A stretch of 44,573 nt of DNA from Pseudomonadota bacterium (GTDB lineage Bacteria > Pseudomonadota > Gammaproteobacteria > Steroidobacterales > Steroidobacteraceae): the NCBI GenBank assembly GCA_026398785.1, contig JAPLSF010000183.1, positions 1-44,573 of the forward strand, read 5' to 3'. The translations under genes were made by a program, and so were the position numbers. Under the pieces are notes generated by a model, which searched no databases, had not been told where the DNA came from, and saw only the letters and a program-made list of their open reading frames with translations. Shown here one piece after another: positions 1 through 44,573 of the stretch (within the stretch, counting starts at the first letter, position 1; every line of letters starts with the position of its first letter).

Positions 1-2
1 CG

Positions 3-917
3 GTGGGGCCCGCGCTCGATGCGCGCCAGACGCTCGCCGATCTGGCCCGCGACGCCAACGACCCGGCCGGTCGCACTCGCTGGCTGGAGGAGATCATCAC
101 CGCCGATCGCGCCGCGGGCAGCGAACGCACGGATCGCACCAGGTACCTGGCCGCAACCGCGGCGCTGGAACTTGCTCGGCCGCTCGACGCGTCGGCGCGT
201 GCCATCCGGCTGGCGCTGCCGCTCGAGAAGTCCTTTGCCGCCAAGCGCAAGGCGCTCGAGGCTGCGCTCGGCGCCTATGGCCGCGCCGAGGAGTATGGCG
301 TGGCGCAGGTCGCGACCGCGTCCGCGTTCGCGATGGCTGACCTGTATCGTCACCTCGGCCGCGCACTGCTCGAGTCGGACAGGCCCAGGGGCCTCGATGC
401 CGAGGAACTCGAGCAATACGACGTGCTGCTCGAGGAGCAGGCGTTCCCGTTCGAGGAGAAGGCAATTGGCATCCACGAGCGCAACGTGCGCCTGGCGGCG
501 CAGGGCGTTTACGACGAGTGGGTGCAGAGGAGCTACGCCGAACTCGCGCAGCTGAAGCCGGGACGCTACGCGCGCGCAGAAGTAGCGGATGCCCCGGCCG
601 CCGTGCCGCCACTGCCGCCAGAGGCCGACCCGGCCGTGCAGAATCAGCGGGGCGTGCAGCTGCGCCAGGCAGGGCAGTTCGCCGACGCGAAGGCGGCGTA
701 CGAGCGCGCGCTCACGCTCGATCCGAATTACGCGGACGCCGAGCGCAACCTCGCGATCCTGCACGACCTGTATCTCGACGACCCAGCGGCCGCGCTGCCG
801 CACTTCGAGCGCTATCAACTGCTGACGCAAGGTGCCGACACACAGGTCGCCGCGTGGGTCACTGAACTCAAGGTGCGAATCGCCGCTGTCACACGCACCG
901 CGGAGGCCACGCCGTGA
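3..917 (+). CDS. TPR-repeat protein, probably 5'-partial at the window edge; first gene of the TonB energiser operon
   Basis: The frame is open from the window edge. A C-terminal TPR-like segment reads NQRGVQLRQAGQFADAKAAYERALTLDPNYADAERNLAILHDLY. Its stop overlaps the next start as GTGA at 914-917. Confidence 0.7.
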   Translation: MGPALDARQTLADLARDANDPAGRTRWLEEIITADRAAGSERTDRTRYLAATAALELARPLDASARAIRLALPLEKSFAAKRKALEAALGAYGRAEEYGVAQVATASAFAMADLYRHLGRALLESDRPRGLDAEELEQYDVLLEEQAFPFEEKAIGIHERNVRLAAQGVYDEWVQRSYAELAQLKPGRYARAEVADAPAAVPPLPPEADPAVQNQRGVQLRQAGQFADAKAAYERALTLDPNYADAERNLAILHDLYLDDPAAALPHFERYQLLTQGADTQVAAWVTELKVRIAAVTRTAEATP

Positions 918-1267
918 AGACCATGCTCCACTCCAGTCTCGCGCTCCTGCTGCTGACAGGCCTTCCCGTTGCCGTGGTCCAGGCCGCGGATCCGGCGCCG
1001 AAGGGCGCTGCGTCCGCGAAGGCCGTCGACCGCCTGCAGCTCGACGCCACTGCCATCACCGGCAACCGCGAACTGCCCAAGGTCATGAGCATCGTGCCGT
1101 GGAAAGCCGCCGAACCGCCGGCCGGACCCGACCGGCCGATGGGCAGCCTGATCGAAGAAGTCCTTGCGCCGCTGGATCGTGACGAATTCCGGCGCGAGAT
1201 CACATATTTCCGCGACCTGACGTCGCAAAGTTCGGACCGTTCGCCTCCCGGAGCCAAAGAGCCATGA
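914..1267 (+). CDS. Small secreted hypothetical protein (117 aa) with an N-terminal signal peptide
   Basis: The signal-like N-terminus is MKTMLHSSLALLLLTGLPVAVVQA. It starts at a GTG overlapping the upstream stop, with an alternative ATG at 923. Its stop overlaps the exbB ATG as ATGA at 1264-1267. Confidence 0.6.
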   Translation: MKTMLHSSLALLLLTGLPVAVVQAADPAPKGAASAKAVDRLQLDATAITGNRELPKVMSIVPWKAAEPPAGPDRPMGSLIEEVLAPLDRDEFRREITYFRDLTSQSSDRSPPGAKEP

Positions 1268-1971
1268 ATGCCATCGACATGATCGTGAACTTCTTCAAGC
1301 AGGGTGGGGCCTTCCTCTACCCGATCGCCGCGGTATTCGCGGTCGGCCTCGGCTTCGCCGTCGAGCGCTTCATCTACCTGCACCGCGTTTCGCGCGGTAA
1401 TCGCCGCCTGTGGGCCGAGCTGGCGCCCCTCATCCAGGGCGGCAACTTCCGCAAGGCCATGGAGGTCGCTGAGAAGAACGACTCGGCGCTGTCGACGATC
1501 ATGCGCTACGGCATGTCGCGCATCTCGACAGCCCACAGCCGCGAAGACATCGAAAAAGCGATGGAAGAAAGCCTGATCGAGGTGATCCCGCGCCTCGAGA
1601 AGCGCACGCACTACCTCGCCACGCTGGCCAACATCGGCATGCTGATGGGCCTGCTCGGCACGGTGATCGGCCTGATCAACGCGTTTGCCGCTGTCGCCGC
1701 CGTCAACCCGGCTGAGAAGGCCGCCATGCTGTCGGCGAGCATCTCGGTGGCGATGAACAACACCGCGCTCGGCCTCGGGCTCGCGATCACGCTGCTGCTC
1801 TGCCACATGTATCTCGAGACCAAGACCACGGAGCTGGTGGACAGCCTCGAGGTTGCGTCGATCAAGTTCCTGAACAGCATCACCGAGCGCCGCTCGGCCG
1901 TGCCGCAGCCGGCTGCCGCGTCGGCCGCAGCCCGGACGAGTGAACAGATCCTCGGAGCAGCGCGCGCATGA
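1264..1971 (+). CDS. exbB: MotA/TolQ/ExbB proton-channel protein
   Basis: The 235-aa product has three hydrophobic helices and an ExbB-like N-terminus and core (GGAFLYPIAAVFAVGLGFAVERFIYL; LATLANIGMLMGLLGTVIGLINAF). It is followed by two ExbD genes and tonB. Confidence 0.9.
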   Translation: MNAIDMIVNFFKQGGAFLYPIAAVFAVGLGFAVERFIYLHRVSRGNRRLWAELAPLIQGGNFRKAMEVAEKNDSALSTIMRYGMSRISTAHSREDIEKAMEESLIEVIPRLEKRTHYLATLANIGMLMGLLGTVIGLINAFAAVAAVNPAEKAAMLSASISVAMNNTALGLGLAITLLLCHMYLETKTTELVDSLEVASIKFLNSITERRSAVPQPAAASAAARTSEQILGAARA

Positions 1972-2477
1972 AGAGCTCGCCGCTCGCCCGCCGGCAGCTG
2001 CGTAATCACGCGCGCTACCGCGGCCGCAACGACCTGAACATCGTGCCGATGCTGGACGTGATGGTCATCCTCTCGTTCTTCCTGATCTTCACGGCGGTGT
2101 TCTCGAGGACCAGCGTGCTGGAGGTGAACCTGCCCGGTCCGGGCGCGCAGGCCGCAGCGAAGGTGCCGGTGTTCGAGCTCGAGGTCATCGTGCGACGCGG
2201 CGCCGTCGAGATCGCGGATCGCAACCAGGGCATCCTCGAAACCGTGCCGGCCACGGCCACGGGCCAGGATGTCGTCCGCGTGTCCGAGTACCTCGAAGGC
2301 CTCAAGGGGCGCTTCCCCGACCAGCAGAACGCAACGTTGCTCGTCGCCGAAGACGTGGACTACGACACGATCGTGCAGGTCATGGACGCGGTTCGCGTCC
2401 GCCAGAGCACGGTCGGCGGCAAGGTCGTCAGTCGCGAACTTTTCCCGCTGATTGCGTTGGGAGATGCGCCGACATGA
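1968..2477 (+). CDS. exbD: ExbD/TolR biopolymer transport protein (paralog 1)
   Basis: The ExbD N-terminal motif is NIVPMLDVMVILSFFLIF. There are 4-nt ATGA overlaps with both neighbours. Confidence 0.9.
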   Translation: MKSSPLARRQLRNHARYRGRNDLNIVPMLDVMVILSFFLIFTAVFSRTSVLEVNLPGPGAQAAAKVPVFELEVIVRRGAVEIADRNQGILETVPATATGQDVVRVSEYLEGLKGRFPDQQNATLLVAEDVDYDTIVQVMDAVRVRQSTVGGKVVSRELFPLIALGDAPT

Positions 2478-2980
2478 TTCGCTCGGGCAAGGCGCGCCAT
2501 ACGCGCCACGGCGGCGGACGTGGCGGCCACGGGCCGCTCACGCTCATTCCGATGATCGACATGCTGATGATCATCGTGGTCTACCTGCTGGTGCACTCGG
2601 CGGACACTGAGGTCCTGTCGAACAGCCGCAACATCTCCATCCCGTACTCGGCGTCGGACCAGAAGCCGCGGCCGGCGACGGTGGTGACCGTGACCCGCGA
2701 CATGCTGTACGTGAACGGCGAGGCGGTCGTCTCGGTGGCCGACGTGGGCAGCACGGCGGAGCCGGTGGTGGAACCACTGCGCGCGGCACTTGGCCGGGAG
2801 TCAGCCGGTCTTCTGCCCGGTACGGACGCGCAGCGCGAGGTGACCGTGATGGCCGAGAAGTCGCTGCCATATGCCGTGCTGCGCAAGATCGTTGCAAGCT
2901 GCTCGGCCGCCGACTACACCAAGGTGTCTCTGGCGGTCGTCGAGCGCGAGCAGGTGCTTGCTGCGCAGGCAGGGGCCTGA
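2474..2980 (+). CDS. exbD: ExbD/TolR biopolymer transport protein (paralog 2)
   Basis: The motif is LTLIPMIDMLMIIVVYLLV. The start overlaps the upstream stop as ATGA. Confidence 0.9.
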   Translation: MIRSGKARHTRHGGGRGGHGPLTLIPMIDMLMIIVVYLLVHSADTEVLSNSRNISIPYSASDQKPRPATVVTVTRDMLYVNGEAVVSVADVGSTAEPVVEPLRAALGRESAGLLPGTDAQREVTVMAEKSLPYAVLRKIVASCSAADYTKVSLAVVEREQVLAAQAGA

Positions 2981-2993
2981 TGGAGCGGGCACG

Positions 2994-3926
2994 ATGAGCG
3001 CTACCTACTACCGCGTTTACGACCTGCCCTGGACGCCGTCGGACGACGAACAACGTCGCGTTCGACGCGTGCTGGGCGCGGTGCTCGGACTGTTCATCGG
3101 CTTCGGCATAGTCATCCCATTGTTGCCGGACAAGCCGCGCACGCCCGCGCTGGCGCCGGCCGTGCCGGAGCGCATCGTCGAATTCATCCTGCAGCAACCG
3201 AAGCCGAAACCGTTGCCGAAGCCGGTCGAAGTGCCGCCGCCCAAGCCGGTCGAGGTGCCGAAGATCGAGACTCGGGTCGAACGCCCGGTGCCCGTGACCC
3301 AGACCGAGCCTCGGCCCGACCCGCGCAAGAAGGCGGCTGCATCAGGACTGCTCGCGCTGTCGGACCAGCTCGCCGAACTGCGGGACATGGACGTCAAGAC
3401 CAACGTCGATGCGAAGTCGCTGAACGCCGGGGCCGGCGAACGAACCCGCGTCGATCGGTCGATCCTCACGGCCAAGGTTGGCAGCGGCAGCGGCGGCATC
3501 GCCGTCGGCGAGGTCAGCAAGGGGTTCGGCGGCGGTTCGACCGGCCTCAAGGGCCATGCCACCGCCAAGGTGTCCTCGGCGACGACCGAGGCCAGTGCGG
3601 CACCAGAGGCCCAAAGGTCTGGCAAGAGCGCCAAGGCGGCCCGGACCCGTGAAGAGATCGAATTGGTCTTTGACAAGAACAAGTCGGCCATCTACTCGCT
3701 GTACAGCCGGGCGCTGCGTGAGAACCCGGCCCTGCAGGGCAAGGTGGTGCTCGAAGTCACCATCGCGCCGACCGGTGAAGTGACCGAATGCCGCGTGATT
3801 TCCAGTGAATTGGGCGATCCCGAACTCGAGCGCAAGCTGGTGGCGCGCGTCAAGATGTTCAGGTTCGAGGACCGGGACGTGGCCACGATGACGACCACCA
3901 AGCCGATCGAGTTCTTCCCCGCCTGA
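2994..3926 (+). CDS. tonB: TonB-family energy transducer
   Basis: I chose the internal ATG at 2994 (MSATYYRV...). The product has a TM anchor (VLGAVLGLFIGFGIVIPLL), a Pro-rich spacer (QQPKPKPLPKPVEVPPPKPVEVPK) and a C-terminal TonB domain (GKVVLEVTIAPTGEVTECRVISSELGDPELERKLVARVKMFRF). Confidence 0.85.
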   Translation: MSATYYRVYDLPWTPSDDEQRRVRRVLGAVLGLFIGFGIVIPLLPDKPRTPALAPAVPERIVEFILQQPKPKPLPKPVEVPPPKPVEVPKIETRVERPVPVTQTEPRPDPRKKAAASGLLALSDQLAELRDMDVKTNVDAKSLNAGAGERTRVDRSILTAKVGSGSGGIAVGEVSKGFGGGSTGLKGHATAKVSSATTEASAAPEAQRSGKSAKAARTREEIELVFDKNKSAIYSLYSRALRENPALQGKVVLEVTIAPTGEVTECRVISSELGDPELERKLVARVKMFRFEDRDVATMTTTKPIEFFPA

Positions 3927-3949
3927 GACCCGTTCTGAGTCCATAACCA

Positions 3950-3971
3950 CCCGGCCTTTCCGCCGGCCGGG
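3950..3971 (+). terminator. GC hairpin downstream of tonB (terminator-like, no U tract)
   Basis: CCCGGCC (3950-3956) pairs with GGCCGGG (3965-3971) around an 8-nt loop, 24 nt after the tonB stop. Confidence 0.3.
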
Positions 3972-4024
3972 GGTAGCTCCCTAGCATTCACGTCCCCGCA
4001 ACAGGTTCGCGGGCGAGGAATGCC

Positions 4025-5863
4025 ATGAGCGCCAACATCGTGACGACGCTGCCCCTGGGCCCGCTCGACCCGGAGCGGACCGAGTTGCTGCTGCGTGTCG
4101 TCGAAGGTCTCGAGCCGTCCACGCTGCAGTGGCTTTCCGGTTTTGCCGCGGGCGTTGCCCACGAGCGTGCCAGCGGACGCTCTGGCGTGTCGCTGCCGGC
4201 GGGTCCAGTCGTCGCGCCCGCTGCGCGGACCGAGCCCACTGCGCGGCTGACCATCGTTTACGGGTCGCAGACGGGCAACAGCAAGCGCATCGCCGAGCGA
4301 CTCGGCCGCGCTGCCGAAGCCGCGGGTCTCGCCGCGCGCGTCTATGCCGCAGGCAACTATCCGGTCAAGGACCTGGCCAGGGAACGCATGCTGGTGCTGG
4401 TCGTCAGCACGCAAGGCGACGGCGACCCGCCGGACGACGCCCGCGGCCTGATCGAATTCCTGCAGTCGCGTCGCGCGCCGCAACTCGAGCAGCTGGCGTT
4501 CTCGGTGCTCGCGCTCGGCGATTCGAGCTATCCGAAGTTCTGCGAGACGGGCAAGCAGGTGGATGTGCGGCTCGCCGCGCTCGGCGCCAGGCGTCTCGTC
4601 GACCGCGCGGACTGCGACGTCGACTACGACACCCTGGCCAATGCGTGGCTCGATCGCGTCGTCACCGGCGCCCGTGACACGCTGGGCGGCAGTTCGCAGT
4701 CCGCGACCATCACGCGCCTGCGCGCGGCACCCGTCGAACCGCAGTTCTCGCGCGAGCAGCCGTTCGCGGCCGAAGTGGTCGCGAACCACTCGCTTACGGG
4801 GCGCGGTGCGACCAGGGAAGTCCGTCACCTCGAAATCAGCCTTGCGGGCTCCGGCCTCACGTACGCACCGGGCGACGCGCTCGGCGTCTGGCACGAGAAC
4901 CCGCCGGTGGTCGTCGGTGAAGTGCTGCAGGCGCTGCACCTCGATGGCGAACAGTCCGTCGAACTCGACGGTGCGGCGAAACCGCTGCGCGAATGGCTTA
5001 CGACCGGTCGCGAACTCACGCGCCTGACGCGGCCGTTCCTCACGCAACAGGCCGAGCGCTCGCAGGACGCACGGCTCGCCGACGTGCTGCAGCCCGGCCA
5101 CGAGACCGACCTGCGCCACACCCTGAGGGATCTGCAGGTGGTCGACGTGCTGCAGCGTCACCCCGGCGAGTGGGATGCAAAGTCGTTCGTGCAGGCACTG
5201 CGCCCGCTGGTGCCGAGGCTGTACTCGATCGCTTCCAGCCAGGAAGCGGTCGGTGAGGAAGCGCACCTCACCGTCGCACTCGTGGACTACGAACTCGACC
5301 GCAAGCGCCGCATGGGCGCGGCCTCGGCGTTCCTCGCCAGCCTGCAGGGCGACCAGGCGAAGGCGCGGGTCTTCGTCGAACAGAACGAGCGCTTCCGCCT
5401 CCCGGCCGACACGTCGCGCGATGTGATCATGATCGGCCCCGGCACGGGCGTCGCCCCGTTCCGCGGTTTCGTGCAGCACCGTGAGGCGCAGGGCGCCACG
5501 GGCCGCAACTGGCTCTTCTTCGGTGCGCGTCATTTCCAGAGCGAGTTCCTGTACCAGACCGAATGGCAGGACGCGGTGAAGCGGGGCGTGTTGAGCCGCT
5601 GCGACCTCGCGTTCTCGCGCGACCGCAGCATCGCCCGCGAGTACGTCCAGGACCGTCTCCGCCGGGTCGGCAAGGACCTGTATTCGTGGCTCGAGAACGG
5701 CGCGTACCTCTACGTCTGCGGCGACGCCGAGAAGATGGCGCCCGACGTCAATGCGGCATTGATCGACATCGTCACGACGCACAGCGGCAAGGGCCGTGAC
5801 GACGCAGACGCCTACGTGCGCCGGCTGGCGGACGATCGCCGCTACCTGCGCGACGTGTACTGA
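4025..5863 (+). CDS. cysJ: Assimilatory sulfite reductase [NADPH] flavoprotein alpha subunit
   Basis: It has a flavodoxin motif ([16 protein letters not shown]), an FAD motif (RLYSIASS), an NADPH domain ([14 protein letters not shown]) and the C-terminal end YLRDVY. It lies immediately upstream of cysI. Confidence 0.95.
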
Positions 5864-5874
5864 GCAGAGCGAGC

Positions 5875-7539
5875 ATGACCGAGCAATCCCCCGTCGAACG
5901 CATCAAGCGTGACAGCCACAACCTGCGCGGCACGCTGGTCGAGAGCCTGCAGGACCCGCTGACCGGCTCGATCCGCGAAGACGATACTGTCCTGATCAAG
6001 TTCCACGGCAGCTACCAGCAGGATGATCGCGACATCCGCGACGAGCGCCGGCGCCAGAAGCTCGAACCCGCGTACAGCTTCATGATCCGCACCCGCCTGC
6101 CGGGCGGCGTCTGCACGCCTGCGCAGTGGCTGCAGCTCGACGAAATCGCGCGCCGCTACGCAAATGGCACGCTGCGGATCACGACGCGACAGGCCTTCCA
6201 GTTCCACGGCGTGATCAAGACCGAACTCAAGACCACGATGCAGGCGATCAATGCCTCGCTGCTGGACACCCTCGCTGCGTGCGGCGACGTCAACCGCAAC
6301 GTGATGGCAAGCGCGAATCCGGTCGAGACGCGTGCGCACCCGGTCGTGCACGAATGGGCGAAGCAGCTCTCGGAACACCTGCTGCCGAAAACGCGGGCCT
6401 ACCATGAGATCTGGCTCGACGGCGCAAAGGTCTCGAGCACGGAGGAGGTCGAACCGCTGTACGGCCCGACCTACCTGCCGCGCAAGTTCAAGGCCGCGAT
6501 CGTCGTGCCGCCCGTCAATGACGTTGACGTCTTTGCGCACGACCTCGGCTTCATCGCGATCATCGAGAACGGCGAGCTGCAGGGTTTCAATCTCACCGTC
6601 GGCGGCGGCATGGGCGCCACGCATGGCGATGCCGAGACACACCCGCGCGTGGCGGACGTCGCGGGCTTTCTGCAGCCCGAGCAGTTGCTCGCCGTGGCCG
6701 AGGCCGTGCTCACCACGCAGCGCGATTTCGGCAACCGTGCAGTGCGCAAACGCGCCCGTCTCAAGTACACGATCGAGGACCGTGGCCTCGAGTGGTTCGT
6801 CGCGGAGATCACGCGTCGCATGGGTTTTGCGCTCGAGCCAGCGCGGCCCTTCAACTTCGAGACGACCGGTGACCGGTTCGGCTGGACCGAAGGGTTCGAC
6901 GGTCGCTGGCACCTCACGCTGCGCATCGAAGCCGGCCGTGTCGCCGATACGGCCAAGGGGCCCTGGCTCACGGGCCTGCGTGAGATCGCCAGGGTGCACC
7001 GCGGCGATTTCCGCCTGACGCCGAACCAGAACCTGACGATTGCGAACGTGGAGGCGAATGCACGTGCGTTCATCGACGCCCTAGTCGTCCGCTACGGCCT
7101 CGACCGTCACGCGCGGGCGACGCCCGTTGCGCTGAACGCGCTGGCGTGCGTCGCGCTGCCGACCTGCGCACTGGCGATGGCCGAGGCCGAACGCTATCTG
7201 CCGCGGCTCTCGCAGCTGGTTGACGAGCGTCTCGCCGCAAATGGCCTGGCCGGTGCGCCGCTGGTGCTGCGCATCACGGGCTGCCCGAACGGCTGCGCAC
7301 GGCCGTACCTCGCGGAAGTGGCGCTCGTGGGCAAGGCCCCGGGACGTTACAACCTGTTCTACGGTGGCGACGGCAAGGGGCAGCGTCTCAACGCGCTGCA
7401 CCTCGAGAACGTCGATGAGCCCACGATCGTCGCGGCACTGGACGCTGCGTTCGGTCGCTATGCCAAGGAACGCATGGAGGGCGAACGTTTTGGCGATTTC
7501 GCGTGGCGCGCGGGCCTGGTCGGGGCGCAGGCGGCATGA
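5875..7539 (+). CDS. cysI: Assimilatory sulfite reductase hemoprotein beta subunit
   Basis: The 554-aa product has nitrite/sulfite reductase 4Fe-4S/siroheme motifs ([14 protein letters not shown]; [18 protein letters not shown]; [15 protein letters not shown]). Confidence 0.95.
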
Positions 7540-8291
7540 GCCGCGGAGGGGTGGCACGAATGAGAGCATTGGCGTGGGATCCGGGCCGGGCGATGCACGA
7601 GCCCGTCGTCCTGGACGAAGTCAACAGCGACCTCGAGCGCATGAGCGCTACGGATCGCGTGCGCTGGGCCGTGGCGAACCTGCCGGGCGAGCACGCGCTC
7701 TCGTCGAGCTTCGGCGCGCAGGCGGCCGTGTCACTGCACATGGTGACGCGCGAATTGCCGTCGCTGCCAGTCGTGCTGATCGACACAGGTTACCTGTTCC
7801 CGGAAACCTACCGCTTCATCGACGACCTGGTCGAGCAACTCGAACTCAATCTCAAGGTTTACCAGCCGCGCGTTTCGCCGGCCTGGCTCGAAGCACGTCA
7901 CGGCCGGCTCTGGGAGCAGGGCCTCGATGGCATCGACCGCTACAACGAGGCGCGCAAGACCGAGCCGATGCAGCGCGCATTGCGCGAGCTCGGCGTGCAC
8001 ACGTGGTTCGCCGGCCTGCGCCGCGACCAGGCCGAGACGCGCAGCCGCATCCGGCCGCTCGAATGGCGCGACGGCCGCTGGAAGGTGCACCCGATCTTCG
8101 ACTGGACCGACCGCCAGGTCTTCGATTACCTGCGCCAGCACCAGTTGCCGTACCACCCGCTGTGGCACGAAGGGTACGTCTCGATCGGCGACTGGCACAC
8201 CACGCGCACGCTGGCCGAGGCCGGCGACGTCGAGGCAACGCGCTTCTTCGGCCTCAAGCGCGAGTGCGGCATCCACGGTCTCGAAGACTGA
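7536..8291 (+). CDS. cysH: Phosphoadenosine phosphosulfate (PAPS) reductase, E. coli CysH type
   Basis: The product is near-colinear with E. coli CysH ([16 protein letters not shown]; [16 protein letters not shown]; [13 protein letters not shown]). It has a single Cys and no extra Fe-S Cys pairs. I chose the start at the ATGA overlap with the cysI stop; alternative ATGs are at 7560 and 7593. Confidence 0.9.
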
Positions 8292-8292
8292 C

Positions 8293-9699
8293 GTGCGCTA
8301 CTTCCCGCTCTTCGCCGATCTGCACGGCCGACGTGTCCTCGTCGTCGGCGGCGGTGCCGTGGCCGAGCGGAAAGTGCGGCTGCTGCTCGACGCGGGCGCG
8401 CAGGTGCGGCTGGTCGCGCCCGCAGTCACGGCATGGCTGGGTGAGAGCGCAGCAGTTGAAATCCACCGTGAGCGATTCGATCCACAGCACCTCGAAGGCG
8501 CCGTACTCGCCATCGCAGCGACCGACGATCGTGCGGTGAACGAGGCCGTCGCGGCCGCCGGACGCGACCGCAACGTGCTCGTCAACGTCGTCGACGTGGC
8601 GGAGCTCTCGAGCTTCATCGTGCCCGCGATCGTCGACCGCTCGCCTCTGGTCATTGCGGTATCGACTGGCGGCGTCGCCCCGGTGCTGGCGCGGCACGTG
8701 CGCGAGCGGCTGGAGTCATTGATCGACGGCTCCTTTGGCCAGTTGGCCGGCCTGCTGCAACGGTGGCGCGGCAGGATCAGGGGCGGTCTGCCTGACGTCA
8801 ATGCGCGTCGCCGTTTCTACGAGACGTTGGTGCGTGGACAGGTTGCGGCGCTCGTGCGCAGCCAGGACCTGCCGGGCGCCGAGCGCGAACTTGAGCGCAC
8901 CTTGCAACATGCCGATGCGCCACAATGCGGCAGAGTCGTGCTGGTGGGCGCAGGTCCCGGCGATGCCGGCCTGCTGACCCTGAACGCACTGCGGGCCCTG
9001 CAGGAAGCGGACGTGATCCTGCACGACCGACTGGTCGCCGACGACGTGCTGAACCTCGCGCGGCGCGACGCCGACCGGATCTGCGTCGGCAAGATGGCCG
9101 GCGGCCACTCGGTCTCGCAGGGCCGCATCAACGAACTGCTGCTGGAGCAGGCGCGACTCGGCCGGCGCGTCGTGCGGTTGAAGGGCGGTGATCCGTTTAT
9201 TTTCGGCCGCGGCGGCGAGGAGCTGGAATTCCTCGAGCAGCATGGCATTCCGTTCGAGGTCGTTCCGGGCATCACCGCGGCCATCGCCTGTGGCGCGTAC
9301 GCGGGAATCCCACTCACACATCGCGAGCATGCGCAGTCCGTGCGGTTCGTGACGGCGCACAGCGGCGACTCGATGGACAGCCTCGACTGGGCCGCGCTGG
9401 CGCAGGAGCGGCAGACGCTTGCGCTCTACATGGGCGTGGCGGGTCTCGGCACGATCCGCGACCAGCTGATGCAGCACGGCCGTGCGCCATCGACGCCGGT
9501 GGCCATCGTCGAGAACGGCTCGCGCTCGAATCAGCGCGTGGTACTCGCGACCCTTGCTGAACTCGAGGATGCCGGACGCGCTGCCGCCGTGAAGTCGCCT
9601 GCCCTCGTCATCGTTGGCGAAGTGGCCGCGCTGGCCGAAAGGCTGCACTGGTTCGGGTCGACGCCCATTTCCTGGCGCGCACTTCGAGCCGTGGCCTGA
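8293..9699 (+). CDS. cysG: Siroheme synthase (precorrin-2 dehydrogenase/ferrochelatase plus uroporphyrinogen-III C-methyltransferase)
   Basis: A GTG start lies 1 nt after the cysH stop. The N-terminus is [25 protein letters not shown] and the SAM methyltransferase half contains [16 protein letters not shown] and [16 protein letters not shown]. The product is colinear with E. coli CysG. The longer track ORF from 7927 is out-of-gene read-through. Confidence 0.9.
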
Positions 9700-9710
9700 C
9701 GACAGCCCGC

Positions 9711-9728
9711 GGCGGAGGTCACTCCGCC
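9711..9728. terminator. Hairpin between convergent cysG and the TonB-dependent receptor
   Basis: GGCGGAG (9711-9717) pairs with CTCCGCC (9722-9728) around the loop GTCA. It overlaps the receptor stop codon at 9719-9721. Confidence 0.35.
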
Positions 9729-11821
9729 TGCCAGCTCACCTCCGCGAACACCGAACGCGGGCGTCCCGGAAAATAGCGGTAGTTGCCGAACGCAAAGTCG
9801 GCGCGGTCGGCATACGCGCGATCGAGCGCATTGTTGAGGCGCAGGGCCAGCGACCACCGCGGCAGGAACTCCCAGCGGGCCCGCAGGTTCAGCAGTTCGT
9901 GGCCGGTGTAGCGGCGGGCATTGGCGGCGTCGAGGTAATAATCGCCCACCACCAGCCACTCCGCTTCGGCCGCCACGCCCGGTATCGGCGCATAGTTGAG
10001 CGCGGCGCGCAGCAGGTTGCGCGGAGCCGTGTCGACATCGTTGCCGGCCGTGATCGTTTCGCCGCCTTCGATGGCGCGCGAAAATTCGTAGCGATGCCGT
10101 GCGTAGGTGCCTCCGACCGTGGCCGCGAGTGAATCGAGCGCCTGCCAAGTCAGCGAGTACTCGACGCCTTCGTGCGACGTGCGGCCGTTGCTTACGTTGA
10201 AGCCGCTGGAATCGCGCAGGATCACGTTGTCCTTGCGCATGTCGAATCCGGCGATTTCACCACGCCAGTCGCCACGTGCGAACTTCAGGCCGATTTCATA
10301 AGCGTCCACCTGCTCGGCTTCGAGGTCGGCCACCGACTGATTGCGCTGCAACCGGTAGAGTTCGGTCATCTCCGGCGGGCGGAACCCGCGCGATGCGTTG
10401 GCATACAGCATCAGGCCTGTGCTCGCGTCCCAGCGCAGGCTGAACTTGGGCGCCGCATTGGTGAAGGAATCGCTGCGATCGGCCGGCCGGCTGTAGAGGC
10501 AACCCGCCGGCAGGCACGGCACGCCGTTCTCGTCCGTGTTGCCGGCCAGCATGCGGTTGTCGTAACCGTAGCTGACGTACTCCACGCGGACGCCTGCACC
10601 GGCGTGAAGTGCCGGCGTCAATGCGTAGTCGAGCTGGGCATAGGCGCCTGCCACGTTCGACGTCACGGTGTAGTCGTAGTGCAGGCCGACAGGACGGATC
10701 GCGTTTGCCGCGGGACTGCCGCCCGTCGTGGGGTTCTCCTGGTCTTCGACCAGGAACGAATCGGCCCACTCGAGGTCGAGACCGGTGATCAGGCCAACGC
10801 GACGCCCAAGGTCCCAGTCGAAGCTCGTCATCACGCCCGCACTCTCCTGGCCGTTGCGTTCGACCGGCTGGCCGAGCAGGAAGTGCTGCAGGAAGTCCAT
10901 GCGCGAAGTGCGGAGGTAGGGTCGCAGTTCCAGTTGCCCGGGCAGGGACGTCTGCGGCTGCACCAGTCCCGTGAGCCGCACGGCGTTGGCGTTGCGATAG
11001 GCCTCCGGGTTCAGGTTCTGCTGGCCCAGATCCGGGTCGCGGTAGGCGTTCTTGCCCAGGATGAATCCAGCCGTCTCCTGTTCGAGCTTCGTCGCCGCGA
11101 GATCGAACCGCGAGGGAATGCTGCCGCCCGCGCCGGTCGTGAGCGTGGCGTTGAGCTTGCCCTCATCGAAACCGGACTCGTCACGCCAGCCGCCGTCGTG
11201 TGTATACAGCGCCTTGATGCCAAGACCAGTGGTCTCGCCCTGGTGCGAAGCGACCAGGCTGCCGCGCGCGTACTGGTCAGGACCGAAGCCGAGTCCCAGC
11301 TGCCAGTGCGGCAGTTCAGGCGGTGCGTCCTGCAGCACGTTGATCGTGCCGTGCACGGAATTCGAGCCATAGAGGGCCGTACCGGTGCCGCGGAGGATTT
11401 CGATCGCATCGGCCTGCTCCGTGTTGATCTCGAGCATCTCGTTGATGTTGCAGAAGCCCACGGGCCGGATCGGCACGCCGTTTTCCAGGAACAGGAACGC
11501 ACCGCACGAGCCGGCGCCAGTCAACACGGGTGAGCGGATCGCCGTGAGGCTTTCCTGGCCACTGCCACGTTGCACCATCACGCCCGGCACGCGGTTGAGC
11601 ACCTCCGAACTGTGCGTGGCGCCAAGCAGGTCGATGGCGTCCCGGTCGACGCGACCGATGCTGAGCGGCGTTGCCAGCGTGGCCACGGGTTGCCGTTGCG
11701 CGGTCACGACGATTTCTTCGAGCGCGGGAGAAGCTGCCCGCACAGTTGCGGCCGCGGTGATGCCCGCGCCAGCGATGAGGCGCGCGAGGCAGTGCGCTGA
11801 TCGAAAGTTCAGCAAAGTCAT
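9719..11821 (-). CDS. TonB-dependent outer-membrane receptor
   Basis: It has a signal peptide and a plug-domain/TonB-box region (LEEIVVTAQRQ; LNRVPGVMVQRGSGQES; IEILRGTGTALYGSNSVHGTINV) followed by a long beta-barrel. I chose the start at ATG 11821; GTG 11860 is an alternative. Confidence 0.9.
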   Translation of the reverse strand: MTLLNFRSAHCLARLIAGAGITAAATVRAASPALEEIVVTAQRQPVATLATPLSIGRVDRDAIDLLGATHSSEVLNRVPGVMVQRGSGQESLTAIRSPVLTGAGSCGAFLFLENGVPIRPVGFCNINEMLEINTEQADAIEILRGTGTALYGSNSVHGTINVLQDAPPELPHWQLGLGFGPDQYARGSLVASHQGETTGLGIKALYTHDGGWRDESGFDEGKLNATLTTGAGGSIPSRFDLAATKLEQETAGFILGKNAYRDPDLGQQNLNPEAYRNANAVRLTGLVQPQTSLPGQLELRPYLRTSRMDFLQHFLLGQPVERNGQESAGVMTSFDWDLGRRVGLITGLDLEWADSFLVEDQENPTTGGSPAANAIRPVGLHYDYTVTSNVAGAYAQLDYALTPALHAGAGVRVEYVSYGYDNRMLAGNTDENGVPCLPAGCLYSRPADRSDSFTNAAPKFSLRWDASTGLMLYANASRGFRPPEMTELYRLQRNQSVADLEAEQVDAYEIGLKFARGDWRGEIAGFDMRKDNVILRDSSGFNVSNGRTSHEGVEYSLTWQALDSLAATVGGTYARHRYEFSRAIEGGETITAGNDVDTAPRNLLRAALNYAPIPGVAAEAEWLVVGDYYLDAANARRYTGHELLNLRARWEFLPRWSLALRLNNALDRAYADRADFAFGNYRYFPGRPRSVFAEVSWQAE

Positions 11822-11934
11822 GGAGGAGGGATCCAGCAACGACGCGAGATGCAGTTTCACCGGCCATTATTACCGACCGGACGCGGGAGTGGTGCCGGCG
11901 TTTGTTACCATCGCCGCACTTCCTGGAGCTGGCC

Positions 11935-14262
11935 ATGCGAATCCCATTCGTCACCCGCTGCTTGCGCACCTACCGACTGCAATCTCCGTCCCGTCCGGCG
12001 TGGACACGGCGAGCGCTGCGGGCCTGCGTCGGCATCGCCTGCGTGGTTCATGGCCTGCCCGCGCAGGCGGCTGCGGCGGAGAGCACTGTACAAGGCGCGC
12101 CGGTACCGGTTGCATCCGAGCCCGCGCGGCCCCGTATCGGGCTGGTGTTGAGCGGAGGCGGCGCGCGCGGAGCGGCTCACGTCGGCGTGATCCGCATGCT
12201 CGAGCAGATGCACATCCCGATCGACGCGATCGCCGGCACGAGCATGGGCGCCGTCGTCGGTGGACTCTATGCCGCGGGACTGAGCGGGGACGAAATCGAG
12301 CGTGTGTTCCGCGAACTCGACTGGCAGGAAGTGATCCGTGACCGCGCGCCACGGCGCGAACGCGCTTACCGCCGCAAGCAGGACGACCGCAACATCCTCG
12401 CCAAGGGCGCCCTTGGCGTGAACACGAGTCGAGGCGTCGTGCTGCCGCTCGGCCTGGTGCAGGGCCACAAGATCACGCAGGTGCTGCGCGATGCCACGGT
12501 CCGTGTCGCCGACGTGCAGGACTTCGACCGGCTGCCGACACGGTTCCGCGCGCTCGCGACCGATCTCGAGACGGGCGAGGCCGTCGTCATGGGAGACGGC
12601 GACCTGGTGACCGTCCTGCGCGCAAGCATGTCGGCCCCGGGCGTGCTCACGCCGGTCGAGAGAAACGGTCGCCTGCTGGTGGATGGCGGCCTCGTCGACA
12701 ACCTGCCCGTCGAACTCGCACAGAGCATGGGTGTCGACCGGCTCATCGTCGTCGACGTGAGCTTTCCGCTGGCGCGGCGGGATGGACTGGGTTCGGCTTT
12801 CGACATCACGAACCAGATGGTCGGCATCATGGTCCGGCGCGGCACGCTCGAATCCAAGGAGCACCTGCAGCCGGGCGACGTGCTGATTGAGCCGGACCTC
12901 GGCGCGATGACCGCGATCGAGTTCGGGCGCATGCCACAGGTGATGGAACAGGGGAAGACGGCTGCCCTGGCGCAGGCCCCTGCGCTCGCCGCGCTGTCGT
13001 TGCCCACCGCTGACTACGAGCGGTACGTCGCACAGCGCGCTCGTGCTGCGGAGCCGGTCGTGCAGGTCGCGTTCGTGCGACCGGACGCGCAGTCGCAGGC
13101 AGAGGCAAAACGGGTCGAGGCCGTCTTCGGCGATCTGGCTGGCAAGCCGCTCGACCGGCCTGAACTGCAGCAGCGCCTGGCTTCGCAGTATCGCCTCGAC
13201 GATTTCGAAACCGTCGACTACCGGATCGCACGCGACACCAACGGCGAGCGTGGACTGGAGATCGACTTGCGCCGCAAGTCCTGGGGCCCGGCGTTCCTGC
13301 GGCTCGGCGTGGGCATGGAGAACGATTACGAAGGCGGCGCCACGGCAAATGCAGCAGCGCAGCTGCGCGTGACGCGACTCAATGCGCTCGACGCCGAGTG
13401 GATCATCGATGGCCAGATCGGCGAGGAGCCGAAGCTGCAGACCGAGTTCTACCAGCCGCTGTCCCTGCGCCGGCCGTACTTCATTGCGCCGGCGTTCCGT
13501 TACGAACAAGTAACATTGCAGATCGTCAGCGACGAAGGGCAGCGGCTCGCGCGTTATCGCACTCGCGATACCGAAGTGTCGCTGGCGGTGGGCGCGGAGC
13601 TGTCGAACTGGGGCGAAGTGCGTGCGGGCATGCGGCGCGGCGACGGCAGCAGCCACGTGATGATCGGCGATCCAGGCCTGCCGACGGCCGAGTTCGACCT
13701 CGGCGGTGCCTTCGTGAATTTCGGCTACGACCGGCTCGACAGCGGCTATTTCCCGAAGCAGGGCCAGGCGTTTCGCGCGAGCTGGATCGCGGATCGCGAG
13801 TCGCTCGGCGCCACGCGGGATGCGGACATCCTGCGCGCGTCGTGGCAACTGGCGCGCAGTCGCGGCCGTTACAGCGTGGTGTGGTCGATGGACGGCGGCT
13901 CGGCCCTGGACGACCAGGTGGTCTCACCACAGGAGCTCTTCACGCTCGGCGGACTGTTCGATCTGTCCGGACTCACGCCCGACGCGAAAGTCGGCACCCA
14001 GTACGGCATCGCCCGCGCCATCGTTTACCGCCGCATCAGCCGGGGCGGCACGGGCTTCTTCGAGTTCCCGGCCTACGTCGGCTTCTCGGTGGAAGCCGGC
14101 AATGTGTGGGCGACCCGCGATGACGTGGACTTCGGCGACCTCGAGACGGGTGGCAGCCTGTTCCTCGGTGCCGAGAGTCCGTTCGGCCCGGTCTACCTGG
14201 CCGCGGGCCTCGCGAGTGGAGGCGAACGGGCCTTTTACCTCTACCTCGGCAAGACCTTCTGA
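11935..14262 (+). CDS. Patatin-like phospholipase fused to a POTRA/Omp85 beta-barrel (PlpD-like, type Vd secretion architecture)
   Basis: The patatin motifs are GLVLSGGGARGAAHVGV, the GxSxG nucleophile IAGTSMGAVVG and DGGLVDNLPV. The C-terminal half resembles an Omp85/surface-antigen barrel and ends YLYLGKTF. A GGAG Shine-Dalgarno sequence lies 7 nt upstream of ATG 11935. Confidence 0.85.
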   Translation: MRIPFVTRCLRTYRLQSPSRPAWTRRALRACVGIACVVHGLPAQAAAAESTVQGAPVPVASEPARPRIGLVLSGGGARGAAHVGVIRMLEQMHIPIDAIAGTSMGAVVGGLYAAGLSGDEIERVFRELDWQEVIRDRAPRRERAYRRKQDDRNILAKGALGVNTSRGVVLPLGLVQGHKITQVLRDATVRVADVQDFDRLPTRFRALATDLETGEAVVMGDGDLVTVLRASMSAPGVLTPVERNGRLLVDGGLVDNLPVELAQSMGVDRLIVVDVSFPLARRDGLGSAFDITNQMVGIMVRRGTLESKEHLQPGDVLIEPDLGAMTAIEFGRMPQVMEQGKTAALAQAPALAALSLPTADYERYVAQRARAAEPVVQVAFVRPDAQSQAEAKRVEAVFGDLAGKPLDRPELQQRLASQYRLDDFETVDYRIARDTNGERGLEIDLRRKSWGPAFLRLGVGMENDYEGGATANAAAQLRVTRLNALDAEWIIDGQIGEEPKLQTEFYQPLSLRRPYFIAPAFRYEQVTLQIVSDEGQRLARYRTRDTEVSLAVGAELSNWGEVRAGMRRGDGSSHVMIGDPGLPTAEFDLGGAFVNFGYDRLDSGYFPKQGQAFRASWIADRESLGATRDADILRASWQLARSRGRYSVVWSMDGGSALDDQVVSPQELFTLGGLFDLSGLTPDAKVGTQYGIARAIVYRRISRGGTGFFEFPAYVGFSVEAGNVWATRDDVDFGDLETGGSLFLGAESPFGPVYLAAGLASGGERAFYLYLGKTF

Positions 14263-14320
14263 GTCGTCCGGCAGGGCGCGTCCGGAAACGCTAAAATGCA
14301 GGCCTTCCCGGAGAGTGCTC

Positions 14321-14563
14321 ATGGCCATCGCCAACGAACAGAACCTGCGGCAGTCGCTGCCCGATTCCCGCCCCTACGGCCTGCGCCTCCGCGCACGCCG
14401 CAACGACCCGTTCCGTCACCTCGTGGGCGATGACTGGCAGCAGGAACACTGGTTCGCGAGCCGTGCCGAGCGCGATGCCGCGCTGGCGCAGATGAGTGGC
14501 CGCTATGTCTATTTCCGTCCGGGTGACGCACCGACGCTCGACTTCGAGAAAGTCGACCCCTGA
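14321..14563 (+). CDS. Small hypothetical protein (80 aa)
   Basis: The ORF starts at ATG 14321 (MAIANEQNLRQSLPDSRPYGLRLRARRNDPFRHLVGDDWQQEHWFASRAERDAALAQMSGRYVYFRPGDAPTLDFEKVDP). Its composition is not Arg/Pro-skewed, unlike the artefact frames. I recognise no motif. Confidence 0.5.
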   Translation: MAIANEQNLRQSLPDSRPYGLRLRARRNDPFRHLVGDDWQQEHWFASRAERDAALAQMSGRYVYFRPGDAPTLDFEKVDP

Positions 14564-14605
14564 AAAGTCGACCCTGGAACATCGACTGATGATCGTGGCG
14601 GCCTC

Positions 14606-15292
14606 TCAGTGGCTGCGGTCGCCGGCCCCTTCGCGGTCCGACCAGCCGAGCAGACCCCGCGTCACCCACCGATACACGGGTTTGCCGGTGCGCATCCAGA
14701 TCGCGGCCGGCCATGAGCGGCGCGCGAGGATGGCACGTTGCCGCGCCGTGAGTCGCTCCGGGCAATACGTGCGTTTGTGCTTCAAGAGGTGCCGCAGGTC
14801 GTCGTAGGCGAGTGCGCGGAAGCGCCAGCCGCGATAGCGCGGACGCATCGCGAGTTGAAAGTCCACAACTGCAGGGGAACCGTCCGGCGCGACGAGCCAG
14901 TTCGGTTCCTTGGCCAGGTCGTTGTGCACCACACCGGCCGCGTGCAGGCGTCGAATCAGTCGCAGGGCTTCGCGGTAATACGCGGGATCGCGTGGCTGGA
15001 CTCGCTGCATCGACTGGCCGTCGAGCCAGGAGCGCCGCAGGCGATGGCCGTCCCACTGCAGCAGCCGCGGAATGCCCGGCACCTGCCGCAGCGCCGCGAG
15101 TGCGTGCGCTTCGCGGGTCGCGAGTCGTCGCGCCGCGAGCCGCAGCCACCAGCGTGCGTCGCGCGTGTCGCGTTCGATGCAGGCGGAACCCGGGTGAGAG
15201 CCGTGCGCAGGCGCGTCGATGCGACAGACGGAACCCAGCAGGTCGCGCTTGAGCACGGTGCGCGACGTGGGCTCGTTCAAGGCAATCGCCAC
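14606..15292 (-). CDS. Protein-kinase-like (RIO/Kdo-kinase-like fold) protein
   Basis: It has a kinase catalytic-loop-like motif (LHAAGVVHNDLAKEPNWLV) followed by VVDFQLA. A GTG start at 15292 overlaps the upstream methyltransferase gene by 16 nt. The track ORF extends to 15646, but that N-terminal part is Arg/Ala-rich junk. Confidence 0.65.
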   Translation of the reverse strand: MAIALNEPTSRTVLKRDLLGSVCRIDAPAHGSHPGSACIERDTRDARWWLRLAARRLATREAHALAALRQVPGIPRLLQWDGHRLRRSWLDGQSMQRVQPRDPAYYREALRLIRRLHAAGVVHNDLAKEPNWLVAPDGSPAVVDFQLAMRPRYRGWRFRALAYDDLRHLLKHKRTYCPERLTARQRAILARRSWPAAIWMRTGKPVYRWVTRGLLGWSDREGAGDRSH

Positions 15293-15894
15293 CAGGGGGC
15301 GATGGCTCCGGCGTGCTGCAGCAGGTGCGCCGCCTGCATCAGCGCCAGTGCCAGCAGCAGGCTGCCGGCGTCGAGCACGGCTTTCCACACCACGCGCGGC
15401 TGGATCTCCATCGACTCCGGGACCGAGCAGCGCGACCAGTCCGGCATCAGCGCCGGCACCTGATCGCGGTAGCGTCGAGCCGCATCGCCATGCGCGCGCT
15501 CGAGCAGCGCGTCCTCGGCCCGCATGGCACCGACGTGCAGCAAGGCAGCGATGCCCACCAGCGCCAGCAGCAGCACGACACTGCGCGTGGCGAGGCCGAG
15601 GCCGAGCATGCCGATCAGCGACAGCAGGTACAGCGGGTGCCGGCACGCGGCGTACGGCCCGGCCAGGACCAACGTTGCGTCCTTGCGCCCGGCGATGAAC
15701 AGCGAGGTCCAGAAACGGCCGAGCGCGGCGATCGCGACCAGCACGAACCCGAGGAACCCCACCAGGCCGCTCGCGAAACCGGAGAATGTGGGGCGCTCGG
15801 TGAGGGCGACCAGGATGATGCAGGCCACGACGGCGAGGGCCATCAGGCGCACGCGCGGGGTGCTGCGGGAGCTGTTCACGGGGTCGGGTGGCAC
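15277..15894 (-). CDS. Isoprenylcysteine carboxyl methyltransferase (ICMT)/phospholipid methyltransferase-family membrane protein
   Basis: The product is multi-pass hydrophobic and carries the family motif LVLAGPYAACRHPLYLLSLIGMLGLGL. Confidence 0.8.
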   Translation of the reverse strand: MPPDPVNSSRSTPRVRLMALAVVACIILVALTERPTFSGFASGLVGFLGFVLVAIAALGRFWTSLFIAGRKDATLVLAGPYAACRHPLYLLSLIGMLGLGLATRSVVLLLALVGIAALLHVGAMRAEDALLERAHGDAARRYRDQVPALMPDWSRCSVPESMEIQPRVVWKAVLDAGSLLLALALMQAAHLLQHAGAIAPWWRLP

Positions 15895-15935
15895 ACGGTC
15901 ATGCAGGCATTCTAGCCGCCGGTTAAAGTGCGCGG

Positions 15936-16628
15936 ATGAACTGGCTCGGACTCTATTTCAGCTCGCTCCTGGCGGCGTTGCTCGCGATCCTGCCGATCGT
16001 CAACCCGTTCGGCGCCGTTCCGCTGGTCATGTCCGCATCTGGGCACCTGCCCGAGCAGGAACGCCTGCGCCAGATTCGCCGCGCCTGTGTCTACACGTTC
16101 TTCCTGATGTCGGGCTTCCTGGTGGCGGGCGGCCTGATCATGAATTTCTTCGGCATCTCGCTGCCCGGCATGCGCATCGCCGGCGGCCTGATCGTCGCGT
16201 TCCTGGGCTTCCAGATGCTGTTTCCGAACCCGATCTCTGACAAGGAAGCCATGACCAAGGCGGCGGGGGAGAAGTACGACATCGCCTTTACTCCGCTCGC
16301 CATGCCCGGACTCAGCGGCCCCGGAACTTTCGCGGTCGTGATGAGTCTTTCGTCGCAGGCCGCAGCGCAGAAAGGCTTCCTGGTCATCGTCGACTTCATG
16401 GGCGTGCTCACGGCCATCTTCCTGACGGCGCTGCTCAGCTGGTTCGTGCTCCGGGGCGCTGAACGCGTCAATCGCCTGCTCGGTGCCACGGGCATGGTCG
16501 CGCTGACGCGGCTGACCGGTTTCCTGATGATCTCGATCGGTGTGCAGTTCCTGATCAACGGCACGACCATGATCCTGAACGATCCTGCGTTCTGGTCGGG
16601 TCTGGCCGAAGCACTGCGCGCCCGCTAG
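15936..16628 (+). CDS. MarC-family (UPF0056) integral membrane protein
   Basis: The N-terminus [18 protein letters not shown] and the six-TM layout are typical of the MarC/YhgN family. Confidence 0.85.
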
Positions 16629-16639
16629 GAGATAGTACG

Positions 16640-17305
16640 ATGTTTTCACTGCGCAAGAAAAAGCTCGAGCTGCCGACGGCCGACGAAGCGCTGCCCGGTC
16701 GCGCGCAGAAGCTGTCCGTGCCCGCGCGCCATTTCGTGAACGGCAATCGGCTCGAAGCGCCTTTCCCCGCCGGTATGCAGTTCGCGATGTTCGGGTTGGG
16801 GTGCTTCTGGGGCGCCGAACGCAAGTTCTGGACGACGCCCGGTGTGCACAGCACGCAGGTCGGGTACGTCGGCGGCATCACGCCGAATCCCTCGTACGAG
16901 GAAGTGTGCAGCGGGTACACCGGCCACAACGAAGTCGTGCGCGTCGTGTTCGATCCGCAGGAAACATCGTACGAAGAGCTGCTGCGCGTGTTCTGGGAAT
17001 CGCACGACCCGACGCAGGGCATGCGCCAGGGCAACGACATCGGCACGCAGTACCGCTCGGGCATTTACGTCTATGACGGCGCGCAGCGTGCTGCTGCAGA
17101 GAGCAGCGCGGCGGCGTATGGCCCTAAGCTGAAGGCGGCGGGCTATCAAGCGATCACGACCGAGATCCTCGACGTGCCGGAGTTCTACTTCGCCGAGGAC
17201 TACCACCAGCAGTACCTGGCGAAGAACCCCGGCGGCTATTGCGGGATCGGCGGCTGCGGGATTACCTACAGCCCCAACGAGTCAGCGGAAGATCAGAGAG
17301 CCTGA
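16640..17305 (+). CDS. msrA: Peptide-methionine (S)-S-oxide reductase
   Basis: It has the active-site motif [13 protein letters not shown] plus [32 protein letters not shown] and QYRSGIY. An AGGAGA Shine-Dalgarno sequence lies upstream. Confidence 0.95.
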
Positions 17306-17348
17306 GGGCAACGTCTCGCCGAGAAACAGCAGATGATTGCTGTTGCCC
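17306..17348 (+). terminator. Composite hairpin immediately after the msrA stop (terminator-like, no U tract)
   Basis: The inner stem pairs AACAGCA (17325-17331) with TGCTGTT (17338-17344). The outer stem pairs GGGC (17306-17309) with GCCC (17345-17348). Confidence 0.3.
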
Positions 17349-17456
17349 AAGGTTAAGTTAAACGCGATCGTCTCCATCGAGCACGCGTTTGACGTGGTCA
17401 TCCGGCCCGTGCATCAATAGCCGCAGAAATACAACGAAATGCAGGGGGCGGCAGTC

Positions 17457-19445
17457 ATGACCCGTTCAGGACCTTTGGGTTTCCCCGTATCGGCATGTCT
17501 GCTGGCATTGCTGCTCGCGGTGAGTGCTGCAGACGCGGCCCCAGCGGCAAGAATCAATGTCGGCACGCTGGAACTGAACTACTGCAATACCGCTTACGGC
17601 GGCTACTGCGGTTCAATCAAGCGCAAGCTCGACCCGAGTGGTGCCGTGAGCGGCTACATCACCATCGGCTTCGAGTACTACCCGCGGCGCGATCAAACTC
17701 TCCCCAGGCTCGGCGTGATTCTGCCGCAGGAAGGCGGTCCGGGTTATTCATCCACCGGGACACGCGACGCTTACATCAACATCTTCAATGCCTTGCGCAA
17801 CCGTCGCGACATCCTGATCGTCGACAAACGTGGCACGGGCAAATCAGCTGCCATCGATTGCCCGGGAGTTCAGCAGGGCGACCCCAGCGATCCGCTGGCG
17901 ATTGCGGCCTGCGGTCAGCAACTTGGAACCAAGGCCGCGCTCTACCGCACGGAACTTGCCGTGGCCGACATCGTCGGCGTGATGGACGCGTTGCAGATTT
18001 CCAAGATCGACTTCTACGGCGACAGCTATGGGACTTACGTCGGTCAGACCTTCGCGGCCCGCTATGGCGGCCGGTTGCGCAGCATCATCCTCGACAGCGC
18101 CTACCCGGTACGCCCACCGGACATCTGGTTCCCGACCGATTGGGCCCGCGGACGCGACGGGCTCGATCGTGTGTGCGACCGTTCGCCCTCGTGCCAGGCG
18201 CTCGGCGGCAAGTCGACGTCGCGAATTCTATCGCTGTTGAAGTACTTGCGGCAGCACCCGATCAACGGCACGGCGCCCGACTCGGACGGCATTCCGCTGG
18301 CAACGACGGTCGACGTGTCGCAGCTTTTCCTCCTGATGACGAATCTCGGCAACTCACCGATCAGCTACCGCGATCTCGATGCCGCCGCGCGCGCCTGGCT
18401 CGAATCGAACGACGCGCAGCCGCTGCTGCGACTCTCCGCCGAATACGACACGCCGTTCGTGTCCGACGCGGTCGACTTCAGTTACGGGCAGTACCAGGAC
18501 CTGGTCTGCCAGGAATATCCGCTGCACTACGACCTTGCAGCGACGCCCGCGCAACGGCGCGTGCAGTACGACAAAGCGATCGAAGCTGCGCGCCAGAATC
18601 GACCGGATCTCTTTGCGCCGTTCACGATTGACGAAGCACTGGATTCGAACGCGAACTTTACGCCACTCGCGACGTGCCTCGACTGGCCGAAGCCGCTGCC
18701 GGCGTATCCGCAGGGCGATGCTTTGCCCGCGAACCCGGTGTTCCCGACGGTGCCGACGCTCGTGCTGTCGGGTGATCTCGATTCCGTGACGTCGGTGGAG
18801 GACGCCGACCAGGTGACTGAGCTTTTCCCCAATGCCGTGCATCTCGTGGTGCCGAATCTCACGCACGTCACGGCGTGGTACTACAGCGACGCAGGGATCC
18901 TGCCGGACGGCGGTGACACCACGCATTGCGTGCAGAACGTGGTGCGGCGATTCGTATCGCAGCTTTCGACGGGTGACACGAGCTGTATCCCGAAAGTACG
19001 GCCGATCCGCACCGTACCGCGATTCGAGCGATCGGTCGCCGCGCTGAAGCCCGCGGACGCGACCAGTGGCAATGTTGCAAATGCCAGCAAACTGCGGCTC
19101 GCGACCGGCGCGCTCGAGACCGTCGGTGACGTGTTCTCGCGGTTCCTGATTACCTACGGCAGCGGCAGCGGCTTGCGCGGTGGCAAATACACGTACGGGC
19201 GTAGCGGCTCGAAATACGTATTCCAGCTGAACCGCGTGAAATGGACAGACGACCTCGAGGTCAGCGGCACGATGCAGTGGTACTTGTCATCGGGAAACGT
19301 CACGGCGAGCGTGGCGCTGCGGCAGGGCGGGAAGAGCATCGGCAATCTCAGCATCGCGTGGAACGATCTCAAGAGCAACGCAATCGCGACGCTCACCGGG
19401 ACGATCAGCGGCGATGCGGTGCGGGCTGAACGCATTGCGCCTTGA
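17457..19445 (+). CDS. Secreted alpha/beta hydrolase (tripeptidyl-aminopeptidase/S33-like) with a C-terminal extension
   Basis: It has a signal peptide (GFPVSACLLALLLAVSAADA), an oxyanion region (QEGGPGYSSTG) and the nucleophile elbow FYGDSYGTYVG. ATG 17457 is preceded by AGGGGG; ATG 17439 is an alternative. Confidence 0.85.
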   Translation: MTRSGPLGFPVSACLLALLLAVSAADAAPAARINVGTLELNYCNTAYGGYCGSIKRKLDPSGAVSGYITIGFEYYPRRDQTLPRLGVILPQEGGPGYSSTGTRDAYINIFNALRNRRDILIVDKRGTGKSAAIDCPGVQQGDPSDPLAIAACGQQLGTKAALYRTELAVADIVGVMDALQISKIDFYGDSYGTYVGQTFAARYGGRLRSIILDSAYPVRPPDIWFPTDWARGRDGLDRVCDRSPSCQALGGKSTSRILSLLKYLRQHPINGTAPDSDGIPLATTVDVSQLFLLMTNLGNSPISYRDLDAAARAWLESNDAQPLLRLSAEYDTPFVSDAVDFSYGQYQDLVCQEYPLHYDLAATPAQRRVQYDKAIEAARQNRPDLFAPFTIDEALDSNANFTPLATCLDWPKPLPAYPQGDALPANPVFPTVPTLVLSGDLDSVTSVEDADQVTELFPNAVHLVVPNLTHVTAWYYSDAGILPDGGDTTHCVQNVVRRFVSQLSTGDTSCIPKVRPIRTVPRFERSVAALKPADATSGNVANASKLRLATGALETVGDVFSRFLITYGSGSGLRGGKYTYGRSGSKYVFQLNRVKWTDDLEVSGTMQWYLSSGNVTASVALRQGGKSIGNLSIAWNDLKSNAIATLTGTISGDAVRAERIAP

Positions 19446-19484
19446 GGCAAGGCTGCACCAGCGATACGCGCAGAATCCCGACGG

Positions 19485-20048
19485 CTATTGCGCGATCGGC
19501 GGTGCGTTCACTGGCGCCGTCGACTCCGCCACGGCCTTGAGCTGCGCGAGGCCTTGCTCGTAATCGGGCCCGACCATGCGGTCGAGTGCCAGGCCGAAGT
19601 AACGGCCGAGCAGGCTGCCTGAAAAATCGGTGTCGAGCGTCCAGGTGACGCGGGTGCCCGTGCCTTCCGGCACCAGGCTGATCGTCGCCGTCGTCGGGTT
19701 GTCCATGCCGAAGTCGAGCTTGTTCGTAACGCGCTGCCCCGGCTCGACGTCGATCACTTCCTGGCTGCCGTTGCCGACGTCCGGATTGGCGCTGGTCCAT
19801 TCCATGCGGGCGCCGACGCCCGTCTCGGGGCCGCTGTAGGTGTACTTCGTGTTGGGATCGAGCCCGGCCCACGGCGACCATTCATTGAAGCGCTTGAAGC
19901 CGTCGACCAGGCCAAAGACCGTCTCAGGGCTGGCCGCGGTCGTCATCGAGCGTTCGATGTGCGCTGTCTTCGGCAGGAACAGGCCCGTCACCAAGAACAA
20001 CGCCACCAGCCCGAGAATCAAAAAGAACAGCCCCTTCAGGATCTTCAT
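19485..20048 (-). CDS. SRPBCC (polyketide cyclase/START-like) family protein with an N-terminal membrane anchor
   Basis: The anchor MKILKGLFFLILGLVALFLVTGLF is followed by the SRPBCC-type start IERSMTTAASPETVFGLVDGFKRFNEWSPW. Confidence 0.8.
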   Translation of the reverse strand: MKILKGLFFLILGLVALFLVTGLFLPKTAHIERSMTTAASPETVFGLVDGFKRFNEWSPWAGLDPNTKYTYSGPETGVGARMEWTSANPDVGNGSQEVIDVEPGQRVTNKLDFGMDNPTTATISLVPEGTGTRVTWTLDTDFSGSLLGRYFGLALDRMVGPDYEQGLAQLKAVAESTAPVNAPPIAQ

Positions 20049-20111
20049 CGCGCCTTTCCCCTGATCGAAGCGCGGCCGGTCGCTGAATCGCGCTGCTGCC
20101 TGGCCCGAAAC

Positions 20112-20942
20112 TCAGCCCGAAGGCGGCGGCGCACCCGGACTCGGATCTTCCATCGGATAGGTCTTGGCGGGTTCGTTGGCCGGTGCGGGCACGGGCGTGA
20201 CGGCCGGCGCCGGGCCAACGGCGGGTGCAGCCGGTGCGGTCTTCGAGGCCGGAGCGTTCGTCGCGCGCGTCAGCGCTGCGGTAAATTCCTGCGCGGCCGG
20301 CGGCACGTTCGTGACCCTGCCTTCCAGGATCTGCGACGCAAGCACGCCCGAAATCCCGTACGCCGATTCATTGGCGCCCCTGTCGATCGCGATGACGGTG
20401 CCGTCGAGCGCGACGCCGACAAAGAGGCCAGAGTTGCGTGAGTAGGACAGCACCTGCGCGCTGAACGTGGCGTCCGTCGCCGCAGCGGAAGAGCGGCCGA
20501 GCGGTCCGGCGGCGACGCTGGCATCGGCGCCGAGCGTCACTTTGCCGCCGGCGATGCCCTCGACGCTCTCCCGGGACATCAGCACCAGGACGACGTCCGT
20601 CGACTGCACGCCGAACTGAAAGCCGAAGTTCACGCCACCGAGGGTCACGAAGGTCGGGAGGCTCCACGCGCCATCGGGGTTGCGGACGGCCATGACACCC
20701 TTGCCACCGCGTCCACCGATGGTGAGAGCGGCCTTGACCACGTTCGGTACGACCACGACGCCATAGGCGCGTTCGAGCAGCCAGCCGGGGATGCTCTGCT
20801 CGGTAAGGTCGACGAAGGACTCGAAGACCCGCTGCGATTTCTGCAGCCTCTGATCCGTCCTGGAGTCCGCCTGCGCCAGCGTGGGCAGGACGAGGGTAAC
20901 TGTCAGCAACAGCGACAGGCACGTGGCGAGGATTCTCTTCAT
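20112..20942 (-). CDS. SYLF (DUF500/Ysc84-like) lipid-binding domain protein, secreted, with a Pro/Ala-rich tail
   Basis: I chose the internal ATG at 20942, which gives the signal peptide MKRILATCLSLLLTVTLVLPTLAQA. SYLF-like blocks include YGVVVVPNVVKAALTIGGRGGKGVM and GADASVAAGPLGR. The tail reads APAAPAVGPAPAVTPVPAPANEP. Confidence 0.8.
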   Translation of the reverse strand: MKRILATCLSLLLTVTLVLPTLAQADSRTDQRLQKSQRVFESFVDLTEQSIPGWLLERAYGVVVVPNVVKAALTIGGRGGKGVMAVRNPDGAWSLPTFVTLGGVNFGFQFGVQSTDVVLVLMSRESVEGIAGGKVTLGADASVAAGPLGRSSAAATDATFSAQVLSYSRNSGLFVGVALDGTVIAIDRGANESAYGISGVLASQILEGRVTNVPPAAQEFTAALTRATNAPASKTAPAAPAVGPAPAVTPVPAPANEPAKTYPMEDPSPGAPPPSG

Positions 20943-21207
20943 GGTGGTCTGGGTAATGTGCAAGGTGATCATTCCCGTGACTTTAACAGAATGCGCCCGC
21001 AGATCGTCCGCGCGGGTGGGCGTGGCCGCGCGCGACAGGATAAGCTTGGCCCGGGGGACGCTCTGCGCCGGACCAGAATGAATACCCTTCGCCCTTCGCC
21101 AGGCCCCACCCGTGCGTGCCCGGGAATGGCTGGTCACGCCCGTCACGCCCTGAGCGAGACTGCCTGGCCGTTCCGGGCCTGTGCTGTAAGCCTGCGTTGC
21201 GGCGCAG

Positions 21208-22404
21208 TCAGGCCGCGCCTTTGGCGCGCAATTCCGCGATCGCCGCTGCGTCATAACCGAGTTCTCGCAGCACGGCCTCGGTGTGTTCACCGAGTTGCGG
21301 CGCACGCTGACTCGGCAGCCGCTCGCCGTCCAGCTTGATCGGGTTGGCGAGCACGCGGTAACCCGCCTGCGCCGGGTGGGGCAGGTCCTTCACCATCCCG
21401 ATGGTTCGAAGATAGGGATTTTCGAGCGCCTGCGGCAGGTCGTAGACCGGGGCGGCCGGCAGCACACCCTGCAACTTGCGGAGCCAGTCCGCGGTGGTCG
21501 CCGTCGAGAACACTGCGTCGAGCACGGCCGTCAATGCGTCGCGGTTCGCGCGTCGCGCTTCGACCGTCGCGTAGTCCGCGTGCGTGCCGAGCTCCGGCCG
21601 CTCCAGTGTCCGGACGAGTTCGCTCCAGAACTTCTGTGTCATGCACATGATGAAGATCCAGCCGTCGCTGGTGCGCTGCAGTTGCACCGGCACGGTCGAG
21701 GGATGCGCGCTGCGCGGCAGGCGCTCGGTGCGGTAGCCGGAGTTCAGGTACCACGCACCCGGGTAGGTGAGCTGATGCAGCGCGACGTCGAACAGCGAGA
21801 CGTCGATGTCGTGACCGCGGCCGCCTTTCAGCACGCCGACCAGCGACGACAGGATCGCGACCGCCGTGGTGATGCCGGTCATGTAGTCGACGATCGAGAG
21901 ACCCATGCGCGCGGGAGGCGAGCCGGGCTCTCCGCTCAGGTGCAGGTAACCCGCTTCGGCTTGCATCAGGTAGTCGTAGCCCGGCCAGCCCTTGCGCTCG
22001 TTGTCGCGCCCGTAGGCCGACAGGTGCGCGCAGAGCACGCGCGCGTTGATCGGGCCCAAGGCTGCGTAATCGAGGCCGAGCTTCTCCGGTTGGTCGCCGC
22101 GCAGGTTGTTCAGCACGACGTCCGCCGTTCGGACGAGTCGCTGGAACGCTTCGCGCCCGGCTGCATGCTTCAGATTCAGCGTCACGCTCTTCTTGTTCAG
22201 GTTGAACGCCTGGAAGAACTGGCTGTCGTGCTCGCCGAGGAAGAACGGACCCATCGAGCGCGTGGCATCGCCGCCCTGTTCGCGGTTCTCGATCTTGATG
22301 ACCTCGGCGCCGAGGTCGGCGAGATACATCGAACCGAATGGCCCTGCGCCGAAGTTCTCGAAGGTCAGGACACGCAGGCCGGTGAGGGGCAGGGAGGACA
22401 ACAT
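21208..22404 (-). CDS. Type III (CaiB/BaiF family) CoA-transferase
   Basis: The start is at ATG 22404. The N-terminus LTGLRVLTFENFGAGPFGSMYLADLGAEVIKIE and the catalytic-Asp region GLSIVDYMTG are typical of family III CoA-transferases. Confidence 0.9.
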   Translation of the reverse strand: MLSSLPLTGLRVLTFENFGAGPFGSMYLADLGAEVIKIENREQGGDATRSMGPFFLGEHDSQFFQAFNLNKKSVTLNLKHAAGREAFQRLVRTADVVLNNLRGDQPEKLGLDYAALGPINARVLCAHLSAYGRDNERKGWPGYDYLMQAEAGYLHLSGEPGSPPARMGLSIVDYMTGITTAVAILSSLVGVLKGGRGHDIDVSLFDVALHQLTYPGAWYLNSGYRTERLPRSAHPSTVPVQLQRTSDGWIFIMCMTQKFWSELVRTLERPELGTHADYATVEARRANRDALTAVLDAVFSTATTADWLRKLQGVLPAAPVYDLPQALENPYLRTIGMVKDLPHPAQAGYRVLANPIKLDGERLPSQRAPQLGEHTEAVLRELGYDAAAIAELRAKGAA

Positions 22405-22414
22405 CGGGCGGGCG

Positions 22415-22909
22415 TCAGAGGTCGAGCGCGAAGTAGCGGTCGCAGGCGAAATGGCCCGTCGCGCCGAGCGGACCGCAGAGTGACTGGAAGCCCGCGGTGG
22501 CATAGAGGTGCTGTGCGGCATCCATGCCGGTGAGCGTCTCGAGGTAACAGCGGCGATAGCCAAACTGGCGTGCGGTAGCGGTGCAGTGCTGCAGCATGCG
22601 TCGGCCCTGGCCATGCCCGCGCACCTCGCCCAGGAAATACATCTTGCGCAACTCGCACACGGCGGGATCGCCGCCCGCGAGCGGTGCAATGCCGCCGCCC
22701 CCGACGACCCGGCCGTCACGCTCGAGGACAAAATACGCTGCCCGCGACACGGAGTACGCGACGCTCAGGTGGTCCACTTCAGGATCGTTGATGGCGAACC
22801 CGGGCCCATTGGCGCCGAACTCGGGCATCACCGTACGAATGACCCGCGCCATCGCCGCGTCGTCGGCGGCGCTGATCGGTCGGAGCACGAAGTCGGTTGG
22901 GGTGTTCAA
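22415..22909 (-). CDS. GNAT-family N-acetyltransferase
   Basis: The 164-aa product has an acetyl-CoA binding block (ELRKMYFLGEVRGHGQGRRMLQH). It ends 10 nt upstream of the CoA-transferase gene, so the two are probably co-transcribed. Confidence 0.85.
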   Translation of the reverse strand: MNTPTDFVLRPISAADDAAMARVIRTVMPEFGANGPGFAINDPEVDHLSVAYSVSRAAYFVLERDGRVVGGGGIAPLAGGDPAVCELRKMYFLGEVRGHGQGRRMLQHCTATARQFGYRRCYLETLTGMDAAQHLYATAGFQSLCGPLGATGHFACDRYFALDL

Positions 22910-22942
22910 GCGGCGCTGAGTTTAGCACCGCGGACCCGCGCG

Positions 22943-22976
22943 CCTCCCTCTCCCGCCGCAGCGGGAAAGGGAGGGG
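22943..22976 (-). terminator. Strong GC hairpin downstream of the TonB-dependent receptor gene (terminator or REP-like)
   Basis: CCTCCCTCTCCCGC (22943-22956) pairs with GCGGGAAAGGGAGG (22961-22974) around the loop CGCA (22957-22960). The stem is 14 bp with one mismatch. Two extra G residues (22975-22976) are included in the range. It starts 10 nt after the receptor stop. Confidence 0.45.
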
Positions 22977-22985
22977 AGTGCAAGG

Positions 22986-25580
22986 TCAGAACCGGTAGTT
23001 CAGCTCGACGCCGTACGAGCTGCCGGGCGCGTTGTGGACGAACGAGCCACCGAACTCCGGTGCCGGGATGATCTCGGCGAGGTAGTCCTCGTCGCCGACG
23101 TTGCGGCCCCACGCGGTCACGCCCCACTGCTCGGCCTGCAGCGTGAGGCGGGCATTGAACACCGCGTACGGGTCGCGCACCTGCTTTGAAAATTCGCCCT
23201 GGCCGAAGCCGAAATAGCCGAACAGGTTCGGCAGGCGCTGCTCCTGCACCGGGTGGAACCAGGTCTCGCCGACGAACGAGCCGTCGATGCGCGCAATCAG
23301 CGACAGCGCATCGGTGAGCGTGAACGTGGCTTCGGCGCCGATGTTGCCCGTGTACTCCGGTGCGTACGGCACTTCGCCGCCCTCGGTGTACGGGCGGCCC
23401 GTGTACTTGTCGATCTTGCCGTCGGTGATGCCGTAACCCCCGAACACCGTGAACATGTCGTTGATCTGCCAGCGGGCGTCGATCTCGGCGCCCTTGATCG
23501 TGACTTCGTCGATGTTGGTCACGGCGCGCAGCAGGCCGAACGGGCCGGCGAAGAAATTGAAGAACTGCATGTCGTCAACCTTGGTGTAGTACAAGGCCGC
23601 ATTCACGCTGACCGACCGATCGAGGAAGTAGGACTTGAAGCCGAGTTCGGCGGCCTTCGAGAGCTCCTGCTTGAATGTGTCGTTGACGTCGGTGAGGTTG
23701 AGCTGGGACGACGCGGTGCAGGCGGGTGCGTAGACGGGTCCGTTCGGGCCGGTGGTGTTGTCGCCGAGGCAGAGCGGCGTTCTGCCGGCCAGTCCGTAGA
23801 ACGTGTCGACGGTGGCGGCGCTGCCCGACGAGTTGAAGCCGCCGCTGCGGAAACCGTAGCCGTAGGACGCGAACACCGCGAAGTCTTCGGTGAGCTTCCA
23901 GTTGGCCGTGAGCTTCGGCTGCAGCTGGTCGAACGTCTCGCTGCGGTTCGGGATGCCGGACGTCGCATACGCCGAGTTCACCGTGTAGGCCGGATTGATG
24001 TAGGGGTTGCCGCCGAATGCAAAGCTCGGCGTCTGCGCGCGGCACGACGTGAGGTCGGTTGCCGTGCAGACCGGCACGTTGTTGCTGACTTCGCGGTCTT
24101 CGCTGTCGTAACGCAGGGCGAGGGCCAGTTCGAGGTTGTCCATCACGTCGTAGGCGAGCTGGCCGAACACGGCGTAGACCTTGCTGCTGAAGTCGTCGTC
24201 GTACAGCAGGTCGGTCGGGTTCGGGCCGGCGCTCGAGACGAACGGACGGGCCTTGAAGCCCTGCGCGAGGTCGGAACCCTGCGACACGACCACGTGGCGG
24301 TCGATATCGGCGAAGTACGCCCCAGCAACCCAGCGCAGCGACTGATCGCCGGGGGAGGTGAGTCGGACTTCGAGGCTCAGGTCTTCCTGGTCGCGCTGCT
24401 GGTACTGGTAACCGCCGCAGGTAGACGGGCCGTACGGCGGCAGGAAGCCTGCTCCGCCGCCGCCTGCAGGCGTGAACCAGATGCTCGTCGGGATGCCGAA
24501 GAACGGAGCTTCGTAGCCCGGATCCTGCAGGTTCGCGTCGTTCGACGCCTGGCAGGTGGCGTCGGCCGCGTACAGCAGGAACGCGTCGCTGGTGCCGTCG
24601 GTCAGAAAGTAGTTGGTCTGGTCGTTGTAGGCCAGGTAACTCGTGAGCGTGCCGATGCCCACATCCCAGTCGCCCTTGATCGAGAGGTTGATGTTCTCCT
24701 GCTCGTTCTGCGGATCGACGTTGTTGATGTAACGGAAGTTGTGCTTGTTGGCGTCCTCGTAGAACGCGGGGCCGACGAACGGCGCGACGTCGGCGAGCGC
24801 GATCGACGCGTTGAAGTTGATGGCGCCTGAATCGAGCTGCGAGTACTTGGCCTTGACGTCGATGTCGCCACCAAGGACTTCGAACAGCAACCGGCCGGAT
24901 ACTCCGGTTTCCTCGAAGCGGTCGACGCAGTCGTCACAGTTGTTCTTGAGGTTCTTCCACTGGCCGTCGGTCTTGCGCGTGTAGGCGGAGAGCGAGCCCT
25001 TGACGCCGTCGGTGAGCCCGCCACCCAGATAGATACTGCCGTTGTAGCTGTTGTCGGAGCCGTAGCCCGCCCTGAGGTCGGCCTCGAACTCGTCGCCCGG
25101 CTTCCGCGTCGTCAGGATCAGCGCGCCGGCGAGGGCGTTGCGGCCGTAGAGCGCGCCCTGCGGTCCCTTGAGGACTTCGATTTGCGTGACGCCCGACAAC
25201 TCCTGGTTGAGCGCGTTCGGGTTGGTCTGCAGCACGCCGTCGATGACGAGCGCGAAGTTGGTCTCGGAGTCGCGGCCCGTATTGATGCCGCGGATGTTGA
25301 CCTGCATGTCGCCGGCTTCGGCGGTCTGCACCTGCGACACGCCCGTCGTCAGCGCGATGAAGTCCTGCGGACGTTGGATGCCGGCGCTCTTGATTTCTGC
25401 CGCCGTGAAGGCAGTGATCGAAACAGGCACGTCCTCGATGCGCTCTTCGCGCTGTCGCGCGGTCACCACGATTTCTTCGAGCTGACCGGTTTCTGCAGCC
25501 TGCAATACCGTCGGCACCGCGACGAGCGACGCGCCGTGCGCGGCGGCGAGGGCGAACAATCGAGTCTTGCCATGTTTCAT
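22986..25580 (-). CDS. TonB-dependent outer-membrane receptor
   Basis: It has a signal peptide, a TonB-box/plug region (LEEIVVTARQREERIEDVPVSITAF; IEVLKGPQGALYGRNALAGALIL) and an 864-aa barrel ending in the canonical aromatic terminus (ELNYRF). Confidence 0.9.
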   Translation of the reverse strand: MKHGKTRLFALAAAHGASLVAVPTVLQAAETGQLEEIVVTARQREERIEDVPVSITAFTAAEIKSAGIQRPQDFIALTTGVSQVQTAEAGDMQVNIRGINTGRDSETNFALVIDGVLQTNPNALNQELSGVTQIEVLKGPQGALYGRNALAGALILTTRKPGDEFEADLRAGYGSDNSYNGSIYLGGGLTDGVKGSLSAYTRKTDGQWKNLKNNCDDCVDRFEETGVSGRLLFEVLGGDIDVKAKYSQLDSGAINFNASIALADVAPFVGPAFYEDANKHNFRYINNVDPQNEQENINLSIKGDWDVGIGTLTSYLAYNDQTNYFLTDGTSDAFLLYAADATCQASNDANLQDPGYEAPFFGIPTSIWFTPAGGGGAGFLPPYGPSTCGGYQYQQRDQEDLSLEVRLTSPGDQSLRWVAGAYFADIDRHVVVSQGSDLAQGFKARPFVSSAGPNPTDLLYDDDFSSKVYAVFGQLAYDVMDNLELALALRYDSEDREVSNNVPVCTATDLTSCRAQTPSFAFGGNPYINPAYTVNSAYATSGIPNRSETFDQLQPKLTANWKLTEDFAVFASYGYGFRSGGFNSSGSAATVDTFYGLAGRTPLCLGDNTTGPNGPVYAPACTASSQLNLTDVNDTFKQELSKAAELGFKSYFLDRSVSVNAALYYTKVDDMQFFNFFAGPFGLLRAVTNIDEVTIKGAEIDARWQINDMFTVFGGYGITDGKIDKYTGRPYTEGGEVPYAPEYTGNIGAEATFTLTDALSLIARIDGSFVGETWFHPVQEQRLPNLFGYFGFGQGEFSKQVRDPYAVFNARLTLQAEQWGVTAWGRNVGDEDYLAEIIPAPEFGGSFVHNAPGSSYGVELNYRF

Positions 25581-25852
25581 GTGTGGTCCCCGTACTGAAA
25601 GGTCGGATGTGCCCCAGCGGGCAAGCTCCCCATGCTCGCGGCGAACATACCATCGGTGCCCGAGAAGTTACAATATAAGTAAGACAATAGGACAAGCAGG
25701 CGTGGGTGAAAACCGCTCATGCCAATGTTGCCCCGTAGCAACAGTTGGTCGGGTGCCGGCTCTGCTAGCATTCGCCGAGCCGTTCTTCCCCGATTCATCA
25801 CCACCGCCCGCCGCGCTCCGGACCTCACTTACGTTTTCCGCCCCTCGCGGCC

Positions 25853-28603
25853 ATGGCACGCAAAGACATTTCGTTCACGGCAAAGGATGCGGCGCTCCGC
25901 GAGGACGTCCACACGCTCGGCGGCCTGGTGGGCGAGGTGTTGCGGGACCAGGGCGGCGACGCCTTTTTCGAGGAAGTTGAGGGTGACCGTCAAATAGCCA
26001 TCCGTCGCCGCGACGGCGATCCGGAAGCCGCTGTGCAACTGGTCGTGCGGGCCGACAGCCGGTCGGCGGAGCAGGCCGCCGAACTGATCCGGGCGTTCGG
26101 CACGTGGTTCCAGATGGTCAACATGGCCGAGAAGGTGCACCGGGTGCGCCGGCGGCGGCAGTACCTCAACGACAGCAGCACCCACCAGCCCGGCGGTCTT
26201 ACCGAATGCTTCCAGAAGCTGCGCTCGCTCGGTTATAGCCTGTCGCAGGTGGTCGAGCTGCTCGGGCGCCTGAGCATCGAGCCTGTTTTTACCGCTCACC
26301 CCACGGAATCGACGCGCCGCACGCTGCTGCGCCAGCAGCAGCGCATTGCGAGCCTGCTCCTGACGCGGCTCGATTCGTCGCTGACACCGGTCGAGCGCCG
26401 CACGACGCTCGAGCGGGTGCGCGGCGAACTCACGACCGGCTGGCAGACTGCCGACAATTCGCGCGAGAAACTCACCATCGCGGACGAGCGCGAGCACGTG
26501 CTCTTCTTTCTGGTCGAGATCGTCTACGACGTCATCCCGATCTTCTACGAGGAGATCGAGGAATCGCTGGTGCTCATCTTTGGTGACGAGGCGCGGGATG
26601 CGCAGGTCCCGGAATTGCTGCATTTCGGCTCGTGGGTCGGCGGCGACATGGATGGCCTGCCGGACGTGCACGCCAAGACCATCCGCGAGAGCTGCGCCCG
26701 TCATCACGCACTGATCGTCAATCGCTATTTCCTCGAGGCGCAGCGCCTCGCCGAAAAGCTGAGCCAGAGCGAGCGGCGCACGCCGGACATCCCGCAGCCC
26801 CTGCGTGATCGCGTCGAACACTACAAATCGGTGGTGCCGGCCGCGCGCGCGAGCGCACCGTCGGGCCACGATGAGATGCCGTACCGCGTGCTGCTCGGCC
26901 AGATTGCGGAACGGTTGCGCGCCACGTATGACCACCGCTCGGGCCAGTACGAGCGCGTCGAGCAGCTGACCGACGACCTGCAGATCATCGTCAACAGCCT
27001 CGAGGCCAACCGTGGCCGCTACGCCGGGCTGTTCCTCATCCGCCGCTTCCAGCGTCGAGTGCGAACGTTCGGGTTGCATCTCGCGACACTCGACGTGCGC
27101 CAGAATGCCGAGGTGCACCGGCAGATTGTCGGTCGCGCCCTCGCGGAACCGGGCTGGGATACGCGCCCGGCCGCGGAGCGCGTGGAACGGCTGCGGGACG
27201 CGCTGGCCCGTGACGAATCGCCGCCCGAAGTGCTCGAGGCCGCCGGCAAGCGCGCACTCTGGGTATTCGAGGCGATGGACTATTGCCGGCACCGGTACGG
27301 CCAGGCCGCGGTCGGCTCGTACGTCGTCAGCATGGCGCGCGACATCGACGACGTGCTCTCCGTGCTGCTGCTCGCCCGTTGGGCGGGCCTGGTCGACAGC
27401 GGCAACGGCCAGGTCTCCCTCGACGTCGCGCCGCTGTTCGAATCGGTGGCCGCGCTCGATGCGGCGGGTCCGACGCTAACGCGGCTGCTCGCCGACCCGA
27501 TCTATCGCGACCACCTGGCCGCGCGCGGCAACCGGCAGGTCGTGATGATCGGCTACGCCGACAGCAACAAGGAATCGGGAATTGCCTCATCACGCTGGCT
27601 GCTGCGCAGGGCGCAGGAGGCCATGCTCGCCGCATGCGCCAAGGCGGGCGTGCACCTGATGGTGTTCCATGGCCGCGGCGGGGGAATCAGTCGCGGCGGC
27701 AGCCGGACCGAGGCCGTCGTGAGCAGCCTGCCCACGGCCGTCGCGGGCGGACAACTGCGCGTTACCGAACAAGGCGAGACGATCAACGACCGCTACGGCC
27801 TGCAGCCGATCGCGTTGCGCACGTTCGAGCAGGGCCTCAACACCCTCGCTTTGGCTGTCGCGGGTGAGCGGCGCGAGACCGTCAAGCCGGGCTGGCAGGA
27901 CGCGGTGCAGCTGCTCTCGGACGCGAGCCGGACGCGTTACCGAGGTTTCGTGCATGACGATCCGGGCTTCTTCGAATTCTTCCAGGCGGTGACGCCCGTC
28001 GATGTGATCGAACGCATGCAGATCGGCTCGCGGCCCCTGATGCGGGGCAGTGGCAGTGGCGTCGACACGATCCGTGCGGTGCCGTGGATGTTCGCGTGGT
28101 CCCAGAGCCGGCACATGCTGCCCGGCTGGTTCGGCGCGGGCAGCGGCCTGGCGGCAGTCATCGACGCCCATGGGGAAGCGCTGGTCGGCGAGATGTACCG
28201 GGACTGGCCGTTCTTCGCAGGGCTCCTGGACGACGTCGAGATGCGGCTCGCCCGCGCCGACATGGACATCGCCTGGCATTACGAGCGCTTGTACCAGGGC
28301 GACGTCGAACGGTATTCCACGGCGATCCGGCAGGAGTACGAACTGACGCGCCGCCTCGTCCTGCAGCTCAAAGGCTGCGCGCGGCTGCTCGATGCGGAGC
28401 CCACGCTGCAGCGATCGATCTGGCTGCGCAACCCGTACGTGGATCCGATCCACCTGATGCAGGTGCAGTTGCTGCGCCGCTGGCGCGCAGCGGGCTCGCC
28501 GAACGGCAAGCATCGCGCAGGCGACGACCCGAACTGGCGGCTGTTTCCGGCGCTGGTGGCGTCCGTGAACGGCATCGCGCACGGCCTGCAGGGCACGGGC
28601 TGA
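25853..28603 (+). CDS. ppc: Phosphoenolpyruvate carboxylase
   Basis: The 916-aa product has PEPC signatures (VFTAHPTESTRRTLL; VMIGYADSNKESG; FHGRGGGISRGG) and a C-terminal end GLQGTG. Confidence 0.95.
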   Translation: MARKDISFTAKDAALREDVHTLGGLVGEVLRDQGGDAFFEEVEGDRQIAIRRRDGDPEAAVQLVVRADSRSAEQAAELIRAFGTWFQMVNMAEKVHRVRRRRQYLNDSSTHQPGGLTECFQKLRSLGYSLSQVVELLGRLSIEPVFTAHPTESTRRTLLRQQQRIASLLLTRLDSSLTPVERRTTLERVRGELTTGWQTADNSREKLTIADEREHVLFFLVEIVYDVIPIFYEEIEESLVLIFGDEARDAQVPELLHFGSWVGGDMDGLPDVHAKTIRESCARHHALIVNRYFLEAQRLAEKLSQSERRTPDIPQPLRDRVEHYKSVVPAARASAPSGHDEMPYRVLLGQIAERLRATYDHRSGQYERVEQLTDDLQIIVNSLEANRGRYAGLFLIRRFQRRVRTFGLHLATLDVRQNAEVHRQIVGRALAEPGWDTRPAAERVERLRDALARDESPPEVLEAAGKRALWVFEAMDYCRHRYGQAAVGSYVVSMARDIDDVLSVLLLARWAGLVDSGNGQVSLDVAPLFESVAALDAAGPTLTRLLADPIYRDHLAARGNRQVVMIGYADSNKESGIASSRWLLRRAQEAMLAACAKAGVHLMVFHGRGGGISRGGSRTEAVVSSLPTAVAGGQLRVTEQGETINDRYGLQPIALRTFEQGLNTLALAVAGERRETVKPGWQDAVQLLSDASRTRYRGFVHDDPGFFEFFQAVTPVDVIERMQIGSRPLMRGSGSGVDTIRAVPWMFAWSQSRHMLPGWFGAGSGLAAVIDAHGEALVGEMYRDWPFFAGLLDDVEMRLARADMDIAWHYERLYQGDVERYSTAIRQEYELTRRLVLQLKGCARLLDAEPTLQRSIWLRNPYVDPIHLMQVQLLRRWRAAGSPNGKHRAGDDPNWRLFPALVASVNGIAHGLQGTG

Positions 28604-28625
28604 CTCCGACTGCAGTTTTCCCTTG

Positions 28626-28654
28626 TTGACTGCGCAGGGCGTGAGGAATAGCGT
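28626..28654 (+). promoter_or_regulatory. Candidate sigma70-type promoter for the H1-like gene
   Basis: TTGACT (28626-28631) is separated by a 17-nt spacer from TAGCGT (28649-28654). A GGGAGA Shine-Dalgarno sequence lies about 8 nt before ATG 28729. Confidence 0.3.
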
Positions 28655-28728
28655 CCTCAAGTCAGGCGCGACGGTGCCCGCCACCGACGCAACTCACGCC
28701 AACCAAAGGCAAAGGGAGATCGATTCAC

Positions 28729-29295
28729 ATGGCAGCGAAGAAGAAAGCGCGTCGTGCGGCGCCGCGCAAGGTCAGCAAAGCGAAGGCCGGCAAGGCCAGG
28801 CGTAAAGTCGCAACGAAGGCGAAGGCCGGCAAGGTCAAGCGCAAAGTCGTCAGGAAGGCGAAGGTCGCCAAGGCCAGGCGCAAAGTCGTCAGGAAGGCGA
28901 AGGTCACCAAGGCCAGGCGCAAGGTCGCCAAGGCCCGCAGCACACCGACCAGCCGCCGCGTCGCTGCCGTAAAGGCTGCCGCGAGGAAGGCCCCGGCCCG
29001 CACGCGTGCGGCCGTCAAGAGAGCCGTCGGTAAGTTGCCGCCGTCAGCCAAGCGCGCCCTGCGCAAGGCCGACCGCAACCTGAAGTCGGCCGAAAAGAGC
29101 ATCGTCAAGGCGGTGAAGTCCGCGCAGAAGCAGGCTTCGAAGACCGCCGCGCAGGCCGGCTCGATGGTCAATGCCGCACAGGCGTCGGCTGAGAAGCAGG
29201 CCACGTCGATGCTGGATTCGGCCAAGGAAATGGCGGCCAAGGTCAGCGAGACGGTGCAGAGCGCTGTCGGCAACCTGGTGCCGGGCGAAAAGTAG
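28729..29295 (+). CDS. Lys/Ala-rich histone-H1-like (AlgP/PhaF-tail-like) protein with a helical, phasin-like C-terminal half
   Basis: The N-terminal half is four 13-aa basic repeats (KAKAGKARRKVAT / KAKAGKVKRKVVR / KAKVAKARRKVVR / KAKVTKARRKVA). The C-terminal half is Ala/Gln/Ser/Lys-rich and helical (KSAQKQASKTAAQAGSMVNAAQASAEKQATSMLDSAKEMAAKV). Confidence 0.8.
   Translation: MAAKKKARRAAPRKVSKAKAGKARRKVATKAKAGKVKRKVVRKAKVAKARRKVVRKAKVTKARRKVAKARSTPTSRRVAAVKAAARKAPARTRAAVKRAVGKLPPSAKRALRKADRNLKSAEKSIVKAVKSAQKQASKTAAQAGSMVNAAQASAEKQATSMLDSAKEMAAKVSETVQSAVGNLVPGEK
28777..28929 (+). repeat. In-frame 39-bp tandem repeats (about four units) inside the H1-like gene
   Basis: The unit starting gcaaagtcgtcaggaaggcgaaggtc recurs at 28841 and 28880, and in diverged form at 28919, giving a period of 39 nt. 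An earlier, more diverged unit starts near 28777. Confidence 0.8.
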
Positions 29296-29315
29296 TCTGA
29301 TTCGTTGACTCGGGC

Positions 29316-29342
29316 CCTCCCTCCCGCACCCCGGGAGGGGGG
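29316..29342. terminator. Bidirectional hairpin between the convergent H1-like and NUDIX genes
   Basis: CCTCCCTCCCG (29316-29326) pairs with CGGGAGGGGGG (29332-29342) around a 5-nt loop. The stem is 11 bp including one G-U pair. Confidence 0.45.
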
Positions 29343-29364
29343 TTCGCCTGCTCTGGGCGCGCCC

Positions 29365-30276
29365 TCAGCGCATGCGCGGAAACCGCATCCGCGATGGCAA
29401 AGCCGTCACATAGTCCGGATAGCTCTTGAGCATTCGGCACCCCTCACCGGGCGTCTGCTCGTACTGCTCGTCCCAGGGCAGCACGATCTCGATTTCGGCG
29501 ACGCCCACTTCGACCATCTTCGGCAGGATCGGCGGCACGATCCGCGTGCGCTCGGCTTCGAGCATCGCGGCCAGGCCGCCATGAAGGCGATGGCTGCTCC
29601 ACAGATCCTGCAGCGTGGCGCGGGTCGGCGGCGCCATCTTCATCTCGCCGCTCGCGACGTGCGTGCGAACGTCGGCTTCGCTGAGCCACGCGTGGTGGGT
29701 GAGTTCGCCGCGATCGACGCTCGCTTCCTGGTCTGGCGGCACGGTCAGCGCGAAGAAGCGCGTGTCGAAGCGCCGGCTCTCGAAAGCCGGTGTGATCCAG
29801 TGCGACCAGTACACGAGGCGCTCGACGTCGAGCACCAGGTCTTCATCAACGAGCATGCGTGCGAACTCGGTGGCATCGGCCGAGGCCGCCACGCGCCGTG
29901 CGGTGACGCGCGAGAGCGTTTCCGAGCCCCAATGTCCGCCGCCGCGCGGCCGTGCGAGCAGCACGCCCGACTCCTCGAACGTTTCGCGGCAGGCTGCCAG
30001 CAGCAATCCGCGCGCCGTGTCGAGGTCTATCGATGCGGTGTCGGCGTCGGCGTCGGCGCTCAGCATGCGCGAGCCGGTGTCGGCGATTGCGGCCTGGTCA
30101 GAGCGCGCGGCCAGTTCGGGCGAGAGGTCCGACGCTTCCATGCGACCGCCGGGAAACACCCACAGCCCGCCCATGAACGACAGGCCGGCAGCACGCTTGG
30201 TCAGGAGCACCTGCAGGCCGTCGCCGCTTTCCCGCAGCAGCAGGACCGTCGCGGCATGGGGAATCGTCGTCGTCAC
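29365..30276 (-). CDS. NUDIX-family hydrolase with an insertion inside the Nudix box
   Basis: The Nudix elements FPGGRMEASD ... AACRETFEESGVLL are split by an insertion of about 40 aa. I propose a GTG start at 30276, 10 nt after the upstream stop. The track ORF upstream of that point is Ser/Arg-rich junk overlapping the neighbouring gene. Confidence 0.75.
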   Translation of the reverse strand: MTTTIPHAATVLLLRESGDGLQVLLTKRAAGLSFMGGLWVFPGGRMEASDLSPELAARSDQAAIADTGSRMLSADADADTASIDLDTARGLLLAACRETFEESGVLLARPRGGGHWGSETLSRVTARRVAASADATEFARMLVDEDLVLDVERLVYWSHWITPAFESRRFDTRFFALTVPPDQEASVDRGELTHHAWLSEADVRTHVASGEMKMAPPTRATLQDLWSSHRLHGGLAAMLEAERTRIVPPILPKMVEVGVAEIEIVLPWDEQYEQTPGEGCRMLKSYPDYVTALPSRMRFPRMR

Positions 30277-30286
30277 CGCGGAAGAC

Positions 30287-31300
30287 TCAGGTGAGTTTGA
30301 CCAGCTGCTTGCCGAAGTTCTTGCCGCGCAGCATGCCGATGAACGCTGCCGGTGCGGCGGCCAGGCCGTCCGCGATCGACTCGCGATACTTGATCTTGCC
30401 GGTTGCGATGCCTTTCGCGAGCTCGCCGAGCGCCTGCGGCCAGAACTCAAGGTGCTCGGACACGATGAAGCCGCGCAGCGAGAGCCGGTTGACCAGCAGG
30501 GCACGCGTGTTGTGGATGGCGATGTCGCCGCCTTCGTAACCGGCGATGAGTCCACAGATCGCGATGCGGCCGAACGCATTCATGCGGGCCAGTGCGGCAT
30601 CGAGGCCGACGCCGCCGACGTTTTCGAACAGGCAGTCGATGCCGTTCGGCGCGGCTTCCTTCAGTGCGACGCTCATCGAACGGATGTCCTGGTGCTCGCG
30701 GTGGTCGATGCAGGCATCGAAGCCGAGTTCGTCTCGCACGTAGGCGCACTTCTCGGGACCGCCGGCAATGCCGACCGCGCGGCAGCCAGCCATCTTGGCG
30801 AGCTGGCCCACGACCGAACCCACGGCGCCGCTCGCTGCGGACACCAGCACGGTCTCGCCGGCCTTGGGTTGGCAGATCTGGTTCAGGCCGTACCAGGCGG
30901 TGACGCCGGGCATGCCGACGGGGCCGAGATAAGCCGAGAGTGGAACGTGTTTCGTGTCGACCTTGTTGAGGCCGGTGCCGTCCGAGACGCCGTATTCCTG
31001 CCAGCCCAGGAACCCTATGACGGCGTCGCCGGGGGCGAATTTCGGGTTCTGCGAGGCTTCGACGACGCCTGCCGTGCCGCCGAGCATCGTCTCGCCAATC
31101 GCCTGCGGCGCCGAGTACGACTTGGCGTCGTCCATGCGGCCGCGCATGTACGGATCGAGCGACAGGAAGTGATTGCGCACCAGCACCTGGCCGGGACCCA
31201 CGGTGGGTACGGGAACATGCTCGAGGCGGAAGTTATCCGGCGAGACGGCGCCGCCCTGCGGGCGGCTGGCCAGGACGATGCGCTGGTAGGTCTGGGTCAT
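30287..31300 (-). CDS. NADP-dependent oxidoreductase (MDR superfamily; PTGR/YncB/CurA-like alkenal/enone reductase)
   Basis: The start is at ATG 31300 (MTQTYQRIVLASRPQGG...). It has the Rossmann motif VLVSAASGAVGSVVGQLAKMAGCRAVGIAG and the family-typical end GKNFGKQLVKL. Confidence 0.9.
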   Translation of the reverse strand: MTQTYQRIVLASRPQGGAVSPDNFRLEHVPVPTVGPGQVLVRNHFLSLDPYMRGRMDDAKSYSAPQAIGETMLGGTAGVVEASQNPKFAPGDAVIGFLGWQEYGVSDGTGLNKVDTKHVPLSAYLGPVGMPGVTAWYGLNQICQPKAGETVLVSAASGAVGSVVGQLAKMAGCRAVGIAGGPEKCAYVRDELGFDACIDHREHQDIRSMSVALKEAAPNGIDCLFENVGGVGLDAALARMNAFGRIAICGLIAGYEGGDIAIHNTRALLVNRLSLRGFIVSEHLEFWPQALGELAKGIATGKIKYRESIADGLAAAPAAFIGMLRGKNFGKQLVKLT

Positions 31301-31317
31301 GGTGGGCGGTGCTCCTC

Positions 31318-31339
31318 GTGCGAAGGAGCATCTTCGCAC
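31318..31339 (-). promoter_or_regulatory. Perfect 8-bp hairpin just upstream of the oxidoreductase Shine-Dalgarno sequence, with an alternative pairing that sequesters the Shine-Dalgarno sequence
   Basis: GTGCGAAG (31318-31325) pairs with CTTCGCAC (31332-31339) around a 6-nt loop. Alternatively, CTCCT (31313-31317) can pair with AGGAG (31324-31328). On the minus strand this alternative stem pairs an upstream CTCCT with the GAGGAG Shine-Dalgarno sequence. Confidence 0.3.
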
Positions 31340-31406
31340 GGGGAGCGGCTTGGTGTCCGACGTGGGTGGTTGACGCGGTTGGAATCCTGGGTCGGGACCG
31401 CGCCTT

Positions 31407-31976
31407 TCAAGCATCGTGGAGCTTTCGTTCGGCGTATTCGAGCTTGGCCCGATCGGCCGTGCCGAGCATGGTCCTCACCGGGTCGAGAAACTTCACGACC
31501 GTGGCCAGATCCTTCGCATGCCAGGCCTCAGTCGCGCCGTTCAATGCCAGACGCAGACGATTCTCGGTTGCGTAGCGGGCGGCTTCGGCGTCGCGTTGAG
31601 TGACGAGGCGCGACCAAGCTCCTTCGTCGCCACGCAGTAGCGGCACGCAATACGTTGCCAGGAGCTTTGCCATGATCTCCAGCAACTGCCGCACCGACCT
31701 CTCGTCGCGCGCCGCGTAACCCGTGGGCTGAAGACAAGCCGGGACCGAGGACGCGCGGATGACTTCGTCAAAACCGAAGTCCGGTCCGCGTGCCGCGTCG
31801 CGTCTGTTCAGGCCGATGAAGACCTCGCTTGAGCGTTGACTGTCGTGACCCACGGCCAGTTTGCAGGCCGTGGATTCGTACATGGCCAGGTCGGGCTCTT
31901 TGGCGATACGCACGAAGCCGTGCCCGGTCAGTGTGGCTCCAAGGATCTCGTCTGCGATCAAAGTGAATTCACTCAT
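31407..31976 (-). CDS. 189-aa hypothetical protein; candidate cognate immunity protein of the RHS C-terminal toxin
   Basis: ATG (31976-31974) overlaps the RHS stop TGA (31975-31973) as ATGA. The product is cytoplasmic-looking, with no signal peptide or TM segment (MSEFTLIADEILGATLTGHGFVRIAKEPDL...KLEYAERKLHDA). I recognise no domain. The gene call is solid, but the immunity role is inferred from position. Confidence 0.6.
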   Translation of the reverse strand: MSEFTLIADEILGATLTGHGFVRIAKEPDLAMYESTACKLAVGHDSQRSSEVFIGLNRRDAARGPDFGFDEVIRASSVPACLQPTGYAARDERSVRQLLEIMAKLLATYCVPLLRGDEGAWSRLVTQRDAEAARYATENRLRLALNGATEAWHAKDLATVVKFLDPVRTMLGTADRAKLEYAERKLHDA

Positions 31977-34900
31977 GGTTTCGGTGGGTGATAGGCACCC
32001 GTCTCCGCGTTGTATTGCCAACCGTGCGATTCGAGCAGCTTGCGTTCGGCATTTAGGAAACGACCGGGTGAGCCGGGCGTCGCTCCCGCCGGGATCTGAA
32101 GGCCCGACGGTGTGCGATACGAGTCGTGAATGGGTTCCTGCCGGCGTATCTCAGCGCGAAGCTTCCCTGCGTTCTGCTGCCAGTTTGCCTTCGCCGACCC
32201 GCGGTTGGGAAGGAAGAGCATCCAGTCCCCGCGCTTCCAATTTCCGGCGGCGCCGCGTGTGAGGTTTCCGTCACGACCAGCGCGGTACAGATTCAGGCCG
32301 CCTGACTCGATTGCACTCGTCGACTTCGCTGCACGCCGTAATGCCTTCGTAGGCGCCAGAATCGACTGACACGGTTTGACGACGTCGCAAACGGTGAAGC
32401 CGACATAAAGAATGGCCGTGGCGTTGTCGCCCCGTTGTGCAGCGTCGTACGCGTCCCTGGCGTCGTGGACGGACGAGAGGATCAGGACGTCGACCGCGTT
32501 GATCCCGAGATCGATGAAGAGGCGTTCGAGGTTTTCCTGCGCGTACTCGTCGTCGACAGACGTTTCTGCCCAGGTCGACGTCGGTACGCCGCTTCCTGCC
32601 CCTCCCGGCGCACCTGCATACAGGATGGTGCCGCCGCAGGTAGGTGAGAAGGTCCCCGCACCGCACAGTCCCACGCCGTTCTGCGCCGACCGGCCGGGCA
32701 ATGCGGTCGCCGGCGGCGGCGGCAAGCCGCCATGGTTAAGCAGGCCGTAGGCGAGCGAAGACAGGATCGAGTCGACAACGAATTTGCCGACATAGATCGA
32801 AAGGCCGCCGTCAACGAGGTAACCCGTGGGGTCCGTCGCGTTCAGCGGCCGGTTGCCGACGTACGCATACGGATTCACCGCCTGCGAGTCGCCCAGGTCG
32901 CCGATCAGCGGGTCGGCCGAGAGGAACCGGCCAAGTGCCGGGTCGTATACGCGACCGTTCATGTGGACGAGTCCGACGTTGTCGAGCATTTCGTGCCCGG
33001 TGAAACCCTGGCGGGTCGTGTTGGCGATGCCCAGCCAGTCCGGTGCGGTCGTTGCACTCCAGTTACCGCCGCGTCGGGTGCCGAACGTACCGAAGCTTTC
33101 CTTGGCAACCGTCACGCCCGCTTCGTTCAGCAACGTGTCGCTGCTGCCGAGGTGGTCTGGCATGACATAGGTCGTGGAACTCGTGGCATTCGAGTTGCGC
33201 GAGATGACGACGGTCGAACCGCCGGGTGTCGGCACGTAGTGCCGCCAGTACGTCACGCCGGTAGAGGTCGTGGATTCCTTCTCGAGCAGCCTGCCGAGGT
33301 ATTGCGTCGTCTCGGTGCCGTTCTGGTAGCGTGCGACCTGGCGCCAGCGCTCGTGATCGGGACCGTAGGCAATCTGGGCCTGATAACCCGGTTTGCGCAA
33401 CGTGGTTGGCAGGTTGAACGAAGCCCAGTCCTGGGCGAGGCCGTTGCGCGACGCAAGATTGCCGTTGCCGTCGTACGTGAACGTTTCACTGCCGGCGGCC
33501 GTCACTGCATGCGGTCGCGATGCGTTGCCGTAGGCGTAGCTCCCGATGTCCGATTTCTGCAGGATGTTGCCCGATGCGTCATAGCTCACGGACAGGTTCG
33601 CCGCTCCGTTCAGCGTGGAGTTCGTCACGCGATCGAGCCCGTCGTAGGTGAAGGCTTCGGCCAGGTTCTGATTCAGGTCGCGTCGCTGCAGGAGGTTGCC
33701 GGCCCCGTCCCACTGGTAGGCGAGGTTCTGGCGGGCGCTGCCGGCACCGGCGGGGCCCGCTTGCTGCGTTGTAAGGCGCTGTGTCGCCGCGTCATAGCTC
33801 GACGATCGCGAGATGGTATTGCCCGACAGCGACTCCTGGGTCGGCGCATCGAAATCGCTGACCGCGTCGAGCTTCCAGAGCGTGCGCGGCGTCGCCAGCG
33901 TGACGTCGTCGATCTGCGATGGCGCGCCGAAGCTGTACGAGTAGCGGAGCCGGAGTCGACCGCCCGATTGACCCGAGGGCACTGGACTGTACGGATAGGT
34001 CAGCGTGCCGATCTCGCCGATCGAGTTGTACGTGTAGTCGTACTTGTAGCTCTGGCCCGTCGTGATCGTGCGCTTGCTGACGCGGCCGAGGCCGTCGTAG
34101 GCGAGCGTTTCCGAATAGCCGAGGCCGGCCTTCGACTGCAATCGTCCGATGTTGTGAGCGGTCGCCGACGAGCCCCACGTCCAGGTGCTGGTGCCCTCGG
34201 GTTCGGTGCGGGACAGTCTGCGGCCGAGCGTGTCGTAGTCCGCAGCGAACGATCGCCCATTTGCGTCGGTCCAGGCGACGACTTCACCGAGCGAGTTGTG
34301 CGTAAAGATCCAAGCTCCAGCGTCCGCATCCGACCACTGCGTGCGGAACCCACGCACATCGTAGGTGCCGGTCGAGACCGCCCCGATGGCGTCCTGGATG
34401 CGATTGAGGTGACCGAGTGAGTCGTAGTCGTACCGCGTCGTGCCGCCGGGGGACGGATCCATCGCGCGACGCAGGTTGCCAGCGACATCCACGATGCGGG
34501 ACCGCGAACGACCGAGCGTGTCCGTGAGTGTCGTGGTCCGACCGGAGTAGGTGAGGCTCGAGTTGCGAACGATTGCGCCGCCGCCGTCATAGTCGCGCTC
34601 GCTGAGCGGTCGACCGAGTGGGTCGAAGATCCGGATCGTGTGGCCGTTGAGGACGCTCGCATAGGGTCGCGATTCACGGGTCATGCGCCCCGCTGCGTCG
34701 TAGTCGTACGTCCGATGCAGCCAGGTGCCGAGCGCACCGTGGTACTCCTCCAGCCGCGGGCGCTCGTAGCCGTCGTAGTAGGAATGGTGCTCGCGGATCA
34801 GCGTGCCGTCGGCCGCGTAGTTGCGGTCGTACACGAGGAAGCGAAGTTCGCCCGTGCCCCAGCATCCGGTCGTGCCGCACGACTGGAAGGTCCACGTCCG

Positions 34901-37900
34901 GCGCGTGCCGTCGCTCGCCGTCTCGTTGACCCGGCGTCCGAATGGGTCGTGTGACCACGTCGTCGCCAGCCCGTTCGGATCCGTGACGCGCGTCGGCACG
35001 CCGAAGTCGTAGCGCCATTCGTAGGTCGTCGTTGCCGCTGCCGCGTTGGTGGCGGACTCGGGCAGCTGGCAGCGGCTGCCATAGTTGAAGCTCGCCGTCC
35101 TGGCCGCCATCGCCGTACCGTTGGGGTTCGAGCCCACGGTGCGCACAGAGTTCAGGTTGCCGCAGCCGTCGAAGCCGAACGAGGTGATGACCTTCAATGC
35201 GGGGATGTTCGGTTCGACCACCTGCTGCGTGATCCGGCATGGCACCGGGTCGGTCTCGTACGTCGTCGTTTGCGTCACGGCGGACTGGTCGGGTGCAGTG
35301 CTCGTCGTCGAGCGGCTGACGGGCAGGCCCAGGCACCAGTTGCCCGACGGGTCATTCATGTAACCGAGACTCAACGTCGAGCGCCACGCGCTGTTCACGT
35401 GCGGCGAGTATGGGTCCCGGTCCCAGGTGGTGTTCTGCACCTGAGTGGGATTGCCGTAGCCGTCGCCGTACGTGAACGTCGTTGCCGCTTCCGTCACCAG
35501 CGTGCCATTGAGAGCCCCGCCGTGTTCGAACTGCCTCAGGCTGGTGGACGCGACGAAAGGGAATGCGCGCTGTTCGCTGCCCGCCGGACCCATCGCCTGC
35601 AGGCCGAGGACCGCCTGCCATTGGCGCACGGGCGTCGAGCCGTTGGCCTGGAACACGTCGCGCTGCACGTGCATTCCTGTGTATGGGAACGCCCGTGACA
35701 CGGTGTCGAGCGTGACGAGGCCCGTGCGTGTGTCCTCGATGCGTTGCGTCGCGAATCCCTGGAAGCCACGTCCTTGCAGGTGCAACTGCGCGCCGGAGTA
35801 TTGCAATCGGTTGCGGTAGACGCCGCCGGTTCCGTCGGTTGCGCTGAACTCGCTCACCACGTACAGCGGGCCCTGGAAATCGGCCGCCGGAAAGACCGCG
35901 TCGTTCAGGCGCGTGTGGTTGCTGCGCGCGATCGAAACGTAGGTCGGGTTCTGGCGCACGCCGAACCCGTCGACGAACGCCGTGGCCAGATCGGCTGGCA
36001 CAGCCGGGCCCGCGTGCAGCTGGTAGCGCAAGCGGTTGCCGTCGCGGTAAGCGAGATCGGTGAGTCCGTCGCCATCGGCGTCCAGGTCGAACCAGACGGT
36101 GGAGGTGGGCGCGCTGATACCCGTGCTGACAGGTGCAGCTGCGCCTTCGCCGGTCGAGCGCACGACGAACCACTGTCGCGTTGCGGCATCGATGTACAGC
36201 AGGTCGGCGCGACCATCGCCGTTCCAGTCCGCCGGGAGCGCCGTGTACAGCGTATTGCCGGTTGCGGCCGTTGCCCTGGTCGGGAGCTCGACAAAGGCGC
36301 CAGCGCAGTTCGAGACGAATACGGTCTGCACCTGGAGGATGTCGGAGCAGCCGTCGGCGTTCCAGTCGCCCATCGTCACCATCGACTCCTGCACCAGCAG
36401 TTTTTCGGTGCCGACTGTGAATGCGTTGCCGAAACCGTTCGACAGCAACGGCGTGGCAAAGAACTTCGAATTGCGGTCCAGCTTGTTGAAGGTCAGCGCG
36501 ACGATGTCCGCGCGGCCGTCACCGTTGAGATCCGCGACGCGCAGGTTGTCCCAGGGCGTCGCCTGCCGCAGGCTCGGTATCGTCCACACGGACTGCGCGG
36601 TCGCAGCGAACTGAACTGCGAGCGAAGTGCTCGCGGGAGCGCTGACGTTGCGGCGCACGTTGATGGTCGGCGTCAGGCCGCCGCTCTGCGCCACGAGGTC
36701 GGCGAGGCCGTCGCCGTCGAAATCCGCTGCGCCGTATTCCCCGGTGGGGATCAGGCCGGTGTTCGCGGTGGTGAAGCCCGCGTTGGTGTAACCGGCGACG
36801 TACCAATACCCGTTCTGCACGACCAGGAATTGCGTGCGGCCGTTACCGGCGAAGTTGCCCGGAATGATCGTGTGTGTCGTGCTCGTCACCAGGCCGGTGT
36901 CGAGCGGAGCGGCGAAGCCCACTGGGGTTCCGAGGAGAATGCGCCAGCTCAATTTGCCGGTGCCGGCATCGACGGGATAGAGCAGGTCCGTGACGCCATC
37001 GCCGTTCAGTTCGAGGGGCACTGGCGCCCTGGCGGTCGAGACGGCCACGCCGGTATCGACCATGGGTTGCCAGCCGCTCGCGCCGCTCTGGTAGGTGATC
37101 GCGGTGGGCTGCAGGCACGTCGAGGCTGCACACTCCTGCACACTGGCCAGTCGCAGCCGTCCCGAGACCGGGGCGGTCTCGTAGCCAAGCGCGTACGTCT
37201 TGATCGGCGTCGCTGCGTCCATGACCTGGATCGCGATCCGGTCGAGCTGGTACGGATCGCGTACCAGGTTGCCGGCGAGGTAACCCGTGGGAACGTCGCT
37301 CGCAGGACGAGCGGAATATGCGAAGTCGACGCGATAGAAAGGGCCTGCGCCGGTGGCGGTCGTCGGGTAGGCAATCGAAGCGATTCGATGGGTACCGTTC
37401 GTGTACGCGCCGTACTGCGCTTCGTTGGCGTAAGTGAGGGTGATGGCATTGCCCGTGCCGACGCCTGCCCGGTCGCGGACACGCGACAGCGCCCAGGCAC
37501 GAATCGTGGGCGACGCACCCGCATAGACGCGCGAATCGACGGTACCGCCGTACTCGTAGATCAACCCGTTCTTGGTCGTTACCGTGAATGAGGCGGGGCC
37601 GTTGCCTGCGGCGCCGTTCGCGACGATCCGCGAAAACGTCTCCACCTCGGTGGCATAGACGGCACCAGCCATGCCTTGCGTGCCGCTCACGAGCTTGAGT
37701 TGCTGGCCGTCGAGGCAGTAGCGATCGGCCAGGGTGTTGGTGACGCCGGCCGTAGCGCCGTCCTGGGCCCAGGTGCGATTGCAGCGCGCGATCGTCGAAA
37801 GCCCCGCGATCGACCAACCTACGCCAACAGAGCCGCTGCCGCCGCGGCTGGCATACACCAGCGCGAGATCGAGATCGACCTCGCCGACGCCCGGTGGCGT

Positions 37901-38149
37901 CCACAGCGGGATGCGATACGTTGCGGCACCCGAGTGCGAGACGCCGAACTCGGCGGGCGTGCGACCGGCGGTCGAAGCATCTGCGACACCGGCGAGCGCA
38001 GCGGTGGCGTAGGTGCCTGGCGTCCCCGCGCTTGCCAGCGAGCCGGACGCGCCAGCGCCGGATATGCCTGTGATCGAAGCTGCAATCAGTGCGATACCGA
38101 TCGAGCGGCCGTGCCGGGCCAGCCACTGCATCCCTGCGTCATTCCACAT
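31973..38149 (-). CDS. Giant secreted RHS-repeat toxin: signal peptide, SpvB/TcaC N-terminal domain, 7-blade FG-GAP propeller, TcdB-mid-like region, RHS/YD cocoon, RHS core and a variable C-terminal toxin (TcB-TcC-like fusion)
   Basis: - Size and start: the product is 2058 aa. A GGGAGA Shine-Dalgarno sequence lies 7 nt before ATG 38149.
- N-terminus: the signal-like segment is [20 protein letters not shown].
- SpvB-type block: [46 protein letters not shown].
- FG-GAP motifs (seven): [77 protein letters not shown].
- YD repeats: many are present, for example [56 protein letters not shown] and YDGNGNLA.
- RHS core: [11 protein letters not shown]...[33 protein letters not shown]...[19 protein letters not shown]. 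Confidence 0.95.
   Translation of the reverse strand: [2058 protein letters not shown]
31976..32818 (-). other. Variable C-terminal payload (aa 1778-2058, 281 aa) of the RHS protein, downstream of the DPTGY core boundary
   Basis: I mapped the boundary on the DNA: the Tyr codon of DPTGY is at 32819-32821. The payload opens with a hydrophobic segment ([22 protein letters not shown]) and a Gly/Pro linker. It ends in a basic region of about 110 aa ([63 protein letters not shown]...[18 protein letters not shown]). I recognise no known toxin motif. Confidence 0.6.
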
Positions 38150-38261
38150 CGCCGTCTCCCTGGTTGGCGGTTCATCGGGTTACGGCACGGACGTTCGCGC
38201 GTCGCGAGATCCCGGGAAACGCACATTTGCGGCGGAGAGGTGAAGATTCGCACTGCGCCGT

Positions 38262-38289
38262 TTGGCAAACCCGCACCGCCCGTTACACT
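38262..38289 (+). promoter_or_regulatory. Candidate promoter placing the transcription start at or near the acid-phosphatase ATG (possible leaderless mRNA)
   Basis: TTGGCA (38262-38267) is separated by a 16-nt spacer from TACACT (38284-38289), which lies 6 nt before ATG 38296. No Shine-Dalgarno-like purine run precedes the ATG. Confidence 0.25.
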
Positions 38290-38295
38290 GGCGCC

Positions 38296-39153
38296 ATGAA
38301 CTCCACATCCACCGTCGCGCGTGGCTTGACGCTGCTCGCACTCGCCGGGTTGCTTGCCGGGGTCGTGGGCTGTCGGGACGTGGTCACGTCTGCCGCCGGC
38401 GGCAGGGAAGGCACGTCAGCCTCCGCTGCGGCACGCAGCCCGGGCTACCTGACACCCGAACAACGGCCAGACAGCGTCGCGCTCATTCCGCCACCGCCGG
38501 CTCCGGGCTCGCCCGAGTTCGCAGCCGACGAGGCCATCTATCGCAAGTTGAGTGCGCTGCAAGGCACCGCGCGCTGGCGACTGGCGGCCGCGGATGCCAA
38601 CCTCAAGTTCCCTGCGGCCGCCAACGTGTTCGCGTGCGCGGTCGGCATCAATGTGACTGACGCGACCACGCCGCGGCTCTATGCGCTGCTGCAGCGTACG
38701 GTCATCGATGCGGGGCAATCGACGGCCAAGGCGAAGCAGAAGTATCAGCGCGCTCGGCCGTTCGAAGAGACGGGCGACCCGACCTGCGTGCCCGAGGACG
38801 AACAGCTGCTGCGTGGCAATGCCTCGTACCCTTCGGGGCATGCGTCACTCGGGTACGTGTGGGGCGCAGTGCTGGCCGAACTCGCGCCGGATCGTGCCGA
38901 TGCCGCTCGAGCGCGCGCCTACCAGTTCGGGCAGAGCCGCGTGGTCTGCCGGGTGCACCGCCAGAGCGACGTCGATGCCGGACGCGTCGTCGGCCAGGCC
39001 GTGTTCGAACGCCTGCACCAGGATGCGGAATTCGTCGCCGACATGGCAGCCGCGAAAGTCGAAGTGAAAAAGGCGCGCAGGCATGGCCCGCCTGCCGGCC
39101 GTGATTGCGGCGCGGAGGCGGCCGCGTTGCAGGCGACCGCGCCTTCGAATTGA
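38296..39153 (+). CDS. Class A bacterial acid phosphatase (PAP2 superfamily), lipoprotein
   Basis: It has a lipobox (LLAGVVGC) and the three PAP2 signature blocks (KQKYQRARPF; YPSGHASLG; SRVVCRVHRQSD). I chose the start at ATG 38296 inside the longer track ORF. Confidence 0.9.
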   Translation: MNSTSTVARGLTLLALAGLLAGVVGCRDVVTSAAGGREGTSASAAARSPGYLTPEQRPDSVALIPPPPAPGSPEFAADEAIYRKLSALQGTARWRLAAADANLKFPAAANVFACAVGINVTDATTPRLYALLQRTVIDAGQSTAKAKQKYQRARPFEETGDPTCVPEDEQLLRGNASYPSGHASLGYVWGAVLAELAPDRADAARARAYQFGQSRVVCRVHRQSDVDAGRVVGQAVFERLHQDAEFVADMAAAKVEVKKARRHGPPAGRDCGAEAAALQATAPSN

Positions 39154-41168
39154 GCGGACCACGCAGATGGTCTGAGCTCGCGCGGCGGCAAGCAGGCTTG
39201 CTGACAAGCAGGGCCTCTGCGGCGCTGCTCACCCTGTTGTGCACCTGCGGGCTAGCGCTCGCGCAACAAGCGGCACGTCCGATCGAAGCGCCGCCCGCGC
39301 CGATCGCCGCGGCGGAAAGCCCGCCGCCGCGGATTCCCGCAGCCGTGTTCGCACGCGATCCGGAGTACCGGGATCCCAGCATGTCGCCGCGCGGTACGCA
39401 GGTGATGGCGCGAACCAGCGTCGACGGACGCGAGCGGGTCGTCATCCACGGCCTGGTCGCAGACCAGGCCATGCTCCTGCCATCGCCGCCCGATGCGCAG
39501 GTCGATTGGTTCGAGTGGGCGGGCGAGGGCCGCGTGCTCATCAGCCTCGGCTGGACCAGGACGATCGACGGCGAGGAGTCCTACGTCACGCGGCTGGTCG
39601 TTTTCGACATCGCCACGAAAACGTCGAAGTTGCTGGGCGACAAATTCGGCGGCCTGGAAGGCGACGATGTTCTGTACGTGGACCCGGCCGGGCAGTGGTT
39701 GCTTCTCTCCATGCAGGAGACTCGCGACGAGTATCCGACCGTCTTCCGCTACGACCTGGCGACGGGCGAGCGCACGGCAGTGGTCAAGCCGAAGGAAGAT
39801 GTCTGGGAGTGGTACGCCGACTCGGACGGGGTCGTTCGAGCGGGCCTCGGGTTCCTGAGCAAGTCGTGGTTCATGCTCTATCGCAAGAGCGCCGACGAAC
39901 CTTTCCGCAAGCTGGGCCACGCCAGTTACGAGGATGATTCCGCGGGCTTGCTGCTGCTCGGGCTGGCAAGCGGTTCGGATGACGGCTACCTGCTCTCGGA
40001 CCAGCAGACCGGGCGCTACGCGCTTTACCGGTACAACTACGCGACGCAGCAGATCGGCGAAGTGGTGTACGAAAACCCCAGCAACGACATCGACGACTAC
40101 GTACTGAGCCGCGACGGCAAACGCGTGTTGGCGGTTGCTTTCACGGACGACCGCGATCGCGTGCTGTGGCTCGATCCGGCCATGCGAGCGCGCCAGGAAA
40201 CGCTCGAAGCCCGGTTCCCCCGCATGTCGGTGCTGTTCGTTTCGCGCGACGAAGCGCGCGAACGCTTCATCGTCTGGGTCGGCGGCGCCAACGATCCGGG
40301 TTCGTATTACATCTACGCGCCATCCACGGACCTCCTGCAGCGGCTCGCGCGCATCAACGGACAGCTCGATCCGGCCCAACTCGCCGCGACCGAGTACACG
40401 AGTTACCAGGCGCGCGACGGCCTCGAGATCCCTGCGTTCCTGACCATGCCCAGGGGACGCGAGGCCCGCGGGTTGCCGCTGATCGTGATGCCGCACGGCG
40501 GGCCATACGATGTGCGCGACTTGCTGGGCTACGATCCAGAGGTGCAGTTTCTTGCGAATCGCGGCTACGTCGTGCTGCAGCCGAATTACCGCGGATCGTC
40601 AGGTTATGGCACTGAGTTCGCCGCCAGGGGCGAAGGGCAGTGGGGTCGCGCGATGCAGGACGATCTCGACGATGGCGTCGACTGGCTCGCGAGCCGCGGC
40701 ATCGTCGATCCGAAGCGGGTCTGCCTCTACGGCAGTTCCTACGGTGGCTACGCAGCGCTGTGGGGTGTCACACGCAATCCCGAACGGTACCGGTGCGCTG
40801 CCAGCTTTGCCGGCGTGACCGACGTTGCGCGACAACTGAAGTACGTTTCGTACCAGCTGAGCGGTGCGGACCGCGGCGACTGGCAGCAAACGGTGCGGGG
40901 CGAGAAGGGATTCGCGCTCGATTCGATTTCGCCGCTCGAGCAGGTCAAGCGGCTGACGCGGCCGGTGCTGCTCGCACATGGCGACGCGGACAAGACGGTG
41001 CTTTACAAGCAATCGACGCTGTACCGCGACGCGCTGGTCAAGGCCGGCAAGCCGCACGAGTTCGTGGGCTATCCCGGTGAAGGCCACGGGTTCGAAAACC
41101 AGGAAAATTTCGCCGACTGGCTGACTCGCCTCGACGCGTTTCTGCAGGCGAACAATCCGGCGCAATAG
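39105..41168 (+). CDS. S9-family serine peptidase (prolyl oligopeptidase/dipeptidyl-peptidase-like: beta-propeller plus alpha/beta hydrolase)
   Basis: The catalytic triad context is GSSYGGY (Ser), LLAHGDADKTV (Asp) and YPGEGHGF (His). A signal-like segment reads AALLTLLCTCGLALAQQ. The start is uncertain: ATG 39105 overlaps the phosphatase gene by 49 nt, and the in-frame TTG at 39198 would give a cleaner signal peptide. Confidence 0.85.
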   Translation: MRRGGGRVAGDRAFELSGPRRWSELARRQAGLLTSRASAALLTLLCTCGLALAQQAARPIEAPPAPIAAAESPPPRIPAAVFARDPEYRDPSMSPRGTQVMARTSVDGRERVVIHGLVADQAMLLPSPPDAQVDWFEWAGEGRVLISLGWTRTIDGEESYVTRLVVFDIATKTSKLLGDKFGGLEGDDVLYVDPAGQWLLLSMQETRDEYPTVFRYDLATGERTAVVKPKEDVWEWYADSDGVVRAGLGFLSKSWFMLYRKSADEPFRKLGHASYEDDSAGLLLLGLASGSDDGYLLSDQQTGRYALYRYNYATQQIGEVVYENPSNDIDDYVLSRDGKRVLAVAFTDDRDRVLWLDPAMRARQETLEARFPRMSVLFVSRDEARERFIVWVGGANDPGSYYIYAPSTDLLQRLARINGQLDPAQLAATEYTSYQARDGLEIPAFLTMPRGREARGLPLIVMPHGGPYDVRDLLGYDPEVQFLANRGYVVLQPNYRGSSGYGTEFAARGEGQWGRAMQDDLDDGVDWLASRGIVDPKRVCLYGSSYGGYAALWGVTRNPERYRCAASFAGVTDVARQLKYVSYQLSGADRGDWQQTVRGEKGFALDSISPLEQVKRLTRPVLLAHGDADKTVLYKQSTLYRDALVKAGKPHEFVGYPGEGHGFENQENFADWLTRLDAFLQANNPAQ

Positions 41169-41192
41169 CCGCCGGCGAGAGGAGGAATGACG

Positions 41193-41921
41193 ATGCACCA
41201 GAGCCGATTGGCGGGATTCATCATCGACTGCAATGTGCCGGACCTCGCAGCCGCCGCGGCGTTCTGGGGCGCAGCTCTGCGCATGGACGTCAAGGAATTG
41301 CCGGCCGACGAAGGCAGCAAGTACATGCGGCTCGTCGATCCCGAGAGCCGGCTGCACATCGAGGTGCAGACGGTTGCGCATCCGAGCCGCGTCCACCTGG
41401 ACATAGAATCGACCGATGTGGAAGCGGAGGTGGTGCGACTCGAAGGGCTCGGAGCCACGCGTGTGGCGCAGGTCCACACGTGGTGGGTCATGGAAGCGCC
41501 CACCGGCCAGCGGTTTTGCGTGGTGCGCAAGAGCTCGCAGCCCGCGGCGCTCGAGCGCTGGCACCGCATCGTCGAGACGCGCGACATCAAGGACCTCGAT
41601 GACTTGCTGGCCGACGATGCGGCCTTCGAATCCCCCGCCGTGCACACGCCGCAGCGGGGCAAGGCGATCACCCACAAGTACCTGGCCGCGGCGAGCGTCG
41701 TCCTGATGAACGACAGCTTTCGCTACGTGGGCGAATGGCACGGTGAGCGCTCCGCCGTGCTCGAGTTCAAGTGCATGCTGGGCGAGATCGAAGTCGACGG
41801 CATCGACATGATCGAGTGGAACGCGGATGGGCGGATCTCGCGCTTCAAGGTCATGGTGCGGCCGATCAAGGCACTGCAGACGCTGATGCCGCTGATGGCG
41901 GCAGAACTCGCCAAGGTCTGA
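41193..41921 (+). CDS. Two-domain protein: N-terminal VOC/glyoxalase-like domain fused to a C-terminal NTF2/SnoaL-like domain
   Basis: The VOC-like half is LAGFIIDCNVPDLAAAAAFWGAAL...VHLDIESTDVEAEVVRLEGLGA...WWVMEAPTGQRFCVV. The NTF2-like half is IKDLDDLLADDAAFESPAVHTPQRGK...IDMIEWNADGRISRFKVMVRP. GGAGGA (41181-41186) abuts ATG 41187, so ATG 41193 has the better spacing. Confidence 0.75.
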   Translation: MHQSRLAGFIIDCNVPDLAAAAAFWGAALRMDVKELPADEGSKYMRLVDPESRLHIEVQTVAHPSRVHLDIESTDVEAEVVRLEGLGATRVAQVHTWWVMEAPTGQRFCVVRKSSQPAALERWHRIVETRDIKDLDDLLADDAAFESPAVHTPQRGKAITHKYLAAASVVLMNDSFRYVGEWHGERSAVLEFKCMLGEIEVDGIDMIEWNADGRISRFKVMVRPIKALQTLMPLMAAELAKV

Positions 41922-41927
41922 GCCGAT

Positions 41928-41952
41928 CCGGCGCCGCCCTCAGCGGTGCCGG
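41928..41952. terminator. Hairpin between the convergent VOC-NTF2 and SemiSWEET genes
   Basis: CCGGCGCCGC (41928-41937) pairs with GCGGTGCCGG (41943-41952). The stem is 10 bp with one G-U pair and a 5-nt loop that contains the SemiSWEET stop codon. Confidence 0.35.
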
Positions 41953-42200
41953 AGCTTCAAGGCCAGCACTCCGCCCGCCAGTACCAGCGTGATGGCATTG
42001 CAGACGATGACGGGCCAGCTCACGACCATCAGGCCATAGGCCAGCCATAACGCCACGCCAAACGTGAACAGGCTGTACATGCGCAGCGAGACGCCGCTCA
42101 GGTCGCGCGTCTGCCAGGATTTCAGGACCTGGGGGACGAATGCAGTGGTCGTCAGGGCGCCTGCGGCGAAACCAACGGTATCGATGAGTGTCAGCGGCAT
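41940..42200 (-). CDS. SemiSWEET / PQ-loop (MtN3-like) three-helix transporter
   Basis: The product is about 86 aa from ATG 42200 (MPLTLIDTVGFAAGALTTTAFVPQVLKSWQTRDLSGVSLRMY...). It has the PQ motif and three hydrophobic helices. Confidence 0.8.
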   Translation of the reverse strand: MPLTLIDTVGFAAGALTTTAFVPQVLKSWQTRDLSGVSLRMYSLFTFGVALWLAYGLMVVSWPVIVCNAITLVLAGGVLALKLRHR

Positions 42201-42330
42201 GTGCGTAGCATGCTGCCTGTCCGGTCGGGCGTCCATAACTGGTTGATTTGCAATCGATTACAACCAGAATGCTCGTGTCGGGTGCATCGCCGCCCCGCCG
42301 GGGTCGCAAGCGGCTAAACTGCGCGGCCCC

Positions 42331-42441
42331 ATGCAGACCGACCCCCGCGTTTACGTCGATGCCGATGCCTGTCCCGTCAAGCAGGTCGTGCCAGCCGACG
42401 TGGTGGTGACTGCCTACACTTCTGCTTCCATGGCGCCCTGA
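42331..42441 (+). pseudogene. Decayed remnant of a YaiI/UPF0178 (DUF188) gene (36 codons)
   Basis: The translation is [36 protein letters not shown]. It keeps the family-defining N-terminal V(D)ADACP block, then jumps to a P-x-D-V-V-V-T block normally about 60 residues downstream, then stops. Full-length members are about 150 aa. The stop at 42439-42441 shares one base with the ybiT ATG at 42441. Confidence 0.45.
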
Positions 42442-44045
42442 TGCTTTCCACGACCAATCTCTCGATCCAGTTCGAAGCCAAGCCGCTGTTCGAGCACGTC
42501 TCCGTCAAGTTCAGCGACGGCAATCGCTACGGGCTGATCGGCGCCAACGGCAGTGGCAAGTCCACGCTGATGAAGATCCTGGGCGGCGAACTGGAGCAGA
42601 GCTCCGGCGACGTCGTGCTGCAGACCGGCATGCGCATGGGCAAGTTGAACCAGAACCAGTTCGCCTACGAAGACGAGCGCGTGCTGGATGTCGTGATGCA
42701 GGGCCACGCCGAAATGTGGAAAGCGATGCGTGAGCGCGACCTGATCTACGCCAATGCGGAAGCGACCGACGAAGACTACATGCGAGCCGCCGAGCTCGAA
42801 GGCAAGGTCGCCGAGTACGACGGCTACACGGCCGAAGCACGGGCGGGCGCGATCCTGATCGACGCCGGCATCGACGAATCGAAGCACAACCTGCCGATGC
42901 GCGAGATCCCGCCGGGCCTGAAGCTGCGCGTGCTGCTGGCGCAGGCGCTGTTTTCACGGCCGGACGTGCTGCTGCTCGACGAACCGACCAACAACCTCGA
43001 CATCCACTCCATCGGCTGGCTCGAGCGCACGATCAACGCGTACGACGCGACCATGATCATCATCAGCCACGACCGGCACTTCCTGAACCAGGTATGCACG
43101 CACATCGCTGACCTCGATTACCAGCAGCTCAAGATCTACCCGGGTAACTACGACGACTTCATGCTCGCGTCGGTGCAGGCACGGCAGCGCGTCGAATCGT
43201 CGAACGCCAAGGCCAAGGCACAGATCTCGGACCTGCAGGAATTCGTGCGCCGCTTCTCGGCCAACGCGTCGAAGGCGCGGCAGGCCACGTCACGCAAGCG
43301 CCAGCTCGAGAAGATCAAGATCGAAGAGATCCGGCCCTCGTCGCGGCAGAACCCGTACATCCGCTTCGAGCAGGCGAAGAAGCTCTATCGTTCGGCGGTG
43401 ACCGTCGAGGGCCTGACGTTCCGCTACCCGGGCGCCGACAATGACGTCTTCACCAACCTCAAGTTCACGATCGAGGCCGAGCAGCGCGTCGCGGTCATCG
43501 GCCCGAACGGCATCGGCAAGACCACGCTGATGCGCTGCCTCGCGGGCGACCTCACGCCGACCAGCGGCACCATCACCTGGGTCGAGAACGCGCAGGTCGG
43601 CTACATGCCGCAGGACCCGAGCGCGGAGTTCGAACAGAAGACGGACCTGCTCACCTGGATGTCGACCTGGACCGGCAAGGCCGACGATGAGCAGATCGTG
43701 CGCGCCACGCTCGGACGCCTGCTGTTCTCGGGTGACGAGACCAAGAAGCAAGTGAGGGTGCTGTCGGGTGGCGAGAAGGGCCGCATGATGTACGGCAAGC
43801 TGATGCTGACGCGGCCAAACGTGATGCTGCTGGACGAGCCGACCAACCACATGGACATGGAAACGATCGAGTCGCTGCAGATCGGGCTGGAAAAGTACCC
43901 GGGCACGCTGATCTTCGTGTCCCACGACCGCGAATTCGTGGGCGGGCTGGCCAACCGCATGATCGAGCTGAAGCCCGACGGCAGCATCACCGACTTCACT
44001 GGCACTTACGACGAATACCTCGAGGCCCAGGGCCTCGAGTCCTAG
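42441..44045 (+). CDS. ybiT: ABC-F family ATPase (YbiT-like)
   Basis: It has two ABC domains without TM segments: Walker A motifs GANGSGKST and GPNGIGKTT, signatures [14 protein letters not shown] and LSGGEKGR, and Walker B motifs [11 protein letters not shown] and [11 protein letters not shown]. The product is colinear with E. coli YbiT. Confidence 0.9.
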
Positions 44046-44183
44046 GTTGGGCGGGTGCTCGCTCGACCTGGCACCCTGCGCGCCGTCGACCGAAGCGCGT
44101 ATAAGAAGTGACGGGGCTTCTTTTTCGGCGGTACCAGCGTCCGAAGTCGCCTGCTGATGTCACTTCAATCGGGAGCAGGAAAC

Positions 44184-44573
44184 ATGAATCGCGACGAAGG
44201 CGTCGAATCTTCGGTCTCACGCCATGCGGAGCAGTTCGTCGCGATCTGGAACGCTCACGACATGGAGCGCCTGCAGGACCTCTACGCCGAGGACGCGGAT
44301 TTCGTGAACGTCATCGGCATGCGCTGGACGGGCGCAAGCGAGATCGCACGCATGCACGTGCTGCTGCACGAATTGCGCATGCGACAGACGACGCTGGTCA
44401 GCGAGGGAATGACGGTACGCGTGCTGGCGCCGTCGGTGGCCGTCGTGCACGACACCTGGGTGCTGACGGGCGATCCGGGCGCACCGGGTTGGAAGACCGG
44501 TGAGCAGCGCCGCGGCATTCTCGTGCACGTGCTGAAACTGGACGGCGCGGGCAAGTGGCACATTGCGGTGTCG
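44184..44573 (+). CDS. SgcJ/EcaC-family (DUF4440, NTF2-like) protein, 3'-partial at the window edge
   Basis: This ORF is not in the supplied track because it has no stop in the window. My own translation from ATG 44184 is MNRDEGVESSVSRHAEQFVAIWNAHDMERLQDLYAEDADFVNVIGMRWTGASEIARMH...GILVHVLKLDGAGKWHIAVS. A GGGAGCAGGA Shine-Dalgarno region lies upstream, and the frame is open to 44573. Confidence 0.75.
   Translation, partial: MNRDEGVESSVSRHAEQFVAIWNAHDMERLQDLYAEDADFVNVIGMRWTGASEIARMHVLLHELRMRQTTLVSEGMTVRVLAPSVAVVHDTWVLTGDPGAPGWKTGEQRRGILVHVLKLDGAGKWHIAVS

Follow-up and report, generated by a model that had tools for sequence, protein, structure and literature searches.

In CDI, a conserved N-terminal part is recombined with many C-terminal toxins, each of which comes with its own immunity gene, and the CdiA-CT toxins consist of two parts, an N-terminal cytoplasm-entry domain and a C-terminal nuclease. 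A comparable arrangement of swapped toxins and immunity genes is found among Rhs/YD-repeat polymorphic toxins, for which a 'TcdB/TcaC export' class has been described (Zhang et al. 2012, Biol Direct 7:18). For Tc loci, in turn, no immunity genes have been found, and B-C fusions occur naturally (Song et al. 2021), while the polymorphic toxins PT1-PT9 of Nachmias et al. are paired with immunity proteins of 116-157 aa, one of which is a DUF4279 protein, and PT5 resembles helical proteins. Here, we analysed a stretch of 44,573 nucleotides from a Pseudomonadota bacterium (GCA_026398785.1 JAPLSF010000183.1:1-44573; hereafter the window), which carries an rhs gene whose 281-aa C-terminal tail is probably the cargo of a 'TcdB/TcaC'-class polymorphic Rhs toxin, composed of a pre-toxin module and a basic, immunity-paired α/β toxin that would attack nucleic acids or nucleotides. 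The features of the locus are collected in Table 1.

Table 1 Features of the rhs locus, with positions counted from the first nucleotide of the window.
Feature	Position	Strand	Residues or sequence	Basis or remark
Cognate immunity gene (predicted)	31407..31976	-	189 aa (MSEFTLIADEILG...)	directly downstream of rhs
rhs ORF	31973..38149	-	2058 aa	ORF listing and translation
N-terminal region with hydrophobic segment	38024..38149	-	~42 aa (SIGIALIAASITGISGAGA...ASA)	sequence inspection
Rhs-associated core	32819..33022	-	aa 1710-1777, GRVYDPALGRFLSADP ... DPTGY	TIGR03696 match
Pre-toxin module	32321..32818	-	tail aa 1-166	BLAST mapping of 35 homologues
Hydrophobic segment	32726-32818	-	tail aa 1-31	GRAVY +0.88
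Pro/Gly/Cys linker	32567-32725	-	tail aa 32-84	8 P, 12 G, 2 C
Acidic part	32321-32566	-	tail aa 85-166	pI 4.55
Toxin domain (predicted)	31976..32305	-	tail aa 172-281 = protein aa 1949-2058	exhaustive profile search and genome loci
Codons of candidate catalytic pair (N-terminal end of helix 3)	32042..32047	-	E2035-R2036	alignment A5

From its N-terminus onwards, the Rhs protein comprises a signal-peptide-like segment, SpvB (PF03534, aa 71-250, E 2.7e-8), TcdB_toxin_midN (PF12256, aa 689-809, E 6.2e-7), an FG-GAP propeller (FG-GAP_3, E 2.2e-14), the RHS/YD repeats of the shell (RHS_repeat in Pfam, E 1.5e-15; YD_repeat_2x in NCBIfam, E 8.8e-16), the Rhs-associated core and the 281-aa tail; its closest relatives among PDB sequences are T6SS Rhs cores. 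The N-terminal hydrophobic segment, with a Kyte-Doolittle 19-residue maximum of 1.61 at aa 17, likely represents a putative Sec signal or anchor, a reading supported by its match to the class of proteins that combine a signal peptide with SpvB and a propeller. The core was recognized by the NCBIfam model TIGR03696 (Rhs_assc_core; aa 1710-1776, E 2.4e-18, 66.4 bits against a cut-off of 32.5), whose match stops one residue short of the boundary tyrosine. The terminus of the core reads ...GRVYDPALGRFLSADP...NPYAYVGNRPLNATDPTGY; it includes the autoproteolysis motif together with both Asp-containing segments, and its PxxxxDPxG[LY] ending, with DPTGY at aa 1773-1777, directly precedes the variable tail. 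A previous sequence-only reading of this DNA had set the boundary at the Tyr codon in positions 32819-32821 and counted 281 aa beyond it, and ORF translation, the TAC codon found there and the TIGR03696 match all agree with this, exactly 281 aa (31976-32818) lying C-terminal to the tyrosine. As judged from known Rhs and TcC proteins, DPTGY is the presumed site of aspartyl autoproteolysis, and the core motif and TIGR03696 likewise uphold the earlier assignment of the region as Rhs cargo that cleavage at this site would release. By these sequence features, namely repeats, core motif, swapped C-terminal toxin and downstream putative immunity gene, the protein qualifies as an Rhs polymorphic toxin.

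The same reading had treated all 281 aa as one candidate toxin domain, which has to be divided. BLAST mapping of 35 homologues revealed that tail aa 1-166 and aa 163-281 are matched independently by different homologues, and that the first part also occurs without the second; the last ~110 aa are a conserved domain that is unnamed in the libraries searched, and aa 1-166 form a separate module. The hydrophobic start and the Gly/Pro/Cys linker described earlier were both recovered within this module, ahead of an acidic part that corresponds to the putatively helical middle of that reading. Four cysteines and the motif PP.ATA.PG.SAQ.G are conserved in at least 90% of the sequences. In relatives, the module is fused to at least six unrelated tails, preceding Ntox10 (PF15520) as well as four or more other tail types, and on this sequence basis it is a reusable pre-toxin module that relatives place before unrelated toxins. 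No Pfam match was obtained for it, and a PT-TG (PF14449) identity of tail aa 85-166 was discarded, as Pfam gave no match and hhalign against three PT-TG segments returned a probability of 0.4%. When two other module-borne tails were aligned to the toxin domain with hhalign, the probability of 29% for P0019 was suggestive of homology, which for P0026, at 0.65%, is unsupported. By analogy with the entry domains of CdiA, of which it may be the Rhs counterpart, and in view of its conserved cysteines, the module could help the cargo to exit the cocoon and to enter the cytoplasm of the target cell.

An exhaustive profile search assigned the last 110 aa to a family of 866 clusters (50% identity) at E<=1e-3, 576 of which were retained at E<=1e-10, so that this part of the tail is not a chance feature. 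A genome scan located 113 toxin loci across many phyla, with hosts from Gammaproteobacteria, Bacteroidota, Verrucomicrobiota, Acidobacteriota, Myxococcota, Planctomycetota and others; tblastn against plasmids returned no match. Cultured bacteria that carry the toxin domain include Cellvibrio mixtus J3-8, Photobacterium halotolerans DSM 18316 and Dyella subtropica. The toxin proposed for this protein is therefore a real, conserved domain, but it is widespread rather than peculiar to this protein. It occupies the C-terminus in 250 of 253 proteins and is carried by SpvB-Rhs, DUF6531-Rhs, DUF6443-Rhs, PT-HINT and PT-TG proteins. At two loci it constitutes the sole Rhs cargo right after DPxGL, in tails of 109 aa (L058) and 124 aa (L016). 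The 'short' toxin ORFs L003 and L007 are frameshifted copies of a full-length orthologue. At present, most family members bear the label 'hypothetical' or simply 'RHS repeat-associated', an annotation that can now be amended.

To place the domain, the 281-aa tail, its last 110 aa separately and up to 87 family members were compared with Pfam (2025 copy), NCBIfam (June 2026), PADLOC and PDB sequences, and none gave a meaningful match, in line with the earlier statement that no known toxin signature could be recognized. Pfam and NCBIfam scans of 24, 87 and 45 members returned Rhs_assc_core, RHS_core and PT-TG outside the toxin as well as scattered matches in one or two members, and no Ntox, Tox-, ART, deaminase, HNH, REase, TIR or similar profile matched at or near its curated threshold. 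NF040785 ('CD3324 family') was matched by 17 of 87 members with a best E of 8e-4, spanning the helix 2-β3 core, with scores of 12-14 bits in two members viewed individually against a cut-off of 65 bits; the window sequence gave no match to it, and the CD3324 family may be a remote relative of the toxin domain. The sole match in PDB sequence and profile searches was a chance one to a transaldolase (E 0.046), neither of the solved toxins PT1 and PT7 of Nachmias et al. being found among PDB sequences from the toxin. The strings FLNAER and GGLNLF/Y led only to unrelated papers in the full-text literature. Several known types were compared by eye and set aside: ART R-S-E for residue order and predicted fold, PD-(D/E)xK for the absence of a strand-borne ExK, Toprim, PIN and resolvase for missing signature residues, and a ricin-like EAAR for wrong spacing and size. 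A GIY-YIG assignment was considered for 'VIGRVKDL' and 'ER..L...GW.YN', which resemble UvrC motifs; it was dropped since the model has crossover helices instead of a β-hairpin core, the GIY strand is not conserved and no GIY-YIG protein appeared in Foldseek. We conclude that toxin and immunity protein probably form an undescribed family carried by a system of known type. With PT1-PT9 the comparison was indirect, by description (immunity proteins of 116-157 aa versus ~190 aa here).

As noted in the sequence-only reading, the toxin domain is strongly basic (pI 10.46; 11 R, 5 K, 4 W; GRAVY -0.98), a property shared by the family, whose median pI is 9.86 and in which 86% of members exceed 9. The domain falls into a subfamily marked by the signature 'GGLNL[FY][KR] ... 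PI[FY]DSY ... FLNAER'. In an alignment of 45 diverse members (A5), E2035 and R2036 are invariant (45/45); D1975 is D/E in 43/45 and D2009 in 45/45, N1989 is conserved in 43/45, N1993 in 45/45 and R1998 in 44/45, and among the aromatics F2031 is found in 45/45, W2044 in 44/45 and W1990 in 43/45. The family has neither a conserved His nor a known nuclease motif. AF2 predicts a small α/β domain (pLDDT 81.3) of alternating β/α elements with a Gly-Ser loop leading into helix 2 and a β4-β5 hairpin, in which most of the residues D1975, N1993, R1998, D2009, E2035 and R2036 would lie at helix starts or just past β-strands, D1975 being located just before β2 instead. The family-wide basic pI and the conserved residue set would fit a nucleic acid as the target. 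With nucleic acid or nucleotide as the likely point of attack, a metal-dependent nuclease is the most likely chemistry, for which D1975, D2009 and E2035 would serve as carboxylates while R1998, R2036, N1989 and N1993 hold the phosphate.

Foldseek searches against PDB and BFVD, queried with an initial model of low confidence (pLDDT 65) and a better one (pLDDT 81), gave nothing below E 0.49 and no significant match to a nuclease or any other enzyme (best E 0.76, TM <=0.43), so that the structural comparison, too, yielded no named family. The sub-threshold names were nucleoside 2-deoxyribosyltransferases, EIIA-Man and Rho, which, if they indicate anything, suggest nucleotide-binding Rossmann-like folds and not classical nucleases. 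They bring into view a nucleotide N-glycosidase or NAD(P)+-consuming enzyme of flavodoxin-like or Rossmann-like fold, akin to nucleoside 2-deoxyribosyltransferase, TIR or ADP-ribosyl-cyclase-type toxins, which would kill by draining the cofactor or nucleotide pool, with E2035 as the catalytic residue and the conserved Trp, Phe and Tyr stacking on the base. The predicted β/α alternation, a helix 2 Gly-Ser loop resembling a phosphate-binding site and the one wholly invariant Glu suit such an enzyme, and nucleoside 2-deoxyribosyltransferases are the only recurring names among the sub-threshold matches, with 4mcj found for the first model (TM 0.36, E 0.64) and four such enzymes within the 28 best BFVD matches (TM 0.38-0.43); TIR-APAZ appears among the sub-threshold matches as well. 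All of these fold matches are, however, non-significant (E 0.6-4, TM < 0.5), the best reaching TM 0.43 at E 1.6 in BFVD where TM >= 0.5 and E < 1e-3 had been set for the nucleoside 2-deoxyribosyltransferase/flavodoxin-like fold; the TIR, NDT and ARC models of Pfam match none of 45-87 members, and three conserved carboxylates with a pI near 10 better suit a metal-dependent enzyme that binds a polyanion. We therefore regard an enzyme of this kind as unlikely.

It is conceivable, though doubtful, that the domain founds a toxin class and enzyme fold not described before, with a chemistry new to interbacterial toxins, as could be read from the invariant E-R pair, the two further carboxylates and the Rossmann-like α/β core of the model. 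On that reading the ~190-aa immunity protein would have an undescribed fold, the SpvB-propeller-RHS 'BC-fusion' cocoon, which has no TcA in the window, would deliver into bacteria by a route as yet undescribed, and the cysteine-bearing 166-aa module would be an import device. The lack of a known catalytic motif and of a fold match, together with the hydrophobic segment at the start of the tail, would also suit a non-enzymatic terminal domain that blocks an essential cytoplasmic machine stoichiometrically or, aided by that segment, disturbs the membrane. We consider this very unlikely: the strict invariance of charged and polar residues (E2035, R2036 and N1993) across very divergent members is typical of active sites, many carriers have the toxin without the hydrophobic module, and the toxin domain itself is very hydrophilic. 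Metal-dependent nuclease chemistry remains our first choice among these possibilities.

The suspected partnership of the downstream ORF with the tail is supported by gene order. Its ATG overlaps the stop codon of rhs as ATGA (CC-ATG-A, within ...CCATGAGTGAATTC), and of 80 loci, 78 have a homologous ORF of ~175-205 aa directly downstream of the toxin (alignment A4), so that it behaves as a cognate immunity gene, which would confer protection. The protein belongs to no Pfam or NCBIfam family. No residue is invariant in alignment A4, a pattern that suits an inhibitor acting by binding better than an enzyme, and neither signal peptide nor transmembrane segment was found in the immunity ORFs; lacking a signal peptide, they would form with the toxin an antibacterial toxin-immunity pair acting in the cytoplasm.

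This linkage also bears on whether the protein could be the BC subunit of a true Tc (ABC) toxin, its tail being an anti-eukaryotic, e.g. insecticidal, effector that passes through a TcA pore encoded elsewhere. SpvB, TcdB_toxin_midN and FG-GAP lie N-terminal to the RHS repeats, an order also seen in TcB-TcC, the known B-C fusions provide a precedent (Song et al. 2021), and the pI of the whole 281-aa tail is 8.35. On the other hand, the conserved immunity gene contrasts with the absence of such genes from Tc loci in the same study, and the toxin also resides on DUF6531-, DUF6443-, PT-HINT- and PT-TG-type carriers. The window contains no partner TcA gene; besides rhs, no ORF in its 44.5 kb exceeds 916 aa, the largest neighbouring ORFs checked are housekeeping genes (the neighbours examined being PEPC-like, oxidoreductase, PAP2, peptidase S9, ABC-F, TonB receptor and PlpD-like patatin), and a TcA-sized ORF is likewise absent from the flanks of 15 related loci. 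A Tc role thus appears most improbable.

Under the interpretation we favour, that of an immunity-paired antibacterial Rhs toxin, autoproteolysis after ...DPTGY would free a two-part polypeptide whose module assists passage into the target cell, where the last ~110 aa would act as an enzyme that poisons the cytoplasm of competing bacteria. The 189-aa cytoplasmic immunity protein, its gene presumably being translationally coupled to rhs, would shield the producer, most likely through direct binding. Both the toxin and the immunity family are large, with hundreds of clusters from about ten phyla, and neither is represented in Pfam, NCBIfam or PDB, which makes them a ready target for characterization now that the domain borders, a minimal natural version of 109 aa, candidate catalytic residues and the partner immunity protein are defined. 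Should the chemistry prove new, it would add an antibacterial activity and possibly an enzyme tool. The locus further raises a question of delivery, as Tc-like BC-fusion cocoons here bear cargo that is immunity-paired, and therefore apparently antibacterial, with no TcA in sight.

Compared with described systems, the toxin domain shares with nucleoside 2-deoxyribosyltransferase/flavodoxin-like enzymes a small alternating β/α domain and the recurring sub-threshold Foldseek matches, from which it differs by low similarity (TM 0.36-0.43, E > 0.6, no profile match) and by the β4-β5 hairpin of its model. Ntox10 replaces the toxin behind the same pre-toxin module in the close relatives P0003, P0010, P0017 and P0018, yet its sequence is unrelated to the toxin domain, which has no Pfam model of its own. 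With CdiA-CT, the tail appears to share the two-part released architecture and a conserved front part before varied toxins, although its carrier is an Rhs protein and not a T5SS filament, and an entry function is here only presumed. The cocoon of Tc toxins, such as Photorhabdus TcdB2-TccC3 with its hypervariable region, has SpvB and TcdB_midN, the propeller and the RHS shell in common with our protein and, presumably, the aspartyl autoproteolysis that frees an encapsulated tail of 200-400 aa; here, in contrast, a single protein of 2058 aa unites B and C, the window lacks a TcA gene, a conserved immunity gene is present, and the RHS part is closer in sequence to T6SS Rhs cores. The closest correspondence is with the class of Zhang et al. 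2012, which likewise combines a signal peptide, SpvB, an integrin-like β-propeller, RHS repeats, a core with DPxG[LY], a variable toxin and a downstream immunity gene, and from which the locus is distinguished by toxin and immunity domains that belong to no family listed there or in Pfam and by the extra 166-aa pre-toxin module between cleavage site and toxin.

Re-reading the 3' end of the rhs gene placed the Tyr codon TAC at 32819-32821 as the last residue of the motif ...NPYAYVGNRPLNATDPTGY, followed by a tail of 281 aa, in agreement with the payload borders claimed by the sequence-only reading. The NCBIfam model TIGR03696 (Rhs-associated core) covers aa 1710-1776 and stops one residue before this Tyr, while SpvB, TcdB_toxin_midN, FG-GAP and RHS repeats were identified by Pfam upstream of the core. 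GRAVY and pI computation likewise bore out the composition described for the tail, which begins with a hydrophobic segment (tail aa 1-31, GRAVY +0.88), continues through a Pro/Gly/Cys linker (aa 32-84) and an acidic stretch (aa 85-166, pI 4.55) that the sequence-only reading called helical, and closes with a very basic terminal region (aa 172-281, pI 10.46). As is established for Rhs and TcC proteins, the Rhs cocoon would enclose this tail, and an aspartyl protease site at DPTGY would free it.

Coordinates of the rhs gene, its parts and selected neighbouring features
Feature	Position	Strand	Remarks
rhs ORF	31973..38149	-	encodes 2058 aa
Tail after Rhs core	31976-32818	-	281 aa exactly
Pre-toxin module	32321-32818	-	166 aa; hydrophobic segment, PPPP/Gly linker, four conserved Cys
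Toxin domain	31976-32305	-	protein aa 1949-2058
Immunity ORF	31407-31976	-	189 aa; ATG overlaps rhs TGA stop in ...CCATGAGTGAATTC
PlpD-like patatin	11902-14262	+	PDB 5fqu, E 1e-86
TonB-dependent receptor	22986-25580	-	
Lys/Ala/Arg-rich repetitive ORF	28729-29295	+	188 aa (MAAKKKARRAAPRKVSKAKAGKARRKV...); resembles histone H1 or AlgP

Mapping the 35 proteins of a first homologue search onto the query tail revealed that it splits in two: many of them match tail aa 1-~166 only, and the homologous proteins P0022, P0025, P0029, P0031 and P0032 match tail aa ~163-281 only, behind quite different N-termini. Clustering of each relative's sequence downstream of the shared module showed that the same module precedes at least six unrelated tails, each of ~105-120 aa, comprising the window toxin, a 'VVQRAMS...GTHYVSD' family, Ntox10 (PF15520, E 1e-40) and three other types. 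Conversely, in other Rhs proteins carrying the window toxin, between 109 and 318 aa separate DPxG[LY] from the stop codon, and at one locus (L058) the entire cargo is the toxin alone, with 109 aa. This module swapping was observed directly. The proposal of an undescribed toxin domain is partly supported, holding for the last 110 aa only and failing for the 281 aa as one domain; the toxin is accompanied by a reusable pre-toxin module and an equally undescribed immunity family.

Within the pre-toxin module, conservation of four cysteines and of the pattern PP.ATA.PG.SAQ.G...CG.G.FSP.C reaches 90% or more across 21 relatives. A Pfam search of the module returned no match, and an assignment as a PT-TG domain was rejected, as no homology was detectable (hhalign probability 0.4%). 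The module may serve import or entry of Rhs cargo: by analogy with CdiA-CT entry domains, it would aid cargo passage over the target inner membrane, and the presence of a hydrophobic segment and two Cys pairs hints at a step in an oxidising periplasm. The tails of P0019 and P0026, which follow the same module, display their motifs in the order seen in the window toxin (β1-Gly motif, W.xN..FL, G..I.D, F..xE...L...GY), with hhalign probabilities against it of 29% (E 6e-4) and 0.65%, respectively. A wider superfamily is possible.

The toxin domain itself is widespread and not unique to the window protein. A word-indexed search brought up no more than a few dozen relatives; when 1.84 billion cluster representatives were searched exhaustively with a HMMER profile, 866 clusters passed E<=1e-3, of which 576 also passed E<=1e-10 and 162 passed E<=1e-30. 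Scanning a single genome from each species located 113 toxin loci in Gammaproteobacteria, Betaproteobacteria, Alphaproteobacteria, Bacteroidota, Verrucomicrobiota, Acidobacteriota, Myxococcota, Planctomycetota, Nitrospira, Gemmatimonadota and Spirochaetia, the closest match being a Steroidobacteraceae MAG with 95% identity. Carriers, publicly labelled 'hypothetical protein' or 'RHS repeat-associated', include SpvB-type Rhs (~2000 aa), DUF6531-Rhs, DUF6443-Rhs and PT-HINT or PT-TG proteins as well as short proteins with a signal-peptide-like start. The domain reaches to 15 or fewer residues from the C-terminus in 250 of 253 proteins; P0101 (493 aa), one of only three non-C-terminal cases, carries it at aa 46-153, followed by ~340 aa. 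Many members of 150-190 aa (P0022, P0036, P0042, P0045, P0051, P0053 and P0055) consist of a signal-peptide-like N-terminus and the toxin domain alone; these may be secreted freely, or they may be orphan cassettes whose starts are spurious. At the locus L009 (8001-8330), in an orthologue 84% identical overall, a stretch that looks out of frame, SFKPRLRKGKRQDARAAREGPTTRTPP, interrupts the toxin domain after 'GDWML' and before 'SGLQIPAG', with loss of N1989-D2009; either the toxin has been pseudogenised there or the assembly is in error. The orthologues at L003 and L007 are split by frameshifts, too.

In 78 of 80 fetched loci, the toxin is followed directly by an ORF 145-209 aa long (mostly ~175-205), whose start lies about -25 to +110 nt from the toxin stop. 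Relationship to the window immunity ORF was recovered for 66 of these ORFs by phmmer (E<1e-3) and for all 78 by jackhmmer. No signal peptide or TM segment was found in them, no family in Pfam or NCBIfam, and no invariant residue in their alignment. Judged by sequence, they show the features typical of cognate immunity proteins that act in the cytoplasm by binding, which points to a toxin directed at bacteria, with its target in the cytoplasm.

Two toxin subfamilies can be distinguished, 'GGLNL[FY][KR]...PI[FY]DSY', which includes the window member, and 'TTVIGRVKDL...PIRDAS'. Residue conservation over 45 diverse members of both follows an enzyme-like pattern: N1993, F2031, E2035 and R2036 are invariant, position 2009 is D or E in all 45 and position 1975 in 43, and R1998 (44/45), W2044 (44/45), N1989 (43/45) and W1990 (43/45) are nearly so. 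AlphaFold modelling reached pLDDT 65 with a 24-sequence alignment and pLDDT 81.3 (pTM 0.75) with 87 sequences, predicting a small α/β domain of topology β1-α1-β2-α2-β3-long loop-α3-β4-β5. Read off the secondary-structure string of the model rather than its coordinates, most of the conserved polar residues would directly follow strands or begin helices, the positions at which Rossmann-like enzymes have their active sites, whereas D1975 would directly precede β2. The fold check proposed in the sequence-only reading, Foldseek with this model, gave nothing significant in the PDB (best E 0.76, TM <=0.42) or BFVD (best E 0.81, TM 0.43), the sole recurring sub-threshold names being nucleoside 2-deoxyribosyltransferases, EIIA-Man, Rho and one TIR-APAZ. 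Toxin sequence profiles found no match in the PDB, and the toxin is absent from the Ntox and Tox families deposited in Pfam. NF040785 ('CD3324 family', NCBIfam), an 82-aa model without known function, weakly matched the helix 2-β3 core below threshold in 17 of 87 family members, including P0049 and P0234 (12-14 bits in two members examined individually; cut-off 65), and may be a remote relative. These searches covered Pfam, NCBIfam, PDB sequences, and Foldseek against PDB and BFVD; a distant relationship with some named family may still exist.

Family members are mostly basic (median pI 9.86, 86% of them above 9), and three carboxylates are retained along with two arginines and two asparagines. 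On these grounds we consider it probable, though by no means certain, that the enzyme attacks nucleic acid or nucleotides. Within this range, a metal-dependent nuclease is our tentative choice, favoured over a nucleotide or NAD glycosidase, which appears unlikely.

The largest neighbouring ORFs checked are housekeeping genes (TonB receptor, PlpD-like patatin, PEP carboxylase, oxidoreductase, PAP2, S9 peptidase, ABC-F), and the patatin and TonB-dependent receptor are ordinary neighbours without relation to the rhs locus. The Lys/Ala/Arg-rich ORF sits between the oxidoreductase and a gene that we take, by eye from its sequence, to be PEP carboxylase-like.

Compared with known systems, the window protein resembles a fused TcB-TcC in its SpvB/TcdB_midN/propeller/RHS organization. 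Unlike in Tc systems, no TcA-sized ORF occurs within the 44.5-kb window or in the sequence flanking 15 related loci, and a conserved immunity gene lies beside this rhs type, whereas immunity proteins were not found in any Tc locus examined by Song et al. 2021. The toxin may also be distinct from PT1-PT9 (Nachmias et al.), as judged indirectly from their descriptions: the fold hints and taxa differ, and the PT1-PT9 immunity proteins comprise 116-157 aa. By architecture, the carrier belongs to the polymorphic toxins of the 'TcdB/TcaC' class (Zhang et al.). Polymorphic Rhs toxins are an ordinary type of system, and the cargo families of this one are new to the curated libraries.

Follow-up and report, generated by a model that had tools for sequence, protein, structure and literature searches.

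Why should a gene for an RHS protein built like a Tc-type cocoon be followed, from within its own stop codon, by a second and much smaller gene, and to which part of the RHS protein does that gene belong? The question arises from the window (the whole stretch of DNA that was analysed, 44,573 nucleotides). The original prediction had described there a 189-aa open reading frame (ORF) as a candidate immunity protein of unknown family, directed against the C-terminal payload of the preceding RHS protein. The features concerned are the following.

31407 to 31976, minus strand: 189-aa ORF, candidate cognate immunity protein (ATG 31976-31974, TGA 31409-31407)
31973 to 31976, minus strand: ATGA overlap of the RHS stop TGA (31975-31973) and the ORF ATG (31976-31974), proposed termination-reinitiation coupling site
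31973 to 38149, minus strand: SpvB/FG-GAP/TcdB_midN/RHS protein, 2058 aa (Pfam: SpvB, FG-GAP_3, TcdB_toxin_midN, RHS_repeat)
32321 to 32818, minus strand: pre-tip part of the C-terminal region, aa 1778-1943, kept among relatives with different tips
31973 to 32320, minus strand: putative toxin tip, RHS aa ~1944-2058 plus the stop codon, a basic domain of an uncatalogued family
31400 to 32320, minus strand: swappable toxin-tip/immunity cassette, over which sister loci with other tips show no DNA homology
31318 to 31339, minus strand: conserved hairpin GTGCGAAG-N6-CTTCGCAC, between the cassette and the start of the oxidoreductase gene (~31303)

The overlapping gene, the RHS protein and their surroundings

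The ATGA overlap is real, and so is the gene that begins in it. The junction reads ccATGAgt on the minus strand (in the longer stretch ...CCACCGAAACCATGAGTGAA...), and the alignment of homologues favored the ATG at 31976 over an upstream TTG at 32021. The window has a GC content of 66%, at which spurious long ORFs are common, and the reality of the 189-aa ORF was checked for this reason. Of its 31 close homologues, 29 have 189 aa (range 183-190), with a common start M-[ST]-E-F. A profile search of 1.84 billion representatives (E <= 1e-3) returned 1,099 clusters at 50% identity, nearly all of ~190 aa and matched end to end. The AlphaFold2 model reached a mean pLDDT of 91.5; in it, a helix at the N-terminus is followed by a four-stranded sheet, and the C-terminal half is a long helical bundle. 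Together, the homologues, the profile clusters and the confidence of the model rule out a high-GC artefact.

As originally described, the product carries no detectable signal peptide or transmembrane segment (maximum Kyte-Doolittle 19-residue mean of 1.24), and it is probably cytoplasmic. Its pI is 6.1, against 10.3 for the tip. The family was equally well described as unknown: the ORF matched nothing in Pfam, NCBIfam or PADLOC, and no annotation as a housekeeping family was found for it. When 73 members of the family were compared with Pfam and NCBIfam, no family matched more than one member, the single matches being weak and of the kind produced by chance. There was no relative in the PDB by sequence, and a Foldseek search of the PDB with the model gave a best E-value of 0.56, the matches to Tsi1 at E ~2-3 not being significant.

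The RHS protein begins with a basic stretch followed by a hydrophobic, signal-like segment, has its SpvB domain at residues 71-250 (Pfam) and displays the end motif of an Rhs core, NRPLNATDPTGY|LVDGG, at aa 1777/1778; the NCBIfam model Rhs_assc_core matched below its cutoff (21.2 bits versus 32.5, E 3e-4). Its make-up is similar to that of a BC fusion from the TcdB/TcaC class of polymorphic toxins. The C-terminal payload that follows the core has a pI of 8.35, and its pre-tip part consists of a hydrophobic segment, the motif LPPPPATALPG, a Cys-rich stretch and a helical module of pre-toxin-like appearance. In three related assemblies the RHS orthologues measure 2052-2061 aa and are 80-95% identical along their length. 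Within the clade, the C-terminal payload region of window-type orthologues is conserved at 67-92%, so the pair may face little diversifying pressure.

The tip itself is strongly basic, with a pI of about 10 (10.3; family median 9.9). Its residues are numbered here on a 110-aa segment (window 31976-32305), to which 1948 is added for RHS numbering. Nine residues are invariant, W42, N45, R50, I59, D61, F83, E87, R88 and L91, among them N1993, R1998, D2009, E2035 and R2036 of the RHS protein (N45, R50, D61, E87 and R88, respectively), and the core follows the motif GS.KANW.QN...LR..M..G.PI.D...FLNAER.LL...GW. Neither the window tip nor 58 tip homologues matched Pfam or NCBIfam, ten full toxin proteins with the tip gave no match in these databases beyond their RHS parts, and the tip had no sequence match in the PDB. 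An AlphaFold2 model built from nine sequences displayed an alternating strand-helix pattern at a pLDDT of only 64.5; a fold search of the PDB with it gave nothing and, given this low confidence, is uninformative. A nucleotide or nucleic-acid substrate is hinted at by the basicity of the tip together with its invariant Arg, Asn, Asp and Glu side chains; the suggestion is weak, as is that of an enzymatic activity, given the low confidence of the model. The named members of both families, tip and ORF, are all labelled 'hypothetical protein', and a tblastn search of 72,556 plasmids with the two sequences gave no match.

The surroundings of the pair are conserved. Three related assemblies share the syntenic order PAP2 (divergent), RHS, ORF with ATGA overlap, ADH_N_2 oxidoreductase, NUDIX, hypothetical and PEP carboxylase, the last being the largest other ORF of the window (916 aa). 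The neighbors within the window also include an S9 peptidase, a glyoxalase/SnoaL protein, an ABC-F ATPase, a TonB-dependent receptor and a CoA-transferase, next to the PAP2 gene. No TcA-sized gene was found in the 44.5-kb window or at the syntenic loci, and no T6SS (VgrG, PAAR) or CdiB partner in the window. A 375-aa ORF overlapping the stop of the 189-aa ORF at 31414 (ATGcTTGA) was considered as a third coupled gene and rejected as an over-extension: the oxidoreductase aligns only from residue ~44 of it (Pfam, NCBIfam), its orthologues start with MTQTYQ, and the true start lies at ~31303. The hairpin at 31318-31339 is located outside the swapped cassette and is no part of the toxin-immunity module proper. 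A scan for promoters and terminators around the junction found nothing, and an Rfam scan of the window gave no match.

Exchange of the tip and its partner gene at a fixed locus

A search with the C-terminal 281 aa of the RHS protein returned relatives that are alike up to ...CDVVKPCQSILAPTKALRRAAKS and then diverge. Scanning GTDB genomes with the conserved pre-tip segment identified 23 orthologous loci in Steroidobacteraceae-like metagenome-assembled genomes, and at least five tip types were found behind the common '...CDVVKPCQSILAPTKALRRAAKS' junction in orthologous RHS genes. The type of tip and the gene that follows it change together:

window-type tip, followed by a gene of the 189-aa ORF family: L007, L009 and L012, as well as L014, L019 and L024, which have assembly frameshifts
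'VVQRAMSRAELDAT...THYVSD' tip, followed by a 95-aa ORF 'MSRGSI.VSDPWD...': L008, L010, L013, L023 and others
Ntox10 (PF15520) tip, followed by Imm27 (PF15590): L011 and L006
further tip type, followed by a 123-aa ORF: L018

Among these sister loci, the profile HMM of the ORF family detected a member at 6/6 loci with the window-type tip and at 0/16 others, and the ATGA overlap is kept in the sister genomes. The HYD-type sister tip ('VVQRAMSRAELDAT..HYVSD') was also considered as a relative of TreTu, an assignment that could not be made with confidence, the TreTu_C match having an E-value of 0.18 only.

The borders of the exchange were read from a DNA comparison of the window with seven loci that carry other tips (L008, L010, L011, L013, L016, L018 and L023). 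Homology amounts to 72-92% on both flanks, stops at window positions 32316-32332 and comes back at 31400-31356, i.e. 7-51 nt beyond the stop codon of the ORF, while the same-tip loci L007 and L009 are collinear with the window throughout. These positions thus confine the swapped unit to ~0.92 kb, containing only the last ~115 RHS codons and the 189-aa ORF. The third-codon-position GC content (GC3) is 0.68 in the tip and 0.73 in the ORF, compared with 0.82 in the rest of the RHS gene and 0.86 in the oxidoreductase gene, as would be expected if the cassette had been imported. This comparison of genomes shows tip and ORF behaving as one ~0.92-kb cassette, replaced as a whole at one and the same chromosomal position.

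The swap also refines the assignment of the partner. The original prediction had opposed the ORF product to the entire payload, aa 1778-2058; the association applies to the last ~115 residues (aa ~1944-2058) and is to be withdrawn for aa 1778-1943, which are common to all tip types. A close parallel is the Ntox10/Imm27 cassette of L006 and L011, which occupies the same slot between the RHS pre-tip region and the oxidoreductase gene, with the same cassette boundaries and an ATGA-type overlap. Its sequences are unrelated to those of the window cassette, and Imm27 has ~95 aa where the ORF has 189.

Pairing of tip and ORF on other delivery scaffolds

When metagenomes were scanned with aligned tip homologues, 80 loci at 35-99% identity were retrieved. 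All 77 loci with at least 275 nt of sequence past the toxin stop carry, on the same strand, an ORF homologue recognized by the HMM and starting between -4 and +65 nt from that stop; in each of the three loci without a match, the sequence breaks off less than 140 nt past the stop. Whether homologues of the ORF follow those of the payload whatever the N-terminal delivery domain had been proposed as a check, and they do so at every informative locus. In 24 of 71 clean toxin-ORF pairs from elsewhere the two genes overlap by ATGA, the remainder being separated by gaps of 0-65 nt. The same adjacency was observed at L004, L046-L048 and L129-L138.

The proteins that bear the tip are diverse. They comprise several kinds of long RHS protein, ~300-aa proteins in which a signal peptide and an RHS core precede the tip (L077, L082, L110), standalone proteins that pair the tip with a signal peptide (P0054/P0061, L068, L115, L117), a PT-TG protein with the tip (P0063) and carriers without an RHS domain (L088, L094, L102), of which L094 has a VENN motif and no Pfam PT-VENN match. 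Tandem copies occur at L079 and L081. Across the sequences compared, this distribution shows tip and ORF as a heritable, exchangeable module, strictly adjacent on many unrelated delivery scaffolds.

The reverse look-up, starting from the ORF, led to the same pairing. Immediately upstream of each of two distant ORF homologues (23-25% identity) lies a tip homologue, and in one look-up an orphan tip fragment and an ORF homologue lie within a toxin/immunity gene array (L133-L138). Two further distant homologues stand without a neighboring toxin gene: that of Marinomonas adjoins an Imm48 gene, and that of Micavibrio sits between a rhomboid gene and hemY. Both look like orphan immunity genes, which are usual in polymorphic toxin systems. 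Homologues lacking an adjacent toxin, which the original prediction had counted against itself if common, thus exist as these two lone copies, and at none of the 77 informative tip loci was the partner missing. The outer limit of the pairing is marked by L005: behind its remote tip relative (31% identity) come an unrelated 129-aa ORF and a remnant copy of the 95-aa family. The outer tip superfamily therefore uses another partner, and the pairing is not universal there.

Over 62 non-redundant pairs, the pairwise identities of tip and ORF were correlated (r = 0.70, a value reached in 0/2000 permutations), some of this correlation arising from linkage alone. On average, two tip cores were 57% identical and two ORF products 25%. 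These alignments show the two proteins diverging in parallel, with the ORF product changing much faster. Faster divergence of the immunity protein is the usual pattern in toxin/immunity pairs.

Interpretation and relation to known systems

Cassette swap, co-variation and co-occurrence all support the candidate immunity function first proposed, and with high confidence we take the ORF to encode the cognate immunity protein of the C-terminal tip of the RHS protein (aa ~1944-2058). The two genes would share a transcript, and the ATGA overlap would couple their translation, so that any cell making the toxin would also make its partner. The RHS shell would enclose the C-terminal region, and the aspartyl autoprotease of the Rhs core is expected to cut after DPTGY (aa 1777), releasing aa 1778-2058 within the shell. 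The SpvB/propeller/RHS protein, presumably exported by the Sec route, would then bring its payload to rival bacteria. Since the partner has no export signal and the tip contains invariant N, R, D and E-R residues, the tip may act enzymatically on a target in the cytoplasm. The acidic cytoplasmic immunity protein would bind and block the basic tip, in the producer as well as in toxin-receiving siblings.

Strict adjacency and parallel divergence would equally be seen for an obligate cofactor, and co-occurrence by itself does not formally distinguish an immunity function from that of a cofactor or chaperone on which the tip depends. The ORF product could accordingly be an accessory factor of the tip, such as a folding or stabilizing chaperone, an activating cofactor or a second toxin subunit. 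Known chaperones of Rhs and T6SS proteins (Eag/DUF1795, DUF4123, DUF2169) track the N-terminal delivery domain and are usually encoded upstream. The ORF, unlike them, tracks the C-terminal tip independently of the delivery domain. Toxin-less lone copies, one of them beside Imm48, and orphan modules of tip fragment and ORF are typical of immunity genes, and the equivalent position at this very locus holds Imm27 behind an Ntox10 tip. We therefore regard an accessory role as unlikely.

The tight bicistronic layout, the short standalone versions and the orphan modules, together with a tyrosine-recombinase fragment upstream at L048, would also suit an addiction or defence module of the type II toxin-antitoxin kind that had become joined to an RHS gene and served to maintain the cassette or to defend against phages, not to kill other bacteria. 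However, the standalone versions (P0054/P0061, L115, L117, L068) bear Sec signal peptides, from which it follows that the toxin is exported; the toxin gene precedes its partner, the majority of copies form the C-terminal tip of an RHS protein, and PADLOC recognized nothing, all of which makes such a module very improbable. As for a conserved hypothetical housekeeping gene of the clade that merely abuts the RHS gene, the synteny of the whole neighborhood in related genomes (PAP2, RHS, ORF, oxidoreductase, NUDIX, PEP carboxylase) would agree with it, but syntenic sister genomes with another tip have a different small gene in place of the ORF, and in unrelated contexts, at the metagenomic loci and in the reverse look-ups, the homologues follow a tip homologue. 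The cassette swap refutes a clade-specific housekeeping gene, and the probability left to this explanation is close to nil. Even when added together, the three alternatives retain only a small share of the probability, most of which lies with a cognate immunity protein.

The original prediction had been struck by a coupled gene behind a BC cocoon, on the grounds that such cocoons carry no immunity gene. This is correct for canonical TcABC loci: Song et al. 2021 (PMC7861908) reported no immunity genes in 1,608 such loci, defined by proximity to TcA/TcB, and noted a natural B-C fusion protein. It does not extend to the SpvB/propeller/RHS polymorphic toxins. Zhang et al. 2012 (PMC3482391) described 'TcdB/TcaC' as a trafficking class of polymorphic toxins, with a signal peptide, SpvB, an integrin-like beta-propeller and RHS repeats, already catalogued with many toxin domains and Imm partners. 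The arrangement is for this reason less surprising than had been thought. With the canonical toxins (TcA plus TcB-TcC, e.g. TcdA1/TcdB2-TccC3) the window protein shares the cocoon-type SpvB/propeller/RHS architecture, the autoprotease motif of the Rhs core and a C-terminal hypervariable region of ~280 aa. It differs from them in the fusion of B and C in one 2058-aa protein, in the presence of an immunity-type gene and in the lack of a TcA-sized gene in the window and at the syntenic loci; of the traits that define canonical Tc loci, it thus has the domain architecture, and neither a TcA gene there nor the absence of an immunity gene.

The resemblance to the TcdB/TcaC class is more complete, including a signal-like segment, SpvB, FG-GAP, TcdB_midN, RHS and Rhs core parts, a variable C-terminal tip and, directly downstream, an immunity-type gene swapped with that tip. 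The difference is that the window tip and the ORF match no Tox/Ntox or Imm family of the catalogue (as represented in Pfam). Four genomic traits of polymorphic toxin/immunity systems were encountered here: a variable C-terminal domain, a co-varying small gene downstream, varied delivery modules, orphan modules and lone immunity genes. On these sequence characters, the window protein belongs with the polymorphic toxins and not with canonical Tc.

In the Rhs-CT/RhsI and CdiA-CT/CdiI systems, a modular tip follows a conserved delivery region and its specific immunity gene lies directly downstream. The present family shares this layout with them, as well as the orphan tip/immunity modules in arrays and the faster divergence of the immunity protein, and differs in that the window holds no T6SS (VgrG, PAAR) or CdiB partner.

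Immunity genes are expected behind RHS toxins, and this locus overturns no concept. The novelty lies in the two families involved, that of the tip and that of the immunity protein, which are both large and uncatalogued. The locus provides a clean natural cassette swap that fixes the limits of toxin tip and partner gene to the nucleotide, and it defines two sizeable protein families whose only database label so far is hypothetical. It adds a cassette of the antibacterial type to the poorly understood SpvB/propeller/RHS ('TcdB/TcaC') class, and the pair is a ready target for work on toxicity, rescue, structure and enzymatic activity. More speculatively, and with rather less than even confidence, tip and ORF may define a widespread toxin/immunity superfamily (at least 1,100 clusters at 50% identity on the immunity side) with new folds and new toxic chemistry, carried here on a Sec-exported BC-fusion cocoon without a TcA in the window. 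If this were true, an RHS-encapsulated payload would reach the cytoplasm of rival bacteria by a route so far undescribed.

The pre-tip region and tip variants of the RHS protein

Between the Rhs core cleavage motif and the swappable tip of the 2058-aa RHS protein lies a stretch of about 165 residues that is common to relatives carrying different tips.

32321-32818: pre-tip region, RHS aa 1778-1943

It comprises a hydrophobic stretch, the segment LPPPPATALPG, a CGAGTFSPTCGG segment rich in Cys and a pre-toxin-like helical module. A Pfam search returned no match for these residues, whose role may be release or translocation, rather than toxicity.

Another uncatalogued tip type was observed at the RHS locus, in locus L018 and in proteins P0051 and P0058, with the motif '...W..MS..EQWAANQKFLDRAIARGD.IVLS...F..EL.YL...G'. 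Its strand-helix-strand-helix pattern and motif spacing are reminiscent of the window tip, and the two may be remote relatives. Separately, the window-type tip of the MAG L001/L012 (GCA_016705325.1) contains at RHS residues about 1990-2020 a stretch of ~30 residues, LSFKPRLRKGKRQDARAAREGPTTRTP, which, set against the window and locus L002, resembles a compensated double frameshift. This stretch is probably an assembly error, because L056, a near-identical metagenome contig, reads normally.

A hairpin between the cassette and the oxidoreductase gene

Immediately outside the swapped cassette (tip plus 189-aa candidate immunity gene), a hairpin precedes the oxidoreductase gene.

31318-31339, minus strand: hairpin GTGCGAAG-N6-CTTCGCAC, extended stem about 31312-31345

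The oxidoreductase start (~31303) is located about 15 nt downstream, and the likely Shine-Dalgarno sequence would fall within the outer CUCC/GGAG pairs of the hairpin. The structure is kept in most sister loci, irrespective of the preceding cassette, and had no match in Rfam. It could serve either as an operon-end stem, one lacking a U-tract, or in controlling translation of the oxidoreductase gene.

Two entries of the mechanical ORF list in this area were rejected as high-GC artefacts: the ORF 31414-30287, which is the oxidoreductase over-extended by 37 codons and which produced a false ATGcTTGA overlap with the stop of the candidate immunity gene, and a 662-aa antisense ORF (29615-31603).

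Left-over, arrayed and lone candidate immunity genes

Left-over immunity genes were observed behind the current cassette in two loci.

L005:896-1611: divergent tip and 129-aa ORF, followed by a copy (109 aa) of the 95-aa 'SDPWD' family
L025:6306-6566: Imm27-like ORF 3' of a frameshifted HYD-type tip and its partner

These genes appear to be remnants of cassettes displaced one after another at the RHS locus. Homologues of the candidate immunity gene itself were found in two other settings.

L133-L138 (e.g. L133:2-2588): compact array
L045:8001-8573, Micavibrio aeruginosavorus CP195303.1: lone homologue (25% identity, HMM E 2e-58)

The array consists, in order, of a toxin gene 3' end, a DUF6188 gene, an orphan fragment from the window tip family, its partner homologous to the candidate immunity gene, and a new signal-peptide RHS-core gene. 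The DUF6188 gene is probably the immunity gene of the partial toxin gene preceding it, and DUF6188 may represent a further uncharacterised immunity family. The lone homologue, with no toxin nearby in L045, is flanked by a rhomboid protease gene and hemY, amid housekeeping genes of this predatory bacterium, for which it may act as an orphan immunity gene protecting against toxins of prey or competitors.

Follow-up and report, generated by a model that had tools for sequence, protein, structure and literature searches.

How does a toxin that is built like the cocoon of a Tc complex leave its producer and enter a target cell when no injector is encoded beside it? The question is raised by one gene of a Steroidobacteraceae bacterium, the product of which joins TcB-like and TcC-like parts in a single polypeptide. 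An earlier note on this DNA pointed out that the exit of the payload and its entry into the target are puzzling; the puzzle is real, and no experimental answer was found in the literature. The identity of the locus can be stated with more confidence. With a probability of about 0.8, its two genes form a polymorphic toxin–immunity module that belongs to the SpvB/TcB-type ('TcdB/TcaC') class, is chromosomally encoded in a Steroidobacteraceae-like gammaproteobacterium and is used against other bacteria.

The toxin gene and its surroundings

The window is the whole stretch of DNA that was analysed, 44,573 nt of contig JAPLSF010000183.1 (assembly GCA_026398785.1, Steroidobacteraceae), and is the sole part of the genome covered here. 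The toxin ORF runs without interruption to a TGA stop codon at 31973–31975, and a ribosome-binding site, GGGAGA, lies 7 nt 5' of its ATG. Its third-position GC content (0.81) equals that of the neighbouring genes. No other ORF of the window exceeds 916 aa. The order at the chromosomal site is PAP2 / toxin / immunity / ADH-NUDIX-PEPcase. Pfam assigns the flanks to an ADH-type oxidoreductase, NUDIX, PAP2 and an S9 peptidase and gives housekeeping matches only for the 30 other window ORFs, which bears out the earlier description of housekeeping neighbours (oxidoreductase, NUDIX hydrolase, phosphatase, S9 peptidase). The earlier gene inventory had the toxin ORF in its correct place and overlooked the 189-aa gene that follows it (table 1). 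All modules of the toxin–immunity locus are under purifying selection: dN/dS is 0.19 for the whole toxin gene (against the intact orthologue at locus L006), 0.16 for the propeller, 0.29 for the candidate immunity gene and 0.045 for the Rhs core, the lowest value among the modules.

Table 1. Features of the toxin locus, with positions in the window.
Feature	Position	Strand	Basis
Complete toxin gene, TcB-TcC-type fusion, 2058 aa	31973..38149	-	Intact ORF, domain HMM matches
Signal-peptide-like leader, ~aa 1-35	38045..38149	-	Basic n-region, hydrophobic h-region
SpvB / TcB N-terminal domain, ~aa 67-360	37070..37951	-	Pfam SpvB, family profile, Foldseek
FG-GAP (integrin-like) beta-propeller, ~aa 361-700	36050..37069	-	Pfam FG-GAP_3, motif positions, profile
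TcdB_toxin_midN region, aa 689-809	35723..36085	-	Pfam PF12256, 29.3 bits (cut-off 24.8)
RHS/YD-repeat shell, ~aa 810-1700	33050..35722	-	Pfam RHS_repeat; NCBIfam YD_repeat_2x, RHS_core
Rhs-associated core with autoproteolysis motif, aa 1701-1777	32819..33049	-	TIGR03696, 66.4 bits
Pre-toxin region, aa 1778-1944 (167 aa)	32318..32818	-	Alignment A1, tblastn
Terminal toxin module, aa 1945-2058 (~114 aa)	31976..32317	-	Alignment A2
Candidate cognate immunity gene, 189 aa, leaderless	31407..31976	-	ATG overlaps toxin stop as ATGA

TcB-type architecture in a single chain

The chain opens with a leader that AlphaFold2 models as a lone helix (aa 2–29) followed by a disordered stretch, and a Gly/Ala/Ser-rich linker extends to about aa 66. 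The earlier claim of a Sec-type signal is upheld by the basic n-region and the h-region, and by similar leaders in 45 of 51 family members as scored with a simple hydrophobicity heuristic, not SignalP. The SpvB domain is recognized by Pfam at aa 71–250 (33.8 bits, cut-off 22). Over this part of the toxin, the family profile aligns with the start of SepB and with the SpvB N-domain 6p0x, and Foldseek matches the latter with an E value of 2.5e-9. Cys123 and Cys145 are invariant in the family; Cys340 and Cys345 are nearly so.

Seven FG-GAP blades had been proposed. Seven motifs of the FG-GAP type (D/E-x-N/D-G-D-G...D) were located near aa 380, 432, 476, 540, 595, 641 and 690, with Pfam FG-GAP_3 matching in four stretches (54.2 bits), and the family profile aligns with the propellers of YenB, TcdB1 and SepB. 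Further downstream, Pfam RHS_repeat scores 57.6 bits, and the solved Rhs shells matched by sequence are 7q97, entries beginning 8qj, and Tse5. The NCBIfam Rhs_assc_core match covers aa 1710–1776 (cut-off 32.5 bits), and the core motif ends in DPTGY↓L, which is kept in relatives. As a list of domains, the earlier reading holds for SpvB, FG-GAP, TcdB_toxin_midN, RHS_repeat and the Rhs core; the SpvB and TcdB-mid assignments survive, both scoring above cut-off. TcdB_toxin_midC was not detected in the toxin protein.

The fold was addressed with an AlphaFold2 model of aa 1–900 (mean pLDDT 87.9, pTM 0.86). The 13 best PDB matches found by Foldseek are all TcB or TcB–TcC fusion chains, namely TcdB1, TcdB2-TccC3 and YenB, with E values from 1e-25 to 3e-31 (the latter for TcdB1) and TMq of 0.55–0.64. 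The next group consists of T6SS Rhs proteins (E 1e-9, TM below 0.2). Compared by sequence, the family profile gives 5e-28 with YenB and 8e-22 with TcdB1. The modelled aa 1–900 are predicted to have the TcB fold, with SpvB N-domain and propeller. HMMs, sequence profile and fold comparison agree that the equivalent of TcB plus TcC is present in one chain behind a leader.

An exchangeable tip and its partner gene

The pre-toxin region that follows the core has a hydrophobic start, hydrophobic segments, a PPPP tract and two Cys pairs. It is kept beneath differing terminal toxins: tblastn found it in ten further distinct related loci at 46–90% identity, eight of which lack the present tip. The tip itself carries the motifs GGLNL..GW..GD..L.LP..GS.KANW.QN..LR.E...PI.DSYR and, further on,.Y...GAYHPP, with 28 nearly invariant positions in its alignment. 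AlphaFold2 models it, moderately confidently, as a small alpha/beta domain (pLDDT 70.6) for which no PDB fold match was found. The tip is widespread. At least 150 cluster representatives exist at 50% identity, all those listed having E values of 1e-40 or better. It is also borne by a CdiA-type protein with TPS, ESPR and DUF637 domains (P0258), and it is found behind PT-TG, PT-HINT and other RHS scaffolds. CdiA-type proteins act between bacteria. Judged by the company it keeps, the tip is a mobile module of predicted antibacterial function. Eleven C-terminal regions of the family, the present one included, were compared with Pfam and none reached its threshold, which makes the family a reservoir of toxins and immunity proteins that await study.

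The start codon of the downstream gene overlaps the toxin stop codon (ATGA), and a start overlapping the toxin stop is also seen at L003, L006, L009 and L017. Among 85 related loci and the window, the 189-aa gene occurs only where the present tip occurs, that is, in the window, L002 and L006. Sister loci with a different tip have a different small gene in its place. Orthologous loci correspond over aa 1 to ~1946 and then differ in the tip. L003/L044, L009 and L017 retain the shell and the pre-toxin region at 58–75% identity, end in another tip (...RAGTHYVSD...VDDL/VDEL) and are followed by a different gene of 95–115 aa. A third tip, Ntox10, terminates metagenomic relatives that share the pre-toxin region. 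These natural swaps place the start of the exchangeable part at about aa 1945. At one chromosomal site of related Steroidobacteraceae-like genomes, the C-terminal ~114 aa are swapped as a pair with the gene that follows. A conserved shell and pre-toxin region, with tip and downstream gene exchanged together, therefore indicates an interbacterial toxin–immunity pair. The 189-aa protein, which has 32 homologues (where named, from Steroidobacteraceae or Proteobacteria MAGs), is a candidate immunity protein for the present tip on the basis of gene position and co-variation. At L017, the reading frame of the downstream gene continues into the oxidoreductase gene.

Relation to the 'TcdB/TcaC' class

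A 'TcdB/TcaC' trafficking class was defined by comparative genomics (Zhang, de Souza, Anantharaman, Iyer & Aravind 2012, PMC3482391, Table 1). Its members, listed for alpha-, beta-, gamma- and deltaproteobacteria, combine a signal peptide, SpvB and an integrin-like beta-propeller with RHS repeats, variable toxins and immunity genes. The present toxin has the leader (by the heuristic), the SpvB domain and the integrin-like propeller, as well as the central RHS repeats and a releasing element before the toxin, the core ending in DPTGY. Orthologous loci provide the C-terminal toxin that varies between otherwise conserved proteins, and the co-varying gene, a candidate immunity gene, lies immediately downstream. 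The class is known from comparative genomics only, and the literature yielded no member for which a route of export or entry has been demonstrated. Within it, the present tip, pre-toxin region and immunity protein stand apart in that they match no Pfam family.

Family spread and the search for a delivery partner

One scan of species-representative genomes yielded at least 578 related stretches, concentrated in Steroidobacteraceae; often, several paralogues with different tips are present in one genome. A lone gene is therefore the norm in this large family. The earlier picture of an anomalous, orphaned Tc toxin finds no support in view of this number, the coupled and co-varying gene, and the class definition of 2012. 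Several long-read MAG orthologues are broken by 1-nt indels, which could reflect gene decay rather than sequencing error.

That no delivery partner is encoded nearby is true of the window and extends to the relatives. Pfam found no VRP1/TcA, neuraminidase-like or TcA_TcB_BD match, and no VgrG, PAAR, Hcp, DUF1795 or TPS/TpsB match, in the 30 other ORFs of the window. In the 85 related loci, taken with flanks of up to 10 kb per side, no TcA, T6SS or TpsB gene was found, and they have no partner gene in common; the TcA check relied on tblastn with one TcA (SepA), on the sizes of ORFs and on Pfam for eight of the largest neighbour ORFs, a combination that a very divergent small partner would escape.

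Alternative readings and known systems

The toxin could instead be secreted against grazing eukaryotes or fungi, in which case the downstream gene would protect the producer from its own cytoplasmic precursor only. Steroidobacteraceae of soil and sediment encounter protists and fungi, TcB-like shells are best known from animal-acting toxins, and a toxin with a universal target demands self-protection whoever the victim. This reading is nevertheless unlikely: the joint exchange of toxin and immunity gene among close relatives is the signature of kin competition, and both the same tip on a CdiA-type protein and the several paralogues with different tips per genome speak against it.

It is also improbable, and slightly more so, that the protein is a genuine BC subunit of a Tc (ABC) toxin, docking on a TcA pentamer encoded elsewhere and delivering its cargo into eukaryotes (insects, nematodes or protists). 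The resemblance is close. SpvB domain, propeller, TcdB-mid, RHS shell, core protease and hypervariable C-terminus follow in the same order as in the TcB–TcC cocoons TcdB2-TccC3 (4o9x, 6h6e), YenB-YenC2 (4igl) and SepB-SepC, and the region with the TcB fold includes the propeller, the part that in Tc toxins docks with TcA. Both orphan TcC genes and fused BC genes are known, among them Burkholderia pseudomallei 1710b ABA52082.1, a natural single-gene apparent TcB–TcC fusion; its likeness to the present toxin is by description only, and the survey by Song et al. set such fusions aside (PMC7861908). The differences are nonetheless substantial. The present toxin is one chain where Tc toxins have two, and its seven D-x-D-G-D-G motifs are well formed where those of SepB are more degenerate. 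Its Sec-type leader is not found on the canonical TcB SepB. A coupled candidate immunity gene is present here, in contrast to bona fide Tc loci, none of which has an immunity gene among those examined (PMC7861908). tcA is missing nearby: tblastn with SepA found nothing in the window or the 85 related loci. No holin/endolysin release cassette adjoins the toxin in the window, unlike in pADAP, which has one beside sepA. Finally, the tip is common to CdiA-type antibacterial proteins. Set against the features of a BC component at a Tc locus, the present locus has the TcB fold, and lacks the TcA gene, the leaderless TcB, the lysis cassette and the freedom from immunity genes.

Other architectures were compared and set aside. 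Bacterial teneurin-like proteins are Sec-targeted YD shells that enclose a polymorphic C-terminal toxin and have adjacent immunity genes (Raoelijaona et al. 2026, PMC13018210). The present protein is like them in its Sec-type leader, YD shell, polymorphic C-terminus and adjacent candidate immunity gene; membership was rejected since the propeller is of the FG-GAP type and the Foldseek match to 9ifo is negligible (E 8.8e-5, TM 0.11). A CdiA or two-partner toxin was rejected as well: TPS domain, filamentous haemagglutinin repeats and TpsB (CdiB) are absent from the protein and the window, and only the tip is common to the CdiA-type P0258. T6SS Rhs effectors (RhsA 7q97, Tse5, Tse15, Salmonella bongori Rhs) are similar in RHS shell, autoproteolysis motif, encapsulated toxin and downstream immunity gene, and differ in that a TcB-type SpvB domain and propeller, together 700 aa, stand here in place of their N-terminal plug.

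There is very little chance that the protein is the cargo effector of a T6SS encoded elsewhere in the genome, for although T6SS Rhs effectors are the best solved-structure sequence matches of the RHS shell, PAAR, prePAAR, VgrG and Eag (DUF1795) are absent from the protein and the 30 other window ORFs, and aa 1–900 are TcB-like with only the low TM to T6SS Rhs proteins given above. Sec leaders are not known from T6SS substrates. Equally remote is a mainly adhesive, teneurin-like role in cell recognition with a non-toxic C-terminal region, despite the use of integrin-like FG-GAP propellers as adhesion modules and the ties of bacterial teneurin-like proteins to social behaviour (PMC13018210), because Rhs core motif, tip and downstream gene are under purifying selection, tip and gene are swapped as a pair, the tip recurs in CdiA proteins and PT-HINT pre-toxin contexts, and the fold bears the negligible resemblance to teneurin-like 9ifo noted above.

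A possible route to the target

For an interbacterial toxin–immunity module, the following sequence of events can be proposed. (i) The 2058-aa precursor would be exported by the Sec pathway, as the family-conserved leader suggests. (ii) Outside the cytoplasm, it would fold into a closed, TcB–TcC-like cocoon, with SpvB domain, RHS shell and Rhs core forming the wall and the seven-motif propeller shutting one end; the fold of aa 1–900 is taken from the model, and enclosure of the cargo from homology. (iii) The aspartyl protease of the Rhs core, the motif of which is observed, would cut behind DPTGY (aa 1777), so that the C-terminal 281 aa stay enclosed. (iv) The particle would then be released or displayed, perhaps via a type II system or vesicles. 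(v) More speculatively, a competitor may be bound with the propeller or shell as adhesin, and the pre-toxin region, through its hydrophobic segments and Cys pairs, may aid the ~114-aa enzyme across the envelope. (vi) The toxin would act in the cytoplasm of the target, and the leaderless 189-aa protein would shield siblings, as gene coupling, co-variation and the use of the tip by CdiA suggest. No TcA-type injector would be required in cis.

A stronger version of this proposal is tentative and, on balance, doubtful. In it, the SpvB/propeller–RHS cocoon would be a self-sufficient particle that, after Sec export, needs neither TcA nor T6SS nor a two-partner system to reach Gram-negative competitors; the pre-toxin region would extract interchangeable tips from the shell and carry them through the target envelope; and the present tip would represent a new enzymatic toxin fold. 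If true, proteins would be imported by a route that has yet to be described. How a payload gets out of a TcB-type shell in the absence of TcA is a question that also arises for the recently described bacterial teneurin-like proteins. For annotation, a TcB–TcC-like gene that encodes a leader and is coupled to a small gene downstream is better labelled an interbacterial polymorphic toxin than an insecticidal Tc remnant. Steroidobacteraceae are known mostly from uncultured genomes. Steroidobacter flavus, a cultured species suited to the delivery question, carries two paralogues (loci L081 and L083).

Classification of the locus

The toxin locus is a new example of an already known class, the 'TcdB/TcaC' trafficking class of polymorphic toxins. 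As described in 2012, this class combines RHS repeats with many toxin and immunity types and occurs in proteobacteria, among others (PMC3482391). Every testable feature of the class is found at the locus. The earlier note had presented the gene as an orphan with no delivery partner nearby; with at least 578 related stretches in species-representative genomes (one scan), a lone gene is the rule for the class and no anomaly. The locus shares its fold with the Tc complex but differs in having no TcA in cis, a leader and an immunity gene. True Tc loci contain no immunity genes according to Song et al. 2021, who set BC fusions aside (PMC7861908). SpvB is listed as a trafficking domain in later toxin-mining work (bioRxiv 10.1101/2021.10.19.465003). 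Toxins and immunity genes also accompany the Sec-targeted, teneurin-like YD shells of Raoelijaona et al. 2026, who state that delivery and release are still unexplained (PMC13018210). A 2025 plant-pathogen preprint links T2SS genes to some Rhs families and reports that a long Rhs protein of Xanthomonas contains SpvB/TcdB domains. Moderate interest remains in the widespread uncharacterised tip, the uncharacterised pre-toxin region and the family-wide question of toxin delivery.

Architecture of the toxin protein

The toxin gene is intact and uninterrupted. A ribosome-binding site (GGGAGA) lies 7 nt 5' of the ATG, and third-position GC (0.81) is like that of neighbouring genes. Promoter and terminator consensus scans of 31000-39000 gave counts at or below shuffled expectation. 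At the N-terminus, a basic stretch is followed by a hydrophobic one, modelled as a lone helix with a disordered linker. Seven FG-GAP-type motifs (D-x-D/N-G-D-G) follow one another at approximately 50-aa spacing from aa 380 to 700.

The earlier note read a TcB-TcC-like architecture from the sequence. The domain searches it suggested match SpvB, FG-GAP, TcdB_toxin_midN, RHS and the Rhs core, but not TcdB_toxin_midC (Pfam). SpvB and TcdB-mid have modest scores, and the assignment was for this reason checked by a family profile and by fold comparison. The profile, built from 45 family members and compared with all PDB sequences, finds YenB (E 5e-28) and TcdB1 (E 8e-22). The AlphaFold2 model of aa 1-900 (pLDDT 87.9, pTM 0.86) has as its 13 best PDB matches TcB or TcB-TcC fusion chains (TcdB1, TcdB2-TccC3, YenB), with E 1e-25 to 3e-31 and TMq 0.55-0.64. 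T6SS Rhs proteins form the next group (E 1e-9, TM <0.2). Domain matches, profile and fold thus all bear out the architecture.

Features of the toxin locus and other genes of the window
Feature	Position	Strand	Basis or remark
Toxin gene	31973..38149	-	2058 aa
Putative immunity gene	31407..31976	-	189 aa; outside the feature described in the earlier note
SpvB	aa 71-250		Pfam, 33.8 bits, cut-off 22
FG-GAP_3	four stretches		Pfam
TcdB_toxin_midN	aa 689-809		Pfam, 29.3 bits, cut-off 24.8
RHS_repeat			Pfam
Rhs_assc_core	aa 1710-1776		NCBIfam, 66.4 bits
Pre-toxin region	aa 1778-1944		between Rhs core and tip
Toxin tip	aa 1945-2058		terminal toxin module
Conserved ORF	28725-29295		~188 aa
ExbB; two ExbD-family genes; TonB C-terminal-domain gene; two TonB-dependent receptors			Pfam
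Sulfite reductase/sirohaem cluster; patatin-like lipase; PEP carboxylase; NUDIX; ADH-type oxidoreductase			Pfam
PAP2; S9 peptidase; glyoxalase; ABC-F protein			Pfam

Cassette exchange at one chromosomal site

Related loci from other genomes (L numbers) allow the same chromosomal site to be compared. The order PAP2, toxin gene, small gene, ADH-NUDIX-PEPcase is filled in L002, L003/L044, L006, L008, L009, L014 and L017. The window and L002 are colinear across 17.7 kb, where 86.5% of nucleotides are identical, so the toxin gene is old and vertically inherited here. On this colinearity and the host-like composition, recent horizontal acquisition was rejected.

Tip and downstream gene co-vary within this conserved frame. 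Both are common to the window, L002 and L006. Against L003, the alignment of the window protein ends at approximately aa 1946, and L003 lacks any equivalent of the immunity gene. The tips of L003, L009 and L017 differ (...RAGTHYVSD...VDDL/VDEL). A different gene follows that of L003 (115 aa) and of L009 (95 aa), again with an ATGA overlap; in L017 the corresponding frame continues into the oxidoreductase gene. In metagenomic fragments with the same pre-toxin region, the C-terminal end is Ntox10. From these sequence differences among same-site loci, aa 1778-1944 is read as a constant pre-toxin region, and aa 1945-2058 with the downstream gene as an exchangeable cassette. Polymorphic toxin and immunity systems are defined by exchange of this kind.

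The genes are under selective constraint. With the intact orthologue in L006 as reference, dN/dS is 0.19 overall, 0.045 in the Rhs core, 0.16 in both the propeller and the pre-toxin region, 0.12 in the tip and 0.29 in the immunity gene. Single-base indels split orthologues in long-read metagenome assemblies (L002 at 13707 and 15846, L003 at ~14600, L004 at ~13420, and L014), by either assembly error or gene decay. L001 (73% identical) was set aside: its gene stops after approximately 1500 aa beside a yidC fragment, probably at an assembly join.

Toxin tip and immunity candidate

The ATG of the 189-aa gene overlaps the toxin TGA as ATGA. The protein lacks a leader, and a Pfam search at E up to 10 gives no match to it. 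Among its 32 homologues, those with a named source are from Steroidobacteraceae or Proteobacteria MAGs.

In the tip, 28 positions are nearly invariant, and these lie in the motifs GGLNL, GD, KANWxQN, PIxDS and FLNAERxLL; the C-terminal 285 aa of the toxin match no Pfam family at E up to 10. The tip is modelled by AlphaFold2 as a small alpha/beta fold (pLDDT 70.6) with no PDB neighbour; as the best Foldseek match has E 0.38, no function can be inferred. Two readings built on conserved D68/S69 and E94/R95/K96 (module numbering), a PD-(D/E)xK nuclease and a Rossmann-like NAD-targeting fold, were dropped for want of support. A tip profile run against 1.84 billion cluster representatives gives at least 150 strong matches, each of those listed with E 1e-40 or better. 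Among the proteins that carry the tip are a TPS/ESPR/DUF637 CdiA-type protein, DUF6443-RHS proteins and Laminin_G/fn3/DUF6531-RHS proteins, and in some proteins the tip stands behind PT-TG or PT-HINT. That CdiA-type proteins use the tip and that the immunity candidate lacks a leader both point to action inside bacterial cells.

Proposed mechanism

Six steps are proposed as the most likely sequence. (i) By homology, the toxin precursor would be exported by Sec. (ii) It would then fold into a closed TcB-TcC-like cocoon, with encapsulation as in its homologues. (iii) Self-cleavage is predicted, likewise by homology, after DPTGY (aa 1777), and would leave a shell of roughly 190 kDa and a C-terminal piece of 30 kDa. 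(iv) More speculatively, the particle may be released or displayed on the surface. (v) Contact with a competitor might be followed by passage of the tip into its cytoplasm, also a speculative step. (vi) In kin cells, the immunity protein would neutralise the toxin. Speculatively, the propeller could serve as an adhesin and the pre-toxin region as a translocation aid.

Genomic surroundings and the search for a partner

Thirty other ORFs of the window have housekeeping functions only in a Pfam scan, and none matches VRP1/TcA, VgrG, PAAR, Hcp, DUF1795 or TPS; the earlier note was therefore correct in describing housekeeping flanks and no local delivery partner. The toxin gene is the only ORF above 916 aa in the window. 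Between PEP carboxylase and NUDIX stands a conserved ORF that is likewise called in L002 and L003; read in either orientation, it matches no Pfam family.

For comparison, the canonical Tc locus sepABC of pADAP was fetched by accession. Its TcA, SepA, has no tblastn match in the window or in the 85 related loci, which were taken with flanks of up to 10 kb on each side. Eight large neighbouring ORFs prove to be AcrB and MMPL transporters, S8 subtilases, YhdP or further SpvB/RHS proteins (Pfam). A hidden partner common to all related loci was rejected, as clustering of neighbouring ORFs recovers lineage synteny only; the largest cluster is the ADH oxidoreductase, in 20 loci. In a second clade (L051, L055, L057, L058, L062), the opposite strand carries an ORF of approximately 1030-1080 aa, some 1 kb upstream of the toxin gene. 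Pfam identifies it in L051 and L055 as an S8 subtilase that contains PA and fn3_6 domains; in the other three it is assigned on size and position alone. This may be synteny only.

Family-wide layout and variants

With the N-terminal 900 aa as query, many relatives are found, the named ones being mostly Steroidobacteraceae and other MAGs from soil and sediment. The best 80 of the at least 578 stretches are almost all from Steroidobacteraceae or unclassified Gammaproteobacteria MAGs (identity up to 90%), several genomes among them carrying two copies. Relatives are mostly single ORFs of 2000-2400 aa with a common core motif (...[11 protein letters not shown].SADP...NNPLS..DPSGF) and, behind it, 220-316 residues that vary. 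A signal-peptide-like start is present in 45 of 51 members, as judged by a simple hydrophobicity heuristic; the canonical TcB protein SepB lacks one. Two of the related loci, L081 and L083, belong to Steroidobacter flavus CGMCC 1.10759. None of ten more C-terminal regions (L009, L018, L022, L023, L024, L026, L034, L036, L060, L083) has an above-threshold Pfam match, and the SpvB/TcB-type Rhs family seems to be a reservoir of toxin domains not yet described.

Against plasmids, the tblastn matches of the N-terminal region are mostly SpvB-RHS genes, of Leptospira and others, and include no classical Tc locus. Leptospira accounts for 74 plasmid records (hits H5-H29) in which genes combine an N-terminal SpvB/TcaC domain with an RHS-associated core.

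Other layouts occur among the related loci. In L063 (Propionivibrio MAG, 2-16155), B and C parts are on separate genes. To SpvB, FG-GAP and TcdB_midN, the 1687-aa B protein adds three TIG domains and a phage Gp38 tail-fibre adhesin. Next comes the RHS protein as an ORF of its own (1160 aa), then another B-like ORF and one of 1218 aa. No TcA was found in this stretch by a scan covering the ORFs other than the 1218-aa one. In L066 (Polaromonas sp. LjRoot131, 2-21757; also L070 and L076) there are eight head-to-tail ORFs of approximately 880-990 aa. At least seven of the eight open with the start motif of SpvB and a signal-like leader (six by the strict threshold of the heuristic), and none has an RHS part. 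A gene distantly related to the toxin gene, in L005 (GCA_003427375.1, 1-8010), adjoins a transposase, a Fic protein and JetA-D (Wadjet), surroundings that look like a defence island.
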